Both the position numbers and the translations under genes were made by a program. Of a stretch of 64,000 nt of DNA, positions 1 to 64,000 are shown one piece after another. The notes beneath the pieces were generated by a model. The model worked only from the letters and a program-made list of their open reading frames with translations, was not told the DNA's origin and ran no database searches. This DNA comes from an uncultured Bacteroidales bacterium (GTDB lineage: Bacteria > Bacteroidota > Bacteroidia > Bacteroidales > UBA3663). The stretch spans positions 98,054-162,053 of the forward strand of contig CAMPAQ010000002.1 in NCBI GenBank assembly GCA_946631995.1, in the 5' to 3' direction. Within the stretch, counting starts at the first letter, position 1; each line of letters starts with the position of its first letter.

Positions 1-1666
1 CGTAAACCTCACTGCCGGCATCACCGACGGCCTTGTCGAGCACGGGCTGAATTGACTGCACGGCAACCGGACTCACATCAATGTAGTCTATGTCGGGCAT
101 CCATCCTGAGGCGTTAGACAGACGAATGACATTGTCGCCCTTCTGCAACTGCACACTGACAGTCTTTTTCGCCACCGTGCTCCAGCCTCCGGAATTAACA
201 TTCACATTGTGGACGTCAACACCGTTCACCGAGACGCTGATGTTGCGGTTTTCGCCGCTGATATAGGCGATTGTCAACTGATATTCGCCGCCTTCGCCAC
301 TAAAAACATTGCGCCACTGCAAGTCGTTCTGCCCACTGGTTCCCAACCAGCCGGCCTTCAGTCCACAGCTGCAATAGTCGGCATATTCATAGATACCGGT
401 TTGCGCCGCCTGATTGTTGGTAAGTTCCTGATAGTCGCTGATGTAGGCAGTCTCAGCCTCATATCGGATGCGCTCCGTACGTACCGTGGCATCGGCCATA
501 TAGATGCGTGTGCCGTGCGATGGAACCGTGACGGAAAACTGGTCAGTGTAGTTGCCCAAATCGGACTGAGCGAACAGATCGCGGATAGCGACGGTGCCGC
601 CCAGACACAGATCGGAGAACTGGACGGTTGCCTTCTTTGCCAAATCATTTGGATTATATATGGCAAAAGCGCGCTTCGTACCGTTCAACGTCTTGACATC
701 CTTGACCAGAATATAGCAGCCATTGCTTAAACCGACAACGTATGCCTGCTGGCAGAGAGAATCCTGGTTCAGGGCGACAAGTTCTCTGTTTTTCAACAAA
801 TTGAGCGCAGTTGAGCCGATTGTAGTGAGGTCACAGCCAATGAGCAGCGGCGAATTCATGATACACCACATGCCGAAGTGCGTCTTGTCTTCCTCGGTCG
901 TCATCGAACGGCCAACTTCAAGCATATCCATATCGTTGAAATGGCCGTCGTAACAATATGCACTCATGTAGAGATTCTCGGCCAGGATGCCCTTGACTGA
1001 CTCCCAGCCGTCCCAAATGTCTCGCGTAGTGCGCCAAGAGAAGGCCACATCGTGAACCCACGTGCCAGGATAGTCCCAGCGGCAGACGTTAAGGCGCACA
1101 TCGTCGCGACCTGTGGCCTTGATTGCATTGCAAATTGCGGTGTACCGTTCTTGCGGGTCAAGAGCCAGATGCTGCGTATTCTGAGGTGCATCGCCGCCGC
1201 AGAAGTCCACTTTGATGAAGTCGAATCCGCAGTCCTTGAAATAGAAGTCGGCATCCCGTTGGTCGTAGTTGTAGAGACCCACATTGACGCTCAGTTTATC
1301 GCCATTGTACATATTGCCGCACGTGTTGGCTCCGGCATCGCTATAGATGCCAGCCTTCAAGCCCTTGGAGTGGATGTAGTCGGCCACGACCTTCAAGCCG
1401 TCAGGGAAACGCGTCGGATGGACAATCAGCTCGCCGGTTTCGGTATTTCGACCGCCGAAAAATCCGTCGTCAATGTTGATATGGTCAAAACCGACGGAAG
1501 AAAGACCTGTCGAGACCATCGCATCAGCCTGACGGCGAATAAGCTCGTCGTTGATGTTTACGCCATAAGTGTTCCATGAACTCCAGCCCATCGTGGGGCC
1601 GCCTTGTGCAATCAGACTTGCCTGCGAAACTGCAAGCAAACTGCTAATAATTGTTTTTTCATACAT
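1..1666 (-). CDS. GH27 alpha-galactosidase with C-terminal CBM6/35-like module (partial; 3' end runs off the window)
   Basis: Absent from the ORF track because it has no stop codon inside the window. Hand translation of the minus strand from ATG 1666-1664 gives MYEKTIISSLLAVSQASLIAQGGPTMGWSSWNTYGVNINDE...GFDHINIDDGFF...DCGFDFIKVDFCGG...DMLEVGR (GH27 hallmarks). This is followed by RYEAETAY...VNGVDV...GGWSTV (CBM6/35-like). The frame stays open to nt 2. Confidence 0.85.
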   Translation of the reverse strand, partial: MYEKTIISSLLAVSQASLIAQGGPTMGWSSWNTYGVNINDELIRRQADAMVSTGLSSVGFDHINIDDGFFGGRNTETGELIVHPTRFPDGLKVVADYIHSKGLKAGIYSDAGANTCGNMYNGDKLSVNVGLYNYDQRDADFYFKDCGFDFIKVDFCGGDAPQNTQHLALDPQERYTAICNAIKATGRDDVRLNVCRWDYPGTWVHDVAFSWRTTRDIWDGWESVKGILAENLYMSAYCYDGHFNDMDMLEVGRSMTTEEDKTHFGMWCIMNSPLLIGCDLTTIGSTALNLLKNRELVALNQDSLCQQAYVVGLSNGCYILVKDVKTLNGTKRAFAIYNPNDLAKKATVQFSDLCLGGTVAIRDLFAQSDLGNYTDQFSVTVPSHGTRIYMADATVRTERIRYEAETAYISDYQELTNNQAAQTGIYEYADYCSCGLKAGWLGTSGQNDLQWRNVFSGEGGEYQLTIAYISGENRNISVSVNGVDVHNVNVNSGGWSTVAKKTVSVQLQKGDNVIRLSNASGWMPDIDYIDVSPVAVQSIQPVLDKAVGDAGSEVY

Positions 1667-2332
1667 TTTGAATAAGGTTCCGGGGCGCAAATATACATAT
1701 TGTTTACCATTCCCGAACACTCATTGTCAACATTTTCAGTGTACAATCCATTACAAAGTATATTGTATTTTTTGCATCGAATAAATAGAACACATAAAAG
1801 GGAAAATAGGCCATCAGCAAATTCGCGCTACGCGACATTCCTAAAGCAACTACTCAGCGAATATTATTAAGGAGTGCCCCCTTCGGGCAGAAATCCAACA
1901 AATCTATTCAGAATCTGTCAAATCTCTACAGGGAGTTTCTATAAATGTCATGTTGAGCAACGCGAAATATATCTCTCTATTAATATTTTGAGATTCTTCA
2001 CTTCGTTCAGAATGACAATTCTTAGAAGTTCTCTAAAATTTTTGCTGTAGGAAATTTCTATAAATTGCCTTTGCAGGGAGTCTCCAATTCTCCAATTCTT
2101 GATTTTTTAAATTTGCCTGTATGGATTTGTAAAGATTTGAAAGATTTCCCGCCGTAGGCGACTCAAAAAGCTGATTCACTGAACATTCACCTCATTCTCT
2201 GCAAATCAGAAAATCTCAAATTCTCCAATTCTTGATTTTTAGAAATTTCTAAAAAAGCGTGACGGCCGCATCAATCGCGATGCAGCCGCCACCTCAACTC
2301 AAAGGGAAATTCTTTTTTCTATCTTATCTTAT

Positions 2333-2674
2333 TCATCCAATCTTTTTACGCTGGCAGTACCGCTCACACTGCGTACAGATGTCGTAGCCGAGCATTGCGC
2401 CGAGTATGAAGTCCTCTTCGGGCGACAACTCGTTGAGCGGACGGGTGACGAACAGACGGATCGCGTCGAGACATTCGCGTCGGCCGAAATAGACGTTGAT
2501 GTTTTCGCGGCAGGCAGGCTGGACAACGCAGTCGATGCCCTGATGCTGCAAGCGTTGCGTGGTGAACTGCTCGTAGCGGCGGTTGCACGTGAAGAGCACC
2601 ATCTGACGCACGCCCTTCTTGAACTCGTAGATGTGGTTCATCAGCACATTCATGTCGGGCGGCAACAACTCCAT
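2333..2674 (-). CDS. DUF2023 family protein
   Basis: Frame of ORF 2333..2785. The core MNVLMNHIYEFKKGVRQMVLFTCNRRYEQF...NINVYFGRRECLDAIRLF matches the ~115-120 aa DUF2023 family. A TATCTTTG box at 2772-2779 lies inside the long ORF, which excludes the ATG at 2785. The start is at 2674 (MELLPPD) or 2746 (MEQTC); this is unresolved. Confidence 0.65.
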   Translation of the reverse strand: MELLPPDMNVLMNHIYEFKKGVRQMVLFTCNRRYEQFTTQRLQHQGIDCVVQPACRENINVYFGRRECLDAIRLFVTRPLNELSPEEDFILGAMLGYDICTQCERYCQRKKIG

Positions 2675-2771
2675 GAATGTTGTTCGCGCTGCGGACTTCG
2701 GGCTGCGGACTGTCGTCCGTCCTGGCATTGCACAAGTCTGTTCCATATCTTTGCTTATTGATTTTCGGCTG

Positions 2772-2779
2772 CAAAGATA
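2772..2779 (-). promoter_or_regulatory. Bacteroides-type -7 box TATCTTTG (DUF2023 gene)
   Basis: The plus strand reads caaagata, so the minus strand is TATCTTTG, an exact match to TAnnTTTG. It is followed by GCAGCCGAAAAT, as at other promoters in this window. Confidence 0.45.
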
Positions 2780-2822
2780 GGGCATCGCCGATGCGCCCGC
2801 AATACCTAAAAGATGTGGTTTT

Positions 2823-3006
2823 TAAGTAGGTGTTCAAAATTATTTGACTATATTTTTCAGAGATTGGGATGCAGATTTTGGTTTTGGCCGATGGCGCAAT
2901 GTGACATTGTGCCTGAGGACAAGGCCGGAAGATGCGCCCAAGAATGAAAAAGATAGCTTTTGGACAGCCTACATGATATTATAAAATAATTTTGAACAAC
3001 TACTTA
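2823..3006. repeat. 25-bp imperfect inverted repeats flanking ~135 bp (MITE-like or long hairpin)
   Basis: The left arm is 2823-2847, TAAGTAGGTGTTCAAAATTATTTGA. The reverse complement of the right arm 2982-3006 is TAAGTAGTTGTTCAAAATTATTTTA, giving 23/25 matches. Confidence 0.5.
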
Positions 3007-3017
3007 TGTCCGATGGC

Positions 3018-5141
3018 TCACTTCACAAGCACTACGCGACCTCCACGGACACGCAATCCGCGTGTGGCGCTACCCGACTTGAGCTGTAGGCCATCCAAGG
3101 TGTAGTCGGCCGACGATGAGCCATCGGCCATAACCCCGATGCACCCGATGCCCGACGCGCCGCTCTGACGCTGCACCTCGATGCTGACCACATAGATGCC
3201 GCCGCCCGACACTGCAAGCGACACTGCGCCATCGGCCACGACCCAAGCCTCGCCCGTCTTCTGGTTGCCGTCGGTGAGCATCGAGGCCACGCTGAGGTTG
3301 TGGGTGGTAAAACCGCGCTGGGCCGACGAGTTGGCCGACTTCCACGTCACGAGCACCTTGTCGTCGCGTTGCAGTTCGGGCAGGGCGATGATGCTGCCCT
3401 CCTTGTTCAGACGGATGCGGCCGCCGCTGTAGATCTGCAATTTGCTTGCGGCCGATGTGAATGTCAGACCCTCAGCCTCGGCAATGGCTGCCCCGTTGGC
3501 CGTAAGCTCGACGCCGTTCAGGGCCGATGCGTTGGTGTAAGATGTGCCGTCGGACGTCCAGAGTGCGGCATCGGCCGAAAGGTTGCCTTTTGTGGCCGAC
3601 GAGAAGGTCGAGAAATCCCACTTCATGATGGTCTGGAACTCGTTCGGCTGGGTCACATTGACCGTGACTTCGGCCTCGAAATTGCCATACAGCTCGTCGC
3701 TGACGGTGGCCGTGAGCGTTGCCGTGCCGACCCCGACCGCCTTCAATGCGCCCGATGTGCCGACCTCGACGACCGACGGGTCGCTGCTCGTCAACGTGTA
3801 GCGTGCGCCGACGTAGTTGCGGACCGGCAGGAAGATGTCGTTGCCCAACAGCACATCGTAGGAAGTCGCGTAGAAGCCGAACGTCTCGTCGCTCAACGTG
3901 TTGTAGCCCAACGGCATGAACATATCGTCGAGCGTGGCACCGGCTCCGTGTGCGGCCGTGAGCACCGTCGGCACATTGGCGCAGCTGATTGGCGTGGCAT
4001 AGGCATAGGGCACGGCGACACTGGTCGATGTGGAGGTGTAGCTGAAACTGTTGTTGCGGGCATAGATGTAGCGGCGTTCGCCGCTGCCCGTGAGCGGAGA
4101 GTTGACGCCCGAAGCCGCGTAGTTGCCCTCGACGAGCGCGGTGACGTAGGTGTTAAGCGTCATTCCGGCAGCATTGCCCGCGCAGTTGTGGTAGTTGTTG
4201 ACGAGGTGGAGCCATGCATCGTCGGCCTGCGGAAGGCGTCGCTGGCAGCCCTTGCCCCAGATGTTGTAGCCCCAAGTAACGTGCAGCACGTCGCTGTGGT
4301 TGGACACCCAGCCAAGGCCGCAGGTGTAGGCGTGCGAGTAGCTGCGCGAAGTGTAGTAGAAATGGTTCCACGTGTAGGTGTTCCAGCCGCCGCGAGTGTC
4401 GAGCGCGCCGTCCTGCGAGTCGATGAAGGTGCAGTGATCGACCCAGAGGTGAGTGGCGTAGGCATCGTAGAGCAAGTCGGCTCCGTCGATATCGACCGCG
4501 CCGGGGCCTTGCAGCGTGAGGTTGCGCACGATGACGTTCTGGCACGTTGCATCGAACATGAAGATGCCGGCATTGTTGGGCAAGGTGTAGGCTCCCGTCT
4601 TCTGGTATTGCAGCTCCATCAGGGCCTTTTTGGTGAAGAAGGCGCGGCGGTCGCACGTCAGCGTAGTGCCGTCGGGCAGCGTGCCGGTGTATTGGTCGGT
4701 GCTGCTCAGACCCTCCAGACCCTGGCTCTTGAGGTAGGCGATGTCGCTGTCGGTGAGGTAGAACTGCGTGGCGAGCACGGCGTTGTTGCGGCCCACGATT
4801 GTCTTGTTGACCGCATTGGAGATGGCCATCTGCGAGGCGATGGTGAACTGTCCGGCCGAACCGTCGAGCACGATGATGTCGTACTGTGCGATGGCTGCCT
4901 TGATGGCCGACGCATTGTCGCCGCCGTTGCTGGTCAGCACGATGGTCGATGGCTGCGCCGCACGCATACCGCCGTCGAGCTGGTAGGCCGTGCCCGATTC
5001 GTCACTGCACGAGGCCCAGCCCCACGCTTTTCCGTCAAAATAGTCGGCAGCATCGGTGTCGGCCCATGCTGCATTGCCCAACGTGGCGCAGAGAGCCAGC
5101 AGGCAGGTGGCCTTTCGGCCGAGAATCATTGGATTTTTCAT
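3018..5141 (-). CDS. PL1 pectate lyase with Ig-like (Big_2-type) segment and T9SS-type C-terminal domain
   Basis: 707-aa ORF with a signal peptide (MKNPMILGRKATCLLALCATLGNAAWA). PL1 motifs are THLWVDHCTFIDSQDGALDTRGG and GCQRRLPQ. There is a Big_2-like stretch YTLTSSDPSVVEVGTSGALKAVGVGTATLTATV and a C-terminus YTLDGLQLKSG...GGRVVLVK. Confidence 0.85.
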   Translation of the reverse strand: MKNPMILGRKATCLLALCATLGNAAWADTDAADYFDGKAWGWASCSDESGTAYQLDGGMRAAQPSTIVLTSNGGDNASAIKAAIAQYDIIVLDGSAGQFTIASQMAISNAVNKTIVGRNNAVLATQFYLTDSDIAYLKSQGLEGLSSTDQYTGTLPDGTTLTCDRRAFFTKKALMELQYQKTGAYTLPNNAGIFMFDATCQNVIVRNLTLQGPGAVDIDGADLLYDAYATHLWVDHCTFIDSQDGALDTRGGWNTYTWNHFYYTSRSYSHAYTCGLGWVSNHSDVLHVTWGYNIWGKGCQRRLPQADDAWLHLVNNYHNCAGNAAGMTLNTYVTALVEGNYAASGVNSPLTGSGERRYIYARNNSFSYTSTSTSVAVPYAYATPISCANVPTVLTAAHGAGATLDDMFMPLGYNTLSDETFGFYATSYDVLLGNDIFLPVRNYVGARYTLTSSDPSVVEVGTSGALKAVGVGTATLTATVSDELYGNFEAEVTVNVTQPNEFQTIMKWDFSTFSSATKGNLSADAALWTSDGTSYTNASALNGVELTANGAAIAEAEGLTFTSAASKLQIYSGGRIRLNKEGSIIALPELQRDDKVLVTWKSANSSAQRGFTTHNLSVASMLTDGNQKTGEAWVVADGAVSLAVSGGGIYVVSIEVQRQSGASGIGCIGVMADGSSSADYTLDGLQLKSGSATRGLRVRGGRVVLVK

Positions 5142-5264
5142 CGGTTAAAGTGTTTTTCGATTTTCGGTGCAAAGATGCTCATTTGCTTATAAAAAGGCGA
5201 TTCCGTTCTGTTCATTGTCTGCTCATGATACGAAATGCACCCATGTTAGAGACAAAAAGTGCCG

Positions 5265-5303
5265 CAAAAAAGGGACATCGGCCTCGACAACCGACATCCC
5301 TTT
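5265..5303 (-). terminator. intrinsic terminator after rnr
   Basis: The minus-strand RNA reads AAAGGGAUGUCGG-UUGUCGAGG-CCGAUGUCCCUUUUUUGCGG. The 10-bp stem is fully paired only on this strand (two G-U pairs) and is followed by a U6 tract, 60 nt past the rnr stop. Confidence 0.65.
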
Positions 5304-5364
5304 GTTTCAAAATTCCGCACCATCGGCGGTGAAAAGGCTGCTGCTACGCGGATTTCGGCGCGCG

Positions 5365-7530
5365 TCAGGCCAGCACGAAGTCGATTGTGCGACGTTCCAT
5401 GTTGACCGCAGCCACCTGCACGCGGAGCTTGTCGCCCAAGGTGTAGCGCTTGTGTGTGCGACGGCCGATGAGGCAGAAGTTCTTCTCGTCATAGACGTAG
5501 TGGTCGTCCTTCAGGTCGCGCACAGGCACGAGGCCCTCGCACTTGCTTTCGTCGAGTTCGACGTAGATGCCCCACTCCGACACGCCGCTCACAGTGCCGT
5601 CGAACACCTGCCCCATGCGCGCGCCGAGATATTCGGCCTGCTTGTACTTGATTGAGGCGCGTTCGGCCGTGGCGGCCAGCTGTTCCATGTCGCTGCAGTG
5701 CTTGCACTCCTCTTCGAGCTGTTCGCGCGGCACGCTGCGTCCGCCCTGCAACAGGTAGCGGTCGAGCAGTCGGTGCACCATGCAGTCGGGATAGCGGCGG
5801 ATGGGCGACGTGAAGTGCGTGTAGTAGTCGAAGGCGAGGCCATAGTGGCCGATGTTCTCGGTGGTGTAGATGGCCTTGGCCATCGAGCGGATGGCGAGCA
5901 TCGACAGCATGTTCTCCTCCGGCCGCTCGTGGATTTCGTTCATCAGGCGGTTGATGCCCTGGCTGATGGTGCGGTTGTTGCCCGTGGCCGGCATCTCGTG
6001 GCCGAAGCGGGCTGCGATCGATGCGAGGTTTTCGAGCTTTTCGGGCAATGGCTGGTCGTGCACACGATAGACGAACGGCTTCGGCTTCTTGGCATTCTTG
6101 CCCTTGGCGCGCGGGTTGCCCGTCACCTTGCCGATGGCCTCGGCCACTGTGCGGTTGGCCAGCAGCATGAACTCCTCGACGAGCTTGTTGGCATCTTTCG
6201 ACACCTTGAAATAGACGCTCACCGGCGTGCCCTTCTCGTCGATCTCAAACTTCACTTCGGCGCGGTCGAAGGCGATGGCACCCTCGGCGAAACGGCGCGC
6301 GCGCAACTGCTTGGCCAGACGGTCGAGCTGGAGCACCTCGGCCGCGTAGTCGCCCTGACCGGTCTCGATGATGTTCTGGGCCTCCTCGTAGGTGAAGCGG
6401 CGGTTGGAGCGGATGCAGGTGCGCACGATGCGGCTCTTGAGCACGTTGGCGTCGTCGTCCATCTCGAAGATGCAGCTGAAGGTCAGCTTGTCCTCGTCCT
6501 GGCGCAGCGAACAGAGCTGGTTGCACAGCTTTTCGGGCAGCATCGGGATGGTGCGGTCAACGAGATAGACCGACGTGGCGCGGCTGAACGCCTCCTTGTT
6601 GATGACCGAATCGGGCTTCACGTAGTAGGTCACGTCGGCAATGTGGACGCCGGCCTCCCAGTTGCCGTTGTCGAGGCGGCGTAGCGAAAGCGCGTCGTCA
6701 AAGTCCTTGGCATCGGCGGGGTCGATGGTGAAGGTGCAGACATCGCGCAAGTCCTCGCGGCGTGCAATCTCGTCGGGCGTACAGCCGTCGGCAATGCGGT
6801 CGGCCGCCTTCTCGACGTTCTTCGGATAGCGGTAGGGCAAGCCGTATTCGGCCAGGATAGCGTGCATCTCGGCACTGTTTTCGCCATTGCGGCCAAGCAC
6901 GTCGGCCACCTTGCCGATCGGGTTTTTCGAGAATGCCGGCCAACGCTGGAAATCGACCACCACCTTGTCGCCGTCCTTCGCCTTGCCGAGCAGCTCGTTG
7001 GGGATGTAGATGTCGCGGTCGAGGGCGCGGTTGTCGGGCACGACGAAGGCATATTTGTTGTTCTTCTGCAACACGCCGACGTAGCGGTGCGGTGCACGTT
7101 CGATGACCTCGATTACGCGGGCCCTCGGGCCGATCACGCCGTGTATGTTGCGGCCGTGTATGCGGCCCGGCACCTTCTGTATGCGCACCTTGTCGCCCGA
7201 AAGTGCCTGCATGTCGTCGTTGTCGAGCACGGTGAACGGCACGTCGTAGCCATCGACCGCAACCTGATGCATTCCGTTGTGGCGACGGTCGAACACACCG
7301 ACCAGATTCTCGCCCTTCACCTGGCTCAGCGAATAGCGGCCGGGCGTGTCTTCGTGCAGGAAGCCCTGTTCGGCCAGCATGGTGAGCGCCTCATAGACGT
7401 CGGCACGGTTGCTGCGGCCGAAGATGCCCATCTCCTGCGAAATCTGCAAATAGTTGTATGAACTGTTCGGATGCTGGTTGTACCACTCTGTGATGCGCTC
7501 CAACAGTTTGACTGATGATGATTTTGCCAT
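5365..7530 (-). CDS. rnr: ribonuclease R
   Basis: 721-aa ORF. RNB-domain motifs are TFTIDPADAKDFDDALS, VYLVDRTIPMLPEKLCNQLCSL and HYGLAFDYYTHFTSPIRRYPD. The C-terminal segment is S1-like (GTVSGVSEWGIYVEL). Confidence 0.95.
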   Translation of the reverse strand: MAKSSSVKLLERITEWYNQHPNSSYNYLQISQEMGIFGRSNRADVYEALTMLAEQGFLHEDTPGRYSLSQVKGENLVGVFDRRHNGMHQVAVDGYDVPFTVLDNDDMQALSGDKVRIQKVPGRIHGRNIHGVIGPRARVIEVIERAPHRYVGVLQKNNKYAFVVPDNRALDRDIYIPNELLGKAKDGDKVVVDFQRWPAFSKNPIGKVADVLGRNGENSAEMHAILAEYGLPYRYPKNVEKAADRIADGCTPDEIARREDLRDVCTFTIDPADAKDFDDALSLRRLDNGNWEAGVHIADVTYYVKPDSVINKEAFSRATSVYLVDRTIPMLPEKLCNQLCSLRQDEDKLTFSCIFEMDDDANVLKSRIVRTCIRSNRRFTYEEAQNIIETGQGDYAAEVLQLDRLAKQLRARRFAEGAIAFDRAEVKFEIDEKGTPVSVYFKVSKDANKLVEEFMLLANRTVAEAIGKVTGNPRAKGKNAKKPKPFVYRVHDQPLPEKLENLASIAARFGHEMPATGNNRTISQGINRLMNEIHERPEENMLSMLAIRSMAKAIYTTENIGHYGLAFDYYTHFTSPIRRYPDCMVHRLLDRYLLQGGRSVPREQLEEECKHCSDMEQLAATAERASIKYKQAEYLGARMGQVFDGTVSGVSEWGIYVELDESKCEGLVPVRDLKDDHYVYDEKNFCLIGRRTHKRYTLGDKLRVQVAAVNMERRTIDFVLA

Positions 7531-7585
7531 ATTCCTTAAGGTTTAAGTTTGTAAGGACGAACCTCCTCTCCTGCTTACATTTCGG

Positions 7586-7593
7586 CAAATATA
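7586..7593 (-). promoter_or_regulatory. -7 box TATATTTG upstream of rnr
   Basis: The minus strand reads TATATTTGCCGAAATG, 56 nt upstream of the rnr ATG. It is an exact TAnnTTTG match. Confidence 0.45.
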
Positions 7594-7891
7594 GCGAAAT
7601 TTCGCGACTTGCAAGGTGAAGGAGGGAAAAAACAGTGAAATCTCAAAATCGAAGACTTTATATTTCGGTGACAAATGGCTTGTCGATCAGGTTGCTGAAA
7701 CATCGTTATGAACGTAATCTTTACAGCTTTCTTGGCTTGACAAATGACAACGCCGAAATATCATTTACATGGTTCTTAAAGAGAAATACTAAGATATTCT
7801 TTGCCTTTCTTTTTGTGCGAACAAAAAAAAACTATCTTCGCGACAACAATACGCTATAATTCATATTTCAACATTCAACAACTCAGCCATT

Positions 7892-8062
7892 ATGGGAACC
7901 ATGAAGTTTTTTGACAAGAAGATACAGTTGAAAGACAAAACGAACTCGTTTGACAAAACCAGTTCCGATGCATTGTGTGTCGATTTGAAAAAGTCAGTAA
8001 AAGTGCTGTCTCACAAGCAACTGAAAGAGAACAGGAATCCTCTTTACACTTACCTTATCTAA
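7892..8062 (+). CDS. hypothetical 56-aa protein (first ORF of the low-GC cassette)
   Basis: Below the ORF-track size cut-off. Hand translation gives MGTMKFFDKKIQLKDKTNSFDKTSSDALCVDLKKSVKVLSHKQLKENRNPLYTYLI, ending at TAA 8060-8062. It directly abuts the next ORF and is in the same frame. I recognise no family. Confidence 0.3.
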   Translation: MGTMKFFDKKIQLKDKTNSFDKTSSDALCVDLKKSVKVLSHKQLKENRNPLYTYLI

Positions 8063-8638
8063 ATGAACGAGAGATTCTATCCTTGTGCTTTCATCATGAA
8101 TGATTATTCTGAGAAAGACAAGAATCTGAATTATATTGCGTATTACCGGTTCAAGTCCCTTAAATCCAATCTCTTTTATATCGTTCGGGTGGAAGTATAT
8201 GACAAACATGTTTACGGTCTCAAATTTTATTTGAAGAAGATGAATTTCTCTCGCCGGAAGTATTCTTTCATCACAAACACCAATGAACCAAGAACGATTA
8301 TCTACACGATTTTTCATTTAATGAAGGAAGAGATTTTGAGGAATGACTCAATGGCCTCTTTTATGTTTGTCGGCAATGCGGATGAAGGCATGAACTATGA
8401 AAACACCAGAAGATACCGATTCTACAGCCAAATGGTAAGAAATACAATCAGTGACGAATTTTTCTTGCACATTGTTTCAGACAAAGTCAGTCTTTATATT
8501 TTGCTGAACAAACAAAATGCAAAGCGAGAGCCCGAACTCCAAGAACTTGTTATCGACGAATTCTTTCAGAGATTTGTCCAAGAGGAGACCGTCTCAAATC
8601 CAGATGCTGAAACACTAATCGATTTGAACAGATATTGA
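8063..8638 (+). CDS. hypothetical 191-aa protein (low-GC cassette)
   Basis: ORF track. The AT-rich codon usage is clearly unlike the neighbouring genes. No family is recognised (MNERFYPCAFIMNDYSEKDKNLNYIAYYRFKSLK...). Confidence 0.5.
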   Translation: MNERFYPCAFIMNDYSEKDKNLNYIAYYRFKSLKSNLFYIVRVEVYDKHVYGLKFYLKKMNFSRRKYSFITNTNEPRTIIYTIFHLMKEEILRNDSMASFMFVGNADEGMNYENTRRYRFYSQMVRNTISDEFFLHIVSDKVSLYILLNKQNAKREPELQELVIDEFFQRFVQEETVSNPDAETLIDLNRY

Positions 8639-8744
8639 CAACAAGGGGCTGAAGTCGGCCGAGTTGAAACTGGCTGAAGCCATAGTAGAGGAGAATCGTG
8701 AGATTATCACTGCACGTTGGAACGAATATTTTAAAAAGTACTGA
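8628..8744 (+). pseudogene. DUF4160 remnant (C-terminal ~35 codons only)
   Basis: A stretch with no ATG translates as DNKGLKSAELKLAEAIVEENREIITARWNEYFKKY*, with TGA at 8742-8744. This resembles the C-terminus of the intact DUF4160 paralog at 13498-13788 (..EVLKIAVEYRERLLHQWNLF..). DUF2442 follows 2 nt later, as in intact pairs. The N-terminal ~60 codons are missing. Confidence 0.5.
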
Positions 8745-8746
8745 TC

Positions 8747-8971
8747 ATGATGGAAATTAAGAAAATCTGGCTCACACCAACCGAGATTTGGGTGCAGACC
8801 GCTGACGGCCAAAAGGCCTGTGAGCGCTTTGCCGACTACACGGCACTGCGCAACGCCACACCCGCCGAGCGCGAGCAATATACGCTCTCGCCATACGGAA
8901 TCCATTGGGAGCATCTGGACGAAGACCTCTGTTATGAAGGTTTCTTCCGACATAAGACTGCAAATAAATAG
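8747..8971 (+). CDS. DUF2442 family protein
   Basis: 74 aa. The C-terminal motif YGIHWEHLDEDLCYEGFF is typical of DUF2442. Confidence 0.75.
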   Translation: MMEIKKIWLTPTEIWVQTADGQKACERFADYTALRNATPAEREQYTLSPYGIHWEHLDEDLCYEGFFRHKTANK

Positions 8972-9001
8972 TCCAGATTCCCCCTCACTCACAGAAAATA
9001 T

Positions 9002-9045
9002 CCGCCGAGATTCTCAACTGAAGAGAGCCTCGGCGGTTTGCTTTC
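9002..9045 (+). terminator. putative terminator after DUF2442
   Basis: CCGCCGAG (9002-9009) pairs with CTCGGCGG (9029-9036) and is followed by TTTGCTTTC. The loop is long at 19 nt. Confidence 0.45.
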
Positions 9046-9276
9046 AGCGAAATTGCTCACGTCCGACTGTCTCGTGTATCGTCAGAGAACGGACAGCAAT
9101 TAATTCTGAACACTTACTATGATACGAGCTTGCGAAAGTGGATAGCTCTGCATTTCTGCAAGTCTTTTTATGTCCAATGGCTCTTTTTGTCCAGTCAGCC
9201 TGTCACAGCAACCGATTATGTGTGCAATTTCACACAAGATTCTGCGCAAAACGCACAACAAAACAAAATGCTACCT

Positions 9277-9284
9277 TATCTTTG
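9277..9284 (+). promoter_or_regulatory. orphan -7 box TATCTTTG in the 734-bp intergenic region
   Basis: Exact TAnnTTTG match followed by GCACTGC. No ORF starts within 400 nt, so it may drive a structured RNA or a long leader for the 9706 gene. Confidence 0.35.
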
Positions 9285-9394
9285 CACTGCAACCCAGAAA
9301 ATGTTAAATGTTATGACTGACACAATAGCCACTAATATTGAACGCAACAATAAAAGAATGACCAATTTCCTTGGTCATTCCGATAATTTGATTA

Positions 9395-9413
9395 CTCTCT
9401 CTCTCTCTCTCTC
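9395..9413. repeat. (CT)9 dinucleotide microsatellite
   Basis: The sequence is ctctctctctctctctctc, counted directly. Confidence 0.95.
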
Positions 9414-9705
9414 AGGCGCTCGCCTACAAGAGAGGTAACAACATCTTTTATTTTACGAGCGGGTCGCCCGCGTAAATATACGGCTTTTCTTGCGTCCATG
9501 CAAGAGAAGTCGGCTTGTTTTTTTGTCCCCGTCTTAACTTCCGTACACAATGATGAAAGCGCAACAGCGAACTAATCCGCGCCCTGAGCGGCAGGCAGCC
9601 CACCGATGACGTGGACGTGGACAAGGAGTACCAGCTCATCCCAATCGACAGTCTATAAACATTTTTTTAATTAACCATTTTATTAACAAATTAAATTTTC
9701 AAGTT

Positions 9706-10470
9706 ATGTTCAAAACAAGATTTATTTCAATGCTCGTGCTGCTCGCAGCAGTAGCGACGGGCGCAATGGCACAGACTACTTACACAGTGACTGTGAAGGA
9801 AGGCACCGAGGATGCCTCAAACTGGCAGGGCAAGGCCGGCGAAGGCGAGTATCAGGCACTGCCCCTTGAGGGCGTAGCCGCAGGCACGGCGGTCAGCGTC
9901 AAGTACAACGGCACGAAGAAGGTGAAGAGCGTCACGGCGGTGAAGAAGGCTGCAGTTCTAACGTACCCCATCGCCCTCAGTGCAGTGACAGTAAAGCATA
10001 TCGGCAACATCGTGACAACCGACGGTAACGTATATGCTACAGCAGCCGATGCCATAGCCGCCTCAGAGACCCCCGCGGCCATGATAGCCTACGTGGGCAG
10101 CGACACTTACGACGCTACTTACAAAAACGGCCTGGCCATCGCATTGGCTGACGAGGCTCAATCGAACTGGTCAACGGCTGTGAGTACCTGCGAGGGTAAG
10201 ACTGCCATCACGGGAGCCAAGTGGTGCCTGCCCAGTCAGGATCAGTGGAAGCAGATGTTCAAAGCCAATGGTGGTAACGATGCAAGTTACACTGGCTTGA
10301 ATACAACTATCACCACCGCCGGAGGAACAACCTTGCAGGAGAACGCCTTCTACTGGTCGTCGTCGGAGTTCTTAGGCTCCGCCTACCACGTGTACCTCTC
10401 CAATGGCAAATGGTTCATGGACAATAAGGAGGACCTCGACAACCAAGTTCGTGCCTGCCTCGCTTTTTAA
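9706..10470 (+). CDS. secreted protein with DUF1566/Fib_succ-type C-terminal domain
   Basis: Signal peptide MFKTRFISMLVLLAAVATGAMAQ. The C-terminal motifs are WCLPSQDQWKQMF...FYWSSSE...VRACLAF. Confidence 0.7.
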   Translation: MFKTRFISMLVLLAAVATGAMAQTTYTVTVKEGTEDASNWQGKAGEGEYQALPLEGVAAGTAVSVKYNGTKKVKSVTAVKKAAVLTYPIALSAVTVKHIGNIVTTDGNVYATAADAIAASETPAAMIAYVGSDTYDATYKNGLAIALADEAQSNWSTAVSTCEGKTAITGAKWCLPSQDQWKQMFKANGGNDASYTGLNTTITTAGGTTLQENAFYWSSSEFLGSAYHVYLSNGKWFMDNKEDLDNQVRACLAF

Positions 10471-10691
10471 CCTAACCTATTTATCGATTTACCAATTTAT
10501 CTGTGATTAAGGGACTGATTCGTCAGAGAGGCCCGCGCACAGCGGATCCCAGCCCGCACAGCTCCCACGGAGAGGGCGGCCTCCCCGCACGAAAGAGCAA
10601 CAGATTCAGAAAAAAAGACGACTCGGAAAACATGAACATATAAGAGTCGTCAGACAAAAGAAATAACAAACAATTAAAAAATTAAAGAATA

Positions 10692-11810
10692 ATGAAACAT
10701 CGATTTCTATACATCATGGCACTGCTGCTGACAGTGGCGACGGGCGCATGGGCACAAGACCCTGACCCCATCGACCTCACGCCCAGTGCCGACGGTACGG
10801 TGTGGACACTCAGCACGATGCCCGAATACGACGTCGAGCTGGAAGTGACATACTACACCGATGCCGAACTCGACCAGATGGCTGCCGATGAAGTCATCGC
10901 CAAGATAACAGCCATCGGCACCGTGACCTACACTCCTGAGAGCAAGGCCCTCATCGACGCAGCACGCACGGCCTACGACGCGCTGACCGCCGCCCAGCAG
11001 GCACTCGTGACAAACTACTCGACGCTGACCGATGCCGAGACCACCTACACCACCGCTGAGGAGACCGCCTACACCAAGGGCGTAGAGCTGACCAAGAACC
11101 CCGACGGCACGTGGTCGCTCGCCGCAACTCCCGGCTTTGACGTGGAGCTGGAGGTGGAGTACAAGGCAGACCTGACACTCACCGTCAATATCGAGGGCTG
11201 GACATTCGGCGCAACCGCAAACACACCTACTGTCAGCGGTAACGAAGGCAGCGGTGAAGTGACCTTCGAATACAAGAAGAAGGGTGCTGCAGACGACAGC
11301 TACAGCACCGACGTTCCGACAGATGCCGGCGAATACACCGTCCGCGCTACCGTGGCCGAGACCGACGACTATGTTGACGGCACGGCAACGGCTGACTTCA
11401 CCATCGCGAAGGCTGCCGCCACCATCAGTTACGAGACTGCCAGCGTGAGCAAAACATATGGCGACGCGGACTTCACCAACGATCTGACGAACACTGGCAA
11501 TGGCACTGTAATTTATGCATCGAACAACGAGGGCGTAGCCACTGTGAACAACGAGACAGGCCTGGTACACATCGTCGGCTCTGGCGAGGCTACCATCACT
11601 GCAACAGTCGCTGACGGCACCAACTACACCTACGCCACAAAGACGGCACAGTACACACTGACAGTTGAAGCCGCTACAGGCATCAGCGATGTTAAAACAG
11701 ATGCCACAGAGAATGCCTACTGGTATGACCTGAGCGGCCTCCCATTGAATGGCAAGCCAACCAAGGCTGGTGTCTATGTAAAGAACGGCAAAAAGGTCGT
11801 GATTGAGTAA
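10692..11810 (+). CDS. cell-surface protein with Ig-like/MBG-type repeats and T9SS-type C-terminal domain
   Basis: Signal peptide MKHRFLYIMALLLTVATGAWAQ. There is an internal duplication, DGTVWTLSTMPEYDVELEVTYY / DGTWSLAATPGFDVELEVEYK. An MBG-like stretch reads KTYGDADF, a Big_2-like stretch reads ATVNNETGLVHIVGSGEATITATV, and the tail reads YWYDLSGLPLNGKPTKAGVYVKNGKKVVIE. Confidence 0.75.
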   Translation: MKHRFLYIMALLLTVATGAWAQDPDPIDLTPSADGTVWTLSTMPEYDVELEVTYYTDAELDQMAADEVIAKITAIGTVTYTPESKALIDAARTAYDALTAAQQALVTNYSTLTDAETTYTTAEETAYTKGVELTKNPDGTWSLAATPGFDVELEVEYKADLTLTVNIEGWTFGATANTPTVSGNEGSGEVTFEYKKKGAADDSYSTDVPTDAGEYTVRATVAETDDYVDGTATADFTIAKAAATISYETASVSKTYGDADFTNDLTNTGNGTVIYASNNEGVATVNNETGLVHIVGSGEATITATVADGTNYTYATKTAQYTLTVEAATGISDVKTDATENAYWYDLSGLPLNGKPTKAGVYVKNGKKVVIE

Positions 11811-11832
11811 TCATTCATGCCACAAACATCAT

Positions 11833-11874
11833 TCGGGGACGGAGCAAACCAAAATGCTTCGTCCCCGATTTTTT
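11833..11874 (+). terminator. intrinsic terminator after the 10692-11810 gene
   Basis: TCGGGGACG (11833-11841) pairs with CGTCCCCGA (11860-11868) and is followed by TTTTTT. Confidence 0.7.
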
Positions 11875-11936
11875 GCATCAATCCAGCATACCACTAAAGA
11901 AAGCCGAGGCTGTCCGTCGCATTTATGGCTCGTTAT

Positions 11937-11973
11937 CCAAAAAAACAAAAACGGCCGCCACGAAGTGACAGCC
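11937..11973 (-). terminator. intrinsic terminator after tcdA
   Basis: The minus-strand RNA reads GGCUGUCAC-UUC-GUGGCGGCC. The 9-bp stem (two G-U pairs) pairs fully only on this strand and is followed by GUUUUUGUUUUUUUGG. Confidence 0.7.
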
Positions 11974-12002
11974 ATACACGCGGAACGCGCCAGAACAGGT
12001 TC

Positions 12003-12806
12003 TCAGGCGTTACGGTCGATGTCGGACAGCACCAAGCCGCCGAGCATGAAGCCGAACATGGCCGTGATGTGCGCCATCGAGCCGTTGATCTGCGCCTTCG
12101 ACGAACACCATTCATGATTCACCAGCGAAGGGTCGCCAGGACCCATCTTCGCCTTCGGACACATGCACTGCTCCGTGCCGCAGGTGGCATTGTGGCCACG
12201 GTTGGAGAGCAGTTCGTCGCTATAGACGCACATGAACTTGCGTTTGGGGAACTCCTTGTCGCGCTTGAATCGGTTGCGCAGCGCACGGGCCAACGGGTCG
12301 CCCTGCACCTTCCAGAATTCCGTCACCTTGATGCGTGTGGGATCCATCTTCAGTGCGGCACCCATCGACGAGAAGAACCTTGCTTTTGTCCGACATGCCA
12401 TCAGGATGAGCAGAGCCTTGTCCTTCAGCGAGTCGATGGCGTCGATGATGTAGTCGTAGCCGTCGATGCCGAATTCATCGGCCGTCTCCTGCGTGAAGAT
12501 CTTCTGCAATGCCGTAATCTCGGCCTTGGGGTTGATGGTGAGCAGACGCTCCTTCAAGGCATCGACCTTCACCTGGCCGACGGTCTTGGTGGTGGCCATC
12601 AGCTGGCGGTTGATGTTGGTGATGCACACGCGGTCGCTATCGACTATTGTGAGTTGACGGATGCCGCTGCGCACCAGACATTCGGCGCACCACGAACCGA
12701 CGCCACCCACGCCGAAGATAATCACCCGTTTCTGTGCGATGCGCTCCATCGTCTCGTTGCCCAGCAGCAGCTCCGCACGTCTGAATATTGCTTGATCTAT
12801 TGCCAT
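12003..12806 (-). CDS. tcdA: tRNA threonylcarbamoyladenosine dehydratase (ThiF/E1-like)
   Basis: 267 aa. The NAD/ATP fold reads VIIFGVGGVGSWCAECLVRSGIRQLTIVDSDRVCITNINRQ. Length and architecture match TcdA/CsdL. Confidence 0.88.
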   Translation of the reverse strand: MAIDQAIFRRAELLLGNETMERIAQKRVIIFGVGGVGSWCAECLVRSGIRQLTIVDSDRVCITNINRQLMATTKTVGQVKVDALKERLLTINPKAEITALQKIFTQETADEFGIDGYDYIIDAIDSLKDKALLILMACRTKARFFSSMGAALKMDPTRIKVTEFWKVQGDPLARALRNRFKRDKEFPKRKFMCVYSDELLSNRGHNATCGTEQCMCPKAKMGPGDPSLVNHEWCSSKAQINGSMAHITAMFGFMLGGLVLSDIDRNA

Positions 12807-12836
12807 TTTCGTTTACAATGTTGTGAAATTCGGCTG

Positions 12837-12844
12837 CAAAACTA
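12837..12844 (-). promoter_or_regulatory. -7 box TAGTTTTG upstream of tcdA
   Basis: The minus strand reads TAGTTTTGCAGCCGAATTTC, 31 nt upstream of the ATG. Confidence 0.5.
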
Positions 12845-13223
12845 CGAAAAATCGGCCACAGTGCCAAGAAACAACGCCTGCGCTTTTCAAACAAAGCACA
12901 GGCGTCACTCGAAAACACACGGCGGAAATGAATCGTTGCATTCCGCCACACAAAAAAATACTAAAATTTCCAACTTATGCAACAACTAACCGAATCAATT
13001 TCATTTGGGATTTTTTCTTGGTGCAAAAGTAGGCCGATGCGCCGTCACACCAAAATCCAGCCGTTACAGAAAGTTCCGAATTTGTTACATTTGCCGTCCA
13101 TAAATCGCAGGAAAAAATATTTGTAACAAAAGAAACAATGGCGGCCCCGATCGGGTCGCCATAGGAATCATTCGGTCGGCAAACGGCAGGGTAAGCCGCC
13201 TGACTTGGTCAATGGCCAATGGT

Positions 13224-13493
13224 TCAGCCCTCCTCATGGGCATAATTACGGTAATTTCCGAGTATCTGCTCGATGTGGATGACCTCTGGACAGGAATCCC
13301 ACGTCACGCCACCGCCCATCAGATACCAGTTCATGCGCTCCTTGACAGGCACTTTTTTCATGCTGGGGAACGCCGAAATTGGCATTACGATGGAACGGCC
13401 ATCCTGCAAATCCACCTGGAATTTGCCTCTTTTGGGGAACGACAGCGACTTGATGCGCGGAGTCACGTTCCAATATCCTTCGGTTGTAAACAT
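13224..13493 (-). CDS. DUF2442 family protein
   Basis: 89 aa with a C-terminal ...GGGVTWDSCPEVIHIEQIL motif. It starts 4 nt downstream of the DUF4160 gene. Confidence 0.7.
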   Translation of the reverse strand: MFTTEGYWNVTPRIKSLSFPKRGKFQVDLQDGRSIVMPISAFPSMKKVPVKERMNWYLMGGGVTWDSCPEVIHIEQILGNYRNYAHEEG

Positions 13494-13497
13494 AGGA

Positions 13498-13788
13498 CTA
13501 TTTTTTTACTTTGATTACTCTGATTGTCTTGCCGCTCTTGAACAGATTCCACTGGTGCAGCAGCCGTTCGCGGTATTCGACTGCAATTTTCAGCACTTCC
13601 CTGACCTGTGCATCGGTGAGGTCTCCCTGTTTGGCCACTTCGACACTCGGTTCCAGCCAAATTTTGCACAAATCCTCAGTCCCGCGTTTGCCGACATGGA
13701 CGTGCGCCCGATTCTCATGGAAATCTGTATTGTAGAACAAAAAGTTCCAAATTATTCTGGCTGTAATGTAGAGAAGTATCTTTGGCAT
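13498..13788 (-). CDS. DUF4160 family protein
   Basis: 96 aa. It carries the His-rich motif FYNTDFHENRAHVHVGKRG and the C-terminus VLKIAVEYRERLLHQWNLF. Confidence 0.8.
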   Translation of the reverse strand: MPKILLYITARIIWNFLFYNTDFHENRAHVHVGKRGTEDLCKIWLEPSVEVAKQGDLTDAQVREVLKIAVEYRERLLHQWNLFKSGKTIRVIKVKK

Positions 13789-13807
13789 AGGTGCATTTTC
13801 TATTCGG

Positions 13808-13815
13808 CAAACATA
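13808..13815 (-). promoter_or_regulatory. -7 box TATGTTTG upstream of the DUF4160-DUF2442 pair
   Basis: The minus strand reads TATGTTTGCCGAATAG, 20 nt upstream of the ATG at 13788. Confidence 0.5.
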
Positions 13816-13911
13816 GACACTTTTTTGTTAACGGCAAAGACATTGGCCGAAAAAAAATGATGGGTTAAAAGGAAAGTGCCGCAGGAGGAAAGGCTCTCCC
13901 ACGGTACTTTT

Positions 13912-15654
13912 TTATTTGCAGGGCGCATCCACGTCGAGCGGGGCGCACTCATGGTTGCCGATGCGGATGTGGAACCGCATCATGTCGTCGAGCGAGTGGA
14001 CAGGCGGCTGGGCGGTCGATGGCCAAGGTAGGCGGCTGAACGTCTGGAAGTAGAGCAGGCAGGCATCGCGCCACCACTGGGCATCGCGCTGCTGCTTGTC
14101 GAGACGGCGCGCAATGTCATCGAACGTGGCATCGCTCACCTCGCCCTTGACCGACTGCCAGAGCTGCTGCATGACGGCCACATTGTCCACGCCGCGCTGA
14201 TAGTGGCGGCCCAGATGCTCCCAGAGCGACTCGGTCGTGCCGCAGCACTGCCATGTGCGCTCATATTGCCACGGCACGTGGTGGAACCACAGCAGTTCGT
14301 CCTCCGGGCATGTGGCCAACGGCTCGAAAAGGTCGCGTAGCGAGTCGGGATATTGGGTTGTGGCCGATGTGCCTGTCGCCTCGGTGCGGTCGAAGCCAAG
14401 TCCGATGCTGTCGGCGCGGTGATAGTACGACGGAAGCCAGTCGGCACGCGCACCGGGCACGGCGCACCACGGTTCGGGGCCGTAGTGATGTCCCCACGCG
14501 AAGATGTGGTGCAGGCCGAGCGGCATCATGTAGTCGACCACCGTCTCGCGGCTCATCGTGAGCAGGCGGACGATGGCGCTCTTTGCCTCATCGTTGGCCG
14601 ATGGGAACGTGCCGCACACCCATTCGCGGGCGATGCTGTCGGGCGAGAGTGAGGCATCGGCCGCCATCCTTCCGAACGCGAACCAGTTGGCCTCGGCCAG
14701 ACGGTTGCCGCAGCCCTCGGTGCCAACATTGGCCACACCGGCATAGCCCACAAGGTTGGGCAGATGGCCGATGGCGAGCTGCGTCTCGCGCCACATGGAG
14801 GCGAGGAAGGCGATGTGGTTCGAGTGGCCGAGGTACTCCTGCGTGATCTGGAGTTCGGCCATCAGGCGCGTGTGCGGCATGGCGAAGAAGAGCGGCGAGA
14901 CGGGTTCGCGCGGCTGGAAGTCGATGGGGCCGTTCTTGATCTGGATGATTACGTTCGATGCAAACTGGCCGTCGAGCGGCGCGAACTCGGCAAATGCCTG
15001 CTTGGCGCGGTCGGGGTCGCTGGGCGAATAGACGAAGGCGCGCCAGATGACCTGTCCGCCGTGGGGACGCAGCGCATCGGCCAACATATTGGCACCCTCG
15101 GCGTGAGAACGGCCGTAGTCGCATGGGCCAGGCTGCCCTTCGCTGTTGGCCTTGACCAGGAATCCGCCGAAGTCGGGGATGCGGCGATAGACATCGGCCA
15201 CCTTATCGCGCCACCATTGCTGCACGGCGGGGTCGAGCGGGTCGGCCGTCTGGGTTGCGCCCAATGCCTGCGGCGATGCGAAGTTGACCGCGAGCCAGAC
15301 ACGGATGCCGTAGGGACGCAGCAGATCCGCGTAGCAGGCGGTCGTGTCGAGATAGGCATCGGACAACATCTTGGGCGATGCGTTCACATTGTTGAGCACC
15401 GTGGCATTGATGCCGATAGCCTCGTTCTTCTGGCCGTATTTGCGGATGGCCAATGTGTCGATGCCGCCGCGTGACCAGAAGATGCTGCGACCCGCGTAGC
15501 CACGTTCGACGCTGCCGTCGGGGTTGTCCCAATGGTTGAGCATACGGAGCGGCTCGACCGCCTGCGGCTCACCGGGAGCACAGGCGGTCAAGTTGATTGC
15601 GAGGGAGAGTGCCAAACTACTTGTCCAGGCCCTCGATAGTCTGAATCTTGCCAT
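13912..15654 (-). CDS. aguA: GH67 alpha-glucuronidase lacking the usual N-terminal domain
   Basis: GH67 catalytic-domain hallmarks are LRMLNHWDNPDGSVERGYAGRSIFW, DFGGFLVKANSEGQPGP and HAEGANMLADAL..VIWRAFVY. I chose the start at ATG 15654 (MARFRLSRAWTSSLALSLAINLTAC, lipoprotein-like) rather than 15720. It overlaps the GH43 3' end by 38 nt. Confidence 0.85.
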   Translation of the reverse strand: MARFRLSRAWTSSLALSLAINLTACAPGEPQAVEPLRMLNHWDNPDGSVERGYAGRSIFWSRGGIDTLAIRKYGQKNEAIGINATVLNNVNASPKMLSDAYLDTTACYADLLRPYGIRVWLAVNFASPQALGATQTADPLDPAVQQWWRDKVADVYRRIPDFGGFLVKANSEGQPGPCDYGRSHAEGANMLADALRPHGGQVIWRAFVYSPSDPDRAKQAFAEFAPLDGQFASNVIIQIKNGPIDFQPREPVSPLFFAMPHTRLMAELQITQEYLGHSNHIAFLASMWRETQLAIGHLPNLVGYAGVANVGTEGCGNRLAEANWFAFGRMAADASLSPDSIAREWVCGTFPSANDEAKSAIVRLLTMSRETVVDYMMPLGLHHIFAWGHHYGPEPWCAVPGARADWLPSYYHRADSIGLGFDRTEATGTSATTQYPDSLRDLFEPLATCPEDELLWFHHVPWQYERTWQCCGTTESLWEHLGRHYQRGVDNVAVMQQLWQSVKGEVSDATFDDIARRLDKQQRDAQWWRDACLLYFQTFSRLPWPSTAQPPVHSLDDMMRFHIRIGNHECAPLDVDAPCK

Positions 15655-16660
15655 TTTCGTCGTATGTAAGTTCACAAACCTTGAGCGAGCGGAGCCACGT
15701 CTTGTCGTCCGACGGGACACAGTCGTGGTGGAAGAGGTACCACTTGCCTTTGTATTCGGCGATGGCGTGGTGGGTGGTCCAGCCGACCACAGGCGTCATG
15801 ATTACGCCCTGATAGGTGAACGGGCCGTAGGGGTTGTCGCCGATGGCGTAGCAGAGGAAATGGCTGTCGCCGGTGGAGTACGAGAAGTAGTATTTGCCCT
15901 TGTACTTGTGCATCCACGATGCCTCGAAGAAGCGGTGCGGATCGCTGGCCTTGAGCGGCTTGCCATCGGCCCCGAGGATGACGACCGGACGAGCTGCCTC
16001 GGCAAACTCCATGTCGTCACTCATTCGGACCACGAGGCTGGGCAATGCGGGTGCATCGGGCTTGGCAAAGAGTTCACCCTTGCGGGTCGGCTCGGAACCC
16101 ATATCGACCAGACCGTTGTCGTCGCCGTGCTTGCCGTGAATCGGGGCAAAGCCATCGGCCAACGGCTGCCACCACTGGAGCTGTCCGCCCCACAGGCCGC
16201 CGAAGTAGGTGTAGATGGAGCTGTCGTCGTCCTTGAAGACGCAGGGGTCGATGGAGAACGAGCCTCGGATGGGGAACTTGCGTGGCTTGAAGGGGCCCTC
16301 GGGCTTGTCGGACTCGGCTACGCCCAAACGGAACACGCCATCGTAGCCCTTGGCCGAGAAGACGTAGTAGTACTTGCCGTCTTTTTCAACGACGTCGCTG
16401 TCCCACAGCTGTTTTTCGGCCCACGGCACATCGTTCACGTCGAAGATGACACCGTGGTCGTTGACGTTGCCGGTCATCGGTTCGCCGTCGATCGAGAGTG
16501 CGTGGTAGTCCTTCATCTGGAAGTGGCCGCCGTCGTCATCCTCTTCGGCTCCGGCTTCCCAGTCGTGGCTGGGGTAGATGAACAACTTGCCGTTGAAGAC
16601 GTGTACGGCGGGGTCTGCCATGTAGTCGGCAGGGAACAAATATCTTTTTTTCATGTTCAT
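15617..16660 (-). CDS. GH43 beta-xylosidase/alpha-L-arabinofuranosidase (Xsa-like)
   Basis: 347 aa. KRYLFPADYMADPAVHVFNGKLFIYPSHDWE...FRLGVAESDKPEGPFKP...SIDPCVFKDDDSSIYTYFGGLWGGQLQWW closely follows the Bacteroides xylosidase/arabinosidase pattern. Confidence 0.9.
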   Translation of the reverse strand: MNMKKRYLFPADYMADPAVHVFNGKLFIYPSHDWEAGAEEDDDGGHFQMKDYHALSIDGEPMTGNVNDHGVIFDVNDVPWAEKQLWDSDVVEKDGKYYYVFSAKGYDGVFRLGVAESDKPEGPFKPRKFPIRGSFSIDPCVFKDDDSSIYTYFGGLWGGQLQWWQPLADGFAPIHGKHGDDNGLVDMGSEPTRKGELFAKPDAPALPSLVVRMSDDMEFAEAARPVVILGADGKPLKASDPHRFFEASWMHKYKGKYYFSYSTGDSHFLCYAIGDNPYGPFTYQGVIMTPVVGWTTHHAIAEYKGKWYLFHHDCVPSDDKTWLRSLKVCELTYDENGKIQTIEGLDK

Positions 16661-17033
16661 ATAAAATTTAAGACCCCTCTCTGTCTCCCCCGATGGGGAG
16701 GAATGACCTTGCGGACATGGGAGGTCGTGTTAGAAAATCAAGTTTGTTTTTCAATCTCCTTTGCGGAGGGCACTTACTTTCTTGTCTTGACACAAGAAAG
16801 TAAGCAAAGAAAGTCAAGCCTTACGTTGCGCGGCCTACTCCGATGCGGCCTCGCTTGCTTGTAAGCCCAACTCAGCCGCTACGCGACTTCAAACAGGGCT
16901 TACCGCTACGCGATTCTCGCATCTGCGCCGTCGGCCGCTTCACTATGGCAATCCCCAACCGCCGTTTCGTGGACGTGAGCCATTGGCCATAACCAAGATA
17001 AAATTCATTGGCCAAAAAATCTGTCCAATTTTT

Positions 17034-17082
17034 GTATATACTCCCCCTCCCTATTTAACGGGAGGGGGTTGGGGGGTGGGTC
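17034..17082. repeat. C/G-rich hairpin element (GTATATACT + CCCCCTCCC/GGGAGGGGG), copy 1
   Basis: CCCCCTCCC (17043-17051) pairs with GGGAGGGGG (17060-17068). It lies 6 nt past the GH10 stop codon. A homolog sits at 20006-20048. Confidence 0.7.
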
Positions 17083-17088
17083 TATGGG

Positions 17089-18231
17089 TCACTTCAGATA
17101 CTTCCCCATCGCCTCTTTCAACTTGTAGTTGCGGTCGAAGAGCAGCGGGTAGTTGGTGCGACCCTTCATCGGCCAATCGTTGAGCCACGACTGCTGGTCA
17201 TAGACGCCCCACATCGTCACACGGTTCATGCGGTCGCTGTATTTCAGCGCGAGGTCGAACATAGCCTGCAGGCGGACGTTCCAGAGCTGCTGGACGCTGT
17301 CGGGCAAGCCCTCGGTGTAGGGATTCATGCGCTGGTTGTAAGCGAAGTCCTCCTCGATGTTGGCGTTCTCGTTGCCGGCCTCGAATACGTTCGGCAGGGC
17401 GTTCATGTCCAATTCGGTGAACTGGATTTTCACGTCCGATGCGATGAATTCCTGCATCGAAGCCTCCAGCTCCTGCATGTCGGGATAGTCGAGGCCGGAA
17501 TGGACCTGCAGGCCGATGGCGTCGATGCGCAGACGGCGGTGCTTCAGCTGGTCGATGATGCGGACGTAGGTCTCGCGCTTGCCGGGCTTGGCCATGCTGT
17601 AGTCGTTCAGGTAGAGTTCGGCATCGGGGTCGGCCTCATGTGCGCACTCGAACGCCCAGGGGATGAACTCCTCGCCCATGATGCGGTAGAACGGCGACTG
17701 GCGGTACGAACCGTCATCCTCGATGGCCTCGTTGACCACGTCCCAGCCCTTCACGCGGCCTTTGTAGCGGCCCACGATGGTCGTGATGTGGTCCTTGATG
17801 CGCTGGCGGAGCACATCGGCCGTAACCTCATTGCCCTTTTCATCGACGAAGAACCACGGCGCGCACTGTTCGTGCCACACGAGGCAATGGCCGATGATGT
17901 TCATGCCGTGCTCTTCGCCGAACTTGACGAACTGGTCGGCATCGTCCCAGAAATAGCGGTTCTCTTCGGGGTGGATAGCCTCGCACTTCATGCAGTTTTC
18001 GGCCACGATGGAGTTGAAGTGACGTGCGATGATGCTGTCGCCCACCGTGTCGCGGCCCGACGACTGCTCGACGTTGATGGCGCAGCCCATGAGGAACTTG
18101 CCGTCGAACGCCTCCTTGAGTGTCTTTTCGGCCGATGGCTGCTGCGGCGAGCAGGCTGTCAGCGCGGTGATGGTTGCGGCCAATGCCATTGGCCATAAAC
18201 ATGATTTACGCATTTCTCTTCTCGATTTCAC
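17089..18231 (-). CDS. GH10 endo-1,4-beta-xylanase (lipoprotein)
   Basis: 380 aa. Motifs are NSIVAENCMKCEAIHP, GHCLVWHEQCAPWF, VKGWDVVNEAIEDDG, ELYLNDYSM and IQFTELDM. The signal/lipobox reads ALAATITALTAC. Confidence 0.9.
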   Translation of the reverse strand: MKSRREMRKSCLWPMALAATITALTACSPQQPSAEKTLKEAFDGKFLMGCAINVEQSSGRDTVGDSIIARHFNSIVAENCMKCEAIHPEENRYFWDDADQFVKFGEEHGMNIIGHCLVWHEQCAPWFFVDEKGNEVTADVLRQRIKDHITTIVGRYKGRVKGWDVVNEAIEDDGSYRQSPFYRIMGEEFIPWAFECAHEADPDAELYLNDYSMAKPGKRETYVRIIDQLKHRRLRIDAIGLQVHSGLDYPDMQELEASMQEFIASDVKIQFTELDMNALPNVFEAGNENANIEEDFAYNQRMNPYTEGLPDSVQQLWNVRLQAMFDLALKYSDRMNRVTMWGVYDQQSWLNDWPMKGRTNYPLLFDRNYKLKEAMGKYLK

Positions 18232-19612
18232 GGTTCATTTCGTCAAGACGCTCGTCGGTGAGCGGATACTGGCGGATCAGGAGGGCAACAACGATGAGGA
18301 GCACGGCCGGAATGATGCAGGTGAACCACAGGATGGCGTTCTGCGCCGTGGGCGAATACTTGCTCAGTTCGGTGTAGTAGGCATTGACCGGCGCGCTGAT
18401 GAACGATGCGAGGAAGACCACGACGAACACGCCGAGCACCAGCTGGAGGCACTTGCTGGCCTTGAATTCGCGGAACATGTCGATGAACGACACCGGCTTG
18501 TCGGGCGTGGTCGTGATGTTCTCCTTGCTGCCCATGAAGCAGTAGGCCAACAGCACAAAGCCGACAACGGCGAAAATGCACGTAACGGTGAACCATGCCG
18601 ACGGATCGGTCGGGAGTGCCGACTCCTCGCTCGCAAGGTTGAAGCCGATCAGACCCATCACAAGCGGCGTGATCCAGCCTGCAATGGAGAATCCGGCCTT
18701 GAAGGCGACGCCGGCCAAGGCATTGACCGTGGCGGCCGGACGGTTGCCCGTGCGATATTCCGACTCGGTGATGACCTCAGGCACGAGTGCCCACATGAGC
18801 GAGCCGACGAGCAGGCCGACACCGGTCATAATCTTGGCAATCTGCACAATCAGAGTGCTCTCCTTCACGTCGCCGAACTTGCCGATGCAGAACAGGATTG
18901 CAAAGCCGACGAAACCGATCGAGAGCAGCGTGTAGTAGAGGCCCTTCTTGCCCAACACCTTCTTCAGCACGGGCAGCAATGGCAGGATGATGAAGGCCGG
19001 AATAGTGCCGATGGCCATGAAGATGGCCTGATCCCAGTTGATGGCGGCGTGGACACACATGGCAAGGCCGATGGGGAAGCCAGCCTGGACGACAATCTGG
19101 CCGATGTTGGCGCACACCATTCGCGTAGAGGTCAGGATGAGCACCTCGTCGTTGTCGCGCGTCATGCTCGCCATGATTGAGCCGTAAGGGATGTTGACCA
19201 CCGAATAGATCATGCTCAACAGCGTGTAGCTGACCGTCGCATAGACCATCTTCATCGGCATCGACCATTCAGCCACCTGCGGAAGCATCAGCAGACAGGC
19301 AGCGACGGTGAGCGGGATGCCGCCATAGAGCAGATATGTACGATATTTGCCCAGTTTGGGGTTGCGGTTGTCGATGTACTTGCCCACCACTGGGCTCCAG
19401 AAGCAGTCGATGAGTCGCACGGCGAGAATCAGTCCGCTCACGAATGCCGGATTGATTTTCAACACCGTGGTGAGGTAGAGCATCAGGTAGCAGGCCACCG
19501 TCTGGAAAATCAGATTCTGGGCAAGGTCGCCCGAGCCGAAGCCGATGCGTTGCAGCCACGAGAGCTTGTAGAAGCCCTTGTTTTCGTTTGTGTTTGCCAT
19601 TTTGTTATTCAC
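18206..19612 (-). CDS. GPH-family (glycoside-pentoside-hexuronide:cation) symporter, xylo-oligosaccharide transporter candidate
   Basis: 468 aa and polytopic. The N-terminus reads LSWLQRIGFGSGDLAQNLIFQTV...DCFWSPVVGKYIDNRNPKLGKYRTYLLYGGIP, as is typical of GPH/MFS_2. It overlaps the GH10 start by 26 nt. Confidence 0.85.
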   Translation of the reverse strand: MNNKMANTNENKGFYKLSWLQRIGFGSGDLAQNLIFQTVACYLMLYLTTVLKINPAFVSGLILAVRLIDCFWSPVVGKYIDNRNPKLGKYRTYLLYGGIPLTVAACLLMLPQVAEWSMPMKMVYATVSYTLLSMIYSVVNIPYGSIMASMTRDNDEVLILTSTRMVCANIGQIVVQAGFPIGLAMCVHAAINWDQAIFMAIGTIPAFIILPLLPVLKKVLGKKGLYYTLLSIGFVGFAILFCIGKFGDVKESTLIVQIAKIMTGVGLLVGSLMWALVPEVITESEYRTGNRPAATVNALAGVAFKAGFSIAGWITPLVMGLIGFNLASEESALPTDPSAWFTVTCIFAVVGFVLLAYCFMGSKENITTTPDKPVSFIDMFREFKASKCLQLVLGVFVVVFLASFISAPVNAYYTELSKYSPTAQNAILWFTCIIPAVLLIVVALLIRQYPLTDERLDEMNREIEKRNA

Positions 19613-19682
19613 TAATTTTTGATTTACGATTTGGTTGATTTGTATTCAGAAAAACACCAGTAGAACAATAGCTATTTTTTAT

Positions 19683-19860
19683 AACCACAAAGGCACGAAA
19701 AACACGAAATTTTTTTTCTTGGCCTATGTGTTTCAACCACAGAAGACACGGAAAGAACGGAAGACACGGAAAATTATGTTTCATTTGACCTCCATTTTTT
19801 GGCCGATGTGGGTTGTTTGTTTTAACCACAGAAAAAAACGGAAATAAACGGAAAAATTTG
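19683..19860. repeat. three degenerate tandem modules: AACCACA followed by helically phased ACG(G)AA hexamers
   Basis: AACCACA occurs at 19683, 19735 and 19824. ACGAAA occurs at 19695 and 19704. ACGGAA occurs at 19748, 19757, 19766, 19838 and 19848. The hexamer spacing is 9-10 nt. The modules lie upstream of the transporter operon. Confidence 0.7.
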
Positions 19861-19898
19861 CGTTCGCTACGCGATTTTTGTGCGATGCCGTTTGCCCG

Positions 19899-19992
19899 CC
19901 GTAGAGACGTTTCATGAAACGTCTCTACAATTTCCACACCATGATTTTGCCCTACCGTAGAGACGTCACACTGTGGCGTCTCTACAATTCCC
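19899..19992. repeat. two copies of REP-like hairpin CCGTAGAGACG-loop-CGTCTCTACAATTYCC
   Basis: 19899-19935 reads CCGTAGAGACGTTTCATGAAACGTCTCTACAATTTCC. 19955-19992 reads CCGTAGAGACGTCACACTGTGGCGTCTCTACAATTCC. Confidence 0.85.
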
Positions 19993-20005
19993 GCGCCCAA
20001 TTCCC

Positions 20006-20048
20006 GTATATACTCCCCTCCCTTGTGGAGGGGTCGGGGGAGGGGCCG
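20006..20048. repeat. C/G-rich hairpin element, copy 2
   Basis: The sequence is GTATATACTCCCCTCCCTTGTGGAGGGGTCGGGGGAGGGGCCG. CCCCTCC pairs with GGAGGGG. It directly abuts the GH115 stop codon at 20049-20051. Confidence 0.7.
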
Positions 20049-22556
20049 TTAAAACTCTACAACCACGCGCTCCAGTACCAGACCCGGCTCGATGGGACTG
20101 ATGGTGAGCGTATGGACATCGGCCGAAGCGTTGAACGTGATGGGCACCGTCTTGTCGATGATGCGCGTGGCGACCACGTCGTACATGTGCCACTGGTTGT
20201 CCTCCGTCAGGTCGCTGTTGTAGTTCACCTCGACGGGAGCTTGTCCATCGGCCGAAACCGCGTAGCGATGTCCCTCGCGGCGCAGGAACGGCAATGTCGA
20301 GTTGGTGATGACGTGCACCTTCGCCTCGGTCACGCCCTGCGGCAGAGTGAAACGGTAGGTGAGCGATGCACCGACGGCCGAGATGGTGTATGGCCAATGG
20401 GCCACGCCGCTCAGGGTGCGTCCGTAGTTCGGGATGGTGAGCCACTGTGCACCATCGGCCGCAATGCTGCTCGCGTAGTGCTCGGCCTCGATGACTACGT
20501 GGCCGTCGCCGTGGCGATAGATATGTCCGCCATTGGTGATCGATTCGGGACGCATGGCGGGCTGTTCCTGAGGTGCATCGGCACGGCGGTCGGACGGCCG
20601 CACTTGCGGACGGACATTGCGCGGCAGGTCGTTCCACGAGCGGTAGCCGATGTGCATCTGGCGCATCAGGTGGTTCCACTTGCCACCATTGATGTTGTGG
20701 TAGAAGACGGTGAGCAGCGAGTCGCGCTCGAAATAGCGGTTGACGGCATCTTGGTCGCCACGGGCCTGCGCGTAGTACATCGCATAGACATTGGCCATCG
20801 ACTGGATGGGATAGAGCAGCAGCTGTTCGTAGGCCGACTTGCCCCATGCCGCATTGGGCTGGCGTGAGTTGAGCAGGTCGTAGAGCGTGACGGCATCGTT
20901 GGCCAATGCGCTGTATTCGTCCGACACACGCTGCCACTCGCCCGACGCGAGGTTGTAGGTGCGCGAAGTGAGCATCTCGGGCGTACAGCGGCCGTTGAAC
21001 GTCGTGTAGCGCGTCAGCAGGCGGGCAGCCTCGCGTCCGAAGCCCTCGCCGAGCAGGGCCGAATCGTTGGCAAAGATGTTGTTGCAGAACTGCTCGGTGT
21101 GTTCCTGCACGCTCTTCGGGTCGGCAAATGCGGCGGGATTCCACGCCATGTCGAGGAAGAGCTGGATGGGATATTCCATCGGCTTGAGGTCGCCTACGTT
21201 CAGAATCCAGAGCTTGTCGATGCCGTACTGGCAGCAGAGCTGCATCTGCTCCCACAGGTGGGCGGCCGGAGTGACGTTGGCCCACTTCGTGTTGCGCGGC
21301 GCACCGACGTAATCGACGTGGTAGTACATGCCGTAGCCGCCCTTGTGGGCAGTGGTCGGCACGCGGCGGATGTTGCCCCAGTTGTCGTCGCACAAGAGGA
21401 TGATGACATCCTCCGGCACGGTCAGACCGAGGTCGTAGTAGCGCTGCACCTCCTTGTAGAGGGCCCACAGCTGCACGCGCTTTTCGGGCGCGCGGCCGGT
21501 CTCCTCCTTGATGATCTGGCGCTGGTTGCGGAAGATTTTTTCGTATAGCTTGATGTAGTATTGGTCGTTGCGCTCGAACTCGTCGTCGTGGCCCTCCTTG
21601 CCGCCCATAGCAGCGTCGCCGTCGCCACGCATACCGATGGTGATGATGTCCTCATTGCCCTTGGCGCGGCGTATGCCCTCGCGGAAGAAGTCATCGATCA
21701 CCTTCTGGTTGGTCACGTAGTCCCACGGGCCGTTCTCGCGGCGGTGGCGTGCCCATTCCTGGTGGTTGCGAGCCATCGGTTCGTGGTGCGATGTGCCCAT
21801 GATGATGCCCATCTCGTCGGCCAATGCGGAGTTCTGGCTGTCGTCGGCATAGAAGGCATTGCCCCACATGGCCGGCCACATGTAGTTGGCCTTCAGACGC
21901 TGGAGCAGCTCGAAGACGCGCTCGTAGAAGTGGCTGTTGAAGCCGTGGGCCAGTTGGGGGTTGGCCGATGGACATTCGCTGTCGGGGAACTTCTCCCTCA
22001 CCCAGTTGGAGAGGCACGGAGCCTCGTCATTGAGGAAGATGCCACGATAGCGGACGACGGGTTCGCCGTCGGTATATTGACCTGCAATGAGGTAGATGGA
22101 GTCATGTTTGACGACCGGCATGTCGGCCCACCACGACCAGGCATTGACGCCCAGCTGGCGGCTCAGTTCGTAGATGCCGTAGATGGTGCCGCGCTTGTCG
22201 CTTCCGGCGATGATGATGGAGCCGTCGCCGTCCACGCGGATGATGTATTTTTCAGTTTTTCCCTTCAATTCCTTGCCATCGATGGTCTTGCTCTTGACCA
22301 GCTGCTGGATGGACTTGCTCCTGTCCAACGAGCCGACGGTGACCTTCAGTTCGCGACCGCAGGCAGCCTGCATATCGGCGACGAGGTTGTTGACGGCACG
22401 CTTCACGCCGGGATATTCGTCGGCATCGACCTGCACTTTGCCTTCCGGTGCAATGATATTCCCGCCCTGGGACTTGAATGAGACAAATGTATCGGCGGCA
22501 TGAAGGCTGGCGATACAGTTAAGTGCTATAATGACAAATGTGAGCAAACGTGACAT
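20049..22556 (-). CDS. GH115 xylan alpha-1,2-glucuronidase
   Basis: 835 aa with a signal peptide. GSDKRGTIYGIYELSRQLGVNAWSWWADMPV, VRYRGIFLNDEAPCLSNWV and MWPAMWGNAFY..GTSHHEPM are GH115-type motifs. Confidence 0.85.
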   Translation of the reverse strand: MSRLLTFVIIALNCIASLHAADTFVSFKSQGGNIIAPEGKVQVDADEYPGVKRAVNNLVADMQAACGRELKVTVGSLDRSKSIQQLVKSKTIDGKELKGKTEKYIIRVDGDGSIIIAGSDKRGTIYGIYELSRQLGVNAWSWWADMPVVKHDSIYLIAGQYTDGEPVVRYRGIFLNDEAPCLSNWVREKFPDSECPSANPQLAHGFNSHFYERVFELLQRLKANYMWPAMWGNAFYADDSQNSALADEMGIIMGTSHHEPMARNHQEWARHRRENGPWDYVTNQKVIDDFFREGIRRAKGNEDIITIGMRGDGDAAMGGKEGHDDEFERNDQYYIKLYEKIFRNQRQIIKEETGRAPEKRVQLWALYKEVQRYYDLGLTVPEDVIILLCDDNWGNIRRVPTTAHKGGYGMYYHVDYVGAPRNTKWANVTPAAHLWEQMQLCCQYGIDKLWILNVGDLKPMEYPIQLFLDMAWNPAAFADPKSVQEHTEQFCNNIFANDSALLGEGFGREAARLLTRYTTFNGRCTPEMLTSRTYNLASGEWQRVSDEYSALANDAVTLYDLLNSRQPNAAWGKSAYEQLLLYPIQSMANVYAMYYAQARGDQDAVNRYFERDSLLTVFYHNINGGKWNHLMRQMHIGYRSWNDLPRNVRPQVRPSDRRADAPQEQPAMRPESITNGGHIYRHGDGHVVIEAEHYASSIAADGAQWLTIPNYGRTLSGVAHWPYTISAVGASLTYRFTLPQGVTEAKVHVITNSTLPFLRREGHRYAVSADGQAPVEVNYNSDLTEDNQWHMYDVVATRIIDKTVPITFNASADVHTLTISPIEPGLVLERVVVEF

Positions 22557-22602
22557 AGATGTTCAACTTGAGCTTACAAAAGCAGAGTAAGAGAGTTTTT
22601 AT

Positions 22603-22644
22603 CGAAAAAAGAAAAAGACCCGACCAGCCTGCGCTGGCCAGGTC
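22603..22644 (-). terminator. strong intrinsic terminator after the 1297-aa gene
   Basis: The minus-strand RNA reads GACCUGGCCAGC-GCAG-GCUGGUCGGGUC, a 12-bp stem followed by UUUUUCUUUUUUCG. Confidence 0.75.
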
Positions 22645-22669
22645 CTTATTTTAGAGTGATGTCAATTGA

Positions 22670-25600
22670 TTACTTGACGATAACCTTCTTGACAACGGTG
22701 TAGCCGTCTGAGTAGCGCTCAACCTTGATGTTGACACCCTGAGCTGCGCCCTTCTGGCCAGCGAGGTTGAAGAACTCGACTGCAACTGGAGCATCGGTGC
22801 GCTCCACAGCCTTCAGGCTTGACGGGATGCTGGCGAGCAGAGCATCGGCAGCGGCACGGTAGTCGAAGCCTTCAATCTTGCCAGTCATGAAGAGACGTGT
22901 GTCATCGACCTGAGCGGCATCGCTTGTGCAGTTCATGTTGGCGCCGATGGTCATTGCAACGGTGTTCTCGCCTGCGGCCACAGTGCCCTGAATGTTAGGC
23001 AAGTAGGTGTCGGAAGCGTTACGCCAAACCTGACCTGAACCATAGTTGGCCTCTACAGAAGTAACGGCCTCACCGATCTTGGCATAAACCTCAGATGTTG
23101 ACCATGGGAGCGACTCGTCCTTCTTGGTGTAGGTCTTGCTTACATCAGCGACGTTAGAGCAGTCGGCAGTCTTCATGAACATGGTGTAAACGCCAGCTGG
23201 CAGGTTATTGAGAGCCTGGTCAACCTTGAATGCGTTGCTGCCGGTGTTGCGCAGAGATGCGTTGACTGCCGGATTGCCGGCATTGATTGCGAGAGGATTC
23301 TCCCACCACCATACATTGCTGACTGTGCCTTCGGTGATGTTCCAGCCTGGGAATGCAGCGTTGGCAGCAGATGCCTCGTAGTTCTTCTGAGGATTGACAG
23401 TGTAGAACATGTTGTTGGCGATGTAGCCGGTGATGTCGATGCTGTCTGGGAACGATGTCTGAGCCTCTTCGTCAAAGTAGCTGAAGTTGTAGCCGTTGGC
23501 GATGCTGTCGTAGATGCATGCGGTGAGAATCTTCTGGAGCTGGCCGGCGACTTTCTGATTGTCGGTAAGTGCCTGTTCGCCCTCGCTGATCCATGCAAGT
23601 GAGAATTCGTCGCTAAGCTCTTCGCCATAAACGCTGATTGCAGCGAGGAGGTTCTGAATCTGCTTGGTGATCAGGTTGTTGACAGCGTCAATGACGTTCT
23701 TGACAGCCGATACGCCAGCGGTAATCTTAGCCTGAACTGAGAGGAGTTCCTCGTCCTCGAGGGTAGAAGGATTGACCTCGGCATACTTGGCTACGAGTTC
23801 CTTGTACTCTGGGATAATCTCGAGCTTATCATACTTGGCATCAATGTCGGCCAATGCAGCGGCCAGTTTCTCGATGTCGGTCTTGAACTTGGCGATAGCA
23901 TCACGACGGGCAGCCATGGCCTTGACGGCAGCGAGACACTCGTCGATACCAGCCTGATAATCGGCTGGAGAGTGGTAGCCGGCTGCGTTTGGGTCGGTGT
24001 TCTTGGCAATGACAGCGTCAAGGTTGTCACGTGTTTTGCCTGCGTACTCTTCGGCATTTGCATTCTCACGCTCGGCCTTGGCAATTTCCAGACCGTCGTT
24101 GTTGAGCTTGTTCTTCCAGAATACGGCAAGTGAACCCATCTTCTCGATGCGGATCTTGCCAATGATAGACTCACCGGTCATCCACCACTTCATGATGTAC
24201 TTGCCACCCTGTGGAATATAGTTGAACTGAATCTGGACAGCCTCTGCATTCTGGGTGCCACCTTCAACATCTGCAGTGACCTCAACTGGCGTCATCTCAT
24301 ACTCAACTTCTTTGGTCTCGGCATTGATGAGCTGGAAGTAGTAGGTCTGCTTGGCACCCTTCCAGTTGACGGCATACCACGAGAATGAATACTTGGCGTT
24401 CTCCAGGATGAGCTCTGGCTCTGGCTCCTCCTGACCTTCAGGAGCCGGTTCGCCATAGGTCATGTAATAAGTTGTAGGATCACCGCCGAGACAACGGTTG
24501 TAGAAACCGATTGAGAGGTTAGAGCATGTGCCGGAACTCATCATACGGTTGCGGCCGCTCTGAGACTGACCCTTTGCAGCGAGGTTGTTGTTGTCATATA
24601 CAGACCAACCTGTACCTGCAGCTGGAACGAAGCCGTTAGTTACGCTGGCGAATGACTCTTCGACAACTATGACTGGATCTGGAACCAAACCTTTCGTTAC
24701 GTATGTCTTGACATCGATGCCGAAGAAGATTGTGCCATCCCAACCTGCGGAATTCTCAAGGATGAGGATATAGTTGCCAGCTACCATATTAGGAATCTTG
24801 ACAGCGGCACCTGTGATAGAGGTTACAGTCTCGCCGAAGTTACCGGCGTTACCTTCTGACGCGATGTCGCCAGAAGCTACGACCTCTTCAGGAGCGTCCT
24901 TCTTGACGAGCTTGTATGAATAGGTGCCGCCTTTGCCCTGCCACTTGGTGCTGAAGAAGGTAATCTGAACATTACCTGCAGGCAATGTGAATGGAACCTC
25001 TTCCTTCTCGCCCAGGGTCAGCTTGGCAGCTACAGAACCATCACGCTGGCAGAAGTAGAAGCCTACACCCTTTCCGTCGGTAGTAAAGTTGCCCACACGG
25101 TTGGCATTGGATGAGTTCTCTTCACCGTTGAAGTAAGAAATCCAGCCGTTGGTCGGCTGAGCGGTGTTGTACTCACCCTCCATCCAGACGCTTGAATAGT
25201 CTGTATATATGACAGTACCAACAGTAATGACACCTACCTCAAACGTAACAGTGAATGGAGTGGTGGTTGACACGTGGTTGGTGTTCGACACGTTGTCCAC
25301 CGATATGGTGTACATACCATCGGCCAAAGGTTCAGAACCGGTACGCTCGAAGACGATGGTGTTGTCGGCATTTTCATTGGCAACAACAGCCAGATTTTCG
25401 CCTGTGCCCAATCCAGGACCAGTCAGGACAGCTGTAGGAGCACCATTCTCGTCATCGTTGGTCCAAACGCCCTTGTCGAAGGTGAACGAGAATTGTTTGA
25501 TGTCATTGGGCCACTCGAACGATTCGTCAGATGGATTGGCTTTGACCAAAGTGGCCTCCTCCCAAGCTACAGAAGTTGCGACGAGATCGGCATCGAAGTA

Positions 25601-26563
25601 GCCCTGCTCGTCGGTGAAGCTATAGACAGCGCAGTTCGGGTTGTCGAAGCACTCAGGAGCTACGTTGGTCGAATACTTCAGGTCGCCCGGGTTGGTGAAG
25701 CTGACGCTGACCTCCGAGCTCTCGTCGATGTAAGAATTCTCGTCGAGGAAGATGTAGAACTGGCCGTCGGACTTGATTTCAACCGACTCGATGCCGGCAG
25801 GTTCGCCACCGATCTTTACGCTCACGCACGATGGGTCGAGCACAAGTGTGCCGCCTGCTGCAGCAGCAAGCTCGGAACCGTTGGTTGCATAGCCGAAATC
25901 GACGCGGATGGCGGTACCGTTGCAGTAAACGCCCTGAACAGCCGACTCCTCAATCTTTACGTTATCGACAGAGTAGTTGCCAACGCCGGTGAAGGCCAGA
26001 CGCAGGAAGTCCTGATTCCAGAATTCGTCCTGCTCGAAGTCGGCCTTCTTGGCCTTCATGACGTCGCGCGATGGCGACCACACTACGTAAGAGTAGCGGA
26101 CGAACTCGTCGTTGTTGGCGGCAGAGAAGGTCTTGGTCTGGTCAGTAAGGGTGTTGCCGTTGCCGGCCTGCAGTGCCAGATCGTGATTGAAGCAGCCCTT
26201 CAAGAGAGCTACGTTGAAGGCGCCCTCGCCCTTCACCCAGAGGGAGATGCGGTAGGACTTGTTTTCAGCTACGCCGGTGTTGGTGAATGCGACTACGCGC
26301 TCCCACGTGTTGCCGGTCACGTCGGTCGAAACCCAAAGTGAATTGCTTGCGTCAATACCCGTGCCGGCCGATGGCAGGATGCACTGGCAATTCTGGAAAT
26401 TTTCATACTTGACCTCTCCGGTTTCGGCGTTGACAGAATACCAGTTCTCGGTCACAACGGAGCCTGGCAGAATGTCACCTGTCTCGAAGCCGTAGTTCAG
26501 CAATTGTGCGTTGGCGGACATTGCCGTTCCAACAGCAGCCAATGAAAGTAGAACTTTTTTCAT
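22670..26563 (-). CDS. 1297-aa cell-surface protein, putative glycan-binding, with T9SS-type C-terminal domain
   Basis: Signal peptide MKKVLLSLAAVGTAMSANAQ. The N-terminal NYGFETGD.. start is CBM4/9-like. There is a repeated W(K/Q)G..TY.. beta-module and a ~200-aa Ala/Lys/Glu-rich helical region. The tail reads FFNLAGQKGAAQGVNIKVERYSDGYTVVKKVIVK. It has its own promoter and terminator. Confidence 0.8.
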   Translation of the reverse strand: MKKVLLSLAAVGTAMSANAQLLNYGFETGDILPGSVVTENWYSVNAETGEVKYENFQNCQCILPSAGTGIDASNSLWVSTDVTGNTWERVVAFTNTGVAENKSYRISLWVKGEGAFNVALLKGCFNHDLALQAGNGNTLTDQTKTFSAANNDEFVRYSYVVWSPSRDVMKAKKADFEQDEFWNQDFLRLAFTGVGNYSVDNVKIEESAVQGVYCNGTAIRVDFGYATNGSELAAAAGGTLVLDPSCVSVKIGGEPAGIESVEIKSDGQFYIFLDENSYIDESSEVSVSFTNPGDLKYSTNVAPECFDNPNCAVYSFTDEQGYFDADLVATSVAWEEATLVKANPSDESFEWPNDIKQFSFTFDKGVWTNDDENGAPTAVLTGPGLGTGENLAVVANENADNTIVFERTGSEPLADGMYTISVDNVSNTNHVSTTTPFTVTFEVGVITVGTVIYTDYSSVWMEGEYNTAQPTNGWISYFNGEENSSNANRVGNFTTDGKGVGFYFCQRDGSVAAKLTLGEKEEVPFTLPAGNVQITFFSTKWQGKGGTYSYKLVKKDAPEEVVASGDIASEGNAGNFGETVTSITGAAVKIPNMVAGNYILILENSAGWDGTIFFGIDVKTYVTKGLVPDPVIVVEESFASVTNGFVPAAGTGWSVYDNNNLAAKGQSQSGRNRMMSSGTCSNLSIGFYNRCLGGDPTTYYMTYGEPAPEGQEEPEPELILENAKYSFSWYAVNWKGAKQTYYFQLINAETKEVEYEMTPVEVTADVEGGTQNAEAVQIQFNYIPQGGKYIMKWWMTGESIIGKIRIEKMGSLAVFWKNKLNNDGLEIAKAERENANAEEYAGKTRDNLDAVIAKNTDPNAAGYHSPADYQAGIDECLAAVKAMAARRDAIAKFKTDIEKLAAALADIDAKYDKLEIIPEYKELVAKYAEVNPSTLEDEELLSVQAKITAGVSAVKNVIDAVNNLITKQIQNLLAAISVYGEELSDEFSLAWISEGEQALTDNQKVAGQLQKILTACIYDSIANGYNFSYFDEEAQTSFPDSIDITGYIANNMFYTVNPQKNYEASAANAAFPGWNITEGTVSNVWWWENPLAINAGNPAVNASLRNTGSNAFKVDQALNNLPAGVYTMFMKTADCSNVADVSKTYTKKDESLPWSTSEVYAKIGEAVTSVEANYGSGQVWRNASDTYLPNIQGTVAAGENTVAMTIGANMNCTSDAAQVDDTRLFMTGKIEGFDYRAAADALLASIPSSLKAVERTDAPVAVEFFNLAGQKGAAQGVNIKVERYSDGYTVVKKVIVK

Positions 26564-26666
26564 GACTTTTTGATTTTAGTGATTAGATTTATGTTGGTTA
26601 TAAGAAGGTTTGTAAAAATAAGGTTGTAAAAACGGAAAGAGCTCTGGAAGGTCGGTTTGAACGGCG

Positions 26667-26674
26667 CAAATATA
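26667..26674 (-). promoter_or_regulatory. -7 box TATATTTG upstream of the 1297-aa gene
   Basis: The minus strand reads TATATTTGCGCCGTTC, about 100 nt upstream of the ATG at 26563 and downstream of the SusD terminator. Confidence 0.45.
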
Positions 26675-26920
26675 GATTCAAATATTGCAACAGAATTACG
26701 ATTTTGTAACAAGTTCTTTCGTTTTTCGATACAAATCAATTTTTCGGAAGCAAGCCCCGCCCCCACCGCCCAAAAATGGCTGAAATGTGAGGTTCAGAGC
26801 CGCCGCGCCACGATTGCCGCACCCTAAATTTGCAACATTTCGGCATGTTTCATGTGTTACGAAAACGTAATTCGGCCAAAGTCGGGGCGGAACGGTGATT
26901 TGGACAATACCGGCGGGATT

Positions 26921-26951
26921 CCGTAGAGACGCCACAATGTGACGTCTCTAC
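26921..26951. repeat. REP-like GTAGAGACG hairpin, copy 3 (inverted relative to copy 2)
   Basis: The sequence is CCGTAGAGACGCCACAATGTGACGTCTCTAC. The loop is the reverse complement of the 19955 copy with 1 mismatch. Confidence 0.85.
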
Positions 26952-26985
26952 CCAACGACGACGAAACGCTGCACCCACTACGCGG

Positions 26986-27023
26986 AAAAACGAAAAAAAG
27001 AGACGCGCCGATGGCACGTCTCT
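26986..27023 (-). terminator. intrinsic terminator after SusD (built from GTAGAGACG-family hairpin, copy 4)
   Basis: The minus-strand RNA reads AGAGACGUGCC-AUC-GGCGCGUCUCU, an 11-bp stem with one U-G pair, followed by UUUUUUUCGUUUUU. It lies 28 nt past the SusD stop. Confidence 0.75.
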
Positions 27024-27050
27024 ACGGAATATGTTGATAGTTGTCGTCAA

Positions 27051-28775
27051 TCACTTCATCGGCAGATACCAGTTGCTCGTCGTCATCAGACGGGTGCGCA
27101 TAGCGGGGTCGATGTCGCCGTCGCGTGCGGCAACCTTGTCGGCCAGATAGGCGGGATCGTCGCGGCGCAGGGCAACACGCATCAGGTCGTAGAAGCGGTG
27201 GCCCTCGAAGAAGGTCTCCATGGCCTGCTCTTCGATGATGCGGTCTTCAACCCAGAGGATGGTGTCGGCAGCAGTCGGAAGCACAGGAATCGCGTAGGCG
27301 GTGTCGGCATCGGCTGCGGTGCCTGCTGCACAATGGATGCCGATGACGGTGCCGAGCGTTGTCGAAGAAGAACCTCCGCCCAAAGCTGCATCGCACCGCG
27401 TGGTATAGTCCGAACCGACGAAGATGGCCGGATCGAAATAGATGAGGCTGCCGGCGCGCTCCACTTCATCGGCCGCAATCGGGTTGCCGCCGGCGCGGTT
27501 GGTGGTGTTGTCTTCACACAGGCCATACTTCAGCACGGCGAAGGCTGCGGTCGGGAATCCGGCGCGGTTCAGGGCCTCGGCATAGTGCAAATAGATGTAT
27601 GGGCTGCGATAGATGTCGAGCGTAGAACTGTAGATCTTGCCGTTCACGGTCTGGTACGAGCGGCTCCACTTGTCCTTGTAGTCGGACGTGTAGCTCTGGC
27701 GCACGTGGGCACGGATGCGCAAGTCGCCGTTGAGCTCGCGCTCGCTGTAGTGATGCTCCGGCCAGACGATGGTGTCGCGCGTCATGTCGGGCTGAACATC
27801 GACCACAACGCACCGCGTTGACTCGCTCTGACGCAACAGCGCCTCGGAATATGTGATCTCGTAGTAGTACTTGTTGTCGCTGGTCGATTCGTATATGTCG
27901 GGCAGCTGCGACACCACGCCATCATACATTGCATCGCTCTCGTAGGCCAAACTGAACTGAGCTCTCGATGAATAGGAGACCTTGTAGTCATAGAGTCCAC
28001 TTACATACTTGCGGTAGTTGAGGCCCAGATAGAGGGGAACCGGAGCATCGACATCGGTGAGGTATTCATGATACCAGTAGGCGGCTTCGTTGTATTCTCC
28101 GGCCCAGAGGTTAAGCTCGGCCAGCATCAGTTTCGGTGCAATCTGGACTTCTTCGTCCAGCCACGGAATCGGCTTGACGGTGGCCGACGGCTCGATGTCG
28201 TCGATGAGTCGGCTGCACACCTGGCTGATGTTGAGCTTTGGCTGCTTCATGATTTCATCGGCCGCAAGCTGGTTGTCGATGAAGTCCAGATAGAACGGGA
28301 TTTCGCCGTAGTTGAGTGCAAGCTGCAGATAGACCCATGCGCGATAGCAGCGCATTGCGGCCAGTTCGCGCTCGAACACGAGGCGGCCGTTCTTCTTGAG
28401 CGTTGAGTCGGCATTGTTGATGAAGTAGTTGCAGTTGTTGATAATCGCGTAGTAGTCCTGCGGATTGTTATAGACGTTGTCGGTGCTGACGTCGTTGGCC
28501 GCAAGTTCCTGCAGGTCTTCCGATGCGCTCGCCGTGAGGGTTGACAGGTCGGCACGCACTTCGCCAAGCAGGTTGGTGCGGTCGAGGATCGGCTGCATGA
28601 GGTGAATCAGACCTATGACCGAATAGACGGTGTCGTAGGGCGTGTCGAGCTGGTTGTCTTCCGGATAGAGCACGATGTCCGACTCCGGCTTGAGCATATC
28701 TTCGCACGATGTCGAGGTCAGGGCTGTGGCCAATGCAACGGTCGAGAGCAACGTGCCGTAAAGTATCTTTTTCAT
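27051..28775 (-). CDS. SusD/RagB-family nutrient-binding lipoprotein
   Basis: 574 aa with lipoprotein signal ALATALTSTSC. It carries a SusD-like TPR region (ELAAMRCYRAWVYLQLALNYGEIPF) and lies directly downstream of a SusC-like gene. Confidence 0.9.
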   Translation of the reverse strand: MKKILYGTLLSTVALATALTSTSCEDMLKPESDIVLYPEDNQLDTPYDTVYSVIGLIHLMQPILDRTNLLGEVRADLSTLTASASEDLQELAANDVSTDNVYNNPQDYYAIINNCNYFINNADSTLKKNGRLVFERELAAMRCYRAWVYLQLALNYGEIPFYLDFIDNQLAADEIMKQPKLNISQVCSRLIDDIEPSATVKPIPWLDEEVQIAPKLMLAELNLWAGEYNEAAYWYHEYLTDVDAPVPLYLGLNYRKYVSGLYDYKVSYSSRAQFSLAYESDAMYDGVVSQLPDIYESTSDNKYYYEITYSEALLRQSESTRCVVVDVQPDMTRDTIVWPEHHYSERELNGDLRIRAHVRQSYTSDYKDKWSRSYQTVNGKIYSSTLDIYRSPYIYLHYAEALNRAGFPTAAFAVLKYGLCEDNTTNRAGGNPIAADEVERAGSLIYFDPAIFVGSDYTTRCDAALGGGSSSTTLGTVIGIHCAAGTAADADTAYAIPVLPTAADTILWVEDRIIEEQAMETFFEGHRFYDLMRVALRRDDPAYLADKVAARDGDIDPAMRTRLMTTSNWYLPMK

Positions 28776-28904
28776 ATTCTTTTAAGGTTTTGAGGTTTTG
28801 AGGTTCTGAGGTTTTAAGGTTATTTTGCTGAAGTCATTAGGTCTTGAGGTTCTGAGGTATAAAACCTTACAACCTGATAACCTTACAACCTCACGACCTC
28901 ATAC
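28776..28904 (-). repeat. intercistronic hairpin element A (tandem TGAGGT units plus inverted AACCTCA units)
   Basis: It fills the whole SusC-stop to SusD-start gap. The plus strand has 5 TGAGGT units on the left and AACCT/ACCTCA units on the right. It is homologous to element B. Confidence 0.8.
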
Positions 28905-31900
28905 TTACAGATTAATCTTCACACCAGCGCTGAAGTTGCGGCTCATCGGGAGCAGGCCACGGTCGATGCCTTGCAGCAGCACGTTGTTCGATGCCGAGAA
29001 TTCGGGGTCGCTGCCGAGGTATTTGGTCAGAGTGAAGAGGTTCTGGACGCCGCCCCACACGGTGATGCCCTGCAAGTAGCGCGAATAGAAGTCCCATGTG
29101 TAGCTCAGGCGGATGTTCTTCAGACGTAGGTACGAGCCATCTTCAATCCAGCGGTCGCTGAAGCGGCTGTTGCCCATCGGGTCGCCGTATGCGATGCGCG
29201 GCATGTCGGTCTGCTGGCCCTCGCTCGACCAGCGCGAACGCATGGCCGTGGTCTGGTTGTGGAAGCGTGAGCCGGCCTCGAGCAGCGAGCGCTGGTAGTT
29301 ATAGACATCGTTGCCGAGTGAGTAGTTGAACACGACGTCGAGCGCGAGCTTGCGCCACTGGAGGTGCGACGTGATGTTGCCGTAGATGTCGGGGTTCGGA
29401 TTGCCGATGACTACGCGGTCGGCATCGTTGATGATGTCGTTGCCGTCGTGGTCGATGAAGCGCATGTCGCCAGCCTCGAAGTACTGCTTCTCGCCGGTGC
29501 GGAGCACGATGCATTTGCCGTCTGCCGCAGCCTCGGCGCTGGTGCTATAGACGCCGTCGGTCTGGTAGCCGTAGAAGAGGCCCACCGGATGGCCCACCAT
29601 GGTGGCGATGTTGCCGCCGTAGGCTTCGGTCAGGAAGTCGCCGCTCGGCAGTTCGGTCACCTCGTTCTTGTAGTGGCCCACACTGAGGCCGAGCTGCCAC
29701 TGCCAGTCGCGCGTGTTGATTACCTTGCCCTGCACCTCGATGTCGAAGCCGGTGTTTTCAATCTTGCCCTTGTTGCTCCAGTTGCTGTCGAAGCCCACAA
29801 GGTAGTTGAGAGCCTGCTTCGAGAGCATGTCGGATGTCCAGCCCTTATAGGCATTGACGGCCAATGACACACGGTTGTCAACCAGATTGGCCTCGGCTCC
29901 CCACGAGAGGCGCTTGGTGGTCTCCCACTTGAGCGATGTGTTGCCGATGCCGCCCAGTGCGATGCCGACAGCCGATTCATGGATCTTGACCGACTTGAAG
30001 TAGGTGCGCGATGCGTTGAGATCGACGTCGTCGTTGCCGGTCAGGTCCCATGCGGCATTGATGCGCAGGTAGTTGAGCCAGCGGTTGGCCGGCATCCAGT
30101 CCTCATTGGTCACGACCCACGATGCACCGACCGACGGGAAGACGCCCCATGCCACGTCGAACATCTTCAGGGCGTGGTCGGCATCCTTGCCGAAGCGGGT
30201 GTTGGCCTCAAGGCTCATTGCGGCGTCGATGAAGTATTTGTCCCACAGGCCGTAGTTGGCCGACGCGTAGTAGGTGAGCGAAGTCACCTTCTCGTTCACG
30301 CCGTCGCTCTTGCGGTAGGTCAGGTCCTTGTTGATGTCGGGGATGTTGTCGTTGCCCGAATTGTAGGCCGTCAACCCATTGCCCTGATAGGTGTTGACCG
30401 CGTAGCGGAAGCCGCCGTCGAGGTTGAGGCGGTGTCCCTGCTTGACGTACTGCCAGTTGAGGCGCAGGTCGTTGCACAGCAGGTACTGGCGCGAGCTTGC
30501 GCTCTGGAGCGTGTTGCGCAGCGGCTGGGTGACCTTTGGCAGTTCGTAGTATGGCACACCGAAGACGGGAACGTAGTTGCCCTCGTCGGTGTTGAAGAGC
30601 ACGAAGCTGAAGTTGTCGCTCAACGTGAGGTTGTGGTCGAACTTTGCCGTTGGCGTGAGGCTCAGCGTGACCATTCGGGAGCCGAAACTGTTCTTGTTGC
30701 GGCCCTCGCCGTAGGTCAGGATGGCGGTCGGGTTGGCCAGACGGCCCTCGCCGGTGCGGTCGTAGAGCACACTGCTCAGGTAGTTGTCGGCATCGGCCAG
30801 ATAGTCGGAGAGCACGCCGCGTGTGTCGTACTGGTAGGGCGACAGGAACGGGCTCTTGATGAGGCCGAGGAAGCCGGGCGCGGTGATGACGGCGTTGTCG
30901 ATGTCGTCGGGAGCACCGTCGTTGCGCATGTTGCGGTTCACGTCGCTGTAGCTGGCATCGAGGCGGACATTCATCCACGAAGCGAGCTTGAGGTCGCTGT
31001 TGATGCGCAGGTTGAAGCGCGACATGTCGTTCTTCTTCAGCGTGGCCTCGCTCTTGATGTAGCCGAGCGAGATGTTGTAGTCGGCCGCATCGTCGCCGCC
31101 CTGCACGTTGATGCTGTAGCGCTGGGCGAAGGCTTCGTCATAGACCTCCTTCTTCCAGTCGGTGTTGTTATGATAGACTTTGTAGTAGTAGTAGTTGGGG
31201 TCTTCGCGCAGGAAGACGAATTCGTTGGCCTCGACGCCGGTCGTTCCGAGCAGTTCGGAGGCATAGGTGCGGTATTCCGACGCGTTCATCATGTCGGGCA
31301 ACGTCGGCACCTGCTCGAACGCACCAGAGATGTTGACGTCGATCCGCGTGTCGTAGCTGTGGCTGCGCTTGGTCTCGATGAGGATGACGCCGTTGGCACC
31401 CTTTGCGCCGTAGATGGCGGTTCCGTTGCGCAGCACCTTGACCGATGCGATGTCATCGACCGAGATGTTGGCCAGCAGGTTGTTGTAGAATCCGTCGTGC
31501 TTGGCTTCGCGGCCATACTGCATGTCGAGGATGATGCCATCGACCACGACAAGCGGCTGCGTGTTGACGTGCAGCGAGTTGATGCCGTTGATCAGCGTGA
31601 AGGCGCCCATGCCCGGCACACCGCCACGGGTCACGGTGCGGAGCTGGCCGCTCAGCGTCGATGCGATCTGGTTGTCGGCCGATGCGTCGGTCGTGAGGTC
31701 GCTGACGTTGGCCGTGAGCGATGTCTGTGCGGAGTTGGACAGGCCTACCTTGTCGGTGAACGTGGCCGGATAGAGTGCGGCATCGACGTCGGTCTGGCGG
31801 CCTGAGAGCGGAATCTGCTGTGCGTTGTAGCCCGCACGGACTATGCGGAGGCTCTTGACGTGGTCGGGCAGCACGATGACGTACTGGCCGGTCGAGTCGG

Positions 31901-32063
31901 TCATGGAGGCTATCTTCTTGTCCGAGAAGGCCTGGACATAGACACCGGCAAGCGGCTGCTGCGTGTGTGCGTCGCGGATGGTGCCCTGCACTGTGGTGTC
32001 GGCCAATGCCGTGGTGGCCATCAGCGCAGAAATGCCTAATATGAATGAGTTTTTCATTGTCAT
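28905..32063 (-). CDS. SusC/RagA-family TonB-dependent outer-membrane transporter
   Basis: 1052 aa. It has an N-terminal carboxypeptidase-regulatory-like domain (TVQGTIRDAHTQQPLAGVYVQAF), a plug (PLVVVDGIIL) and a C-terminal ...NFSAGVKINL. Confidence 0.9.
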   Translation of the reverse strand: MTMKNSFILGISALMATTALADTTVQGTIRDAHTQQPLAGVYVQAFSDKKIASMTDSTGQYVIVLPDHVKSLRIVRAGYNAQQIPLSGRQTDVDAALYPATFTDKVGLSNSAQTSLTANVSDLTTDASADNQIASTLSGQLRTVTRGGVPGMGAFTLINGINSLHVNTQPLVVVDGIILDMQYGREAKHDGFYNNLLANISVDDIASVKVLRNGTAIYGAKGANGVILIETKRSHSYDTRIDVNISGAFEQVPTLPDMMNASEYRTYASELLGTTGVEANEFVFLREDPNYYYYKVYHNNTDWKKEVYDEAFAQRYSINVQGGDDAADYNISLGYIKSEATLKKNDMSRFNLRINSDLKLASWMNVRLDASYSDVNRNMRNDGAPDDIDNAVITAPGFLGLIKSPFLSPYQYDTRGVLSDYLADADNYLSSVLYDRTGEGRLANPTAILTYGEGRNKNSFGSRMVTLSLTPTAKFDHNLTLSDNFSFVLFNTDEGNYVPVFGVPYYELPKVTQPLRNTLQSASSRQYLLCNDLRLNWQYVKQGHRLNLDGGFRYAVNTYQGNGLTAYNSGNDNIPDINKDLTYRKSDGVNEKVTSLTYYASANYGLWDKYFIDAAMSLEANTRFGKDADHALKMFDVAWGVFPSVGASWVVTNEDWMPANRWLNYLRINAAWDLTGNDDVDLNASRTYFKSVKIHESAVGIALGGIGNTSLKWETTKRLSWGAEANLVDNRVSLAVNAYKGWTSDMLSKQALNYLVGFDSNWSNKGKIENTGFDIEVQGKVINTRDWQWQLGLSVGHYKNEVTELPSGDFLTEAYGGNIATMVGHPVGLFYGYQTDGVYSTSAEAAADGKCIVLRTGEKQYFEAGDMRFIDHDGNDIINDADRVVIGNPNPDIYGNITSHLQWRKLALDVVFNYSLGNDVYNYQRSLLEAGSRFHNQTTAMRSRWSSEGQQTDMPRIAYGDPMGNSRFSDRWIEDGSYLRLKNIRLSYTWDFYSRYLQGITVWGGVQNLFTLTKYLGSDPEFSASNNVLLQGIDRGLLPMSRNFSAGVKINL

Positions 32064-32087
32064 AACTAATTGCGGTTGTCGAAATTA

Positions 32088-33869
32088 TTAGTTGCCGGCC
32101 TCGGTGTCGGTGTGAGGTTTGAAGACGATGCGGTCAACGAACCAGACGCCCCAATACTTGTTGGTCTCCTGATTGGTGATGGCGTTGATGATCTTGACTC
32201 GCGTAGTGGGCTGCGACAGCGCGTAGCTGCACGTCGGGAAGGTCATGGTGCAGAGCTTCACCGAATCGACCGACAACGGGTCGTTGATGAAGGCGCGCGT
32301 GTTGGCGTTGGTCGGGTTGACGTTGCAGTCGAACAGGTATGGGTCGCTCGACGAGCCTTTCACGTAGTAGGCATCGCTCTCGGGGTCGATCTTGTAGTGC
32401 GTCTTGCAATCGACGGTGTGCGACTTGCCGTCCAGACCCTGATAGGTGATTTCGGCCTTGAACTTGGCCGGACGCAGGTTACGCTTGCCGGCCGTGGTGC
32501 TGTCGTCGAAAGGCAGCGTCGGGTTGACGTCGCGCGGCAGGAAGACGACATAGACATCGTAGGTACCCGACTTCACGCCGCCAATCTCGCACTCGAAGAA
32601 GTAGGGGTCGGTCTGAGTCTGCGGAGTGAAGGTCATGTAGTTGTAGGTCACGCGGCTGTCGTTGGTCGGCACGATTTCGGCTGTCAGCTTCTTGGTCTTG
32701 ACGCCCTCCTCGTAGGTTGTCAGACAGCCCTCGATGTCGTTGATGAGCGGATAGAAGTAGAGGTGCTCTTTGTAGAACGGCCACTTGTCGAGCTTGTAGA
32801 TCCAGCCGTTGGAGCACTGCTGCGAGCCGCTCCATGTGCCGGGGTGGAACAGGCCGCCCTCGTCGAACACGTCGTAGTAAACGTGGTGCAGGAAGAGCTC
32901 TTCGGTCTCGTAGGGCGAATACACCCACGGTGTGCTGGCGAAATAGCGGCTTGGATTGTGCTGATCCTTGGGGTTGTAGAAGAGGTCCTGCATCAGGGCG
33001 TAGTGGGAATAAAGCTCGTGGAGCGAGTCTGGCTTATCGACACCAACGTAGTTGAAGTAGGTCTCGGCCTCGGCATAGAGCGAATCCCAGAGCTCCTTCT
33101 CGGGAATCAGTGCCCAATAGGTCGAGTCTTCGCCGTTGAGCACACCAAAACTGTAGGTGCCGAGCAGGGGGTTGGTCGAATAGAACACCGAGTCGATATA
33201 GACCGTCTTGCCATCGACGACACCCTTGGCGAGCGATGCTGCCTCGTCGAGCTTGTCAACCTGATAGCTGCGCAGGAAGCGGCCGATGTGCTCATATTCG
33301 GGCAGGCCGACCAGAGCCTCATAGATGTTGTGGTAGTAGGGCGACTGCTGCTTCAGGATGTGCATCACGCCGTTGCGGGCTGCGACGTTCGTCTCGACGA
33401 AGCCGATGCCGTTGAACGATGCGGCATTCTGCGTGATGGTCTTGCCGTTGAACATGTAGATGGCCTCGTCGTCGGCCTTGACCGAATGGGCGAAGCGCGC
33501 TACGTGGTTTTTCACAAAGTGAAGCTCGACGAGCGAGTCGCCCGTGGTGGTCTGGCACATCTGGATGAGCGAGTCGCGGTTGAAGGTGCCGTTGACGGGT
33601 GCCCACACGGTGAAGAACTGGTCGTTGCCGAGCAGGGTGGCATAGGTCACGTCGGTCTGGCGGCAGTTGGAGAAGACCTTTGTCTTGTCGAGCACGTCGC
33701 AGAAGTCTGACAACTCCGGACGCGAGCGCAGCACGTCGTAGAGGCTGGCGGTACCCATCGGAGCGTCGGCCTTCTGTCCGTAGTGGTCGTCCCAGTCGTC
33801 CTGACAGCCGGTCAGGCAAGCGGTTGCCGTGGCGGCTGCAATGAGCGCAAGTTTTATTTTGTTGTTCAT
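32088..33869 (-). CDS. fasciclin (FAS1) domain lipoprotein
   Basis: 593 aa with lipobox ATACLTGC. FAS1 motifs are FFTVWAPVNGTF and ARNGVMHILKQ. Confidence 0.7.
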   Translation of the reverse strand: MNNKIKLALIAAATATACLTGCQDDWDDHYGQKADAPMGTASLYDVLRSRPELSDFCDVLDKTKVFSNCRQTDVTYATLLGNDQFFTVWAPVNGTFNRDSLIQMCQTTTGDSLVELHFVKNHVARFAHSVKADDEAIYMFNGKTITQNAASFNGIGFVETNVAARNGVMHILKQQSPYYHNIYEALVGLPEYEHIGRFLRSYQVDKLDEAASLAKGVVDGKTVYIDSVFYSTNPLLGTYSFGVLNGEDSTYWALIPEKELWDSLYAEAETYFNYVGVDKPDSLHELYSHYALMQDLFYNPKDQHNPSRYFASTPWVYSPYETEELFLHHVYYDVFDEGGLFHPGTWSGSQQCSNGWIYKLDKWPFYKEHLYFYPLINDIEGCLTTYEEGVKTKKLTAEIVPTNDSRVTYNYMTFTPQTQTDPYFFECEIGGVKSGTYDVYVVFLPRDVNPTLPFDDSTTAGKRNLRPAKFKAEITYQGLDGKSHTVDCKTHYKIDPESDAYYVKGSSSDPYLFDCNVNPTNANTRAFINDPLSVDSVKLCTMTFPTCSYALSQPTTRVKIINAITNQETNKYWGVWFVDRIVFKPHTDTEAGN

Positions 33870-34023
33870 AATTTTAGGTTGTGAGATTTTGAGGTTATGA
33901 GGTTTTGAGGTTCCCTTGCTAAGGTTTTGAGGGTGTTTTGCTGAGGTATTCAGGTCTTGAGGTATATAACCTTATAACCTCACAACCTTAAAACCTCATA
34001 ACCTTAGCCAAGCCCTTTTATGT
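33870..34023 (-). repeat. intercistronic hairpin element B (homolog of A)
   Basis: It fills the gap between the two FAS1 genes. It shares the core TTTTGCTGAGGTATTCAGGTCTTGAGGTATATAACCTTATAACCTCACAACC with element A. Confidence 0.8.
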
Positions 34024-36018
34024 TCAATATCTGTCTTCAGCCACGACACCGTTATAGACGCTCTTTGGCACGATTTCGATATAGTCGAGCGACATTTCGG
34101 CATTGTTGTCGAGCACCTGGCGCAGGCGGATGTAGTAGTCGTGGCCCTCCTCAAAATACTTGGTGGTGAGGATGCGGCGCAGGCACTGCTTGTAGCCGTT
34201 GTTGCGCATGGTGGTCTCGCCGTGCGGGTGGGTGTACGAACCCGGACCCTTCATGTAGCCCTGGTTGCGCATAGCCTTGTCGTTGGCCTCGATGGCCTCT
34301 TCGTCGCCAAGGTCGGCATCGAACTCCCAGCCGTAGGCATCGCCGAACTTACGGAGGTCAACTGGGATGCCGCACGGGATGTCGCCCGTCAGGTTGTCGT
34401 CGAAGTAGATCTGCACGACGGTACGCTCGCTGCCGGCCTGATAGCCGAGGCGCACCTCGTAGGTCTGCCCCGATGGCACTGGCGGCAGCTTGAACTTGAT
34501 GTCGAAGTTGTCGAGGCAGGCGCACATGTCGTCTTCGTATGAATTGCACCAGAAGCGCTCGTGCACGCCGTAGAAGGTGTCTTCGCCGAAGATGAAGTTC
34601 TTGGTGAAGCCAGGCTTGAAGCCCATCATGAGGTATTCGGAGCCCTTCGACTTGTCGTCGGAGTTGCGGATGATGTTGCGTGCGCCGGCATTCATGAAGT
34701 CGGGCGACAGCGTGGTGGCGTCGATGCGCATACGGGTGTTGAGAATCTTGCCGATAGTCACGTCGAGGTCATACTGCACGAGGCGGTCAACGTAGTAATA
34801 GACGCCGTTACGCGAGTCGCTGTAGTCGCTGTAGAGGGCGTTCGACTCGGATGGCGTGAGGATGCGCGCGCCCACCTGGTCGGAACTGACCTTCTGGCCG
34901 ACGCCGTTGCGGTTCACATATTTCTGGCCGACGGCATCGCTCACCTTCAGGATGGTGTAGGGAGCCATCGTCTCGTAGAACTCCATGATGTCCTGCTTGT
35001 CGGTGAGGAACTGCGAGCGCACCGAGCCGTCGAATCCGGCCTCCGACACGGTCAGCTCCGAATAGGACGACCAGCGGTCCAGGATGTGGTAGGCGACCCA
35101 GCGGTTGAGCGGGTTCTTGCGGTTGGACCAGTCGTTGTCATACAGGCCGGCATCCTGCGGATAGGTGCGGTCATAGACCTCCTTGGCATGGCGCTTGAGG
35201 TCGTCGAGGCTATTGATGCCGTACTTGTTGTAGATCGAGTCGGGCTCGGCGAAGATGGAGTATTTGAACTCGCGCTTGGCCGGGAAGCGGTAATAGACGT
35301 TGTGGTTGCCGAAGTACTTGGTGTGCTTCTTGTCGGCCACGGTCGAGTCGGGGTCGATGACGTAGTCCTCGTCTTCGATGCGGCTGTCGATGGTGTCGGC
35401 CAGACCGGTGAGGCGCAAGGCGGCACCGAAGATGGTGAGGTTCGGGTCATTGCACACAAGCTCGCCCAACAGGACGGACGACGAGGTGATGACCTGGTTG
35501 ACTACGTGCATTACGCCGTTCTCGACCGAGTCGTCGCGCACGATCATCTCCGACGAGTTGATGTGGTACTTCACTTCGCCGGCCACGGTGTCGCAGGTGA
35601 GGGTGAGGTAGCGGTTGTTCATGTTGGTGGTAGGCAGCGAGCCGTCGCCGAGGTCGGTGGTGAAGTAGGCCACCTTGAGCAGGTGCATCCACGCCAAGGT
35701 GTCGCACTCGGCATCGGTCAGGTCGTCAACGCTGGCCTTGTCGCGCTTGGCGAGGTAGTCGTTGATGGCATCGTTGGTCGGTGCGAAGCAGGTGAATGTG
35801 CCGTAGGTCGAGAGCAGGTCCCACAGTTCGGCACGCTGCAGCACATCGACGAATTCGGTGAACCGCTGAGCCGTGTCGTTCTGCAGATAGTCCGTAACCA
35901 TCTCACCGGTGAAGGTGTAGTAGGCATCCTGCGGAATCGAGTCGTCGATGCACGATGTGACCGTCCATGCCGAACTCAGTCCGAGCAGTGCGCACAATGT
36001 ATAGAATATCTTTTTCAT
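34024..36018 (-). CDS. fasciclin (FAS1) domain lipoprotein
   Basis: 664 aa with lipobox AWTVTSC. FAS1 motifs are FTCFAPTNDAINDYL and VENGVMHVVNQVI. Confidence 0.7.
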   Translation of the reverse strand: MKKIFYTLCALLGLSSAWTVTSCIDDSIPQDAYYTFTGEMVTDYLQNDTAQRFTEFVDVLQRAELWDLLSTYGTFTCFAPTNDAINDYLAKRDKASVDDLTDAECDTLAWMHLLKVAYFTTDLGDGSLPTTNMNNRYLTLTCDTVAGEVKYHINSSEMIVRDDSVENGVMHVVNQVITSSSVLLGELVCNDPNLTIFGAALRLTGLADTIDSRIEDEDYVIDPDSTVADKKHTKYFGNHNVYYRFPAKREFKYSIFAEPDSIYNKYGINSLDDLKRHAKEVYDRTYPQDAGLYDNDWSNRKNPLNRWVAYHILDRWSSYSELTVSEAGFDGSVRSQFLTDKQDIMEFYETMAPYTILKVSDAVGQKYVNRNGVGQKVSSDQVGARILTPSESNALYSDYSDSRNGVYYYVDRLVQYDLDVTIGKILNTRMRIDATTLSPDFMNAGARNIIRNSDDKSKGSEYLMMGFKPGFTKNFIFGEDTFYGVHERFWCNSYEDDMCACLDNFDIKFKLPPVPSGQTYEVRLGYQAGSERTVVQIYFDDNLTGDIPCGIPVDLRKFGDAYGWEFDADLGDEEAIEANDKAMRNQGYMKGPGSYTHPHGETTMRNNGYKQCLRRILTTKYFEEGHDYYIRLRQVLDNNAEMSLDYIEIVPKSVYNGVVAEDRY

Positions 36019-36034
36019 AGTCGTAAGGATGATT

Positions 36035-37780
36035 TTATTTCTTTGAAGTCTCGGTGGTGACGTAGGCCGGATTCTGTTTGATGTTGTCCGGGTTCATGTC
36101 AATCTCGCGCTCGGCGTAAGGCCAGAACAGGGCGTTCTGCGACTGCAACTGGACGCGGATTCGGTTGGCATTCTTCTGCTGCTTCGGCAGGACGGTGTTG
36201 ATGAGGTCCTGGTTGTTGCCGTCGTGCAGTGCGTAGCGCACAAGGTCGTACCAGCGCTTGCCCTCGAACATCAGCTCGCGGTGACGTTCGTCGCGCACCA
36301 GCTGTCGCATTGAAGCCTGGTCGGAATATTTGTCGGCCGCAAGGCAGTTGCTGTTGCCCTCGGTGAGGTCGTTGGCGCGGTTGTAGATGGCCGACACGAT
36401 TTCAAATGCCTCTTTCAGGTTATCCTCGCCGCCCAGCTCGACCAGAGCCTCGGCGCGGAGCAGCATGATGTCCGGCAGGCGGTAGATCGGCCAGTTCAGG
36501 TTGCCCTTGGTCGAATACTCGTTCACATAGACCGTCACCTTCGGCGTGTTTCCGGCCTGCGTGGGCAGGGTAAACTCGAATCCACCATATTGGAACTTGT
36601 GGATTTCGATGCCGCTCTCGGGCACGGGCACCGGGAAGTACTCGCAGAAGCGGCAGTCGGTGTATTTGAAGTACTTGTTGGCGTCGGTGAAGGCGCTGGT
36701 GACCAGATCGGGATTCACGTTGCAGAGCGCACGCTTGTTGGCATCCTGCCAGCTGTAGATGAACGTAGCGGTAATCGGGTTCTCCTTGCTCTGGTTGTGG
36801 TCGTAAAGTTCGAAGACCGACTCGAGCGAGTTGCCGGCACCAAAGTTCATATAGTAGGCATTGCCGCAGATGTTGCTGCCCACCTCCGACTCGTTGTAGA
36901 GCGGATATTTGTCGTTGTGCAGCTTGACATCGGTGACGAGCGACGGATATTCCTCCTTCGTCTCGCGGTAGAGGTTGGCCTTGAAGTCGATGACCTTCTG
37001 CGCATAGTCGGCGCAGGCCTGGTATTCGCCCAGCCAGAGGTTGATGTCGGCCAAAAGCGCGTAGAACGAGCAGAGGGTGACGCGGCTCGTGTTGTAAGGG
37101 TTGTCGGCGCGGGTGTATCTGCCTGACATTGGCGGATAGTATCGCATGGCATCGCCCTGCACGGCCTCGAGGTCGGTGACGAGCTGGCGCAGCAGCGGCG
37201 TGAACTCGGTGAGCGGGATGCGGTAGTCATTGTCGATGTCGTCGTCGGTGAGCGACGGCTTGGTCACGTAGGGCACGTCGCGGAAGGTGCGCGCGAGGTA
37301 GAAGTAGCACAGCGAACGGATCCAGACGGCCTCGGCAATGTTGGCACGGAGGTCCGACTCGCCGTAGTTCGGGTCGCGCTCGGCCACCTTCGGGGCGAAC
37401 TCGATGACGGTGTTGCAGCGGTTGATGACCTGATAGAAGGCCGTCCACGTGACGTTGGGGTTGGTTTCGAGGATGTTCTCTTCGATGATCTGCTGTATGT
37501 TGATGTCGTTGGCGCTCTTGGCATAGACCACGTTGTCCGAACGGAGCTCGCCCCAGATGAACAGTCGCTTCATGAAGTTTTCATCCAACATGCCCGAGTA
37601 GCAGGAGTTGACCACGCTCTCGACGTCGGACTTGTCCTCCCAATAGTTCTCGAACACGATCTCGCCCATCGGCTTCTGGTCGAGGAAGTCGTCGCACGCG
37701 CTGAAGGCTACGGCCGATGCCCCAACCGGAAGTGCCGCGCCAAGCAGCCACTTGCCTATGTTTTTCGAAATATTATTCAT
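36035..37780 (-). CDS. SusD/RagB-family nutrient-binding lipoprotein
   Basis: 581 aa with lipobox AVAFSAC. SusD-like motifs are FIWGELRSDN and WIRSLCYFYLARTFRDVPY. It is downstream of a SusC-like gene. Confidence 0.9.
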   Translation of the reverse strand: MNNISKNIGKWLLGAALPVGASAVAFSACDDFLDQKPMGEIVFENYWEDKSDVESVVNSCYSGMLDENFMKRLFIWGELRSDNVVYAKSANDINIQQIIEENILETNPNVTWTAFYQVINRCNTVIEFAPKVAERDPNYGESDLRANIAEAVWIRSLCYFYLARTFRDVPYVTKPSLTDDDIDNDYRIPLTEFTPLLRQLVTDLEAVQGDAMRYYPPMSGRYTRADNPYNTSRVTLCSFYALLADINLWLGEYQACADYAQKVIDFKANLYRETKEEYPSLVTDVKLHNDKYPLYNESEVGSNICGNAYYMNFGAGNSLESVFELYDHNQSKENPITATFIYSWQDANKRALCNVNPDLVTSAFTDANKYFKYTDCRFCEYFPVPVPESGIEIHKFQYGGFEFTLPTQAGNTPKVTVYVNEYSTKGNLNWPIYRLPDIMLLRAEALVELGGEDNLKEAFEIVSAIYNRANDLTEGNSNCLAADKYSDQASMRQLVRDERHRELMFEGKRWYDLVRYALHDGNNQDLINTVLPKQQKNANRIRVQLQSQNALFWPYAEREIDMNPDNIKQNPAYVTTETSKK

Positions 37781-37936
37781 AGATATGGATTTTTTTTAGG
37801 AGTTAATGGGAGTTAACAGAAGTTATCATTCGCATTTGCTCATTTGGTAGTTAACGGACATTTGTTTGGGTAGCCGGAACTGACGTCCGTTAACTCCCTA
37901 CTAACTCCCGTTACCTCCATTTAACTCCCTACATTG
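37781..37936 (-). repeat. intercistronic hairpin element C (GGGAGTTAA / TTAACTCCC units)
   Basis: It fills the SusC-stop to SusD-start gap. GGAGTTAATGGGAGTTAAC on the left is matched by GTTAACTCCCTACTAACTCCCGTTACCTCCATTTAACTCCC on the right. A nested perfect 10-bp pair GTTAACGGAC/GTCCGTTAAC is also present. Confidence 0.8.
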
Positions 37937-40900
37937 TTAGAACTGAATATTGCATCCGGCACTGAAGCTCTTCGAGCGCGGTGTCTGTGCATTATCGACC
38001 ACGATGCCGTAGTTGCCGTAGTTGACCTCCGGGTCGGCGCCGCTGTAGTTGGTCAGGCAGAAGACGTTGTTGCCCTGCAGGAACACCGAGATGCGCGACA
38101 GGTGCAGACGCTTGCAGACCTTCGGGTCGATGGCGTAGTTGAGGCTCGTGTAGTTGAGGCGCAGGAATGAGCCATCCTCCACAAAGCGGTCGCTGCCCAG
38201 CCAGTTGTAGCCTGCATTGTGCAGTGCGCGCGGGATTTCGGTCACGTCGCCCTCCACACGCCAGCGCCAGTTGACGGCACGGCTCTGGTTGTTGTTGTTG
38301 TACATCGACTCGGCGTTCATGCGTGCGCCGTTGATGATCTTGTTGCCGTAGCGGAAGTTGAACTGCGTGCTCCACGAGAGCGAGCCCCACGAGAGCTTGA
38401 AGCCGAAACCGCCGGTCACCTTTGGCAGTGACGAACCGATATAGACGATGTCAAGCTCGTTGATGTTGCCGTCGTGGTTCACATCTTCGTAGATGGCATC
38501 GCCGCCCTTGAACTCATACTGCGAACCGGTGCCGAACGCGAAGTACATCGGCTTGGTCTTGCCCAGCTCGTCGAGGATGGCCTCACCCTCGGCATTGCGT
38601 GCCACCGGGGCGTTCGGGCCGCTGATGCCCGGCACCTCCTCGGCCGAATAGACGCTGTACTGATAGACGCCCTTGTAGCGGAAACCGTAGATTGAACCGA
38701 ACGGAGCCTTGAGCTGGATGTGGGTCAGATATTTGCCGTTGTTGAAGTTGAACTCCTCGTTCATGCGCTCCAGGATGCTGCCGTCCATCGAGATCAGCTT
38801 GTTCTGGTTGTTGGCAAAGTTGACGTTGAGGTCGAGGTTCCACTTCTTGCCCCAGCGGATGAGGTTGTAGGTGTTGGCGTTGAACTCCCAGCCCACGTTG
38901 TCCATGCGGCCGGTGTTCTTTTTAGGCAACGTCTCGAAGCCGGACGACGACGGAATCGGATAATTGTCCATCATCAGGCTGGTGGTCATTGACTTGTAGA
39001 GGTTGATATCGGCCGTAACCTTGTTGTTGAAGAAGCCGAGGTTGGTGCCGAGGTTGTACTGCTCCTTCTCTTCCCAGCGCAGGGTGTTGAGCGCGATGTT
39101 GTTCGGATAGACGGCCTGCAGTCCCATGTAGGATGTTGTGCCGCCGTACTTGGCGTAGAAGAGTCCCTCCTTGTTCGGCTGGTTGCCGACGATGCCCCAG
39201 CCGGCACGCAGCGAGAACATTGACAGCCAGTCGTCGGTCTTGTCGAGGAATGCCTCGTCGCTGATGTTCCATCGGAGTGAGACGCCCGGGAAGTTGCCCC
39301 AGCGCGACTCTTTGCCGAACTTGCTGCTGCCGTCGCGGCGGATGGTGAAGTCGAACGAATAGCGCTCCTTGTAGGCATAGTGCACCTGACCGGTGAGGTA
39401 GATGCTGTGCCACTCCGATGCTCCGCTGTTGAACTTCTCGTCGATCAGACCGACGCCGGCCGACGATGTCATGCTGCCGTAAGGCATGTTGTAGTTGCCG
39501 TTGCCCTGCGAACGCGAGTTGCCCGATGTGAGCTGGAAACGTGCCATGGCCATCAGGTTGTGGTCGCGGTTGGGGAATATCGGCTGGAAACGGATGGTCT
39601 GCTGTGTGGTGATGGCAAACGACTTGCTTGCATCGCTCTCCGACTTGTTGCGGCTCTTGTCGTTGTAGCTGCCGATGACGAGCGACGACGGGTAGAACGA
39701 GTCTTCATAGCGGTTGAAGATCGAGAAGTTGACCTTGCCCTCGTAGGTGAGGCGCGTCGATTCGTAGTCGGTGGCCATAAGGTCGTACTTCAGGATGAAC
39801 TCCGGCTGGATGTTGAAGGTCTTCTCCAACTTCCAGGCCTCCTTGGCCAATGCCACAGGGTTCGCCAACGAGCTCTGGTCATCCTTCACCTTGAATTCGG
39901 GGCTGATGTCGCTGCTGATGTGGTAGAACTCATCGGTCGGCACACCGTCCTCATCTTCGACGTAGATGGCGAGGTTAGGCATCTTCTTGTAGGCGATGCC
40001 CAGCAGGTCGCCGTTGTTCTTGTGGTTGTTGGTGTAGGTGAAGTTGAAGTTGGTCGTCACCTTGATGCGCTCCGACAGAAAGTAGTCCAACGCCGTGCGC
40101 TCGGTGAAGCGGTCGAGCTTCTGTTCGATGATTGAGCCGGTCTGGTGGTCCCAGCCGAGCGAGAAGCGGAAGTTGGCCTTCTCGCCACCGCCCGTCACGT
40201 TGAGCGCGTGCTTCTGCTCCAGACCTGTCTGCTTGACGGCCTTGCGCCAGTCGGTGTCGTTGTTGTACTGGCGCCAGTCGGGGAATTCGGCATCCGAGTG
40301 CAGATACTGGATCTCCTTGATGTCGGCTGCATCGTCGTTGAAGTTGCGGTTGAAGTACGACTCCTTGAGGAACATCGTGTATTCGCCGCCGTGCAGCAGC
40401 TTCATGCCCTCAGGCTGGTAGGTCACGTTGGCACGATATGAGTAGTTGACTCGCGTAGCGCCGCGCGAACCGCGCTTCGTCTTGATTTCGATGACGCCGT
40501 TGGCACCCTGCGAACCCCAGATGGCCGTGGCCGATGCATCTTTCAGCACCGAGACCTCCTCGATGTCTTCAGGGTTGATCTGCAACAGTTCCGACAGCTT
40601 GTCTTCGGTGGCATTGTTGAAGTCGAAGTCCTTCTTGTAGTCCGACTCGAACACGTTGCCATCCACTACGACCAGAGGCTCGGCATTGCCGTTGATGGTC
40701 GATACGCCACGCAGACGCATCGAAGTGCCTGCACCCAGGTTACCGCTGGCAAACACGATGTCGAGGCCGGAGATTCGGCCCTGCAACGCCTCGTCGATCG
40801 AGGTTACGGTGGCAAGGTTGTCGATGTCGGCGGCCTTGATGCTCTGCATCGTGCCCGAATATTCGTTGATCGGGATGTCGAGACCCGAAGTCGAGGTCTT

Positions 40901-41254
40901 CTTCTTCTGCGACACGACGACCTCGTCGAGCGTCTGGCTCTGCTGCTTGAGCACGAGGTTGTAGCTCAGTCCCCTGATGGGGACGACGAGCGTCTGGCAG
41001 CCGATGAAGGTAATCTTCAGGCTGTCCTGCGGATTGCGTATGGCGAACGAGAAGTTGCCGTTGATGTCGGTTACGGCCGATGCCATGACGCGGTTGTCCT
41101 TGTTGAATTCGACGATGTGCGCGCCGGCAAGCACGTCAATTTCGTCCGATATGGTGCCCGAAATGACGTCGCCAGGCTTCTGGGCCCAGGCCGAAGCGGC
41201 CAGACCTGCCATTGCCATTGCGCAGACGCCTTGTGTGAAGAATCTATTTTTCAT
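37937..41254 (-). CDS. SusC/RagA-family TonB-dependent outer-membrane transporter
   Basis: 1105 aa. It has an N-terminal carboxypeptidase-regulatory-like domain, a plug (EPLVVVDGNVFE) and a C-terminal ...SFSAGCNIQF. Confidence 0.9.
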   Translation of the reverse strand: MKNRFFTQGVCAMAMAGLAASAWAQKPGDVISGTISDEIDVLAGAHIVEFNKDNRVMASAVTDINGNFSFAIRNPQDSLKITFIGCQTLVVPIRGLSYNLVLKQQSQTLDEVVVSQKKKTSTSGLDIPINEYSGTMQSIKAADIDNLATVTSIDEALQGRISGLDIVFASGNLGAGTSMRLRGVSTINGNAEPLVVVDGNVFESDYKKDFDFNNATEDKLSELLQINPEDIEEVSVLKDASATAIWGSQGANGVIEIKTKRGSRGATRVNYSYRANVTYQPEGMKLLHGGEYTMFLKESYFNRNFNDDAADIKEIQYLHSDAEFPDWRQYNNDTDWRKAVKQTGLEQKHALNVTGGGEKANFRFSLGWDHQTGSIIEQKLDRFTERTALDYFLSERIKVTTNFNFTYTNNHKNNGDLLGIAYKKMPNLAIYVEDEDGVPTDEFYHISSDISPEFKVKDDQSSLANPVALAKEAWKLEKTFNIQPEFILKYDLMATDYESTRLTYEGKVNFSIFNRYEDSFYPSSLVIGSYNDKSRNKSESDASKSFAITTQQTIRFQPIFPNRDHNLMAMARFQLTSGNSRSQGNGNYNMPYGSMTSSAGVGLIDEKFNSGASEWHSIYLTGQVHYAYKERYSFDFTIRRDGSSKFGKESRWGNFPGVSLRWNISDEAFLDKTDDWLSMFSLRAGWGIVGNQPNKEGLFYAKYGGTTSYMGLQAVYPNNIALNTLRWEEKEQYNLGTNLGFFNNKVTADINLYKSMTTSLMMDNYPIPSSSGFETLPKKNTGRMDNVGWEFNANTYNLIRWGKKWNLDLNVNFANNQNKLISMDGSILERMNEEFNFNNGKYLTHIQLKAPFGSIYGFRYKGVYQYSVYSAEEVPGISGPNAPVARNAEGEAILDELGKTKPMYFAFGTGSQYEFKGGDAIYEDVNHDGNINELDIVYIGSSLPKVTGGFGFKLSWGSLSWSTQFNFRYGNKIINGARMNAESMYNNNNQSRAVNWRWRVEGDVTEIPRALHNAGYNWLGSDRFVEDGSFLRLNYTSLNYAIDPKVCKRLHLSRISVFLQGNNVFCLTNYSGADPEVNYGNYGIVVDNAQTPRSKSFSAGCNIQF

Positions 41255-41269
41255 ATTCTGTCGGTTGTC

Positions 41270-43936
41270 TTATTTGAAAAGGAGTGGTCCGTCAATCAGG
41301 TGGATTGCTGCAAACGACGAGGCTGAAATCGTGCCCGTAATGTTGCCAGCCCCGACCAGAAGATAGTCGCGCGAGGTGAGGTTCCAGAGCGGATTGCCCT
41401 CGGCGTCGTTCTGCTGGAGCACGTGGCGCTCGTTGCCTGCAAGGTCTTTCACCATCAGGCTGGTCGGCGTGGAGTGGACCTCGACGGTGCGGAACTTCTG
41501 CGTCGTGGCATCCATGTAGGCTGTCTCGTACTTGCGGGTGAAGGTGTCGCCGATGGTCAGGTTGCCGAACTCGTCGTAGTCGGCCGCGCCGTCGTTGGCA
41601 TAGTCGAGGCCGATGAGCAGCATGTTGTCCTGGATGTGGTAGCGCAGGAAGTTCTCAAGTGTCTCTTTGGCCTGGTCGATGCGCTGTTGGAGCACGTCGT
41701 TCGGGTTGTTCTCGTTTTCTTCCTCCATCATGGCGATTTCCTCCCAAGTGTAGAGGCCGTAGGTTGCCTTGTCGGCCAGCACCTTGTTCATGCTCTCGTT
41801 GGTCGGCACGTAGATGGTGTAGTTGAAGTTGTTGAAGGTCGAGATGTTGCCCGCTGCCGAACCTGCATCGAACGTGCCGTTGCGCTTCGTCTCCTGAAGT
41901 GCCTGGCAGCCGTTGAACAGGTCGAAGAAGACCGAGAACTCGTCGTGCTGCGACATGACGTCGATCGAGCTGTTGCGCGTGGTCATGATGGGCTGGATGT
42001 CCTCCTCGCCCTCGTCGCCGTCGATGATGTAGGTCTTGCCGTTGCCGCCGCTCAGGGTCTGGTCGTAGATCTTGGTGACCTTGAGCCACTTGTTGCGGTC
42101 GCGCTGCAAAGTGCCCTGCACCTCGATGTTGCCATTCGCGCCCGGACGCACGGCAATCACGCCGCCGTTTTTGGTGCGGTAGAACTGGTGGCCGTTCTCG
42201 ACGTTGCTGCCCAAGTCCTTGTTGCCCACGATGATGTGGGTGTCGAGCAGGTCTTCAAGTCGGTCGGCAATGACGTAGGGGTCGCGCACCTCGCCAATCG
42301 AGTCGCCGATGACGTCGTTGTCCATGTCGTAGGCATAGACGGTGGCCCACACGCGCTCATCCTCGCTGATGGCCTTCTCGTTGTAGTGGAAGCGCCAGAC
42401 CTTGTTGCTCGTGCCCGGATACGACACCGGATCGTAGTAGAGCGTCAATGCCTTGTTGGTCGGGATGAAGAACGAATAGTAGCTGTCGAGCGAGTTGAGG
42501 TACGAACGGTACTCCAGACGCTGGATGGCCCAACGCCAGATGTTCATCGTCTCGTTGACGAGCGACGGGAAGCTGACGCTGATGAACGACGTCGGCGCAA
42601 AGACCTTGTTGGTCAGATAGATGGCGCCGTTGCAGGCCAGATAGACCGAATCGACGTCCTTCACCTTGATGCCCATGCGGTCCTGGTTGCTGTTCACGAT
42701 GCCGTCGAACTTCGACGGAACGGAGTTTACCCACGAGTTGAGCATTCCGTTGTTGATGAGCTCGGCCCAGATGTGGTTCGGCACGCTGTCGATTTCATGA
42801 TAGTAGTCCTTGATGATTGCACCCGAGCCGTTCCAGTATTCCTGCATGGCCTTGTCCGATGGCACAAGCATCACGCCCATGTTGCTCTGCATGGCGACGG
42901 TCTGGCTCACGGCACCCTTCTGGTCGGAATAGAAGCTGTTCCAGCCCGGGTCGAAACGCAGGTAGGAATCGACCTCCGGACCATTGTTCGGACGTGTGAT
43001 GTTGGGCTTGCCGCCGGTCGAACGCTCGGCGAAGTACTGCTTCACGAAGAGCGAGTCGATTTCGGTGCCGTACTCCAGATTGTAGGCGCGCGTGGCCTCT
43101 TCGCCGGCATAGAATGGTGCGCTGAAACGCTCCAGGATGCGGCTGTAGATTGTGGTGTTCGACTTCTTGCGCAGGATTTCGGCCATATTGTCGAGCGGCA
43201 GGAGCACGTCGTTGGTGCGGTGGATGAAGCCGTTCGGCAGTCGGAGGTTGCCCTCGGCGATGAAGGTGTTGCCCACGGTGGCATCGCCGGTCTGGCGGTC
43301 AATCTCGTTGTTGTAGAGGAAGTTGATGTCCTCGTTGGTGATGCGCTTGCTCTGCAAATAAGGTTCGATGAAGAAGAGGATTGGCTGCGCGGTCATGTCT
43401 TTCATGCACACGATCTTCTTGCCCGTGTTGCGGTAGAAATCCCAATTCGGGTTCAGTTCAGGCATCTCTTCGGGCAGGATGACCGGCACGGAGTCGTAAA
43501 CCGAGCCGGAGCCAGCGCGGCGCATTGCGTTGCCCGCAGTCGCCTCGTTCGTGCCACTGGTGCTCGAAAGGTTAAGCACTTGCAGCGAATTGTCGAGCAT
43601 CGAGCCGTAGAAGAGCATCTTCTTCTGCGCCAATGTCAACTCTTCGTAGCTTTTAACGCCCCAAGGGTTGCCCTTGAAGAACTTTTCATAAGCCTCGTCG
43701 TTGGCGGCGAGCAAAGTCTTCAGAGCAACACCGCTCAACGCTTCTTCGTAGTTGAGGTCTTTGGCCAACCTCGCGTAGTTGGTGTAGTTGTTCTCCTCAA
43801 GATACGACATCAGGTTGGAGCCGAAGTTGGGCGGGAGTTTCTCGTCCAGATCGTAGTCGTCATTGCACGACAGACACCCTGCGGCCGCAGTGGCTGCGAG
43901 CACGGCATAGAGTGTGTATTTCCGGGAATTTTTCAT
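41270..43936 (-). CDS. multi-FAS1 (fasciclin) domain lipoprotein, first gene of the PUL operon
   Basis: 888 aa with lipobox AAAGCLSC. There are about 4 FAS1-like repeats (TLLAANDEAYEKF, VMLVPSDKAMQEYW, SFFIPTNKALTLYY, TIYVPTNESMNKVL; end ..AAIHLIDGPLLFK). Confidence 0.7.
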   Translation of the reverse strand: MKNSRKYTLYAVLAATAAAGCLSCNDDYDLDEKLPPNFGSNLMSYLEENNYTNYARLAKDLNYEEALSGVALKTLLAANDEAYEKFFKGNPWGVKSYEELTLAQKKMLFYGSMLDNSLQVLNLSSTSGTNEATAGNAMRRAGSGSVYDSVPVILPEEMPELNPNWDFYRNTGKKIVCMKDMTAQPILFFIEPYLQSKRITNEDINFLYNNEIDRQTGDATVGNTFIAEGNLRLPNGFIHRTNDVLLPLDNMAEILRKKSNTTIYSRILERFSAPFYAGEEATRAYNLEYGTEIDSLFVKQYFAERSTGGKPNITRPNNGPEVDSYLRFDPGWNSFYSDQKGAVSQTVAMQSNMGVMLVPSDKAMQEYWNGSGAIIKDYYHEIDSVPNHIWAELINNGMLNSWVNSVPSKFDGIVNSNQDRMGIKVKDVDSVYLACNGAIYLTNKVFAPTSFISVSFPSLVNETMNIWRWAIQRLEYRSYLNSLDSYYSFFIPTNKALTLYYDPVSYPGTSNKVWRFHYNEKAISEDERVWATVYAYDMDNDVIGDSIGEVRDPYVIADRLEDLLDTHIIVGNKDLGSNVENGHQFYRTKNGGVIAVRPGANGNIEVQGTLQRDRNKWLKVTKIYDQTLSGGNGKTYIIDGDEGEEDIQPIMTTRNSSIDVMSQHDEFSVFFDLFNGCQALQETKRNGTFDAGSAAGNISTFNNFNYTIYVPTNESMNKVLADKATYGLYTWEEIAMMEEENENNPNDVLQQRIDQAKETLENFLRYHIQDNMLLIGLDYANDGAADYDEFGNLTIGDTFTRKYETAYMDATTQKFRTVEVHSTPTSLMVKDLAGNERHVLQQNDAEGNPLWNLTSRDYLLVGAGNITGTISASSFAAIHLIDGPLLFK

Positions 43937-43992
43937 AGGTAGTTATGTCGTTTTTCTTTGGTTTTCAGGTCAGACGGATAAGAAAATCGCTG

Positions 43993-44000
43993 CAAAAGTG
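43993..44000 (-). promoter_or_regulatory. near-consensus -7 box CACTTTTG upstream of the PUL operon
   Basis: The minus strand reads CACTTTTGCAGCGATTTTC, 57 nt upstream of the ATG at 43936. There is one mismatch to TAnnTTTG, but the downstream GCAGC(C)GA context is shared with other promoters here. Confidence 0.35.
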
Positions 44001-44207
44001 GCAATAAATTTAAAATATCCCGTTCTGATATGTAACAAAACGTATCAAATTTGAAACACACCATAAAACCCTGTTTTCAGCGCAATGTAACACACATTTT
44101 CCACAATGCGCCATTCAGCGCCCCAAAACGGCGGTTTGTTTCAATTTCAACGTCCGACGGAACCAGGCAATTTTGAGTTTGAAACATTGTGTTTTGCATT
44201 CGATACA

Positions 44208-44243
44208 TACGTTTGCCCCTTTTATTTAAATGTAATACCTTTG
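44208..44243 (+). promoter_or_regulatory. two candidate -7 boxes (TACGTTTG, TACCTTTG) upstream of the GH43-GH30 operon
   Basis: Exact TAnnTTTG matches occur at 44208-44215 and 44236-44243, which is 105-140 nt upstream of the ATG at 44349. Confidence 0.4.
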
Positions 44244-44348
44244 CGACGGACAAAAATAATCAAATCAAAAATCACGCTGAAGGCGACGGAAGGCCGCATC
44301 GCGCATCTGCTTCCCTCCAGCAAACGTAGTTCAGCAGACTTTACCTCA

Positions 44349-46169
44349 ATGAAACGTTACCTACCGCTACTCTTCCCGCTTGTACTCGCTGCCTGCTCGA
44401 CGCAGTCAGGCAACTATCCGTCGCCACAGTTCGAGTCGTTTGCCTACACCGGCCACGACGCCCGCTACGACCAGACCTTCAACCCCGAGACGCACTATCT
44501 GAACCCAATCATATCGGGCACGGCTCCCGACCCCTCAATCTGCCGCAAGGGCGATGACTACTATCTGGCCAACAGCTCGTTCGTCTATTGGCCGGGCATC
44601 CCCATCTGGCACAGCAAAGACCTCATCGACTGGGACTTCTGCGGCTACGTCATCGACCGCCCGTCGCAGGCCTTCTTCGACGACCGCTCTGGAATTGCCG
44701 GCGGCGTGTTTGCGCCCGACATCAAATATTGCGAGGCCAACCAGACGTTCTACCTCATCGTCACCATCGTTAGCGGCTCGGGCAACGTCATCTTCAAGAC
44801 CACCGACCCGCGTCAGGGCTGGAGCGAACCGATTCCGGTGCCAGAAGTGGGCGGCATCGACCCGTCGTTCCTGTTCGATGCCGACGGCAAATGTTACATC
44901 GTGAACAACGACGAGCCGGCCTACCCCGCCGAATACAGCGGACACCGCGCCATCTGGGGACGCGAATTTGACCTCAACACCGACAAGGTGTGCAGCGAGC
45001 CGGTCATGCTGCTCGACAAGGGCATTCGTCCGGCCGAAAAACCGATCTGGATCGAGGGGCCGCACCTCTATCACGTCGGCGACCAATATGCGCTGATGTC
45101 GGCCGAGGGCGGCACCGCCGAATGGCACTCCGAAGTCTGGCTGGCCGGCAAGCAGCCGCTGGGCAAGTTCAAGCCATCGGCCATAAACCCGATTCTGACG
45201 CAACGCACCATGCCGCACGACCGACAGAACCCTGTGGCCTGCGCCGGCCATGCCGACCTCTTCTGCACGGGCGATGTCAAGCCGGGCACTTTGCCCTCGG
45301 CCGACAGCGGCGAGTGGTGGAGCGTCTTCCTGGCCTGCACGACCTACGACGGCGACCAGCTCTACAACACCGGCCGGAGCACCTTCCTGCTGCCCGCCAC
45401 ATGGCAAGCCGACAAGGTGAACGGCGGTCTGCAACCTGTTATCCTGCCCGACGGCGAACCCATCCCGACCGTCTGCGTCAAGCAGGAATGGCAGCGCGAT
45501 GTGGCCGCACGCGAAGCGCTGTCGAACACCGCAAAGACCGGCAGCCTGTCCGACCCGAAAAACCTGCTACGCGGCAACGGCACGTGGAGCGACGACTTCG
45601 ATGGCGATGCGCTCTACCCGCTGTGGTTCACGCTGCGCACCCCGTCGGCCGACCAGCAGACCACCGACAAACGTCTCGCCGCATGGTATTCGCTGCACGA
45701 CGGCCGACTCCAGCTCGAACCGCGTCCGGTGCGCCTCAGCCAACAGAGCCAGCCCACGATGCTGTGCCGCTGGGTGAAGAATTCGACCTACACCGCACAG
45801 ACGCGGATGCTCTTCACGCCGCAGGACTCGCTCGCCATGGCCGGACTGACCCTTTTCCAGACCGAACATGCGCACTACGCGATTGCCAAATGCCTCGCGC
45901 CCGACGGCTCGCCCGAAGTCGTCGTCGTCAAGAGCGACAAGCAGTCGTGCGACCAGATTGTCGGCCGATGCGCCATCGACCCGGACAGCAACTCCCAGCC
46001 CATCGAGCTCCGCGCCGAGGTTGACCAGCACACCGCAAGCTTCAGCTTCTCGCTGGACGACGGCAAGACCTGGACTCCCGTGGGCGACGCTCAGGATGCC
46101 GACATCCTGACCACCAACCTCGCAGGCGGATTCACCGGATGCGTGGCCGGCCTCTTCGCCACACGGTAA
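44349..46169 (+). CDS. GH43 beta-xylosidase/alpha-L-arabinofuranosidase with C-terminal concanavalin-like domain (lipoprotein)
   Basis: I moved the start to ATG 44349 (MKRYLPLLFPLVLAAC lipoprotein signal); the 81-codon upstream extension covers the promoter region. GH43 motifs are NPIISGTAPDPSICRKGDDYYLANSSF, PIWHSKDLIDW and IEGPHLY. Confidence 0.85.
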   Translation: MKRYLPLLFPLVLAACSTQSGNYPSPQFESFAYTGHDARYDQTFNPETHYLNPIISGTAPDPSICRKGDDYYLANSSFVYWPGIPIWHSKDLIDWDFCGYVIDRPSQAFFDDRSGIAGGVFAPDIKYCEANQTFYLIVTIVSGSGNVIFKTTDPRQGWSEPIPVPEVGGIDPSFLFDADGKCYIVNNDEPAYPAEYSGHRAIWGREFDLNTDKVCSEPVMLLDKGIRPAEKPIWIEGPHLYHVGDQYALMSAEGGTAEWHSEVWLAGKQPLGKFKPSAINPILTQRTMPHDRQNPVACAGHADLFCTGDVKPGTLPSADSGEWWSVFLACTTYDGDQLYNTGRSTFLLPATWQADKVNGGLQPVILPDGEPIPTVCVKQEWQRDVAAREALSNTAKTGSLSDPKNLLRGNGTWSDDFDGDALYPLWFTLRTPSADQQTTDKRLAAWYSLHDGRLQLEPRPVRLSQQSQPTMLCRWVKNSTYTAQTRMLFTPQDSLAMAGLTLFQTEHAHYAIAKCLAPDGSPEVVVVKSDKQSCDQIVGRCAIDPDSNSQPIELRAEVDQHTASFSFSLDDGKTWTPVGDAQDADILTTNLAGGFTGCVAGLFATR

Positions 46170-46226
46170 GCCCGGCCGCACAGCCCGCTACGCGGATTTT
46201 ATCGCACCGAACAAAACACACCCAAT

Positions 46227-48287
46227 ATGAAAAAAGCACTCTCATTAGCCGCCCTGATTGGTGGCATGGTTTTGTGTCCGACGGCATCGTCGGCCAAGAC
46301 GGCGACATTGCACATCGATGCCAATGTGCGCCACCAGAAAGTGACCGGTTTCGGCGGATTCGCCTTTGCCGCAACGTGGGGCGACAACCTGACCGATGCC
46401 GACGTCACGACATTGTTCAGCTGCGACAACACCAACAAGACGCTTGGCTACAACATCCTGCGCGCCCGCATCGCACCCGACAGCGTCGCCTCGTGGGGCG
46501 CGGACAACTGGAAAGTCACCATCGACCGCATGAAGAAGGCGCGCGACGCCGCCGAATCGAGCAACCGCAAATTCTACAGCTTCGCATCGGCCTGGACGCC
46601 GCCCGGAAAGTTCACCTCCAACGGCGAAAACACGCACGGCCACATCCTGCGCTCCAGCTATGCCGACTACACCGCATTCCTCAACCGCTTCATTGCCCGA
46701 TGCGAAGAGGCCGGCACCGACGTCGATTACATCTCGCTCCAGAACGAGCCCGACTATGAGGTCGATTACGAGGGTTGCTGGTGGTGGGCATCGGACTTCA
46801 TCGCCTACTACGCGAATTTTGCATCGTCGCTCAACCGCCCGCTCATCGGTCCCGAATCGCTCGCCATGCGCTGGGCATTGTCCGACTCCATCCTCAACAA
46901 CGAGGCGGCCTGCAACGGGCTGGGAATCCTGGGCGGACACCTCTACGGCGGCGGCAACTTCGACTATCCGCTGGCACGGCAGAAGGGCAAGGACAAGTGG
47001 ATGACAGAATTCCTCATCAATGCGTCCGACATGGGCTACTCGTCCGACCACAACTACACGTGGAGCGACGCCATCTACTTCGGCCGCGTGGTCAACACCT
47101 CGATGCTCGCCAACTTCAACGCCTGGGTACACTACGCCATCAAGTCGAGCTACGGTCTGATTGGCGACGGCAACAACGGCACGACCAACGACGTCGTGAC
47201 CAAACGCGGCTACGTGCTGGCACACTTCGCCAAATATGTGACCGGAACTACGCGAATCCACACCGTGCTACGCGACCCGTCGCACTCCGGCCTGTCGGCA
47301 TCGGCCTACCTCACGGCGAGCGAAGACACCTGCGTGGTGATGGTGCTCAACCCATCGACCACAAAAACAGACCTCACACTCTCGCTGCCCTTCCAGTCGC
47401 AAAAGTATCGCTACTATCTGACCAACATGAGCAACAATCTGGTGGGCAAGAATGTGACATTGGCCGACGCAACAGCCGACCCGACAATCACCGTGGCACC
47501 GGCATCGGTCAACACCTACCTCTTCGTCAAGGCTGCCGAGCGCACCGACGAGCAGGAGGCCGTCGCACAACCGCTCTGGGCCGACAGCCTGCAACTCTAT
47601 TGCGGCGAATGTGTCCACCCCAAGGGCTGGAACGTGACCGTGAATGGCACAGTGCGCACCACGACCAACGGCAACTCGTTCTGGAACGGCAGCCAGACGC
47701 GGCTCCTTCCCTACTCGCCCGAAAGCCCGATTCCGGCCGGAATACTGCTGCACGCCACATCGTCAAGCAGCTCGGGCATCGCGACCTACGGCTCCAACTC
47801 GTCCTACCGCCTCAACCTGCCCGAAGGCCGCTACCGCATGATCTGGCACTCGACGGGCTACAACGGCATCCAGCAGGTGCAGAGCTACGTGACCAAGCTC
47901 TACGGCACGACGAAGTTGGCCAACCACACCGTGACAACCGCCGGCAGCGTGAACAGCCGATGGGGTTCGGGCGTTGACTGCCTCGATGCCGTGGCCGACA
48001 CGATGGACTTCACCGTCACATCGGCCGGCAACCATGTGCTTACGTTCAAGGTGGTCTATAACTCAGGCGCTGCGGTCGATGGCTCGTGCATGGCTCTTGT
48101 GGGCGGCATCAGCATCGAACAGCTCGACAACGACGACGCTTCGGGCATCGAGACTATCGCGCCACAATCGACGCTGGAAGACGACGCTCCATCGTACATC
48201 GACCTCTATGGCCGCCGCGTTGACACGCTTCGTTTGGGTACGTTCTATGTCCGACCCAACGGCAGCAAAGTCCACATCGGACGCTAA
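46227..48287 (+). CDS. GH30 subfamily-8-like glucuronoxylanase with extra C-terminal beta-domain and T9SS-type tail
   Basis: It is collinear with Bacillus XynC-type motifs: VTGFGGF, ISLQNEPDY, GPESL, LGGHLYGG, KWMTEF, WVHYAIKSSYG and TKRGYVLAHFAKYV. The tail reads YIDLYGRRVDTLRLGTFYVRPNGSKVHIGR. Confidence 0.85.
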   Translation: MKKALSLAALIGGMVLCPTASSAKTATLHIDANVRHQKVTGFGGFAFAATWGDNLTDADVTTLFSCDNTNKTLGYNILRARIAPDSVASWGADNWKVTIDRMKKARDAAESSNRKFYSFASAWTPPGKFTSNGENTHGHILRSSYADYTAFLNRFIARCEEAGTDVDYISLQNEPDYEVDYEGCWWWASDFIAYYANFASSLNRPLIGPESLAMRWALSDSILNNEAACNGLGILGGHLYGGGNFDYPLARQKGKDKWMTEFLINASDMGYSSDHNYTWSDAIYFGRVVNTSMLANFNAWVHYAIKSSYGLIGDGNNGTTNDVVTKRGYVLAHFAKYVTGTTRIHTVLRDPSHSGLSASAYLTASEDTCVVMVLNPSTTKTDLTLSLPFQSQKYRYYLTNMSNNLVGKNVTLADATADPTITVAPASVNTYLFVKAAERTDEQEAVAQPLWADSLQLYCGECVHPKGWNVTVNGTVRTTTNGNSFWNGSQTRLLPYSPESPIPAGILLHATSSSSSGIATYGSNSSYRLNLPEGRYRMIWHSTGYNGIQQVQSYVTKLYGTTKLANHTVTTAGSVNSRWGSGVDCLDAVADTMDFTVTSAGNHVLTFKVVYNSGAAVDGSCMALVGGISIEQLDNDDASGIETIAPQSTLEDDAPSYIDLYGRRVDTLRLGTFYVRPNGSKVHIGR

Positions 48288-48484
48288 ACTCCGCAGAAAT
48301 TTTCGTCGCAAGAAACGACAAATTATAAATTGTGTTTATTCGGTTAATTGTTTTGTTTTTGGATGGGGGATGTTGTGTGAACAACGTCCCTTTTTCTTTT
48401 GCCCTGCGGTGCGAAGGTTAGAAATAGAAATTCGCATAGTCCTATTCGCAACGCGTTGCTCAATCGATGGCAACCAGCAAAGAA

Positions 48485-48516
48485 AAAAGAGGATGTTTCA
48501 AATGACATCCTCTTTT
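48485..48516. terminator. bidirectional terminator between convergent GH30 and OMP genes
   Basis: A perfect 12-bp stem AAAAGAGGATGT / ACATCCTCTTTT has an 8-nt loop and A/T runs on both sides. Confidence 0.7.
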
Positions 48517-48547
48517 CAGATAGCTGCTACGCGGATTTTGCCCGAAA

Positions 48548-48563
48548 GTTTCAAATTTGAAAC
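48548..48563. repeat. perfect 16-bp palindrome GTTTCAAATTTGAAAC
   Basis: Read directly; 17 nt past the OMP stop. Related TTTGAAAC half-sites occur at 44044-44185. Confidence 0.9.
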
Positions 48564-48580
48564 ATCGCGAAACCGACAGG

Positions 48581-49291
48581 TCAGAAGCGGAAGCCGATGC
48601 CGGCCATCGCGCCAAAGCAGTTTTCGGAAGTTTTCTCGTATGTTTCGCTGCTGTTGTCAAAAACGTGCAGATAATTCAACGAACCGTACAGACGAACCTT
48701 CTTCAGCCAATGTTTTCCGGCCAACGAAGGATAGAACTTCGACAGGTCATACAGATTGTACGACAGGCCGGCCTTAAGTCCGAAAATCGGGCAATTCGGC
48801 GCGTCGGTGTCGCCATCAATGCGGTCGCTCACATAGACACCAAGCAGCGAGCCGCCGTATGCCTCGACAAAGGGTGTGAAATCCCAAATTGGCAGACAGT
48901 TGAAGGTGTAGTTCACAACGCCAAGCATCGCAATGTGGCGCGAGTAGAACGGACCCATCGAATGATAGTAGCCCGTGGCCAGTCCGACGGCCCAATCGGG
49001 ATGAAAGCGGAAGAGTGCGGTGGTGTGCAACTGCGCATTTGTCTCGTGCAGATTGCCGACGCTTTCGTTAATGCCGCCCGAAAGTACGATTTCCCATTTT
49101 CCGTCGCCGTCGCCGGACTTTTTCGGCTTCTCAACTACCCTGACGGCACTCGGACTCGGGTAGTATTCCTCGAACAGCTCTTCGTCGGCAGCGTTCGGGT
49201 TGTAATTGATTACAATTGTTTCGTTTTTAGGGGATTGAGCCAAAGAAACAGCCGGAATGACGGCGGCGAGCAGGAAGAAGAACTTTTTCAT
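48581..49291 (-). CDS. outer-membrane beta-barrel protein (unknown function)
   Basis: 236 aa with signal peptide MKKFFFLLAAVIPAVSLAQ. It has alternating beta-strand-like segments and a terminal ...GAMAGIGFRF (aromatic C-terminus). Confidence 0.7.
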   Translation of the reverse strand: MKKFFFLLAAVIPAVSLAQSPKNETIVINYNPNAADEELFEEYYPSPSAVRVVEKPKKSGDGDGKWEIVLSGGINESVGNLHETNAQLHTTALFRFHPDWAVGLATGYYHSMGPFYSRHIAMLGVVNYTFNCLPIWDFTPFVEAYGGSLLGVYVSDRIDGDTDAPNCPIFGLKAGLSYNLYDLSKFYPSLAGKHWLKKVRLYGSLNYLHVFDNSSETYEKTSENCFGAMAGIGFRF

Positions 49292-49483
49292 AACGGTAAG
49301 GATTTAGATGTGCAGGGGCAATTATATATTTTGAAATCACTGTGGCAAATATATGCTGTTTTCCGAAGTTGATATGCAATTTGACTTCATTTTTTCCGAA
49401 TAAAAAAGCAATATTCCGCGCAAAACCGATTGCATTGCGCAGAATGACCATCAAAGAGGTTGCACAAAAAAAAACGGCCGACG

Positions 49484-52018
49484 TTATCTGACGACGGGAA
49501 TAGTCACGTAGCGAGGTTCGGAGAGGCCATCGACCTTGATGCGCACGCGGATTTCGCCCACGTCGTGCGTCGATTGAACGCGGAGCAATGCCGAACCGAA
49601 GTACGAGCGGAGACTGTTACCCGTAAAGCCGTCGCGGCGGAAATCGCCCGTCTCGATGCCGAGCAGCTTGCCCGCGCCTTCCACATCGGCCGTGATGAGA
49701 TGCGGCTCCATCTGTTGCCGACGGCCGAGCGAATCGACCAAGGTGAGGCGGATATGCGCCACGTTGACGCGTTCAGCCCGCGTAGTCGGCGCATCGGACA
49801 AGTCGTCGGGCAACGGCGCAAGCGACGCGGCATCGCACTCAACCTTAACATCGGACACAACGCCGTGATTCACAAGCGAATCGCGCAAAATCGGCCGGCC
49901 ATCTTTGTAGCCGACAGCGAGTACTTTGCCGCGACGTGCAGGCAGCTGGATGGTGATTGTGTGGTCGGGATAGTCGGCAGTGACGCGCGGCTTGAGCGGC
50001 AGCTGCGGATTGCTCCACATCGGGAAGAAGAACTGTACGGAATCGCACGTCGAGTAGCAGCGGACCTGCACCGTGCGGCCGTCGTCGAACGGCAAATCCC
50101 ACGTGTCCGCCATGATGGGGTACTGCCAATGGTCGGTGCCGACGGCCTTGTCGAAACAGTTGTCGCGCACGACGAGCTTCAGGAAATCGCGCTCCGGCTG
50201 CCACACCGTGCGGAAATAGGCGGCTTCGGGCTTCTCTTCGAGCGTCATGTCGAACGGACACGAGCACCACCCTTTTGCCGGCCAAGGCGACGACTCGCCG
50301 TGATAATCGACACCAGCCCAAAGGAACGAGCCGGCGATGCAGTCGTTCTCTTCGACGAAGTGCCACGGATTGCGTTCGACCCAGTCGCGCACAATGCCTT
50401 CGCGCAGGCCGCTGTAATAGACAAACGCCTCAGTGACAAGCATTTTGCGCTGCGGATGCCGTTTGTGGTCGGCCAGCAGACGCGGTTCGAGATAGTTGTA
50501 GCCGACGAGGTCTGTCACATCGCCGAACGCATCCTGGAATCCCTGCTGGCAGGCCACAAGCGTGGGTCGGCTCGGGTCGAGACGGTGCACGGTGTCGTTC
50601 AGCATCCTGGCGCGCGCGATGCCGGGATTCGTGGCAGTGCCATCGGCCGCAAAAACGGGCTGCTCCCAAGCCTCCTGAACTTCATTGCCGATGCTCCACG
50701 CTATGACCGACGGATGATTGCGGTCGGCCGTGACCCAATCGGTGATGTCGCGCAACGCATTGCTGTCGAAAAAAGTCGCGTAGTAGCCCGACTTCCACTT
50801 GTCGAACGCCTCGTCGAGCACCAGCAGGCCAATCGTGTCGCAGATTGTCAGGAATTCGGGCGACGGCGGATTGTGCGAGCATCGAATGGCATTGCAGCCG
50901 AACTCCTTCAGGCGCTTCAGGCGACGTTCGATGACGCGGTCGGGCACGGCGACTCCGAGCGCGCCGACATCCTGATGCAGACACATGCCGCGCAGCTTCA
51001 TCGTCTCGCCGTTCAGCTCGAATCCGCGATCGGCATCGAACGAGAAGGTTCGCAGACCGAACGGCGTCAGCACCTCGTCAACTACGCGATTTTTCGCACC
51101 GCGCACGCGCGTACGCATAGTGTAAAGGTAGGGCTTGTCCAACGTCCAACGCTGCGGAACCACGGCCGACGGGAATTCGCGCCAAGTGCCATCGAACGGA
51201 CGGCCGACAGTCTTGCCCTCAGCGTCAAGAATCTGATGTTCGACGCGGCAGCCATCGCCCACGAGGTCGGTCTGACAGGCGATGAACCATCGGCCATCGC
51301 GCCATTCGCTCTGCACAAAGACGCCGTTCGTGCGGATGTGTTGCGGCCGCGTGACGAGCAGCCATGCGTGGCGGTAAAGCCCGGCTCCGGTGTACCAGCG
51401 CGACTTCTCTTCGGTGTTGCAATGCACGACGATGCGGTTCACGCCGTCGCGGTTGAGATGCGGCGTGAGGTCGAACTCGAATGCGGTGTAGCCATACATG
51501 TGATGGCCGATGCGATGGCCGTTGAGCCAGACGGTGGCACGATGATAGGCAGCATCGAAACGGACGGCGACGCGGTCGTCGGCACGCAACGACTTCGGCA
51601 ACGCGAATTCCTTGACATACAGGCCTTGACCGCCAGCCAGATAGCCGGCCGAACCGCCTTGCGAGGGGTCGATGGGCAGGCCGATGCTCCAGTCGTGCGG
51701 CAGCTCAACGGGCGTGAATCGGTGCGCAGCGAACTCCCCACGCGCGATGTCACCGTCGGGTCGACCGACGCCAGCGGCAGCCTCGGTCTCCGGCTCCGTC
51801 TCACCCCGCGTAGCACCCGTCTGGACAGTGCCATCGGCCGCAAACTGTGGCATTTCGGCGATGCCGAGCGACTGAAGCTCGCGAACGACATCGGCCGTAT
51901 CGCTGCACAGACGGAACTGCCAGCCATAGTCGAAAACGAGCGTGCGACGTGGCGCATTGGCCGCAAAGATTGAAAAACTGGAAATCAGGATTGAAAAGGT
52001 CAGAAAAATGTGCTTCAT
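49484..52018 (-). CDS. GH2 glycoside hydrolase (beta-galactosidase-like)
   Basis: I moved the start to ATG 52018 (MKHIFLTFSILISSFSIFA signal), because a TATCTTTG box at 52056-52063 lies inside the longer ORF. GH2 motifs are WLNGHRIGHHMYGYTAFEFDLT, CLHQDVGALG, IRCSHNPPSPEFLTICDTIGLLVLDE and SVIAWSIGNE. Confidence 0.85.
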   Translation of the reverse strand: MKHIFLTFSILISSFSIFAANAPRRTLVFDYGWQFRLCSDTADVVRELQSLGIAEMPQFAADGTVQTGATRGETEPETEAAAGVGRPDGDIARGEFAAHRFTPVELPHDWSIGLPIDPSQGGSAGYLAGGQGLYVKEFALPKSLRADDRVAVRFDAAYHRATVWLNGHRIGHHMYGYTAFEFDLTPHLNRDGVNRIVVHCNTEEKSRWYTGAGLYRHAWLLVTRPQHIRTNGVFVQSEWRDGRWFIACQTDLVGDGCRVEHQILDAEGKTVGRPFDGTWREFPSAVVPQRWTLDKPYLYTMRTRVRGAKNRVVDEVLTPFGLRTFSFDADRGFELNGETMKLRGMCLHQDVGALGVAVPDRVIERRLKRLKEFGCNAIRCSHNPPSPEFLTICDTIGLLVLDEAFDKWKSGYYATFFDSNALRDITDWVTADRNHPSVIAWSIGNEVQEAWEQPVFAADGTATNPGIARARMLNDTVHRLDPSRPTLVACQQGFQDAFGDVTDLVGYNYLEPRLLADHKRHPQRKMLVTEAFVYYSGLREGIVRDWVERNPWHFVEENDCIAGSFLWAGVDYHGESSPWPAKGWCSCPFDMTLEEKPEAAYFRTVWQPERDFLKLVVRDNCFDKAVGTDHWQYPIMADTWDLPFDDGRTVQVRCYSTCDSVQFFFPMWSNPQLPLKPRVTADYPDHTITIQLPARRGKVLAVGYKDGRPILRDSLVNHGVVSDVKVECDAASLAPLPDDLSDAPTTRAERVNVAHIRLTLVDSLGRRQQMEPHLITADVEGAGKLLGIETGDFRRDGFTGNSLRSYFGSALLRVQSTHDVGEIRVRIKVDGLSEPRYVTIPVVR

Positions 52019-52055
52019 AGCGAGATTATTTTGTCGATGTTTTTTTTGACGCCAG

Positions 52056-52063
52056 CAAAGATA
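52056..52063 (-). promoter_or_regulatory. -7 box TATCTTTG upstream of GH2
   Basis: The minus strand reads TATCTTTGCTGGCGTC, 38 nt upstream of the ATG at 52018. Confidence 0.5.
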
Positions 52064-52390
52064 AACGATTTTCGCCATTTTTTGAAATAAAATCCGCGTA
52101 GCCAGCGAAAAGGCGATTTCGTTTTCGGCCGATACGGAACGGAAAGACCTTTTTGCGCAACTTGCATTTTGCTTTCGTTTTAATATAAACATTTGCATTT
52201 TGCAACTATTTCAATCACTACGCGAATATTTTGCCATTACTGCGCATTTTTTTACACATTCACCGTCACTTTTGAAAACTCATCGGCCATTTTCGCTTTC
52301 ATTTTGACGTTAAAATGGCAAAAATTAAAGATATTTGATATTTTCAAGAAAAAAGTTAGCAAATTGTTTTGTTCTTTAGCAAAAAGCCAA

Positions 52391-52398
52391 TACATTTG
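52391..52398 (+). promoter_or_regulatory. -7 box TACATTTG upstream of the GS-III gene
   Basis: TACATTTGCACCGTC is an exact TAnnTTTG match. It implies a ~115-nt leader. Confidence 0.4.
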
Positions 52399-52520
52399 CA
52401 CCGTCAAAACGGAAAACGCCGACAATTTGATTTCCGAAACCAGCAAACCAATCCGGCCGACGTCGCTCCGCAAGTTTTTAAGGTGTGAACAATATCACTC
52501 ACTATTTATATTAAATTGCT

Positions 52521-54707
52521 ATGAGCAAACTTAGATTCGATGCGATTGAGCTGGCTTTCAAAAAGCACGCTCTCGAAGTGGAAGCTCCAGAAGGCCGTCC
52601 TTCGGAGTATTTTGGAGAACTTGTATTTAACCGCGAAAAGATGCAGAAGTATTTGGACGCCAAGACATTGCACGCCTTGCTCGACTGTATCGACAACGGA
52701 CATCCTCTGGCCCGCGACGTGGCCGACGGTGTCGCTGCCGGCATGAAGCAATGGGCAATGGAGCACGGCGTCACACACTGCTGCCACTGGTTCCAGCCAC
52801 TCACTGAAACTACCGCCGAAAAGCACGACTCATTCATGGAATATGATTGGAAGGGAGGAATGATCGAGGAATTTGAAGGCAAATCGCTCGTACAGCAGGA
52901 GCCGGACGCATCGTCGTTCCCATCGGGCGGCATCCGCGCCACATTCGAGGCACGCGGCTACACGGCTTGGGACCCGACATCGCCAGTCTTCATCATGGAC
53001 GACTGCCTCTGCATCCCGACCGTCTTCATCTCCTACACCGGCGAAGCCCTCGACTACAAGGCACCGCTCAAGAAGTCAATCAAGGCTGTAAACGATGCCG
53101 CAGTGCCCGTCTGCCAGCTGTTCGACAAGAACGTGACAAAGGTTCAGGTCAACCTCGGCTGGGAGCAGGAATACTTCCTGGTCGATGACAACCTCTACGC
53201 CGCACGTCCCGACCTGATGGCCACCGGCCGCACACTGATGGGCCACGGCGCCAGCAAGAACCAGCAGATGGACGACCACTACTTCGGCCAGATTCCAACC
53301 CGCGTGCAGGCCTTCATGAAGGACCTCGAAATCATGGGCCACCGCCTCGGCATCCCGATGAAGACGCGCCACAACGAGGTCGCACCTAACCAGTTCGAGT
53401 TCGCCCCGATCTTCGGCGAGTGCAACTTAGCCGTTGACCAGAACATGCTCATCATGGGCGTGATGAAGAAGATCGCCCGCAAGCACGGCTTCCGCGTCCT
53501 GTTGCACGAAAAGCCGTTCGAGGGCATCAACGGCTCGGGCAAGCACAACAACTGGTCAATCTCGACCAACACCGGCGTCATCCTCTACGCTCCAGGCAAA
53601 GACCCGATGAGCAACCTCCAGTTCGTCACCTTCTTCGTCAACACGCTTGAGGCCCTTCGCCGCCACGGTGCCCTGCTCAAGGCAAGCATCGCATCGGCCA
53701 CCAACGCACACCGTCTGGGCGCCAACGAGGCACCTCCAGCAATCATCTCGGCCTTCCTCGGCAAGGCAATGACCGACGTGCTCCGCAAGTTGATGACCGT
53801 GGCCGACGACACCGACATCGTCATTGCCGGCAAGCAGGCCTACAGCGTCGGCCTCGTCGAAATTCCAGAGATTTTCATCGACAACACCGACCGTAACCGC
53901 ACCTCGCCGTTCGCCTTCACGGGCAACCGCTTCGAGTTCCGCGCCGTCGGCTCGAAGGCCAACTGCGCATCGGCCATGACCACACTCAACGCCATGGTTG
54001 CCGAACAGCTCGTTGACTTCAAGGCCGATGTAGATGCCGAAATCGCCAAGGGTGCAAGCGTCAAGGTGGCCTGCATGAAGACGCTGAAGCCAATCATCGC
54101 CCGCATCATCGACACCGTCTGCTTCGACGGCAACGGCTACGCTCCGGAATGGACCACCGAGGCACAGAAACGCGGTCTGGACACCGAACGCTGCGTGCCG
54201 AAGATGTTCCTCGAGAACGTCAAGCCAGAGGCCGTACAGATGTTCGAAAAGACGGGCGTATTCTCCGCAGCCGAGCTGCATGCCCGCAACGAGGTGAAGT
54301 TCGAGACCTACATCAAGCTCGTGCAGATCGAGGCCCGCGTGCTGGGCGACCTGGCCATCAACCACATCATCCCTGCATCGACCTCCTACCAGTCAACCTT
54401 GCTGCGCAACGTCACGATGATGAAGTCGCTCTTCCCGACCGAGTGGGAGAACCTTTCGGCTTCGGAAATCGCCATCATAAAGAAGATTGCAGCCTACAAC
54501 GCCGACATCAAGACAAAGGTCGATGCCATGGTCGAAAAACGCAAGGTGGCCAACCGCATCACCGACCTCTACGAGAAGGCTATGGCATACTACGAGATTG
54601 CCGAGTCGTTCAACGGCATCCGCAAGCCTATCGACCGTCTGGAAGGCATCGTGGACGACAATGTCTGGCCAATGCCGAAGTACCGCGAATTGCTCTGGAT
54701 CCGATAA
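52521..54707 (+). CDS. glnN: glutamine synthetase type III
   Basis: The 728-aa length is typical of GSIII. Motifs are GVTHCCHWFQPLT, HNEVAPNQFE and NGSGKHNNWS. Confidence 0.93.
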   Translation: MSKLRFDAIELAFKKHALEVEAPEGRPSEYFGELVFNREKMQKYLDAKTLHALLDCIDNGHPLARDVADGVAAGMKQWAMEHGVTHCCHWFQPLTETTAEKHDSFMEYDWKGGMIEEFEGKSLVQQEPDASSFPSGGIRATFEARGYTAWDPTSPVFIMDDCLCIPTVFISYTGEALDYKAPLKKSIKAVNDAAVPVCQLFDKNVTKVQVNLGWEQEYFLVDDNLYAARPDLMATGRTLMGHGASKNQQMDDHYFGQIPTRVQAFMKDLEIMGHRLGIPMKTRHNEVAPNQFEFAPIFGECNLAVDQNMLIMGVMKKIARKHGFRVLLHEKPFEGINGSGKHNNWSISTNTGVILYAPGKDPMSNLQFVTFFVNTLEALRRHGALLKASIASATNAHRLGANEAPPAIISAFLGKAMTDVLRKLMTVADDTDIVIAGKQAYSVGLVEIPEIFIDNTDRNRTSPFAFTGNRFEFRAVGSKANCASAMTTLNAMVAEQLVDFKADVDAEIAKGASVKVACMKTLKPIIARIIDTVCFDGNGYAPEWTTEAQKRGLDTERCVPKMFLENVKPEAVQMFEKTGVFSAAELHARNEVKFETYIKLVQIEARVLGDLAINHIIPASTSYQSTLLRNVTMMKSLFPTEWENLSASEIAIIKKIAAYNADIKTKVDAMVEKRKVANRITDLYEKAMAYYEIAESFNGIRKPIDRLEGIVDDNVWPMPKYRELLWIR

Positions 54708-54735
54708 TTCGAGCCACATTCGCACTACGCGATCT

Positions 54736-54768
54736 GCGCCCCGTCGAAAGATGGGGCGCTTGTTGTTT
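54736..54768 (+). terminator. intrinsic terminator after the GS-III gene
   Basis: GCGCCCC (54736-42) pairs with GGGGCGC (54753-59) and is followed by TTGTTGTTT. Confidence 0.65.
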
Positions 54769-54800
54769 AAAAGCGATTAAATGACGTTTGAACGATGTTT

Positions 54801-54884
54801 AAAAAGGAAGAACGACCCCAAAGAGGGCCGCTCTGGATGTTTTCACAACGGAATAATCCTTATTGTGATTTGCTAAAAATCAGT
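54801..54884 (-). ncRNA. tracrRNA (divergent from cas9)
   Basis: - The minus-strand RNA reads ACUGAUUUUUAGCAAAUCACAAU|AAGGAUUAUUCCGUUGUGAAAACAUCCAGAGCGGCCCUCUUUGGGGUCGUUCUUCCUUUUU.
- The first 23 nt pair with nt 1-24 of the crRNA-sense repeat GUUGUGAUUUGCUUAAAAAUCAGU. This gives 23 pairs with a 1-nt bulge.
- The nexus AAGG..UCCGUU resembles the SpCas9 tracrRNA AAGGCUAGUCCGUU.
- A 9-bp terminator hairpin and U-tract follow.
- A TATTTTTG box lies just upstream. Confidence 0.8.
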
Positions 54885-54888
54885 TCGG

Positions 54889-54896
54889 CAAAAATA
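54889..54896 (-). promoter_or_regulatory. -7 box TATTTTTG for the tracrRNA
   Basis: The minus strand reads TATTTTTGCCGAACUGA..., so the anti-repeat starts about 5 nt after the box. Confidence 0.55.
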
Positions 54897-54938
54897 AAGT
54901 TTCCAAACATTTATTCCAAACTTTTCAATAGAAATCGT

Positions 54939-54946
54939 TATTTTTG
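54939..54946 (+). promoter_or_regulatory. -7 box TATTTTTG for cas9
   Basis: TATTTTTGGCGC lies 30 nt upstream of the cas9 ATG. It is divergent from the identical tracrRNA box 43 nt away. Confidence 0.55.
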
Positions 54947-54975
54947 GCGCATAATTAACCAAAACTTAAATCTCT

Positions 54976-57900
54976 ATGAAAAAGATTCTCGGTCTCGACC
55001 TTGGCACAAACAGTATCGGCTGGGCGGTGGTGAATGCGGAGGAGAAACTCCGCGATAATGAAACTTCATATCTTCAACCTATAGGAATAAGTTCGGCTGG
55101 CAGTCGCATCATTCCGATGGACGAAGGTGTGCTTGGCGATTTTGACAAAGGTAATACAAAGTCTCAAACTAAGGACAGAACCGACAAACGTGGCACACGT
55201 CGTTTGCTGGAGCGTTATCTTCTGCGCCGTGAACGACTTTTGCGTGTGTTGAAACTGATGAAGTTTCTGCCAGAACACTTTGCTTCTCATATAAATGAAT
55301 ATGGTAAATTCATAGATGATAGCGAACCGAAGATAGCATGGCGAAAAGGTTCTGATGGTAAATTTGAATTCATTTTCAAAGATTCATTCAATGAGATGCT
55401 TGCAGATTTTTCCAAAAATCAGCCGCAACTTTTAGCCGGCGGCAAGAAAGTACCATACGACTGGACAATCTACTATCTGCGTAAGAAAGCTTTGTCGCAA
55501 AGGCTGACAAAAGAAGAACTTGCTTGGATTCTGCTGCAATTCAACCAAAAACGCGGCTATTACCAGCTCCGTGGTGAGGAAGAAGAGGAAGTACAAGATA
55601 AGAAAGTTGAGTTCATGGCTCAAAAAGTTGTTCGTGTTGAGACAACTGACGAGAAAAAGGGCGATGATGTTTGGTATAATGTCTATCTCGAAAACGGAAT
55701 GATTTACCGCCGTTCAAGTCGCATTTCGTTAGATTGGGAAGGTAAAATCAAAGAGTTCATTGTGACAACTGACCTTGAAAAAGATGGTTTGCCAAAGAAA
55801 GACAAGGAAGGCAACATCAAACGTTCGTTCCGTGCACCCAAAGAGGACGATTGGACTTTGCTCAAAAAGAAGACAGAGTTTGACATTGACAATAGCAACA
55901 AGACTGTTGGCTGCTACATCTACGATGCCTTACTACAGAATCCTAATCAGAAGATTGTTGGCAAACTCGTGCGCACAGTAGAGCGTAAATATTATAAAGA
56001 CGAACTTCGTCAAATCCTTGATATTCAGAGAGCCTTGATGCCGGAACTTCAAGACGAAAATCTTTACAAGGCTTGCATCGAAGAACTCTATCCAAATAAT
56101 GAGGCGAATCGCAACAATATTGCAAAGCCCGACTTCGCCAATTTGTTCATCAACGATATTCTGTTCTATCAGCGTCCGCTAAAGAGCAAAAAGTCGCTCA
56201 TAAGCGATTGCCCGTATGAATCGCATTTCGACAAGGATGGTATTGAGCATCCGATAAAGTGCATCGCCAAGTCGAATCCGCTTTTCCAAGAGTTCCGTTT
56301 GTGGCAGTTTGTTCAGAATCTTCGTATCTATCAACGAGAAAGAACAATCAGTGATGGCGAATTGGATTTGTTCGGAAATGCTTCTTCGGGCAAACTTGAG
56401 ACGGATGTTGATGTTACTGCCGAATTGCTGAAAACAGAAGATGACTACGTCGCTCTCTTCGATTGGCTCAACGACCGAGCTACGATAAAGCAAGATACTC
56501 TGCTCAACTCATATTTCAAGTTCAAAAAGGAGAAGGGCAAAGACCAATATCCATATCGTTGGAACTACGTAGAGGATAAGGAATACCCGTGTAACGAAAC
56601 TCGTGCCGAGATTCTGAAAGGATTGGGCAAATGTGGCGTTGATGTCAATTTCTTGACGAAAGAACAAGAAATGCAGCTTTGGCATATTCTTTATTCAGTA
56701 GAGGATAAAATCGAAATTGGCAAAGCTCTGAAGAAGTATGCCGAGAAAAACAGTTTGCCCGAATCGTTTGCCGATGTCTTTGCCAAAATCAAGCCGTTCA
56801 AAAAGGAGTATGGCTCATATTCAGAGAAGGCCATCAAGAAATTGCTGCCGCTTATGCGTATGGGCAAATATTGGAGTGCCGATGCCATTGATGCCAATAC
56901 CAAAGACCGCATCAGCAAGATTATCACGGGCGAATATGACGAGAAAATCAAAAATCGTGTTCGCGAAAAGGCTATCAATTTGACCGATGAAAACCATTTT
57001 AGAGGCTTGCCTGTTTGGTTGGCATGCTACATTGTGTATGACCGCCATTCGGAAATAGCTAATAATAAGCCGTGGGAGAAACCTGAAGATATTGACAAAT
57101 ATCTGAAAGATTTCAAGCAACATTCTTTGCGAAATCCAATCGTGGAGCAGGTCGTTACAGAAACGCTCCGCACCGTGCGCGACATCTGGAAGCAGGAGGG
57201 CAACATTGACGAAATTCACGTTGAACTTGGTCGCGAGATGAAGAATCCAGCCGACAAACGCAAGAGGATGACTGAAACTATTCAGCAGAACGAGAATACC
57301 AACTTACGCATCAAAGCAATGCTTATGGAGTTTATGAATCCAGAAATGGGCATTGAGAACGTGCGTCCGTATTCGCCAAGCCAGCAGGATATTTTGCGTA
57401 TTTACGAGGAAAATGCTCTTGATAATCTCACTAAAGACGATAAGGAATTCGAATTTGTAAGTAAGATTTCCAAAACGGCGCAGCCTTCAAAGTCAGATAT
57501 TGTCCGCTATAAATGCTGGTTGGAACAGAAATACTGTTCGCCCTACACTGGCGAGATGATTCCACTTGCCAAACTTTTTACTTCTTCATACGAGATTGAG
57601 CATGTGATTCCACAATCAAGATATTTTGACGACTCGTTCAGTAACAAGGTGATTTGTGAGGCTGAGGTGAATAAACTGAAAGACCGTCAGCTTGGTTTTG
57701 AGTTTATCAAAGCTCACAAAGGCGAAAAAGTTCAGCTTAGCCAAGGTAAAACGGTTGAGATTCTTTCGGTTGAGGCATACGAAGATTTTGTAAAGAAGCA
57801 TTATGCCAATAATCGCACAAAGATGAAGAAATTGTTGATGGACGATATACCAGACGGTTTTATCGAACGCCAGCTAAACGATAGTCGCTACATCAGCAAA

Positions 57901-59607
57901 CTTGTAAAAGGGTTGCTGTCGAACATTGTGCGCGAAAAATTGCCAAATGGAGATTATGAACAGGAGGCTGTTTCAAAGAATCTGATTTCGTGCAATGGTT
58001 CAATTACCGACCGATTGAAAAAAGATTGGGGCATGAATGAAGTTTGGAACGGCATTATCTTGCCACGTTTCCGCCGTCTGAATGAACTAACAGGGAAAGA
58101 TGTCTTTACTGCCATAAGTGCAGAAGGTCACGAAATACCTGCTATGCCGCTCGAACTTCAAAAGGGTTTCAACAAAAAGCGCATCGACCATCGCCATCAC
58201 GCGATGGATGCCATAACTATAGCTTGTGCAACTCGCGACCATGTAAATTTGCTCAACAACGAGGCGGCACATTCAAAGCACAATGCCAACCGTTATCAAC
58301 TTCAGCGCAAGCTCCGTCGATTTGAAAAGACGGTGATTGATGGAAAGGAGCGAGAGGTTGCCAAGGAGTTCTTGAAACCATGGGATTCGTTTACCACCGA
58401 TGCAAAACGAGCATTGGAGAATATCATCGTAAGCTTTAAGCAGAATTTACGCGTAATTAACAAGACAACAAACCACTATCAGCATTTTGACGAAAGCGGC
58501 AAGAAGGTCTTGAAAAAGCAAGAGAAAGGTGACAGCTGGGCGATTCGCAAGTCGATGCACAAAGACACGGTTTTTGGAGAGCTAAATCTGCGCTTTACAA
58601 AAGAGGTGTCATTGAATGATGCGTTGAAAAATCCCAAGACGATTGTCAATAAAGAGTTCAAACATAAAGTGCAAGAGTTGCTTGCACAAGGTCGTGATGC
58701 TAAATCCATAAAGCAGTATGTTGAGGACAATAAAGATGTTTGGTCGGACATTGACATCAAGAAAATAAAGGTTTACTATTATACGCAAGATATAAAAGAC
58801 GAAAACGGCATTGTAAAAGAGCGTTATTTCGCTACACGCAAACCGCTCGACTCGTCTTTCAATAAGAAGAAAATAGAAGAGAGTGTGACCGATACAGGCA
58901 TACAGAAGATCCTTCTTGCACACTTGGAGGCAAAAGGCGGTGATTCAGAATTTGCTTTTTCGCCCGATGGCATTGACGAGATGAACCGCAACATTGTGGT
59001 TTTGAACAATGGGAAATTTCATCAGCCAATACAGAAAGTTCGCGTGTATGAAAAGGCTGACAAGTTCGCTGTTGGACAAAACGGCAACAAGTCTGCCAAG
59101 TTTGTTGAGGCTGCAAAGGGCACAAACCTATTCTTCGCCATTTTCAGTTCTGAAAAATTGAACAAAGAAACTGGTGAGATGGAAAGCGTACGTTCATACC
59201 TTACCATTCCGCTCAATGTGATGATTGATTGCCAAAAGAAATTCGGTTCTCAATGGCGCAATAACATCGAAGCATATTTGAAAGAAAACAACTTAGTCTC
59301 TTCTGATGTTAAACTGTTGTTCATCCTGTCACCCAATGATTTGGTTTATCTGCCAACCAAAGAGGAGATGAAGGATGGAATTAAGGCGGTTGACAAGACG
59401 AGAATTTATAAAATGGTGTCTTCTTCTGGCAATCAATGCTTCTTTATCAATGATAAAGTGGCAAAAACAATTGTTGATAAGGTCGAGTTTACATCATTGA
59501 ATAAAGCGGAGCGCGCTATCACTATCGAAATGATCAAAGAAGTCTGTGTCCCATTAAAAGTCGACCGATTGGGCAATATAGTTGAACTAAACGGACAGAA
59601 GCTATGA
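54976..59607 (+). CDS. cas9: Cas9, type II-C (1543 aa)
   Basis: - RuvC-I: GLDLGTNSIGWAV (D8).
- Arg-rich bridge helix: GTRRLLERYLLRRERLLRVL.
- HNH: YEIEHVIPQSRYFDDSFSNKVICEAEVNKLK (His at codon 876, nt 57601).
- RuvC-III: IDHRHHAMDAITIA.
- cas1 and cas2 lie downstream with no csn2 or cas4. Confidence 0.97.
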   Translation: MKKILGLDLGTNSIGWAVVNAEEKLRDNETSYLQPIGISSAGSRIIPMDEGVLGDFDKGNTKSQTKDRTDKRGTRRLLERYLLRRERLLRVLKLMKFLPEHFASHINEYGKFIDDSEPKIAWRKGSDGKFEFIFKDSFNEMLADFSKNQPQLLAGGKKVPYDWTIYYLRKKALSQRLTKEELAWILLQFNQKRGYYQLRGEEEEEVQDKKVEFMAQKVVRVETTDEKKGDDVWYNVYLENGMIYRRSSRISLDWEGKIKEFIVTTDLEKDGLPKKDKEGNIKRSFRAPKEDDWTLLKKKTEFDIDNSNKTVGCYIYDALLQNPNQKIVGKLVRTVERKYYKDELRQILDIQRALMPELQDENLYKACIEELYPNNEANRNNIAKPDFANLFINDILFYQRPLKSKKSLISDCPYESHFDKDGIEHPIKCIAKSNPLFQEFRLWQFVQNLRIYQRERTISDGELDLFGNASSGKLETDVDVTAELLKTEDDYVALFDWLNDRATIKQDTLLNSYFKFKKEKGKDQYPYRWNYVEDKEYPCNETRAEILKGLGKCGVDVNFLTKEQEMQLWHILYSVEDKIEIGKALKKYAEKNSLPESFADVFAKIKPFKKEYGSYSEKAIKKLLPLMRMGKYWSADAIDANTKDRISKIITGEYDEKIKNRVREKAINLTDENHFRGLPVWLACYIVYDRHSEIANNKPWEKPEDIDKYLKDFKQHSLRNPIVEQVVTETLRTVRDIWKQEGNIDEIHVELGREMKNPADKRKRMTETIQQNENTNLRIKAMLMEFMNPEMGIENVRPYSPSQQDILRIYEENALDNLTKDDKEFEFVSKISKTAQPSKSDIVRYKCWLEQKYCSPYTGEMIPLAKLFTSSYEIEHVIPQSRYFDDSFSNKVICEAEVNKLKDRQLGFEFIKAHKGEKVQLSQGKTVEILSVEAYEDFVKKHYANNRTKMKKLLMDDIPDGFIERQLNDSRYISKLVKGLLSNIVREKLPNGDYEQEAVSKNLISCNGSITDRLKKDWGMNEVWNGIILPRFRRLNELTGKDVFTAISAEGHEIPAMPLELQKGFNKKRIDHRHHAMDAITIACATRDHVNLLNNEAAHSKHNANRYQLQRKLRRFEKTVIDGKEREVAKEFLKPWDSFTTDAKRALENIIVSFKQNLRVINKTTNHYQHFDESGKKVLKKQEKGDSWAIRKSMHKDTVFGELNLRFTKEVSLNDALKNPKTIVNKEFKHKVQELLAQGRDAKSIKQYVEDNKDVWSDIDIKKIKVYYYTQDIKDENGIVKERYFATRKPLDSSFNKKKIEESVTDTGIQKILLAHLEAKGGDSEFAFSPDGIDEMNRNIVVLNNGKFHQPIQKVRVYEKADKFAVGQNGNKSAKFVEAAKGTNLFFAIFSSEKLNKETGEMESVRSYLTIPLNVMIDCQKKFGSQWRNNIEAYLKENNLVSSDVKLLFILSPNDLVYLPTKEEMKDGIKAVDKTRIYKMVSSSGNQCFFINDKVAKTIVDKVEFTSLNKAERAITIEMIKEVCVPLKVDRLGNIVELNGQKL

Positions 59608-60428
59608 GCAACATAAAGCTATTTCAAGACAAAAAAATACGTTCCGTTTGGAACGAAGAAGAGGAGCAATGGTATTTCGTAGTGGAAGATGTGGTTGCCG
59701 CATTGACCGACAGCGCAGACCCGAAACAATACGTCAAGCGCATGAAATTGCGTGATGCAGAATTAGCCAAAGGGTGGGTACAAATTGTACCTATCCTTGC
59801 AGTTCCTACCGCGGGTGGCAGGCAACGTATGAGTTGTGCCAACGTCAAGGGACTTTTCCGCATCATTCAGTCTATTCCGTCACCCAAGGCAGAGCCATTT
59901 AAGCAATGGCTAGCGCAGGTGGGTTATGAACGTATGCTTGAAATTGAGAACCCAGAACTGGCACAAGAGCGCATGAAGCAGCTCTATGAGCAGAAGGGTT
60001 ACCCGAAAGATTGGATTGACAAGCGGTTGCGCGGCATTGCCATCCGTCAGAACCTGACCGACGAATGGAAAAAGCGCGGCATCACCGAGGAGCGCGACTT
60101 CGCCATTCTCACCGCCGAAATCAGCAAGGCGACCTTCGGCATGACGCCATCGGAATACAAGGAATTCAAGGGCTTGACCAAGAAGAACCAGAACCTGCGC
60201 GACCACATGGATGACCTCGAACTTATCTTCACCATGCTCGGCGAACGTGTCACGACTGAAATATCGGAAAAAGAGAAACCCGAATCGTTCACCGAAAGCA
60301 AGAAAATTGCCCGACGTGGCGGCAACGTGGCCGGTACGGCGCGCAAGGCGACCGAAAAAGAGTTGGGCAGAAGTGTTGTGTCGGACAAAAATTTTCTGCC
60401 ATCCGACAAAAAGGAAGAATTGACCTGA
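59604..60428 (+). CDS. Bro-N domain / DinD-like protein embedded in the cas operon
   Basis: 274 aa. The ATG at 59604 overlaps the cas9 TGA (ATGA). The N-terminal part reads KLFQDKKIRSVWNEEEEQWYFVVEDVVAALTDS...RIIQSIPSPKAEPFKQWLA (Bro-N type). The C-terminal part reads KGLTKKNQNLRDHMDDLELIFTMLGE...ARRGGNVAGTARKATEKELG (DinD-like). Confidence 0.85.
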   Translation: MSNIKLFQDKKIRSVWNEEEEQWYFVVEDVVAALTDSADPKQYVKRMKLRDAELAKGWVQIVPILAVPTAGGRQRMSCANVKGLFRIIQSIPSPKAEPFKQWLAQVGYERMLEIENPELAQERMKQLYEQKGYPKDWIDKRLRGIAIRQNLTDEWKKRGITEERDFAILTAEISKATFGMTPSEYKEFKGLTKKNQNLRDHMDDLELIFTMLGERVTTEISEKEKPESFTESKKIARRGGNVAGTARKATEKELGRSVVSDKNFLPSDKKEELT

Positions 60429-60479
60429 ATTCAAATGATTGAACGACAAACCTATTAATCATCAAATATAAATTGACTC

Positions 60480-61747
<1,268 letters not shown>

Positions 61748-61917
61748 TTGGAAAGGCTGGAAACGTCCTAAAATGTCATTTCATCGAATAATGTTTGGCA
61801 TCCAGACTTTTTAAGTTTTTTTCGGCCACTACGCGGATTTTTCGATTTTGAAAGCTTAAGGTGTCAAAAATTTACTGCTTTCAACCGAGCACCCACATTG
61901 ATTTTGGCACAACAGAG

Positions 61918-61963
61918 AAAGAGGAAAACCTTCATTGCTGACGGTTTTCCTCTTTAATTTTTC
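61918..61963 (+). terminator. 13-bp hairpin terminator between the cas operon and the convergently read array
   Basis: AAAGAGGAAAACC (61918-30) pairs with GGTTTTCCTCTTT (61943-55) and is followed by AATTTTTCG. Confidence 0.75.
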
Positions 61964-62026
61964 GTACTTTTTCATTTTCTAAATCATCTTTCAACTTATT
62001 GACTTACAATCCAATACTAACATTGA

Positions 62027-62742
62027 GTTGTTTATGACGATTCAAAAGTACTGATTTTTAAGCAAATCACAACCCTATCGAGCTACTGAGTTTGGCCAGT
62101 TTGTTGTTTATGACGATTCAAAAGTACTGATTTTTAAGCAAATCACAACCAATTATCACAGGATGAGCTTGAATTTTTAGTTGTTTATGACGATTCAAAA
62201 GTACTGATTTTTAAGCAAATCACAACGCGATACAGGCAGGGATTCACCTTCGACCAGTTGTTTATGACGATTCAAAAGTACTGATTTTTAAGCAAATCAC
62301 AACATAAAACAAAAGCCGCGCCTATATGCAGCGGTTGTTTATGACGATTCAAAAGTACTGATTTTTAAGCAAATCACAACGGTAATAGCGACAAATAGCG
62401 TCCAGTAGCGGTTGTTTATGACGATTCAAAAGTACTGATTTTTAAGCAAATCACAACTTACACATTGCAATACCATTCCAGTCACTGTTGTTTATGACGA
62501 TTCAAAAGTACTGATTTTTAAGCAAATCACAACTTCATTTTGTTTATTTTTCTCGAATCATGGGTTGTTTATGACGATTCAAAAGTACTGATTTTTAAGC
62601 AAATCACAACGGCTGCTCGGCGATGAATGTGAGCCGTGCGGTTGTTTATGACGATTCAAAAGTACTGATTTTTAAGCAAATCACAACTGGTTCTCACAAA
62701 CCTCTGAAATGTTACAGTTGTTTATGACGATTCAAAGCAAAT
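62027..62742 (-). CRISPR. CRISPR array: 9 full 47-bp repeats, 1 truncated terminal repeat and 9 spacers (29-30 bp)
   Basis: - The plus-strand repeat is GTTGTTTATGACGATTCAAAAGTACTGATTTTTAAGCAAATCACAAC.
- Full copies start at 62027, 62103, 62180, 62257, 62334, 62411, 62487, 62564 and 62641.
- A degenerate copy lies at 62717-62742.
- All spacers are unique.
- The crRNA sense is the minus strand (GTTGTGATTTGCTT...), as fixed by the tracrRNA anti-repeat geometry. Confidence 0.97.
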
Positions 62743-62755
62743 AGGGTTATGTGGC

Positions 62756-63373
62756 TTACAGCAACGCCTCGATGGCTTTTTCGATCTTCTGAATGTCGTC
62801 GGTCGGCTCAAAACGCTCGATGACATTGCCGTTGCGGTCAATGAGGAACTTGGTGAAATTCCACTTGATGTCGGGATTCTTGTCGTAGTCGGGATCCTGC
62901 TTTGAAAGCATGTCGATCAAGATTTTGCCGATTTTGTGGTTCGGATCGAAGCCGGCGAAACCCTTTTTCGACTTCAGGTAGGCGAAGAGCGGCGACTGAC
63001 CCTCTCCGTTCACCTCAACCTTCTTGAACTGCGGGAACTTGGTCGCGTAGTTCAGCTGACAGAACTGGTGTATTTCTTCCTCCGTGCCGGGAGCCTGTTG
63101 GCCGAACTGGTTGCACGGGAAGTCGAGTATTTCGAGGCCACGCGCCGAATCCTTTTCGTAGAGGGCTTCAAGTTCGGAATACTGCGGCGTAAAACCGCAT
63201 CGTGTGGCCGTGTTGACGATGAGCAGCACCTTACCCTTGTAGTCCGACAGACTAACGTCGTTGTTCTGACGGTCTTTCACTGTGATGTTGTAGATTTCCA
63301 TATCGTTAGATTTATTGCAGGCGACGAGCGCCATGGTTAATAATAAAGAAAGGGATAATAAACTCTTTTTCAT
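62756..63373 (-). CDS. glutathione peroxidase family lipoprotein
   Basis: 205 aa. Motifs are NTATRCGFTPQY, LDFPCNQFGQQAPG and IKWNFTKFLIDRNG. The lipobox reads LLLTMALVAC. Confidence 0.9.
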   Translation of the reverse strand: MKKSLLSLSLLLTMALVACNKSNDMEIYNITVKDRQNNDVSLSDYKGKVLLIVNTATRCGFTPQYSELEALYEKDSARGLEILDFPCNQFGQQAPGTEEEIHQFCQLNYATKFPQFKKVEVNGEGQSPLFAYLKSKKGFAGFDPNHKIGKILIDMLSKQDPDYDKNPDIKWNFTKFLIDRNGNVIERFEPTDDIQKIEKAIEALL

Positions 63374-63410
63374 AGGGTTGTCTTATTTTAAGGGATTGAG
63401 AAGTCGCGCA

Positions 63411-63418
63411 CAAAAATA
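63411..63418 (-). promoter_or_regulatory. -7 box TATTTTTG upstream of the glutathione peroxidase gene
   Basis: The minus strand reads TATTTTTGTGCGCG, 38 nt upstream of the ATG at 63373. Confidence 0.5.
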
Positions 63419-63451
63419 AGTCATTTCCGGCAAGAGGCAAACGGCATCGGC

Positions 63452-63499
63452 TAAAAAATTGCCCGACACTTCAGTTTTGCAGGATTGAAGTGTCGGGCA
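63452..63499 (-). terminator. intrinsic terminator after the partial secreted-protein gene
   Basis: A perfect 14-bp stem TGCCCGACACTTCA / TGAAGTGTCGGGCA (63460-63499) is followed on the minus strand by ATTTTTTAG. Confidence 0.8.
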
Positions 63500-63526
63500 T
63501 GTTGTTATTCGGGTTCAGATGCAGAC

Positions 63527-64000
63527 TTATTCGCCGACATTGAACATTGCGCGGCCGTTGCTGATAACGAAGCCTCGCGTAGCGGACGACTTGCGGCCCT
63601 CAATGTCGTAGATTGTGGTTCCGGCCGATGTAGTCGTCGTGATTTCGCGTAGCGACGATGTGCTTCCGTCGATGGTGAGCGACTCGCTCATGTCGGACAG
63701 CGAACCATGTTCGCCGACGCTCTGGATGCTGACGACGTCACCCATCTGAGCCACGTAGCGGCACTCGGTCGGGAAGGCTACCGGCTTGCCGTTCACGTGT
63801 ACGACGTAGCAGACTGCATATTTGTCGGCCGTCCAGGTGACTTCGGTGTTGGCCTTCATCACGAGCGGAGTCTGCGGCTTATCGACATAGGTCTGCGGTG
63901 TCCAGTAGCCCGAAGCGTTGGCTGAGCCGTCGCCCGCCATGACGTTGTTGAGCGTGTATTCAGCGGCCTCATCGTCGGTCAGGAAGTTCTTGGCGTTGGC
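63527..64000 (-). CDS. secreted protein, C-terminal part only (Fn3/Ig-like module plus T9SS-type tail); 5' end beyond the window
   Basis: The frame of ORF 63527..63940 stays open upstream to nt 64000 (..ANAKNFLTDDEAAEYTLNNVMAGDG..). The tail reads TTIYDIEGRKSSATRGFVISNGRAMFNVGE. Confidence 0.7.
   Translation of the reverse strand, partial: ANAKNFLTDDEAAEYTLNNVMAGDGSANASGYWTPQTYVDKPQTPLVMKANTEVTWTADKYAVCYVVHVNGKPVAFPTECRYVAQMGDVVSIQSVGEHGSLSDMSESLTIDGSTSSLREITTTTSAGTTIYDIEGRKSSATRGFVISNGRAMFNVGE

Follow-up and report, generated by a model that had tools for sequence, protein, structure and literature searches.

The three long spacers of a seven-gene sugar-uptake operon (PUL), found in the 64-kb stretch of Bacteroidales DNA analysed here (the window), are filled by repeats of short units that can replace one another and belong to a class that is widespread at Bacteroidota gene boundaries but has been poorly described. 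We put the probability at about one half that these elements, A, B and C, are palindromic mosaic repeats carried in a polycistronic mRNA, with a harmless layout and an effect on segmental mRNA stability like that of REP and ERIC sequences.

Every gene of the operon lies on the minus strand: an 888-aa FAS1 protein (41270-43936), SusC (susC1, 37937-41254), SusD (susD1, 36035-37780), a 664-aa FAS1 protein (34024-36018), a 593-aa protein (32088-33869), a second SusC (susC2, 28905-32063) and a second SusD (susD2, 27051-28775). The junctions, in gene order, measure 15, 156 (C), 16, 154 (B), 24 and 129 (A) nt, exactly the three tight junctions and three gaps of 129-156 nt that the first-pass annotation had described. 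Unit matches and predicted folds also bear out its account of what fills the gaps: in A, B and C alike, purine-rich tandem units come first and their inverted complements follow, across the whole gap. A and C occupy susC>susD junctions; B does not. We saw no further elements of this type in the 64 kb or in 9.4 kb of flank. A terminator-like hairpin with a T-run (26999-27023, minus strand), a REP-like AGAGACG...CGTCTCT palindrome 28 nt 3' of the susD2 stop, is likely the 3' end of the seven-gene transcript.

Element A (28776-28904, minus strand) makes up the entire 129-nt susC2>susD2 spacer. Its purine-rich 5' arm carries five GAGGUU-type octamer units (28863-28901), the first beginning 4 nt past the UAA stop, with G making up 36% and C 5% of this 5' part. 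An inner block of ACCUC-type units (28839-28859) is predicted to pair with the inner G units as an apical hairpin; there follow a non-repeat core, ACUUCAGCAAAAUAACC (28818-28834), common to B and to the copy at locus L122, and five AACCUC/AACCUU units that form the 3' arm (28784-28821), the final two of which, with AAAAGAAU, are predicted to stay unpaired ahead of the AUG. Compared with its orthologous copy in L122, A differs chiefly by indels of whole 8-nt units; identity at aligned positions is ~92%, whereas the fourfold-degenerate sites of its neighbouring genes reach 63-66%. Two such unit indels separate the A copies across ~22% nucleotide divergence, and none were found between the window, L001 and L142.

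Element B (33870-34023, minus strand) fills the 154-nt spacer between the 664-aa FAS1 gene and the 593-aa gene, with five AAGGUU/GAGGUU units in its 5' arm (33968-34005), a core homologous to that of A (ACCUCAGCAAAACACCC, 33931-33947) and a 3' arm of AACCUC units (33876-33912). The 15 matches to GAGGTTNTRAGGTT in the window, allowing up to one mismatch, all fall within A and B; shuffles lead one to expect 0.10 in the window. Judged by alignment, A and B are paralogues, though the junctions that they occupy are not homologous. The homology recognised in the first-pass annotation thus stands, although it spans ~125 nt at 75% (blastn and alignment) rather than a core of ~60 nt. Two further parts of that description apply in part: units closely follow the stop codon in A but start 19 nt past it in B, and the excess of C-units over G-units, true here, is not a general rule, as 16 co-directional hairpins elsewhere split 6 versus 7.

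Element C (37781-37936, minus strand), the whole 156-nt susC1>susD1 spacer, has the same architecture with other units: four GGGAGUUAA/GGAGGUAAC units of period 10-11 in the 5' arm (37889-37929), UUAACUCC(C) units in the 3' arm (37799-37825) and an A-rich leader predicted to be unpaired (37781-37798). As claimed previously, it also contains, nested at 37850-37894, a perfect stem of 10 bp around a 25-nt loop (GUUAACGGAC / GUCCGUUAAC), in which GTTAACGGAC (37885-37894) pairs with GTCCGTTAAC (37850-37859); the family motif AACAAAUGUCC lies inside this region (37856-37866). All three window matches to GGGAGTTAA are in C (0.23 expected). C is identical in L142 (156/156), where its flanks are 96.9% identical. 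A homologous element in the Bacteroidales MAG locus L093 follows a gene stop and has a promoter-like TAnnTTTG motif downstream of it.

All three elements are predicted to fold into stable hairpins in the mRNA sense, in keeping with their first-pass description, at -39.8 kcal/mol for A (z -5.7), -46.4 for B (z -5.5) and -56.1 for C (z -7.8); every shuffled sequence folded less well. Their 5' parts hold 5-6% C and their 3' parts 7-11% G. In seven of eight long hairpins the better fold is that of the antisense strand, so that the mRNA-strand hairpin shows no G.U signature of selection. We found no U-tract intrinsic terminator, target-site duplication or transposase at A, B or C. An Rfam scan returned nothing at the gathering score, only sub-threshold chance matches to miRNA hairpins, and the first-pass annotation had likewise not recognised them as a named element.

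Comparison with related operons indicates that conservation of the PUL does not extend to A, B and C. The syntenic orthologous operons L144 and L145 (61-67% SusD identity) have junctions of 6-33 nt at all three sites, and L142, 97% identical to the window at the nucleotide level, carries different, unrelated elements at junctions A and B. At A, homology between the window and L142 stops at the stop codon and restarts at the start codon; at B, it is lost 14 nt past the stop and regained at the ATG. A different hairpin element occupies junction B in both L142 and L143, and close relatives have an additional element at susD1>FAS1b. Because orthologous operons lack the elements and L142 carries others, A, B and C are best regarded as a repeat family rather than as part of the operon, and the operon-specific stoichiometry device suggested at first pass is not upheld.

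A motif, A(A/G)CAAA(C/U)GUCC, stands where the 3' arm begins, at its 5' edge, in C of the window, at junction B of L142 and junctions B and C of L143, and likewise in L144 (at FAS1a>susC1) and the unlinked locus L093, yet the arms of these copies are made of differing units. The junction-B elements of L142 and L143 are 90% identical, and an A>G change in one arm appears to have a U>C counterpart in the other, the register of the arms being uncertain; template switching between arms could produce such covariation without selection. In L142, a neighbouring MITE-like element is inserted right at a stop codon, with an ATAA direct repeat on its flanks.

Beyond these operons, a search with the GAGGTT x3 pattern gave more than 120 loci with GAGGTTNT arrays, ~105 of 120 being from Bacteroidota, with several unlinked loci per genome; the arrays adjoin ~190 different gene families. 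We matched the genes beside GAGGTT-type arrays at 120 loci to Pfam: the 61 start-side genes matched 86 families, SusD not among them, and the 81 stop-side genes gave two TonB barrel and two SusD matches; housekeeping genes are among the neighbours. The copies are thus confined neither to PULs nor to cistron junctions, a restriction that the first-pass annotation had proposed to test, and they are not scattered at random either, since they hug gene boundaries. In Prevotellaceae copies the loops are mosaics of shared modules, present in both orientations.

The periods of tandem arrays in these genomes show a sharp peak at 7 and 8. Of 307 arrays, 270 fall outside ORFs although ORFs make up 87% of the sequence; 58 end 0-9 nt ahead of a start codon, and another count places the beginning of 78 between -10 and +9 nt relative to a stop codon. 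Arrays after stops are 8-9% C, against 20.5% in repeat-free background, and arrays before starts 9-11% G, against 15%, the G-poor rule ahead of starts not being significant for non-GAGGTT units (25 versus 18). Hairpin polarity, G-arm then C-arm, is 38:0; inversion of a palindrome leaves this polarity unchanged, and it can therefore be inherited rather than selected.

Among known systems, the REP/BIME sequences of enterobacteria and pseudomonads (such as the malE-malF REP) are dispersed extragenic palindromes, often intercistronic and co-transcribed, whose hairpins shield upstream mRNA from 3' exonucleases; REPs measure 20-40 nt, bear a GTAG or CGTC head and are tied to RAYT transposases. A, B and C resemble them in being dispersed, co-transcribed and often intercistronic, and in combining modules as a mosaic. 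Unlike REPs, whose superfamilies have been described (PMC3733652), they span 129-156 nt, have no GTAG/CGTC head and build their arms from tandem 8-11-nt units. The window separately holds REP-like hairpins (GTAGAGACG...CGTCTCTAC). ERIC/IRU and the Neisseria Correia (nemis) elements are long MITE-type palindromes inside operon transcripts, which fold in mRNA and alter its processing (by RNase III or RNase E) and stability. They share with A, B and C imperfect palindromes of 100-160 nt, transcribed intergenic sites and presence/absence between strains; they have no sequence relationship to our elements, for which no target duplication was seen, and as MITEs they conserve their termini, whereas the A/B/C class conserves its core and varies its arms, the tandem units of which are its own.

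Heptamer repeats also constitute the cyanobacterial STRR. In some Bacteroidetes, TAACTGA heptamer direct repeats are almost all intergenic and end a few nucleotides from start codons, and a role in translation is suspected (PMC4679880). Both have short intergenic tandem units near starts, with a period not a multiple of three, as here; however, they are direct arrays of one fixed heptamer, whereas the A/B/C class has units of 8-11 nt and many sequence types, arranged as an array and its inverted complement around a core. BrickBuilt of Porphyromonas gingivalis reportedly has a repeat unit of ~22-23 bp between distinct MITE ends, and its repeats are said not to form inverted arms themselves, unlike ours. 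It is a MITE with an internal minisatellite and, like A, B and C, an intergenic non-autonomous Bacteroidales element with internal tandem repeats (PMC4596501). Work on the cip-cel cellulosome operon of Clostridium cellulolyticum describes selective RNA processing and stabilisation by intergenic stem-loops, there too in an operon for a multi-protein polysaccharide-degrading machine and proposed to set subunit stoichiometry (PMC4423207); those stem-loops are conserved features of their operon, with mapped processing sites, whereas A, B and C are dispensable and replaceable.

The cip-cel precedent lends some appeal to hairpins that evolved for the PUL and fix SusC:SusD:SGBP ratios by selective RNA processing and stabilisation, as do the exact placement of two of the three at susC>susD junctions, their stability and the slower-than-neutral evolution of A and C. 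We nonetheless consider this doubtful: L144 and L145 do without the elements, close relatives place unrelated ones at the same junctions and an extra one elsewhere, the same kind stands beside housekeeping genes and B lies away from susC>susD. A translational role is in our judgement similarly improbable. Here the G-poor 3' arm would be an unstructured landing pad for SD-independent initiation, and downstream translation would need terminating ribosomes to open the stem. Single C-sense arrays do abut start codons (35 versus 7 G-sense, with a distance peak at 0-9 nt), as TAACTGA repeats do (PMC4679880), the G-arm starts 4-8 nt past the stop in A and C, and Bacteroidia start selection uses upstream adenines and open structure (PMC13000457). 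But the orientation rule also holds beside stop codons (37 versus 14) and follows from palindrome geometry, and arm unit counts show no asymmetry in the mRNA sense. The stem of B is predicted to close 6 nt ahead of the AUG, lowering P(unpaired) over -20..-1 to 0.35; in A (0.76) and C (0.75) this region is as open as at the tight, element-free junctions (0.74, 0.74 and 0.51), so little would be gained by unfolding. It strikes us as most improbable that the G-arms work as SD decoys or tethers while the C-arms imitate the 3' tail of 16S rRNA, perhaps for ribosomes without bS21. The resemblance is literal (GAGG/GGAG in one arm, CCUC/CUCC in the other; GGAGG and CUCCC also occur), and bS21-less ribosomes of Flavobacterium johnsoniae do recognise SD sequences (PMC9976891); yet the G-arms are predicted to be paired and are 90-140 nt away from the AUG that follows, G-sense arrays are depleted immediately ahead of starts, many arrays of the class have units that are not SD-like (TAGTGAA, TTTACAG, AAATCGA) and Bacteroidia ribosomes are blind to SD sequences (PMC7797042, PMC13000457). 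A functional meaning of the SD/anti-SD likeness pointed out at first pass is accordingly not supported.

At the DNA level, the arrays might be protein binding sites, or contingency loci that switch expression by unit number. Tandem units are a classic slippage substrate, and unit indels distinguish A from its L122 copy, but the few indels noted above mean that the arrays are not hypermutable; the units within an arm are imperfect, and an 8-bp period sets successive sites on different faces of the helix, which leaves this a very slim prospect. The elements could instead be selfish or neutral simple-sequence palindromes, generated by slippage and template switching or by transposition, without effect on expression and limited to spacers by nothing more than the lethality of insertions elsewhere. 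Presence/absence and replacement polymorphism, loops that are mosaic and found in either orientation, the several unlinked copies in a genome, an antisense fold at least equal to the sense fold and the MITE-like neighbour in L142 with its ATAA repeats all fit such an origin. We still hold it unlikely, given conservation well above fourfold-site identity, the strong depletion of C after stops and the improbability that a hairpin of 40-56 kcal/mol in an mRNA is inert.

On the reading we favour, that of palindromic mosaic repeats with a REP/ERIC-like effect, A, B and C would be lineage-specific insertions or swappable whole-spacer cassettes, one form of the Bacteroidota-wide 7-8-nt tandem arrays that directly abut stop and start codons. 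In each, 3-6 purine-rich tandem units of 8-11 nt would make up the 5' arm, followed by a short core specific to the family and then by complementary A/C-rich units as the 3' arm; the whole would be transcribed within the seven-gene mRNA and fold as an imperfect hairpin of 30-45 bp. They may persist because their layout is harmless. Judging by composition, the C-poor arm after the stop would offer no C-rich unstructured RNA for Rho loading, and the 3' arm, poor in G and, in A and B, also in start-like triplets, would with its A-rich tail serve as the leader of the next gene and keep the SD-independent initiation region open while the hairpin sequesters the remaining part.

The hairpin itself may act as a barrier to 3' exonucleases or as a site for double-strand RNases, as in REP, ERIC and Correia sequences, and could let the stabilities of the upstream (susC, FAS1) and downstream segments vary independently. 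Of the roles floated in the first-pass annotation, mRNA processing or stability would thus survive as the most plausible consequence of the elements, though not as an operon-specific device, and SusC:SusD:SGBP ratios may be modulated rather than defined by them.

The PUL operon runs on the minus strand from 43936 down to 27051 and comprises seven genes, encoding in order a FAS1-domain protein (888 aa), a SusC (1105 aa), a SusD (581 aa), a FAS1 protein (664 aa), a 593-aa protein, a second SusC (1052 aa) and a second SusD (574 aa). Its spacers measure 15, 156, 16, 154, 24 and 129 nt, matching exactly the lengths given in the first-pass annotation. Because a terminator-like hairpin with a T-run, located by a terminator scan at 27023-26999 on the minus strand, comes 28 nt past the stop of the last SusD, the seven genes plausibly form one transcript of ~17 kb. 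The three long spacers hold element C (susC1>susD1, 37781-37936), element B (the 664-aa FAS1 gene>593-aa gene, 33870-34023) and element A (susC2>susD2, 28776-28904). In the mRNA sense each reads from purine-rich tandem units (the 5' arm, or G-arm), through complementary A/C-rich units (the 3' arm, or C-arm), into an A-rich stretch and the AUG. The 5' units are octamers of the GAGGUU type in A and B and 10-11-mers of the GGGAGUUAA type in C; A, B and C open with GTATGAGG, ACATAAAA and CAATGTAG, respectively. The hairpins begin 4-19 nt past the upstream stop codon, and the elements end 6-23 nt short of the AUG. A and B are paralogues across ~125 nt, and C contains the nested perfect 10-bp stem described for it earlier. 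The locus is identical in the metagenome-assembled genome (MAG) GCA_002373755.1, and no further copy of A, B or C appeared in the right flank (locus L146), the scan covering the 64-kb window and 9.4 kb of flank; the protein at the left edge of the window has no database entry.

The hairpin elements that had been proposed to fill these three spacers are real, non-random structures. The A/B unit pattern gives 15 matches against 0.10 expected and the C unit pattern 3 against 0.23, none of them outside the elements within the 64-kb window. RNA folding agrees, with predicted energies of -40 to -56 kcal/mol (A, -39.8, z -5.7; B, -46.4, z -5.5; C, -56.1, z -7.8) and no shuffled sequence as stable. 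We used per-copy folds, the RNAalifold alignment of six "AACAAACGUCC" elements being ambiguous owing to repeat register. No excess of G.U pairs was found on the mRNA strand; in 7/8 hairpins the antisense is the more stable, because the sense strand is enriched in A and C.

A, B and C are a variant of kinds already known, namely extragenic palindromic or mosaic repeats and short-unit tandem repeats. As the first-pass annotation had supposed, they bear no established name: the window has no Rfam 15 match at the gathering threshold, E-value scans yield no family, and the MIR8675 scores (31 and 29 bits, where the gathering threshold is 90.8) are chance hairpin matches. Sigma-70 promoter and terminator scans found nothing at A, B or C; no intrinsic terminator is predicted there, and A-rich sequence rather than a U-run follows the hairpins. 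REP/BIME elements, palindromes of 20-40 nt headed by GTAG or CGTC, were rejected as a class for these elements, which are 129-156 nt long and have other starts. As in MITEs, there are terminal inverted repeats, the arms reaching the element ends; unlike those of MITEs, these repeats are arrays of tandem units and not conserved transposase sites. Dispersed copies include the paralogues A and B and, in other genomes, several unlinked GAGGTT hairpins; among copies the cores are conserved and the arms variable. No target-site duplication is recognisable at A, B or C, since whole spacers differ from stop to start. TAACTGA/STRR repeats resemble A, B and C in being intergenic and ending near start codons; their 7-nt head-to-tail unit is not that of A and B (8 nt) or C (10-11 nt), and related genomes are rich in heptamer arrays. 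Finally, like intercistronic mRNA stabiliser or processing hairpins of the SRPS or malEF-REP type, A, B and C are predicted to place a stable stem-loop after the upstream cistron.

Syntenic operons were fetched for comparison via SusD homologues. In L144 and L145 (SusD 67% and 61% identical to that of the window) all three junctions are tight, at 6-33 nt. In L143 (SusD 83%), whose junction A falls outside the fetched locus, C is replaced by a hairpin of GAAAAGGAAGU / ACUUCACUUUC units, and B is of the type found in L142. The latter operon (SusD 96%, ~97% nucleotide identity throughout) has the window's C and carries unrelated elements in place of B and A, the one at B being made of AAGGGGAGUAAA / UUUUACUCCCC units. 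Between the window and L142, homology at junction A is lost at the stop codon and regained at the start codon; at junction B it is lost 14 nt past the stop and regained at the ATG. L122 (65% identity to SusD2, ~78% at the nucleotide level) keeps a window-type A, differing mainly by two 8-nt unit indels, in a fetched locus that, of the three junctions, spans A. Because syntenic operons show tight or differently filled junctions, this comparison indicates that A, B and C are lineage-specific and exchangeable and that the operon has no need of them.

Between copies the arm units vary in sequence, and the complementarity of the two arms is always kept. At six sites the 3' arm has the motif A(A/G)CAAA(C/U)GUCC at its 5' edge: window C, the elements at B in L142 and L143, that at C in L143, the FAS1a>susC1 junction of L144, and the unlinked locus L093 of a Bacteroidales MAG from yak. 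There a C-type element lies after a gene stop and upstream of a promoter-like TAnnTTTG motif (sequence read by eye). A and B share a related core, CAGCAAAA(U/C)A(A/C)CC; beyond this lineage, no core motif was found except in L093. In 7/7 roughly independent copies the core has the same sense as the upstream gene (two-sided p ~0.016, the copies being mutually related), an orientation that is suggestive only.

We then scanned 185,579 species genomes for three consecutive RAGGTTNT units and recovered at least 120 loci. Among the matches listed, ~105 of 120 are from Bacteroidota (an approximate count from record titles), spanning Prevotellaceae, Alloprevotella, other Bacteroidales, Flavobacterium, Sphingobacteriaceae, Saprospiraceae, Hymenobacter and Chitinophagales and including isolate genomes of Flavobacterium pectinovorum, F. 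aquidurense and F. hungaricum; several of the genomes listed hold 3-7 unlinked loci apiece. The pattern is rare in viral contigs (26 stretches in 2.9 million), where a GGAGTTA N3-4 GGAGTTA pattern was too unspecific for use. In Prevotellaceae and Alloprevotella, shared modules (GGTCGCTTCGCTTT, GTCTTTAAG arrays and GGACTATGCAGTCC) are combined into mosaic hairpin loops, found in both orientations relative to the genes.

Tandem Repeats Finder, run on 1.29 Mb of loci plus the window and counting arrays of at least 3 copies, gave a sharp peak at periods 7 (124 arrays) and 8 (210, of which 57 lack AGGTT units), against 5, 21, 8, 10 and 6 arrays at periods 6, 9, 10, 11 and 12. Period-7/8 arrays occur about once per 4 kb of these selected loci and the window, and 270/307 lie outside ORFs, even though ORFs cover 87% of the sequence; of the arrays, 58 end 0-9 nt ahead of a start codon and 78 start -10 to +9 nt from a stop codon. 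In orthologous susC>susD junctions of rumen metagenomes (L123-L137, ~100 nt upstream of the SusD match), other heptamer or octamer direct repeats run up to the ATG, with units such as TAGTGAA x5, TTTACAG, AAATCGAA and TTAATAAGTAAGAG x2. Arrays followed by their reverse-complement arrays are not confined to GAGGTT units, because L029:908-1057, L050:1846-1959, L084:2999-3151 and L078:6205-6362 use others (CATTGAC/GTCAATG, CCATTGA/TCAATGG, ATTTTAG/CTAAAAT and TTTGTGA/TCACAAA). Full-text literature searches returned no description of A/B/C-type elements or of the inverted octamer form; the nearest was a study of TAACTGA heptamers in Beggiatoaceae, cyanobacteria and a few Bacteroidetes, whose placement is similar to that of the period-7/8 arrays (PMC4679880).

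Several other repeats share this DNA. REP-like palindromes, GTAGAGACG(N)CGTCTCTAC, occur paired in long spacers (26918-27030 and 19601-20048, and also L146:700-740 in the right flank); the copy at 27023-26999, followed by a T-run, is the probable terminator of the PUL transcript, and the GTAGAGACG palindromes fit the "GTAG-tagged" REP superfamily (PMC3733652). Pyrimidine-first hairpins (CCCCTCCC...GGGAGGGG, then GTATATAC), of polarity opposite to that of A, B and C, directly follow stops at 17040-17088 and 20000-20048, in minus-strand spacers 16661-17088 and 19601-20048; similar ones occur in junction A of L142 and in loci L140 and L005. A MITE-like family (TTCTAAAAATCAAGAATTGGAGAATT...), unrelated to A, B and C, has two copies in a spacer at 2081-2250. 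A third (L142:11747-11858, ~110 nt) is cleanly inserted directly after the susD1 stop, where the window has the empty site, and is flanked by the direct repeat ATAA, which includes the stop codon. Many intergenic regions of the source genome (1667-2332, 16661-17088, 19601-20048, 46170-46226, 48288-48580, 52199-52520 and 54708-54975) share the short motif CGCGTAGCG / CGCTACGCG. Past the window's right edge, a long spacer (L146:1-330) carries GGAGTTAAG-type units ~35 nt apart and then GAGTCAAC units; the GGAGTTAAG unit resembles the arm unit of C and has no hairpin arrangement.

In the 487-nt spacer after susD2 (26564-27050), upstream of a 1297-aa gene and a GH115 gene, a Bacteroides-type -7 promoter motif, TAtaTTTG, was read by eye in "...ctatatttgcgcc"; because of this motif, the sequence suggests that the two genes form a separate transcription unit. 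The window also holds a type II CRISPR-Cas locus (54976-62689) with cas9 (54976-59607, 1543 aa), cas1 (60480-61412), cas2 and an array of ~47-nt repeats (62026-62689, 77-nt period, 8.6 copies). A Bro-N-domain gene (59604-60428, 274 aa) lies between cas9 and cas1, an unusual component of a cas operon.

We read A, B and C as mosaic palindromic repeats at cistron borders, transcribed within the PUL mRNA, at roughly even odds (about 0.5), the functional part being what we infer. A rival, that they are purely neutral DNA, sits with their exchangeability, and has to be set beside their rates of change. Aligned positions of A agree at ~92% between the window and L122, against 63-66% at fourfold-degenerate sites in susC2 and susD2 on either side; C is identical at 156/156 positions between the window and L142 (flanks 96.9%); and the elements at B in L142 and L143 are 90% identical (flanks 77-85%), where an apparent A>G in the 5' arm has a U>C counterpart in the 3' arm, in an alignment whose arm register is uncertain. 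Such conservation speaks for purifying selection or for repeat units homogenising one another, as far as these alignments go. Hypermutable arrays were ruled out: units do not change among the window and loci L142 and L001, and only 2 changes separate the window from L122. Polarity alone is no proof of selection. Among 149 elements extracted from the listed loci by our own scripts, 38 run G-arm then C-arm and 0 in reverse; this order may simply be inherited, because inverting a palindrome leaves it unchanged. Single arms are likewise biased, their C-sense reading towards the nearest gene at starts (35:7) and at stops (37:14). We dropped both biases as signs of selection tied to gene direction, since polarity survives inversion of a palindrome and the single-arm rule applies at starts and stops alike. 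C depletion against the background is less easily set aside than polarity. In the mRNA sense, arrays after stops hold 8-9% C and 21-26% G, with G exceeding C in 96/118 (36/47 for non-AGGTT units), against 20.5% of each in repeat-free 40-nt segments after stops. Arrays before starts hold 19-25% C and 9-11% G, with G below C in 70/96, against 21% C and 15% G in repeat-free 40-nt segments; for non-AGGTT units before starts the split, 25 vs 18, is not significant. A, B and C follow this rule, with 5-6% C in their 5' parts and 7-11% G in their 3' parts.

A dedicated device for setting stoichiometry in the operon has a precedent in the cip-cel operon (PMC4423207). PUL-only occurrence, a possibility raised in the first-pass annotation, was not borne out: genes next to the listed arrays are ordinary and diverse (among them those for PurA, PurC, MiaA, UvrD, Lgt, AroA, KdtA, PorV and ribosomal protein L4), no gene of the 61 on the start side is a SusD, and the 81 on the stop side include 2 with TonB-barrel matches and 2 with SusD matches. 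Interplay between Shine-Dalgarno and anti-Shine-Dalgarno sequences, the meaning first attached to the GAGGU and ACCUC units, is unsupported; nor do the elements qualify as Shine-Dalgarno elements with a GGAGG-like core 5-10 nt before the start, their cores lying 90-140 nt upstream and base-paired, and G-sense arrays are depleted ahead of starts. An excess of C over G units in the mRNA sense likewise fails as a general rule (6 vs 7). As to a translational coupling device, the probability of being unpaired over positions -20 to -1 is 0.76 in A and 0.75 in C, the tight junctions giving 0.74, 0.74 and 0.51, and the hairpins of A and C are predicted to leave the initiation region unoccluded; in B the value is 0.35. 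A function at the DNA level is the remaining rival.

It is the layout of the elements that would make them tolerable. Rut sites are C-rich, G-poor and unstructured, and a C-poor arm after the stop would provide no pad for Rho loading. Rho is active and important in Bacteroides (PMC13269538; reviewed in PMC12360218). The G-poor 3' arm, with few start-like triplets in A and B, and the A-rich tail could together form a leader for initiation independent of Shine-Dalgarno sequences (PMC7797042, PMC13000457), and pairing of the arms would conceal the rest of the element. The likely effect is akin to that of REP, ERIC and Correia elements: the hairpin would block 3' exonucleases or attract double-strand RNases, so that upstream and downstream segments would no longer share one stability, an effect for which the cip-cel operon is the precedent as regards operon stoichiometry (PMC4423207). 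It is a long shot, in our estimation, that all of this belongs to an uncatalogued, Bacteroidota-wide punctuation of SD-less polycistronic mRNAs, in which 7-8-nt modules set against stops and starts, C-poor after the former and G-poor before the latter, would control Rho access and ribosome loading, with the hairpin form as a tunable, exchangeable insulator of cistron coupling.

Glycan foraging by Bacteroidales of the gut and rumen centres on PUL operons; these bacteria lack Shine-Dalgarno initiation, and the post-transcriptional balance of SusC, SusD and surface-binding proteins in them is poorly understood. The sharp excess of 7/8-nt arrays at gene boundaries, together with a composition rule absent from repeat-free spacers, hints at some as yet unstudied constraint or mechanism where cistrons meet in a major phylum. 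Should the elements change cistron coupling or the stability of mRNA segments, evolution could retune PUL output cheaply through their rapid exchange between near-identical strains.
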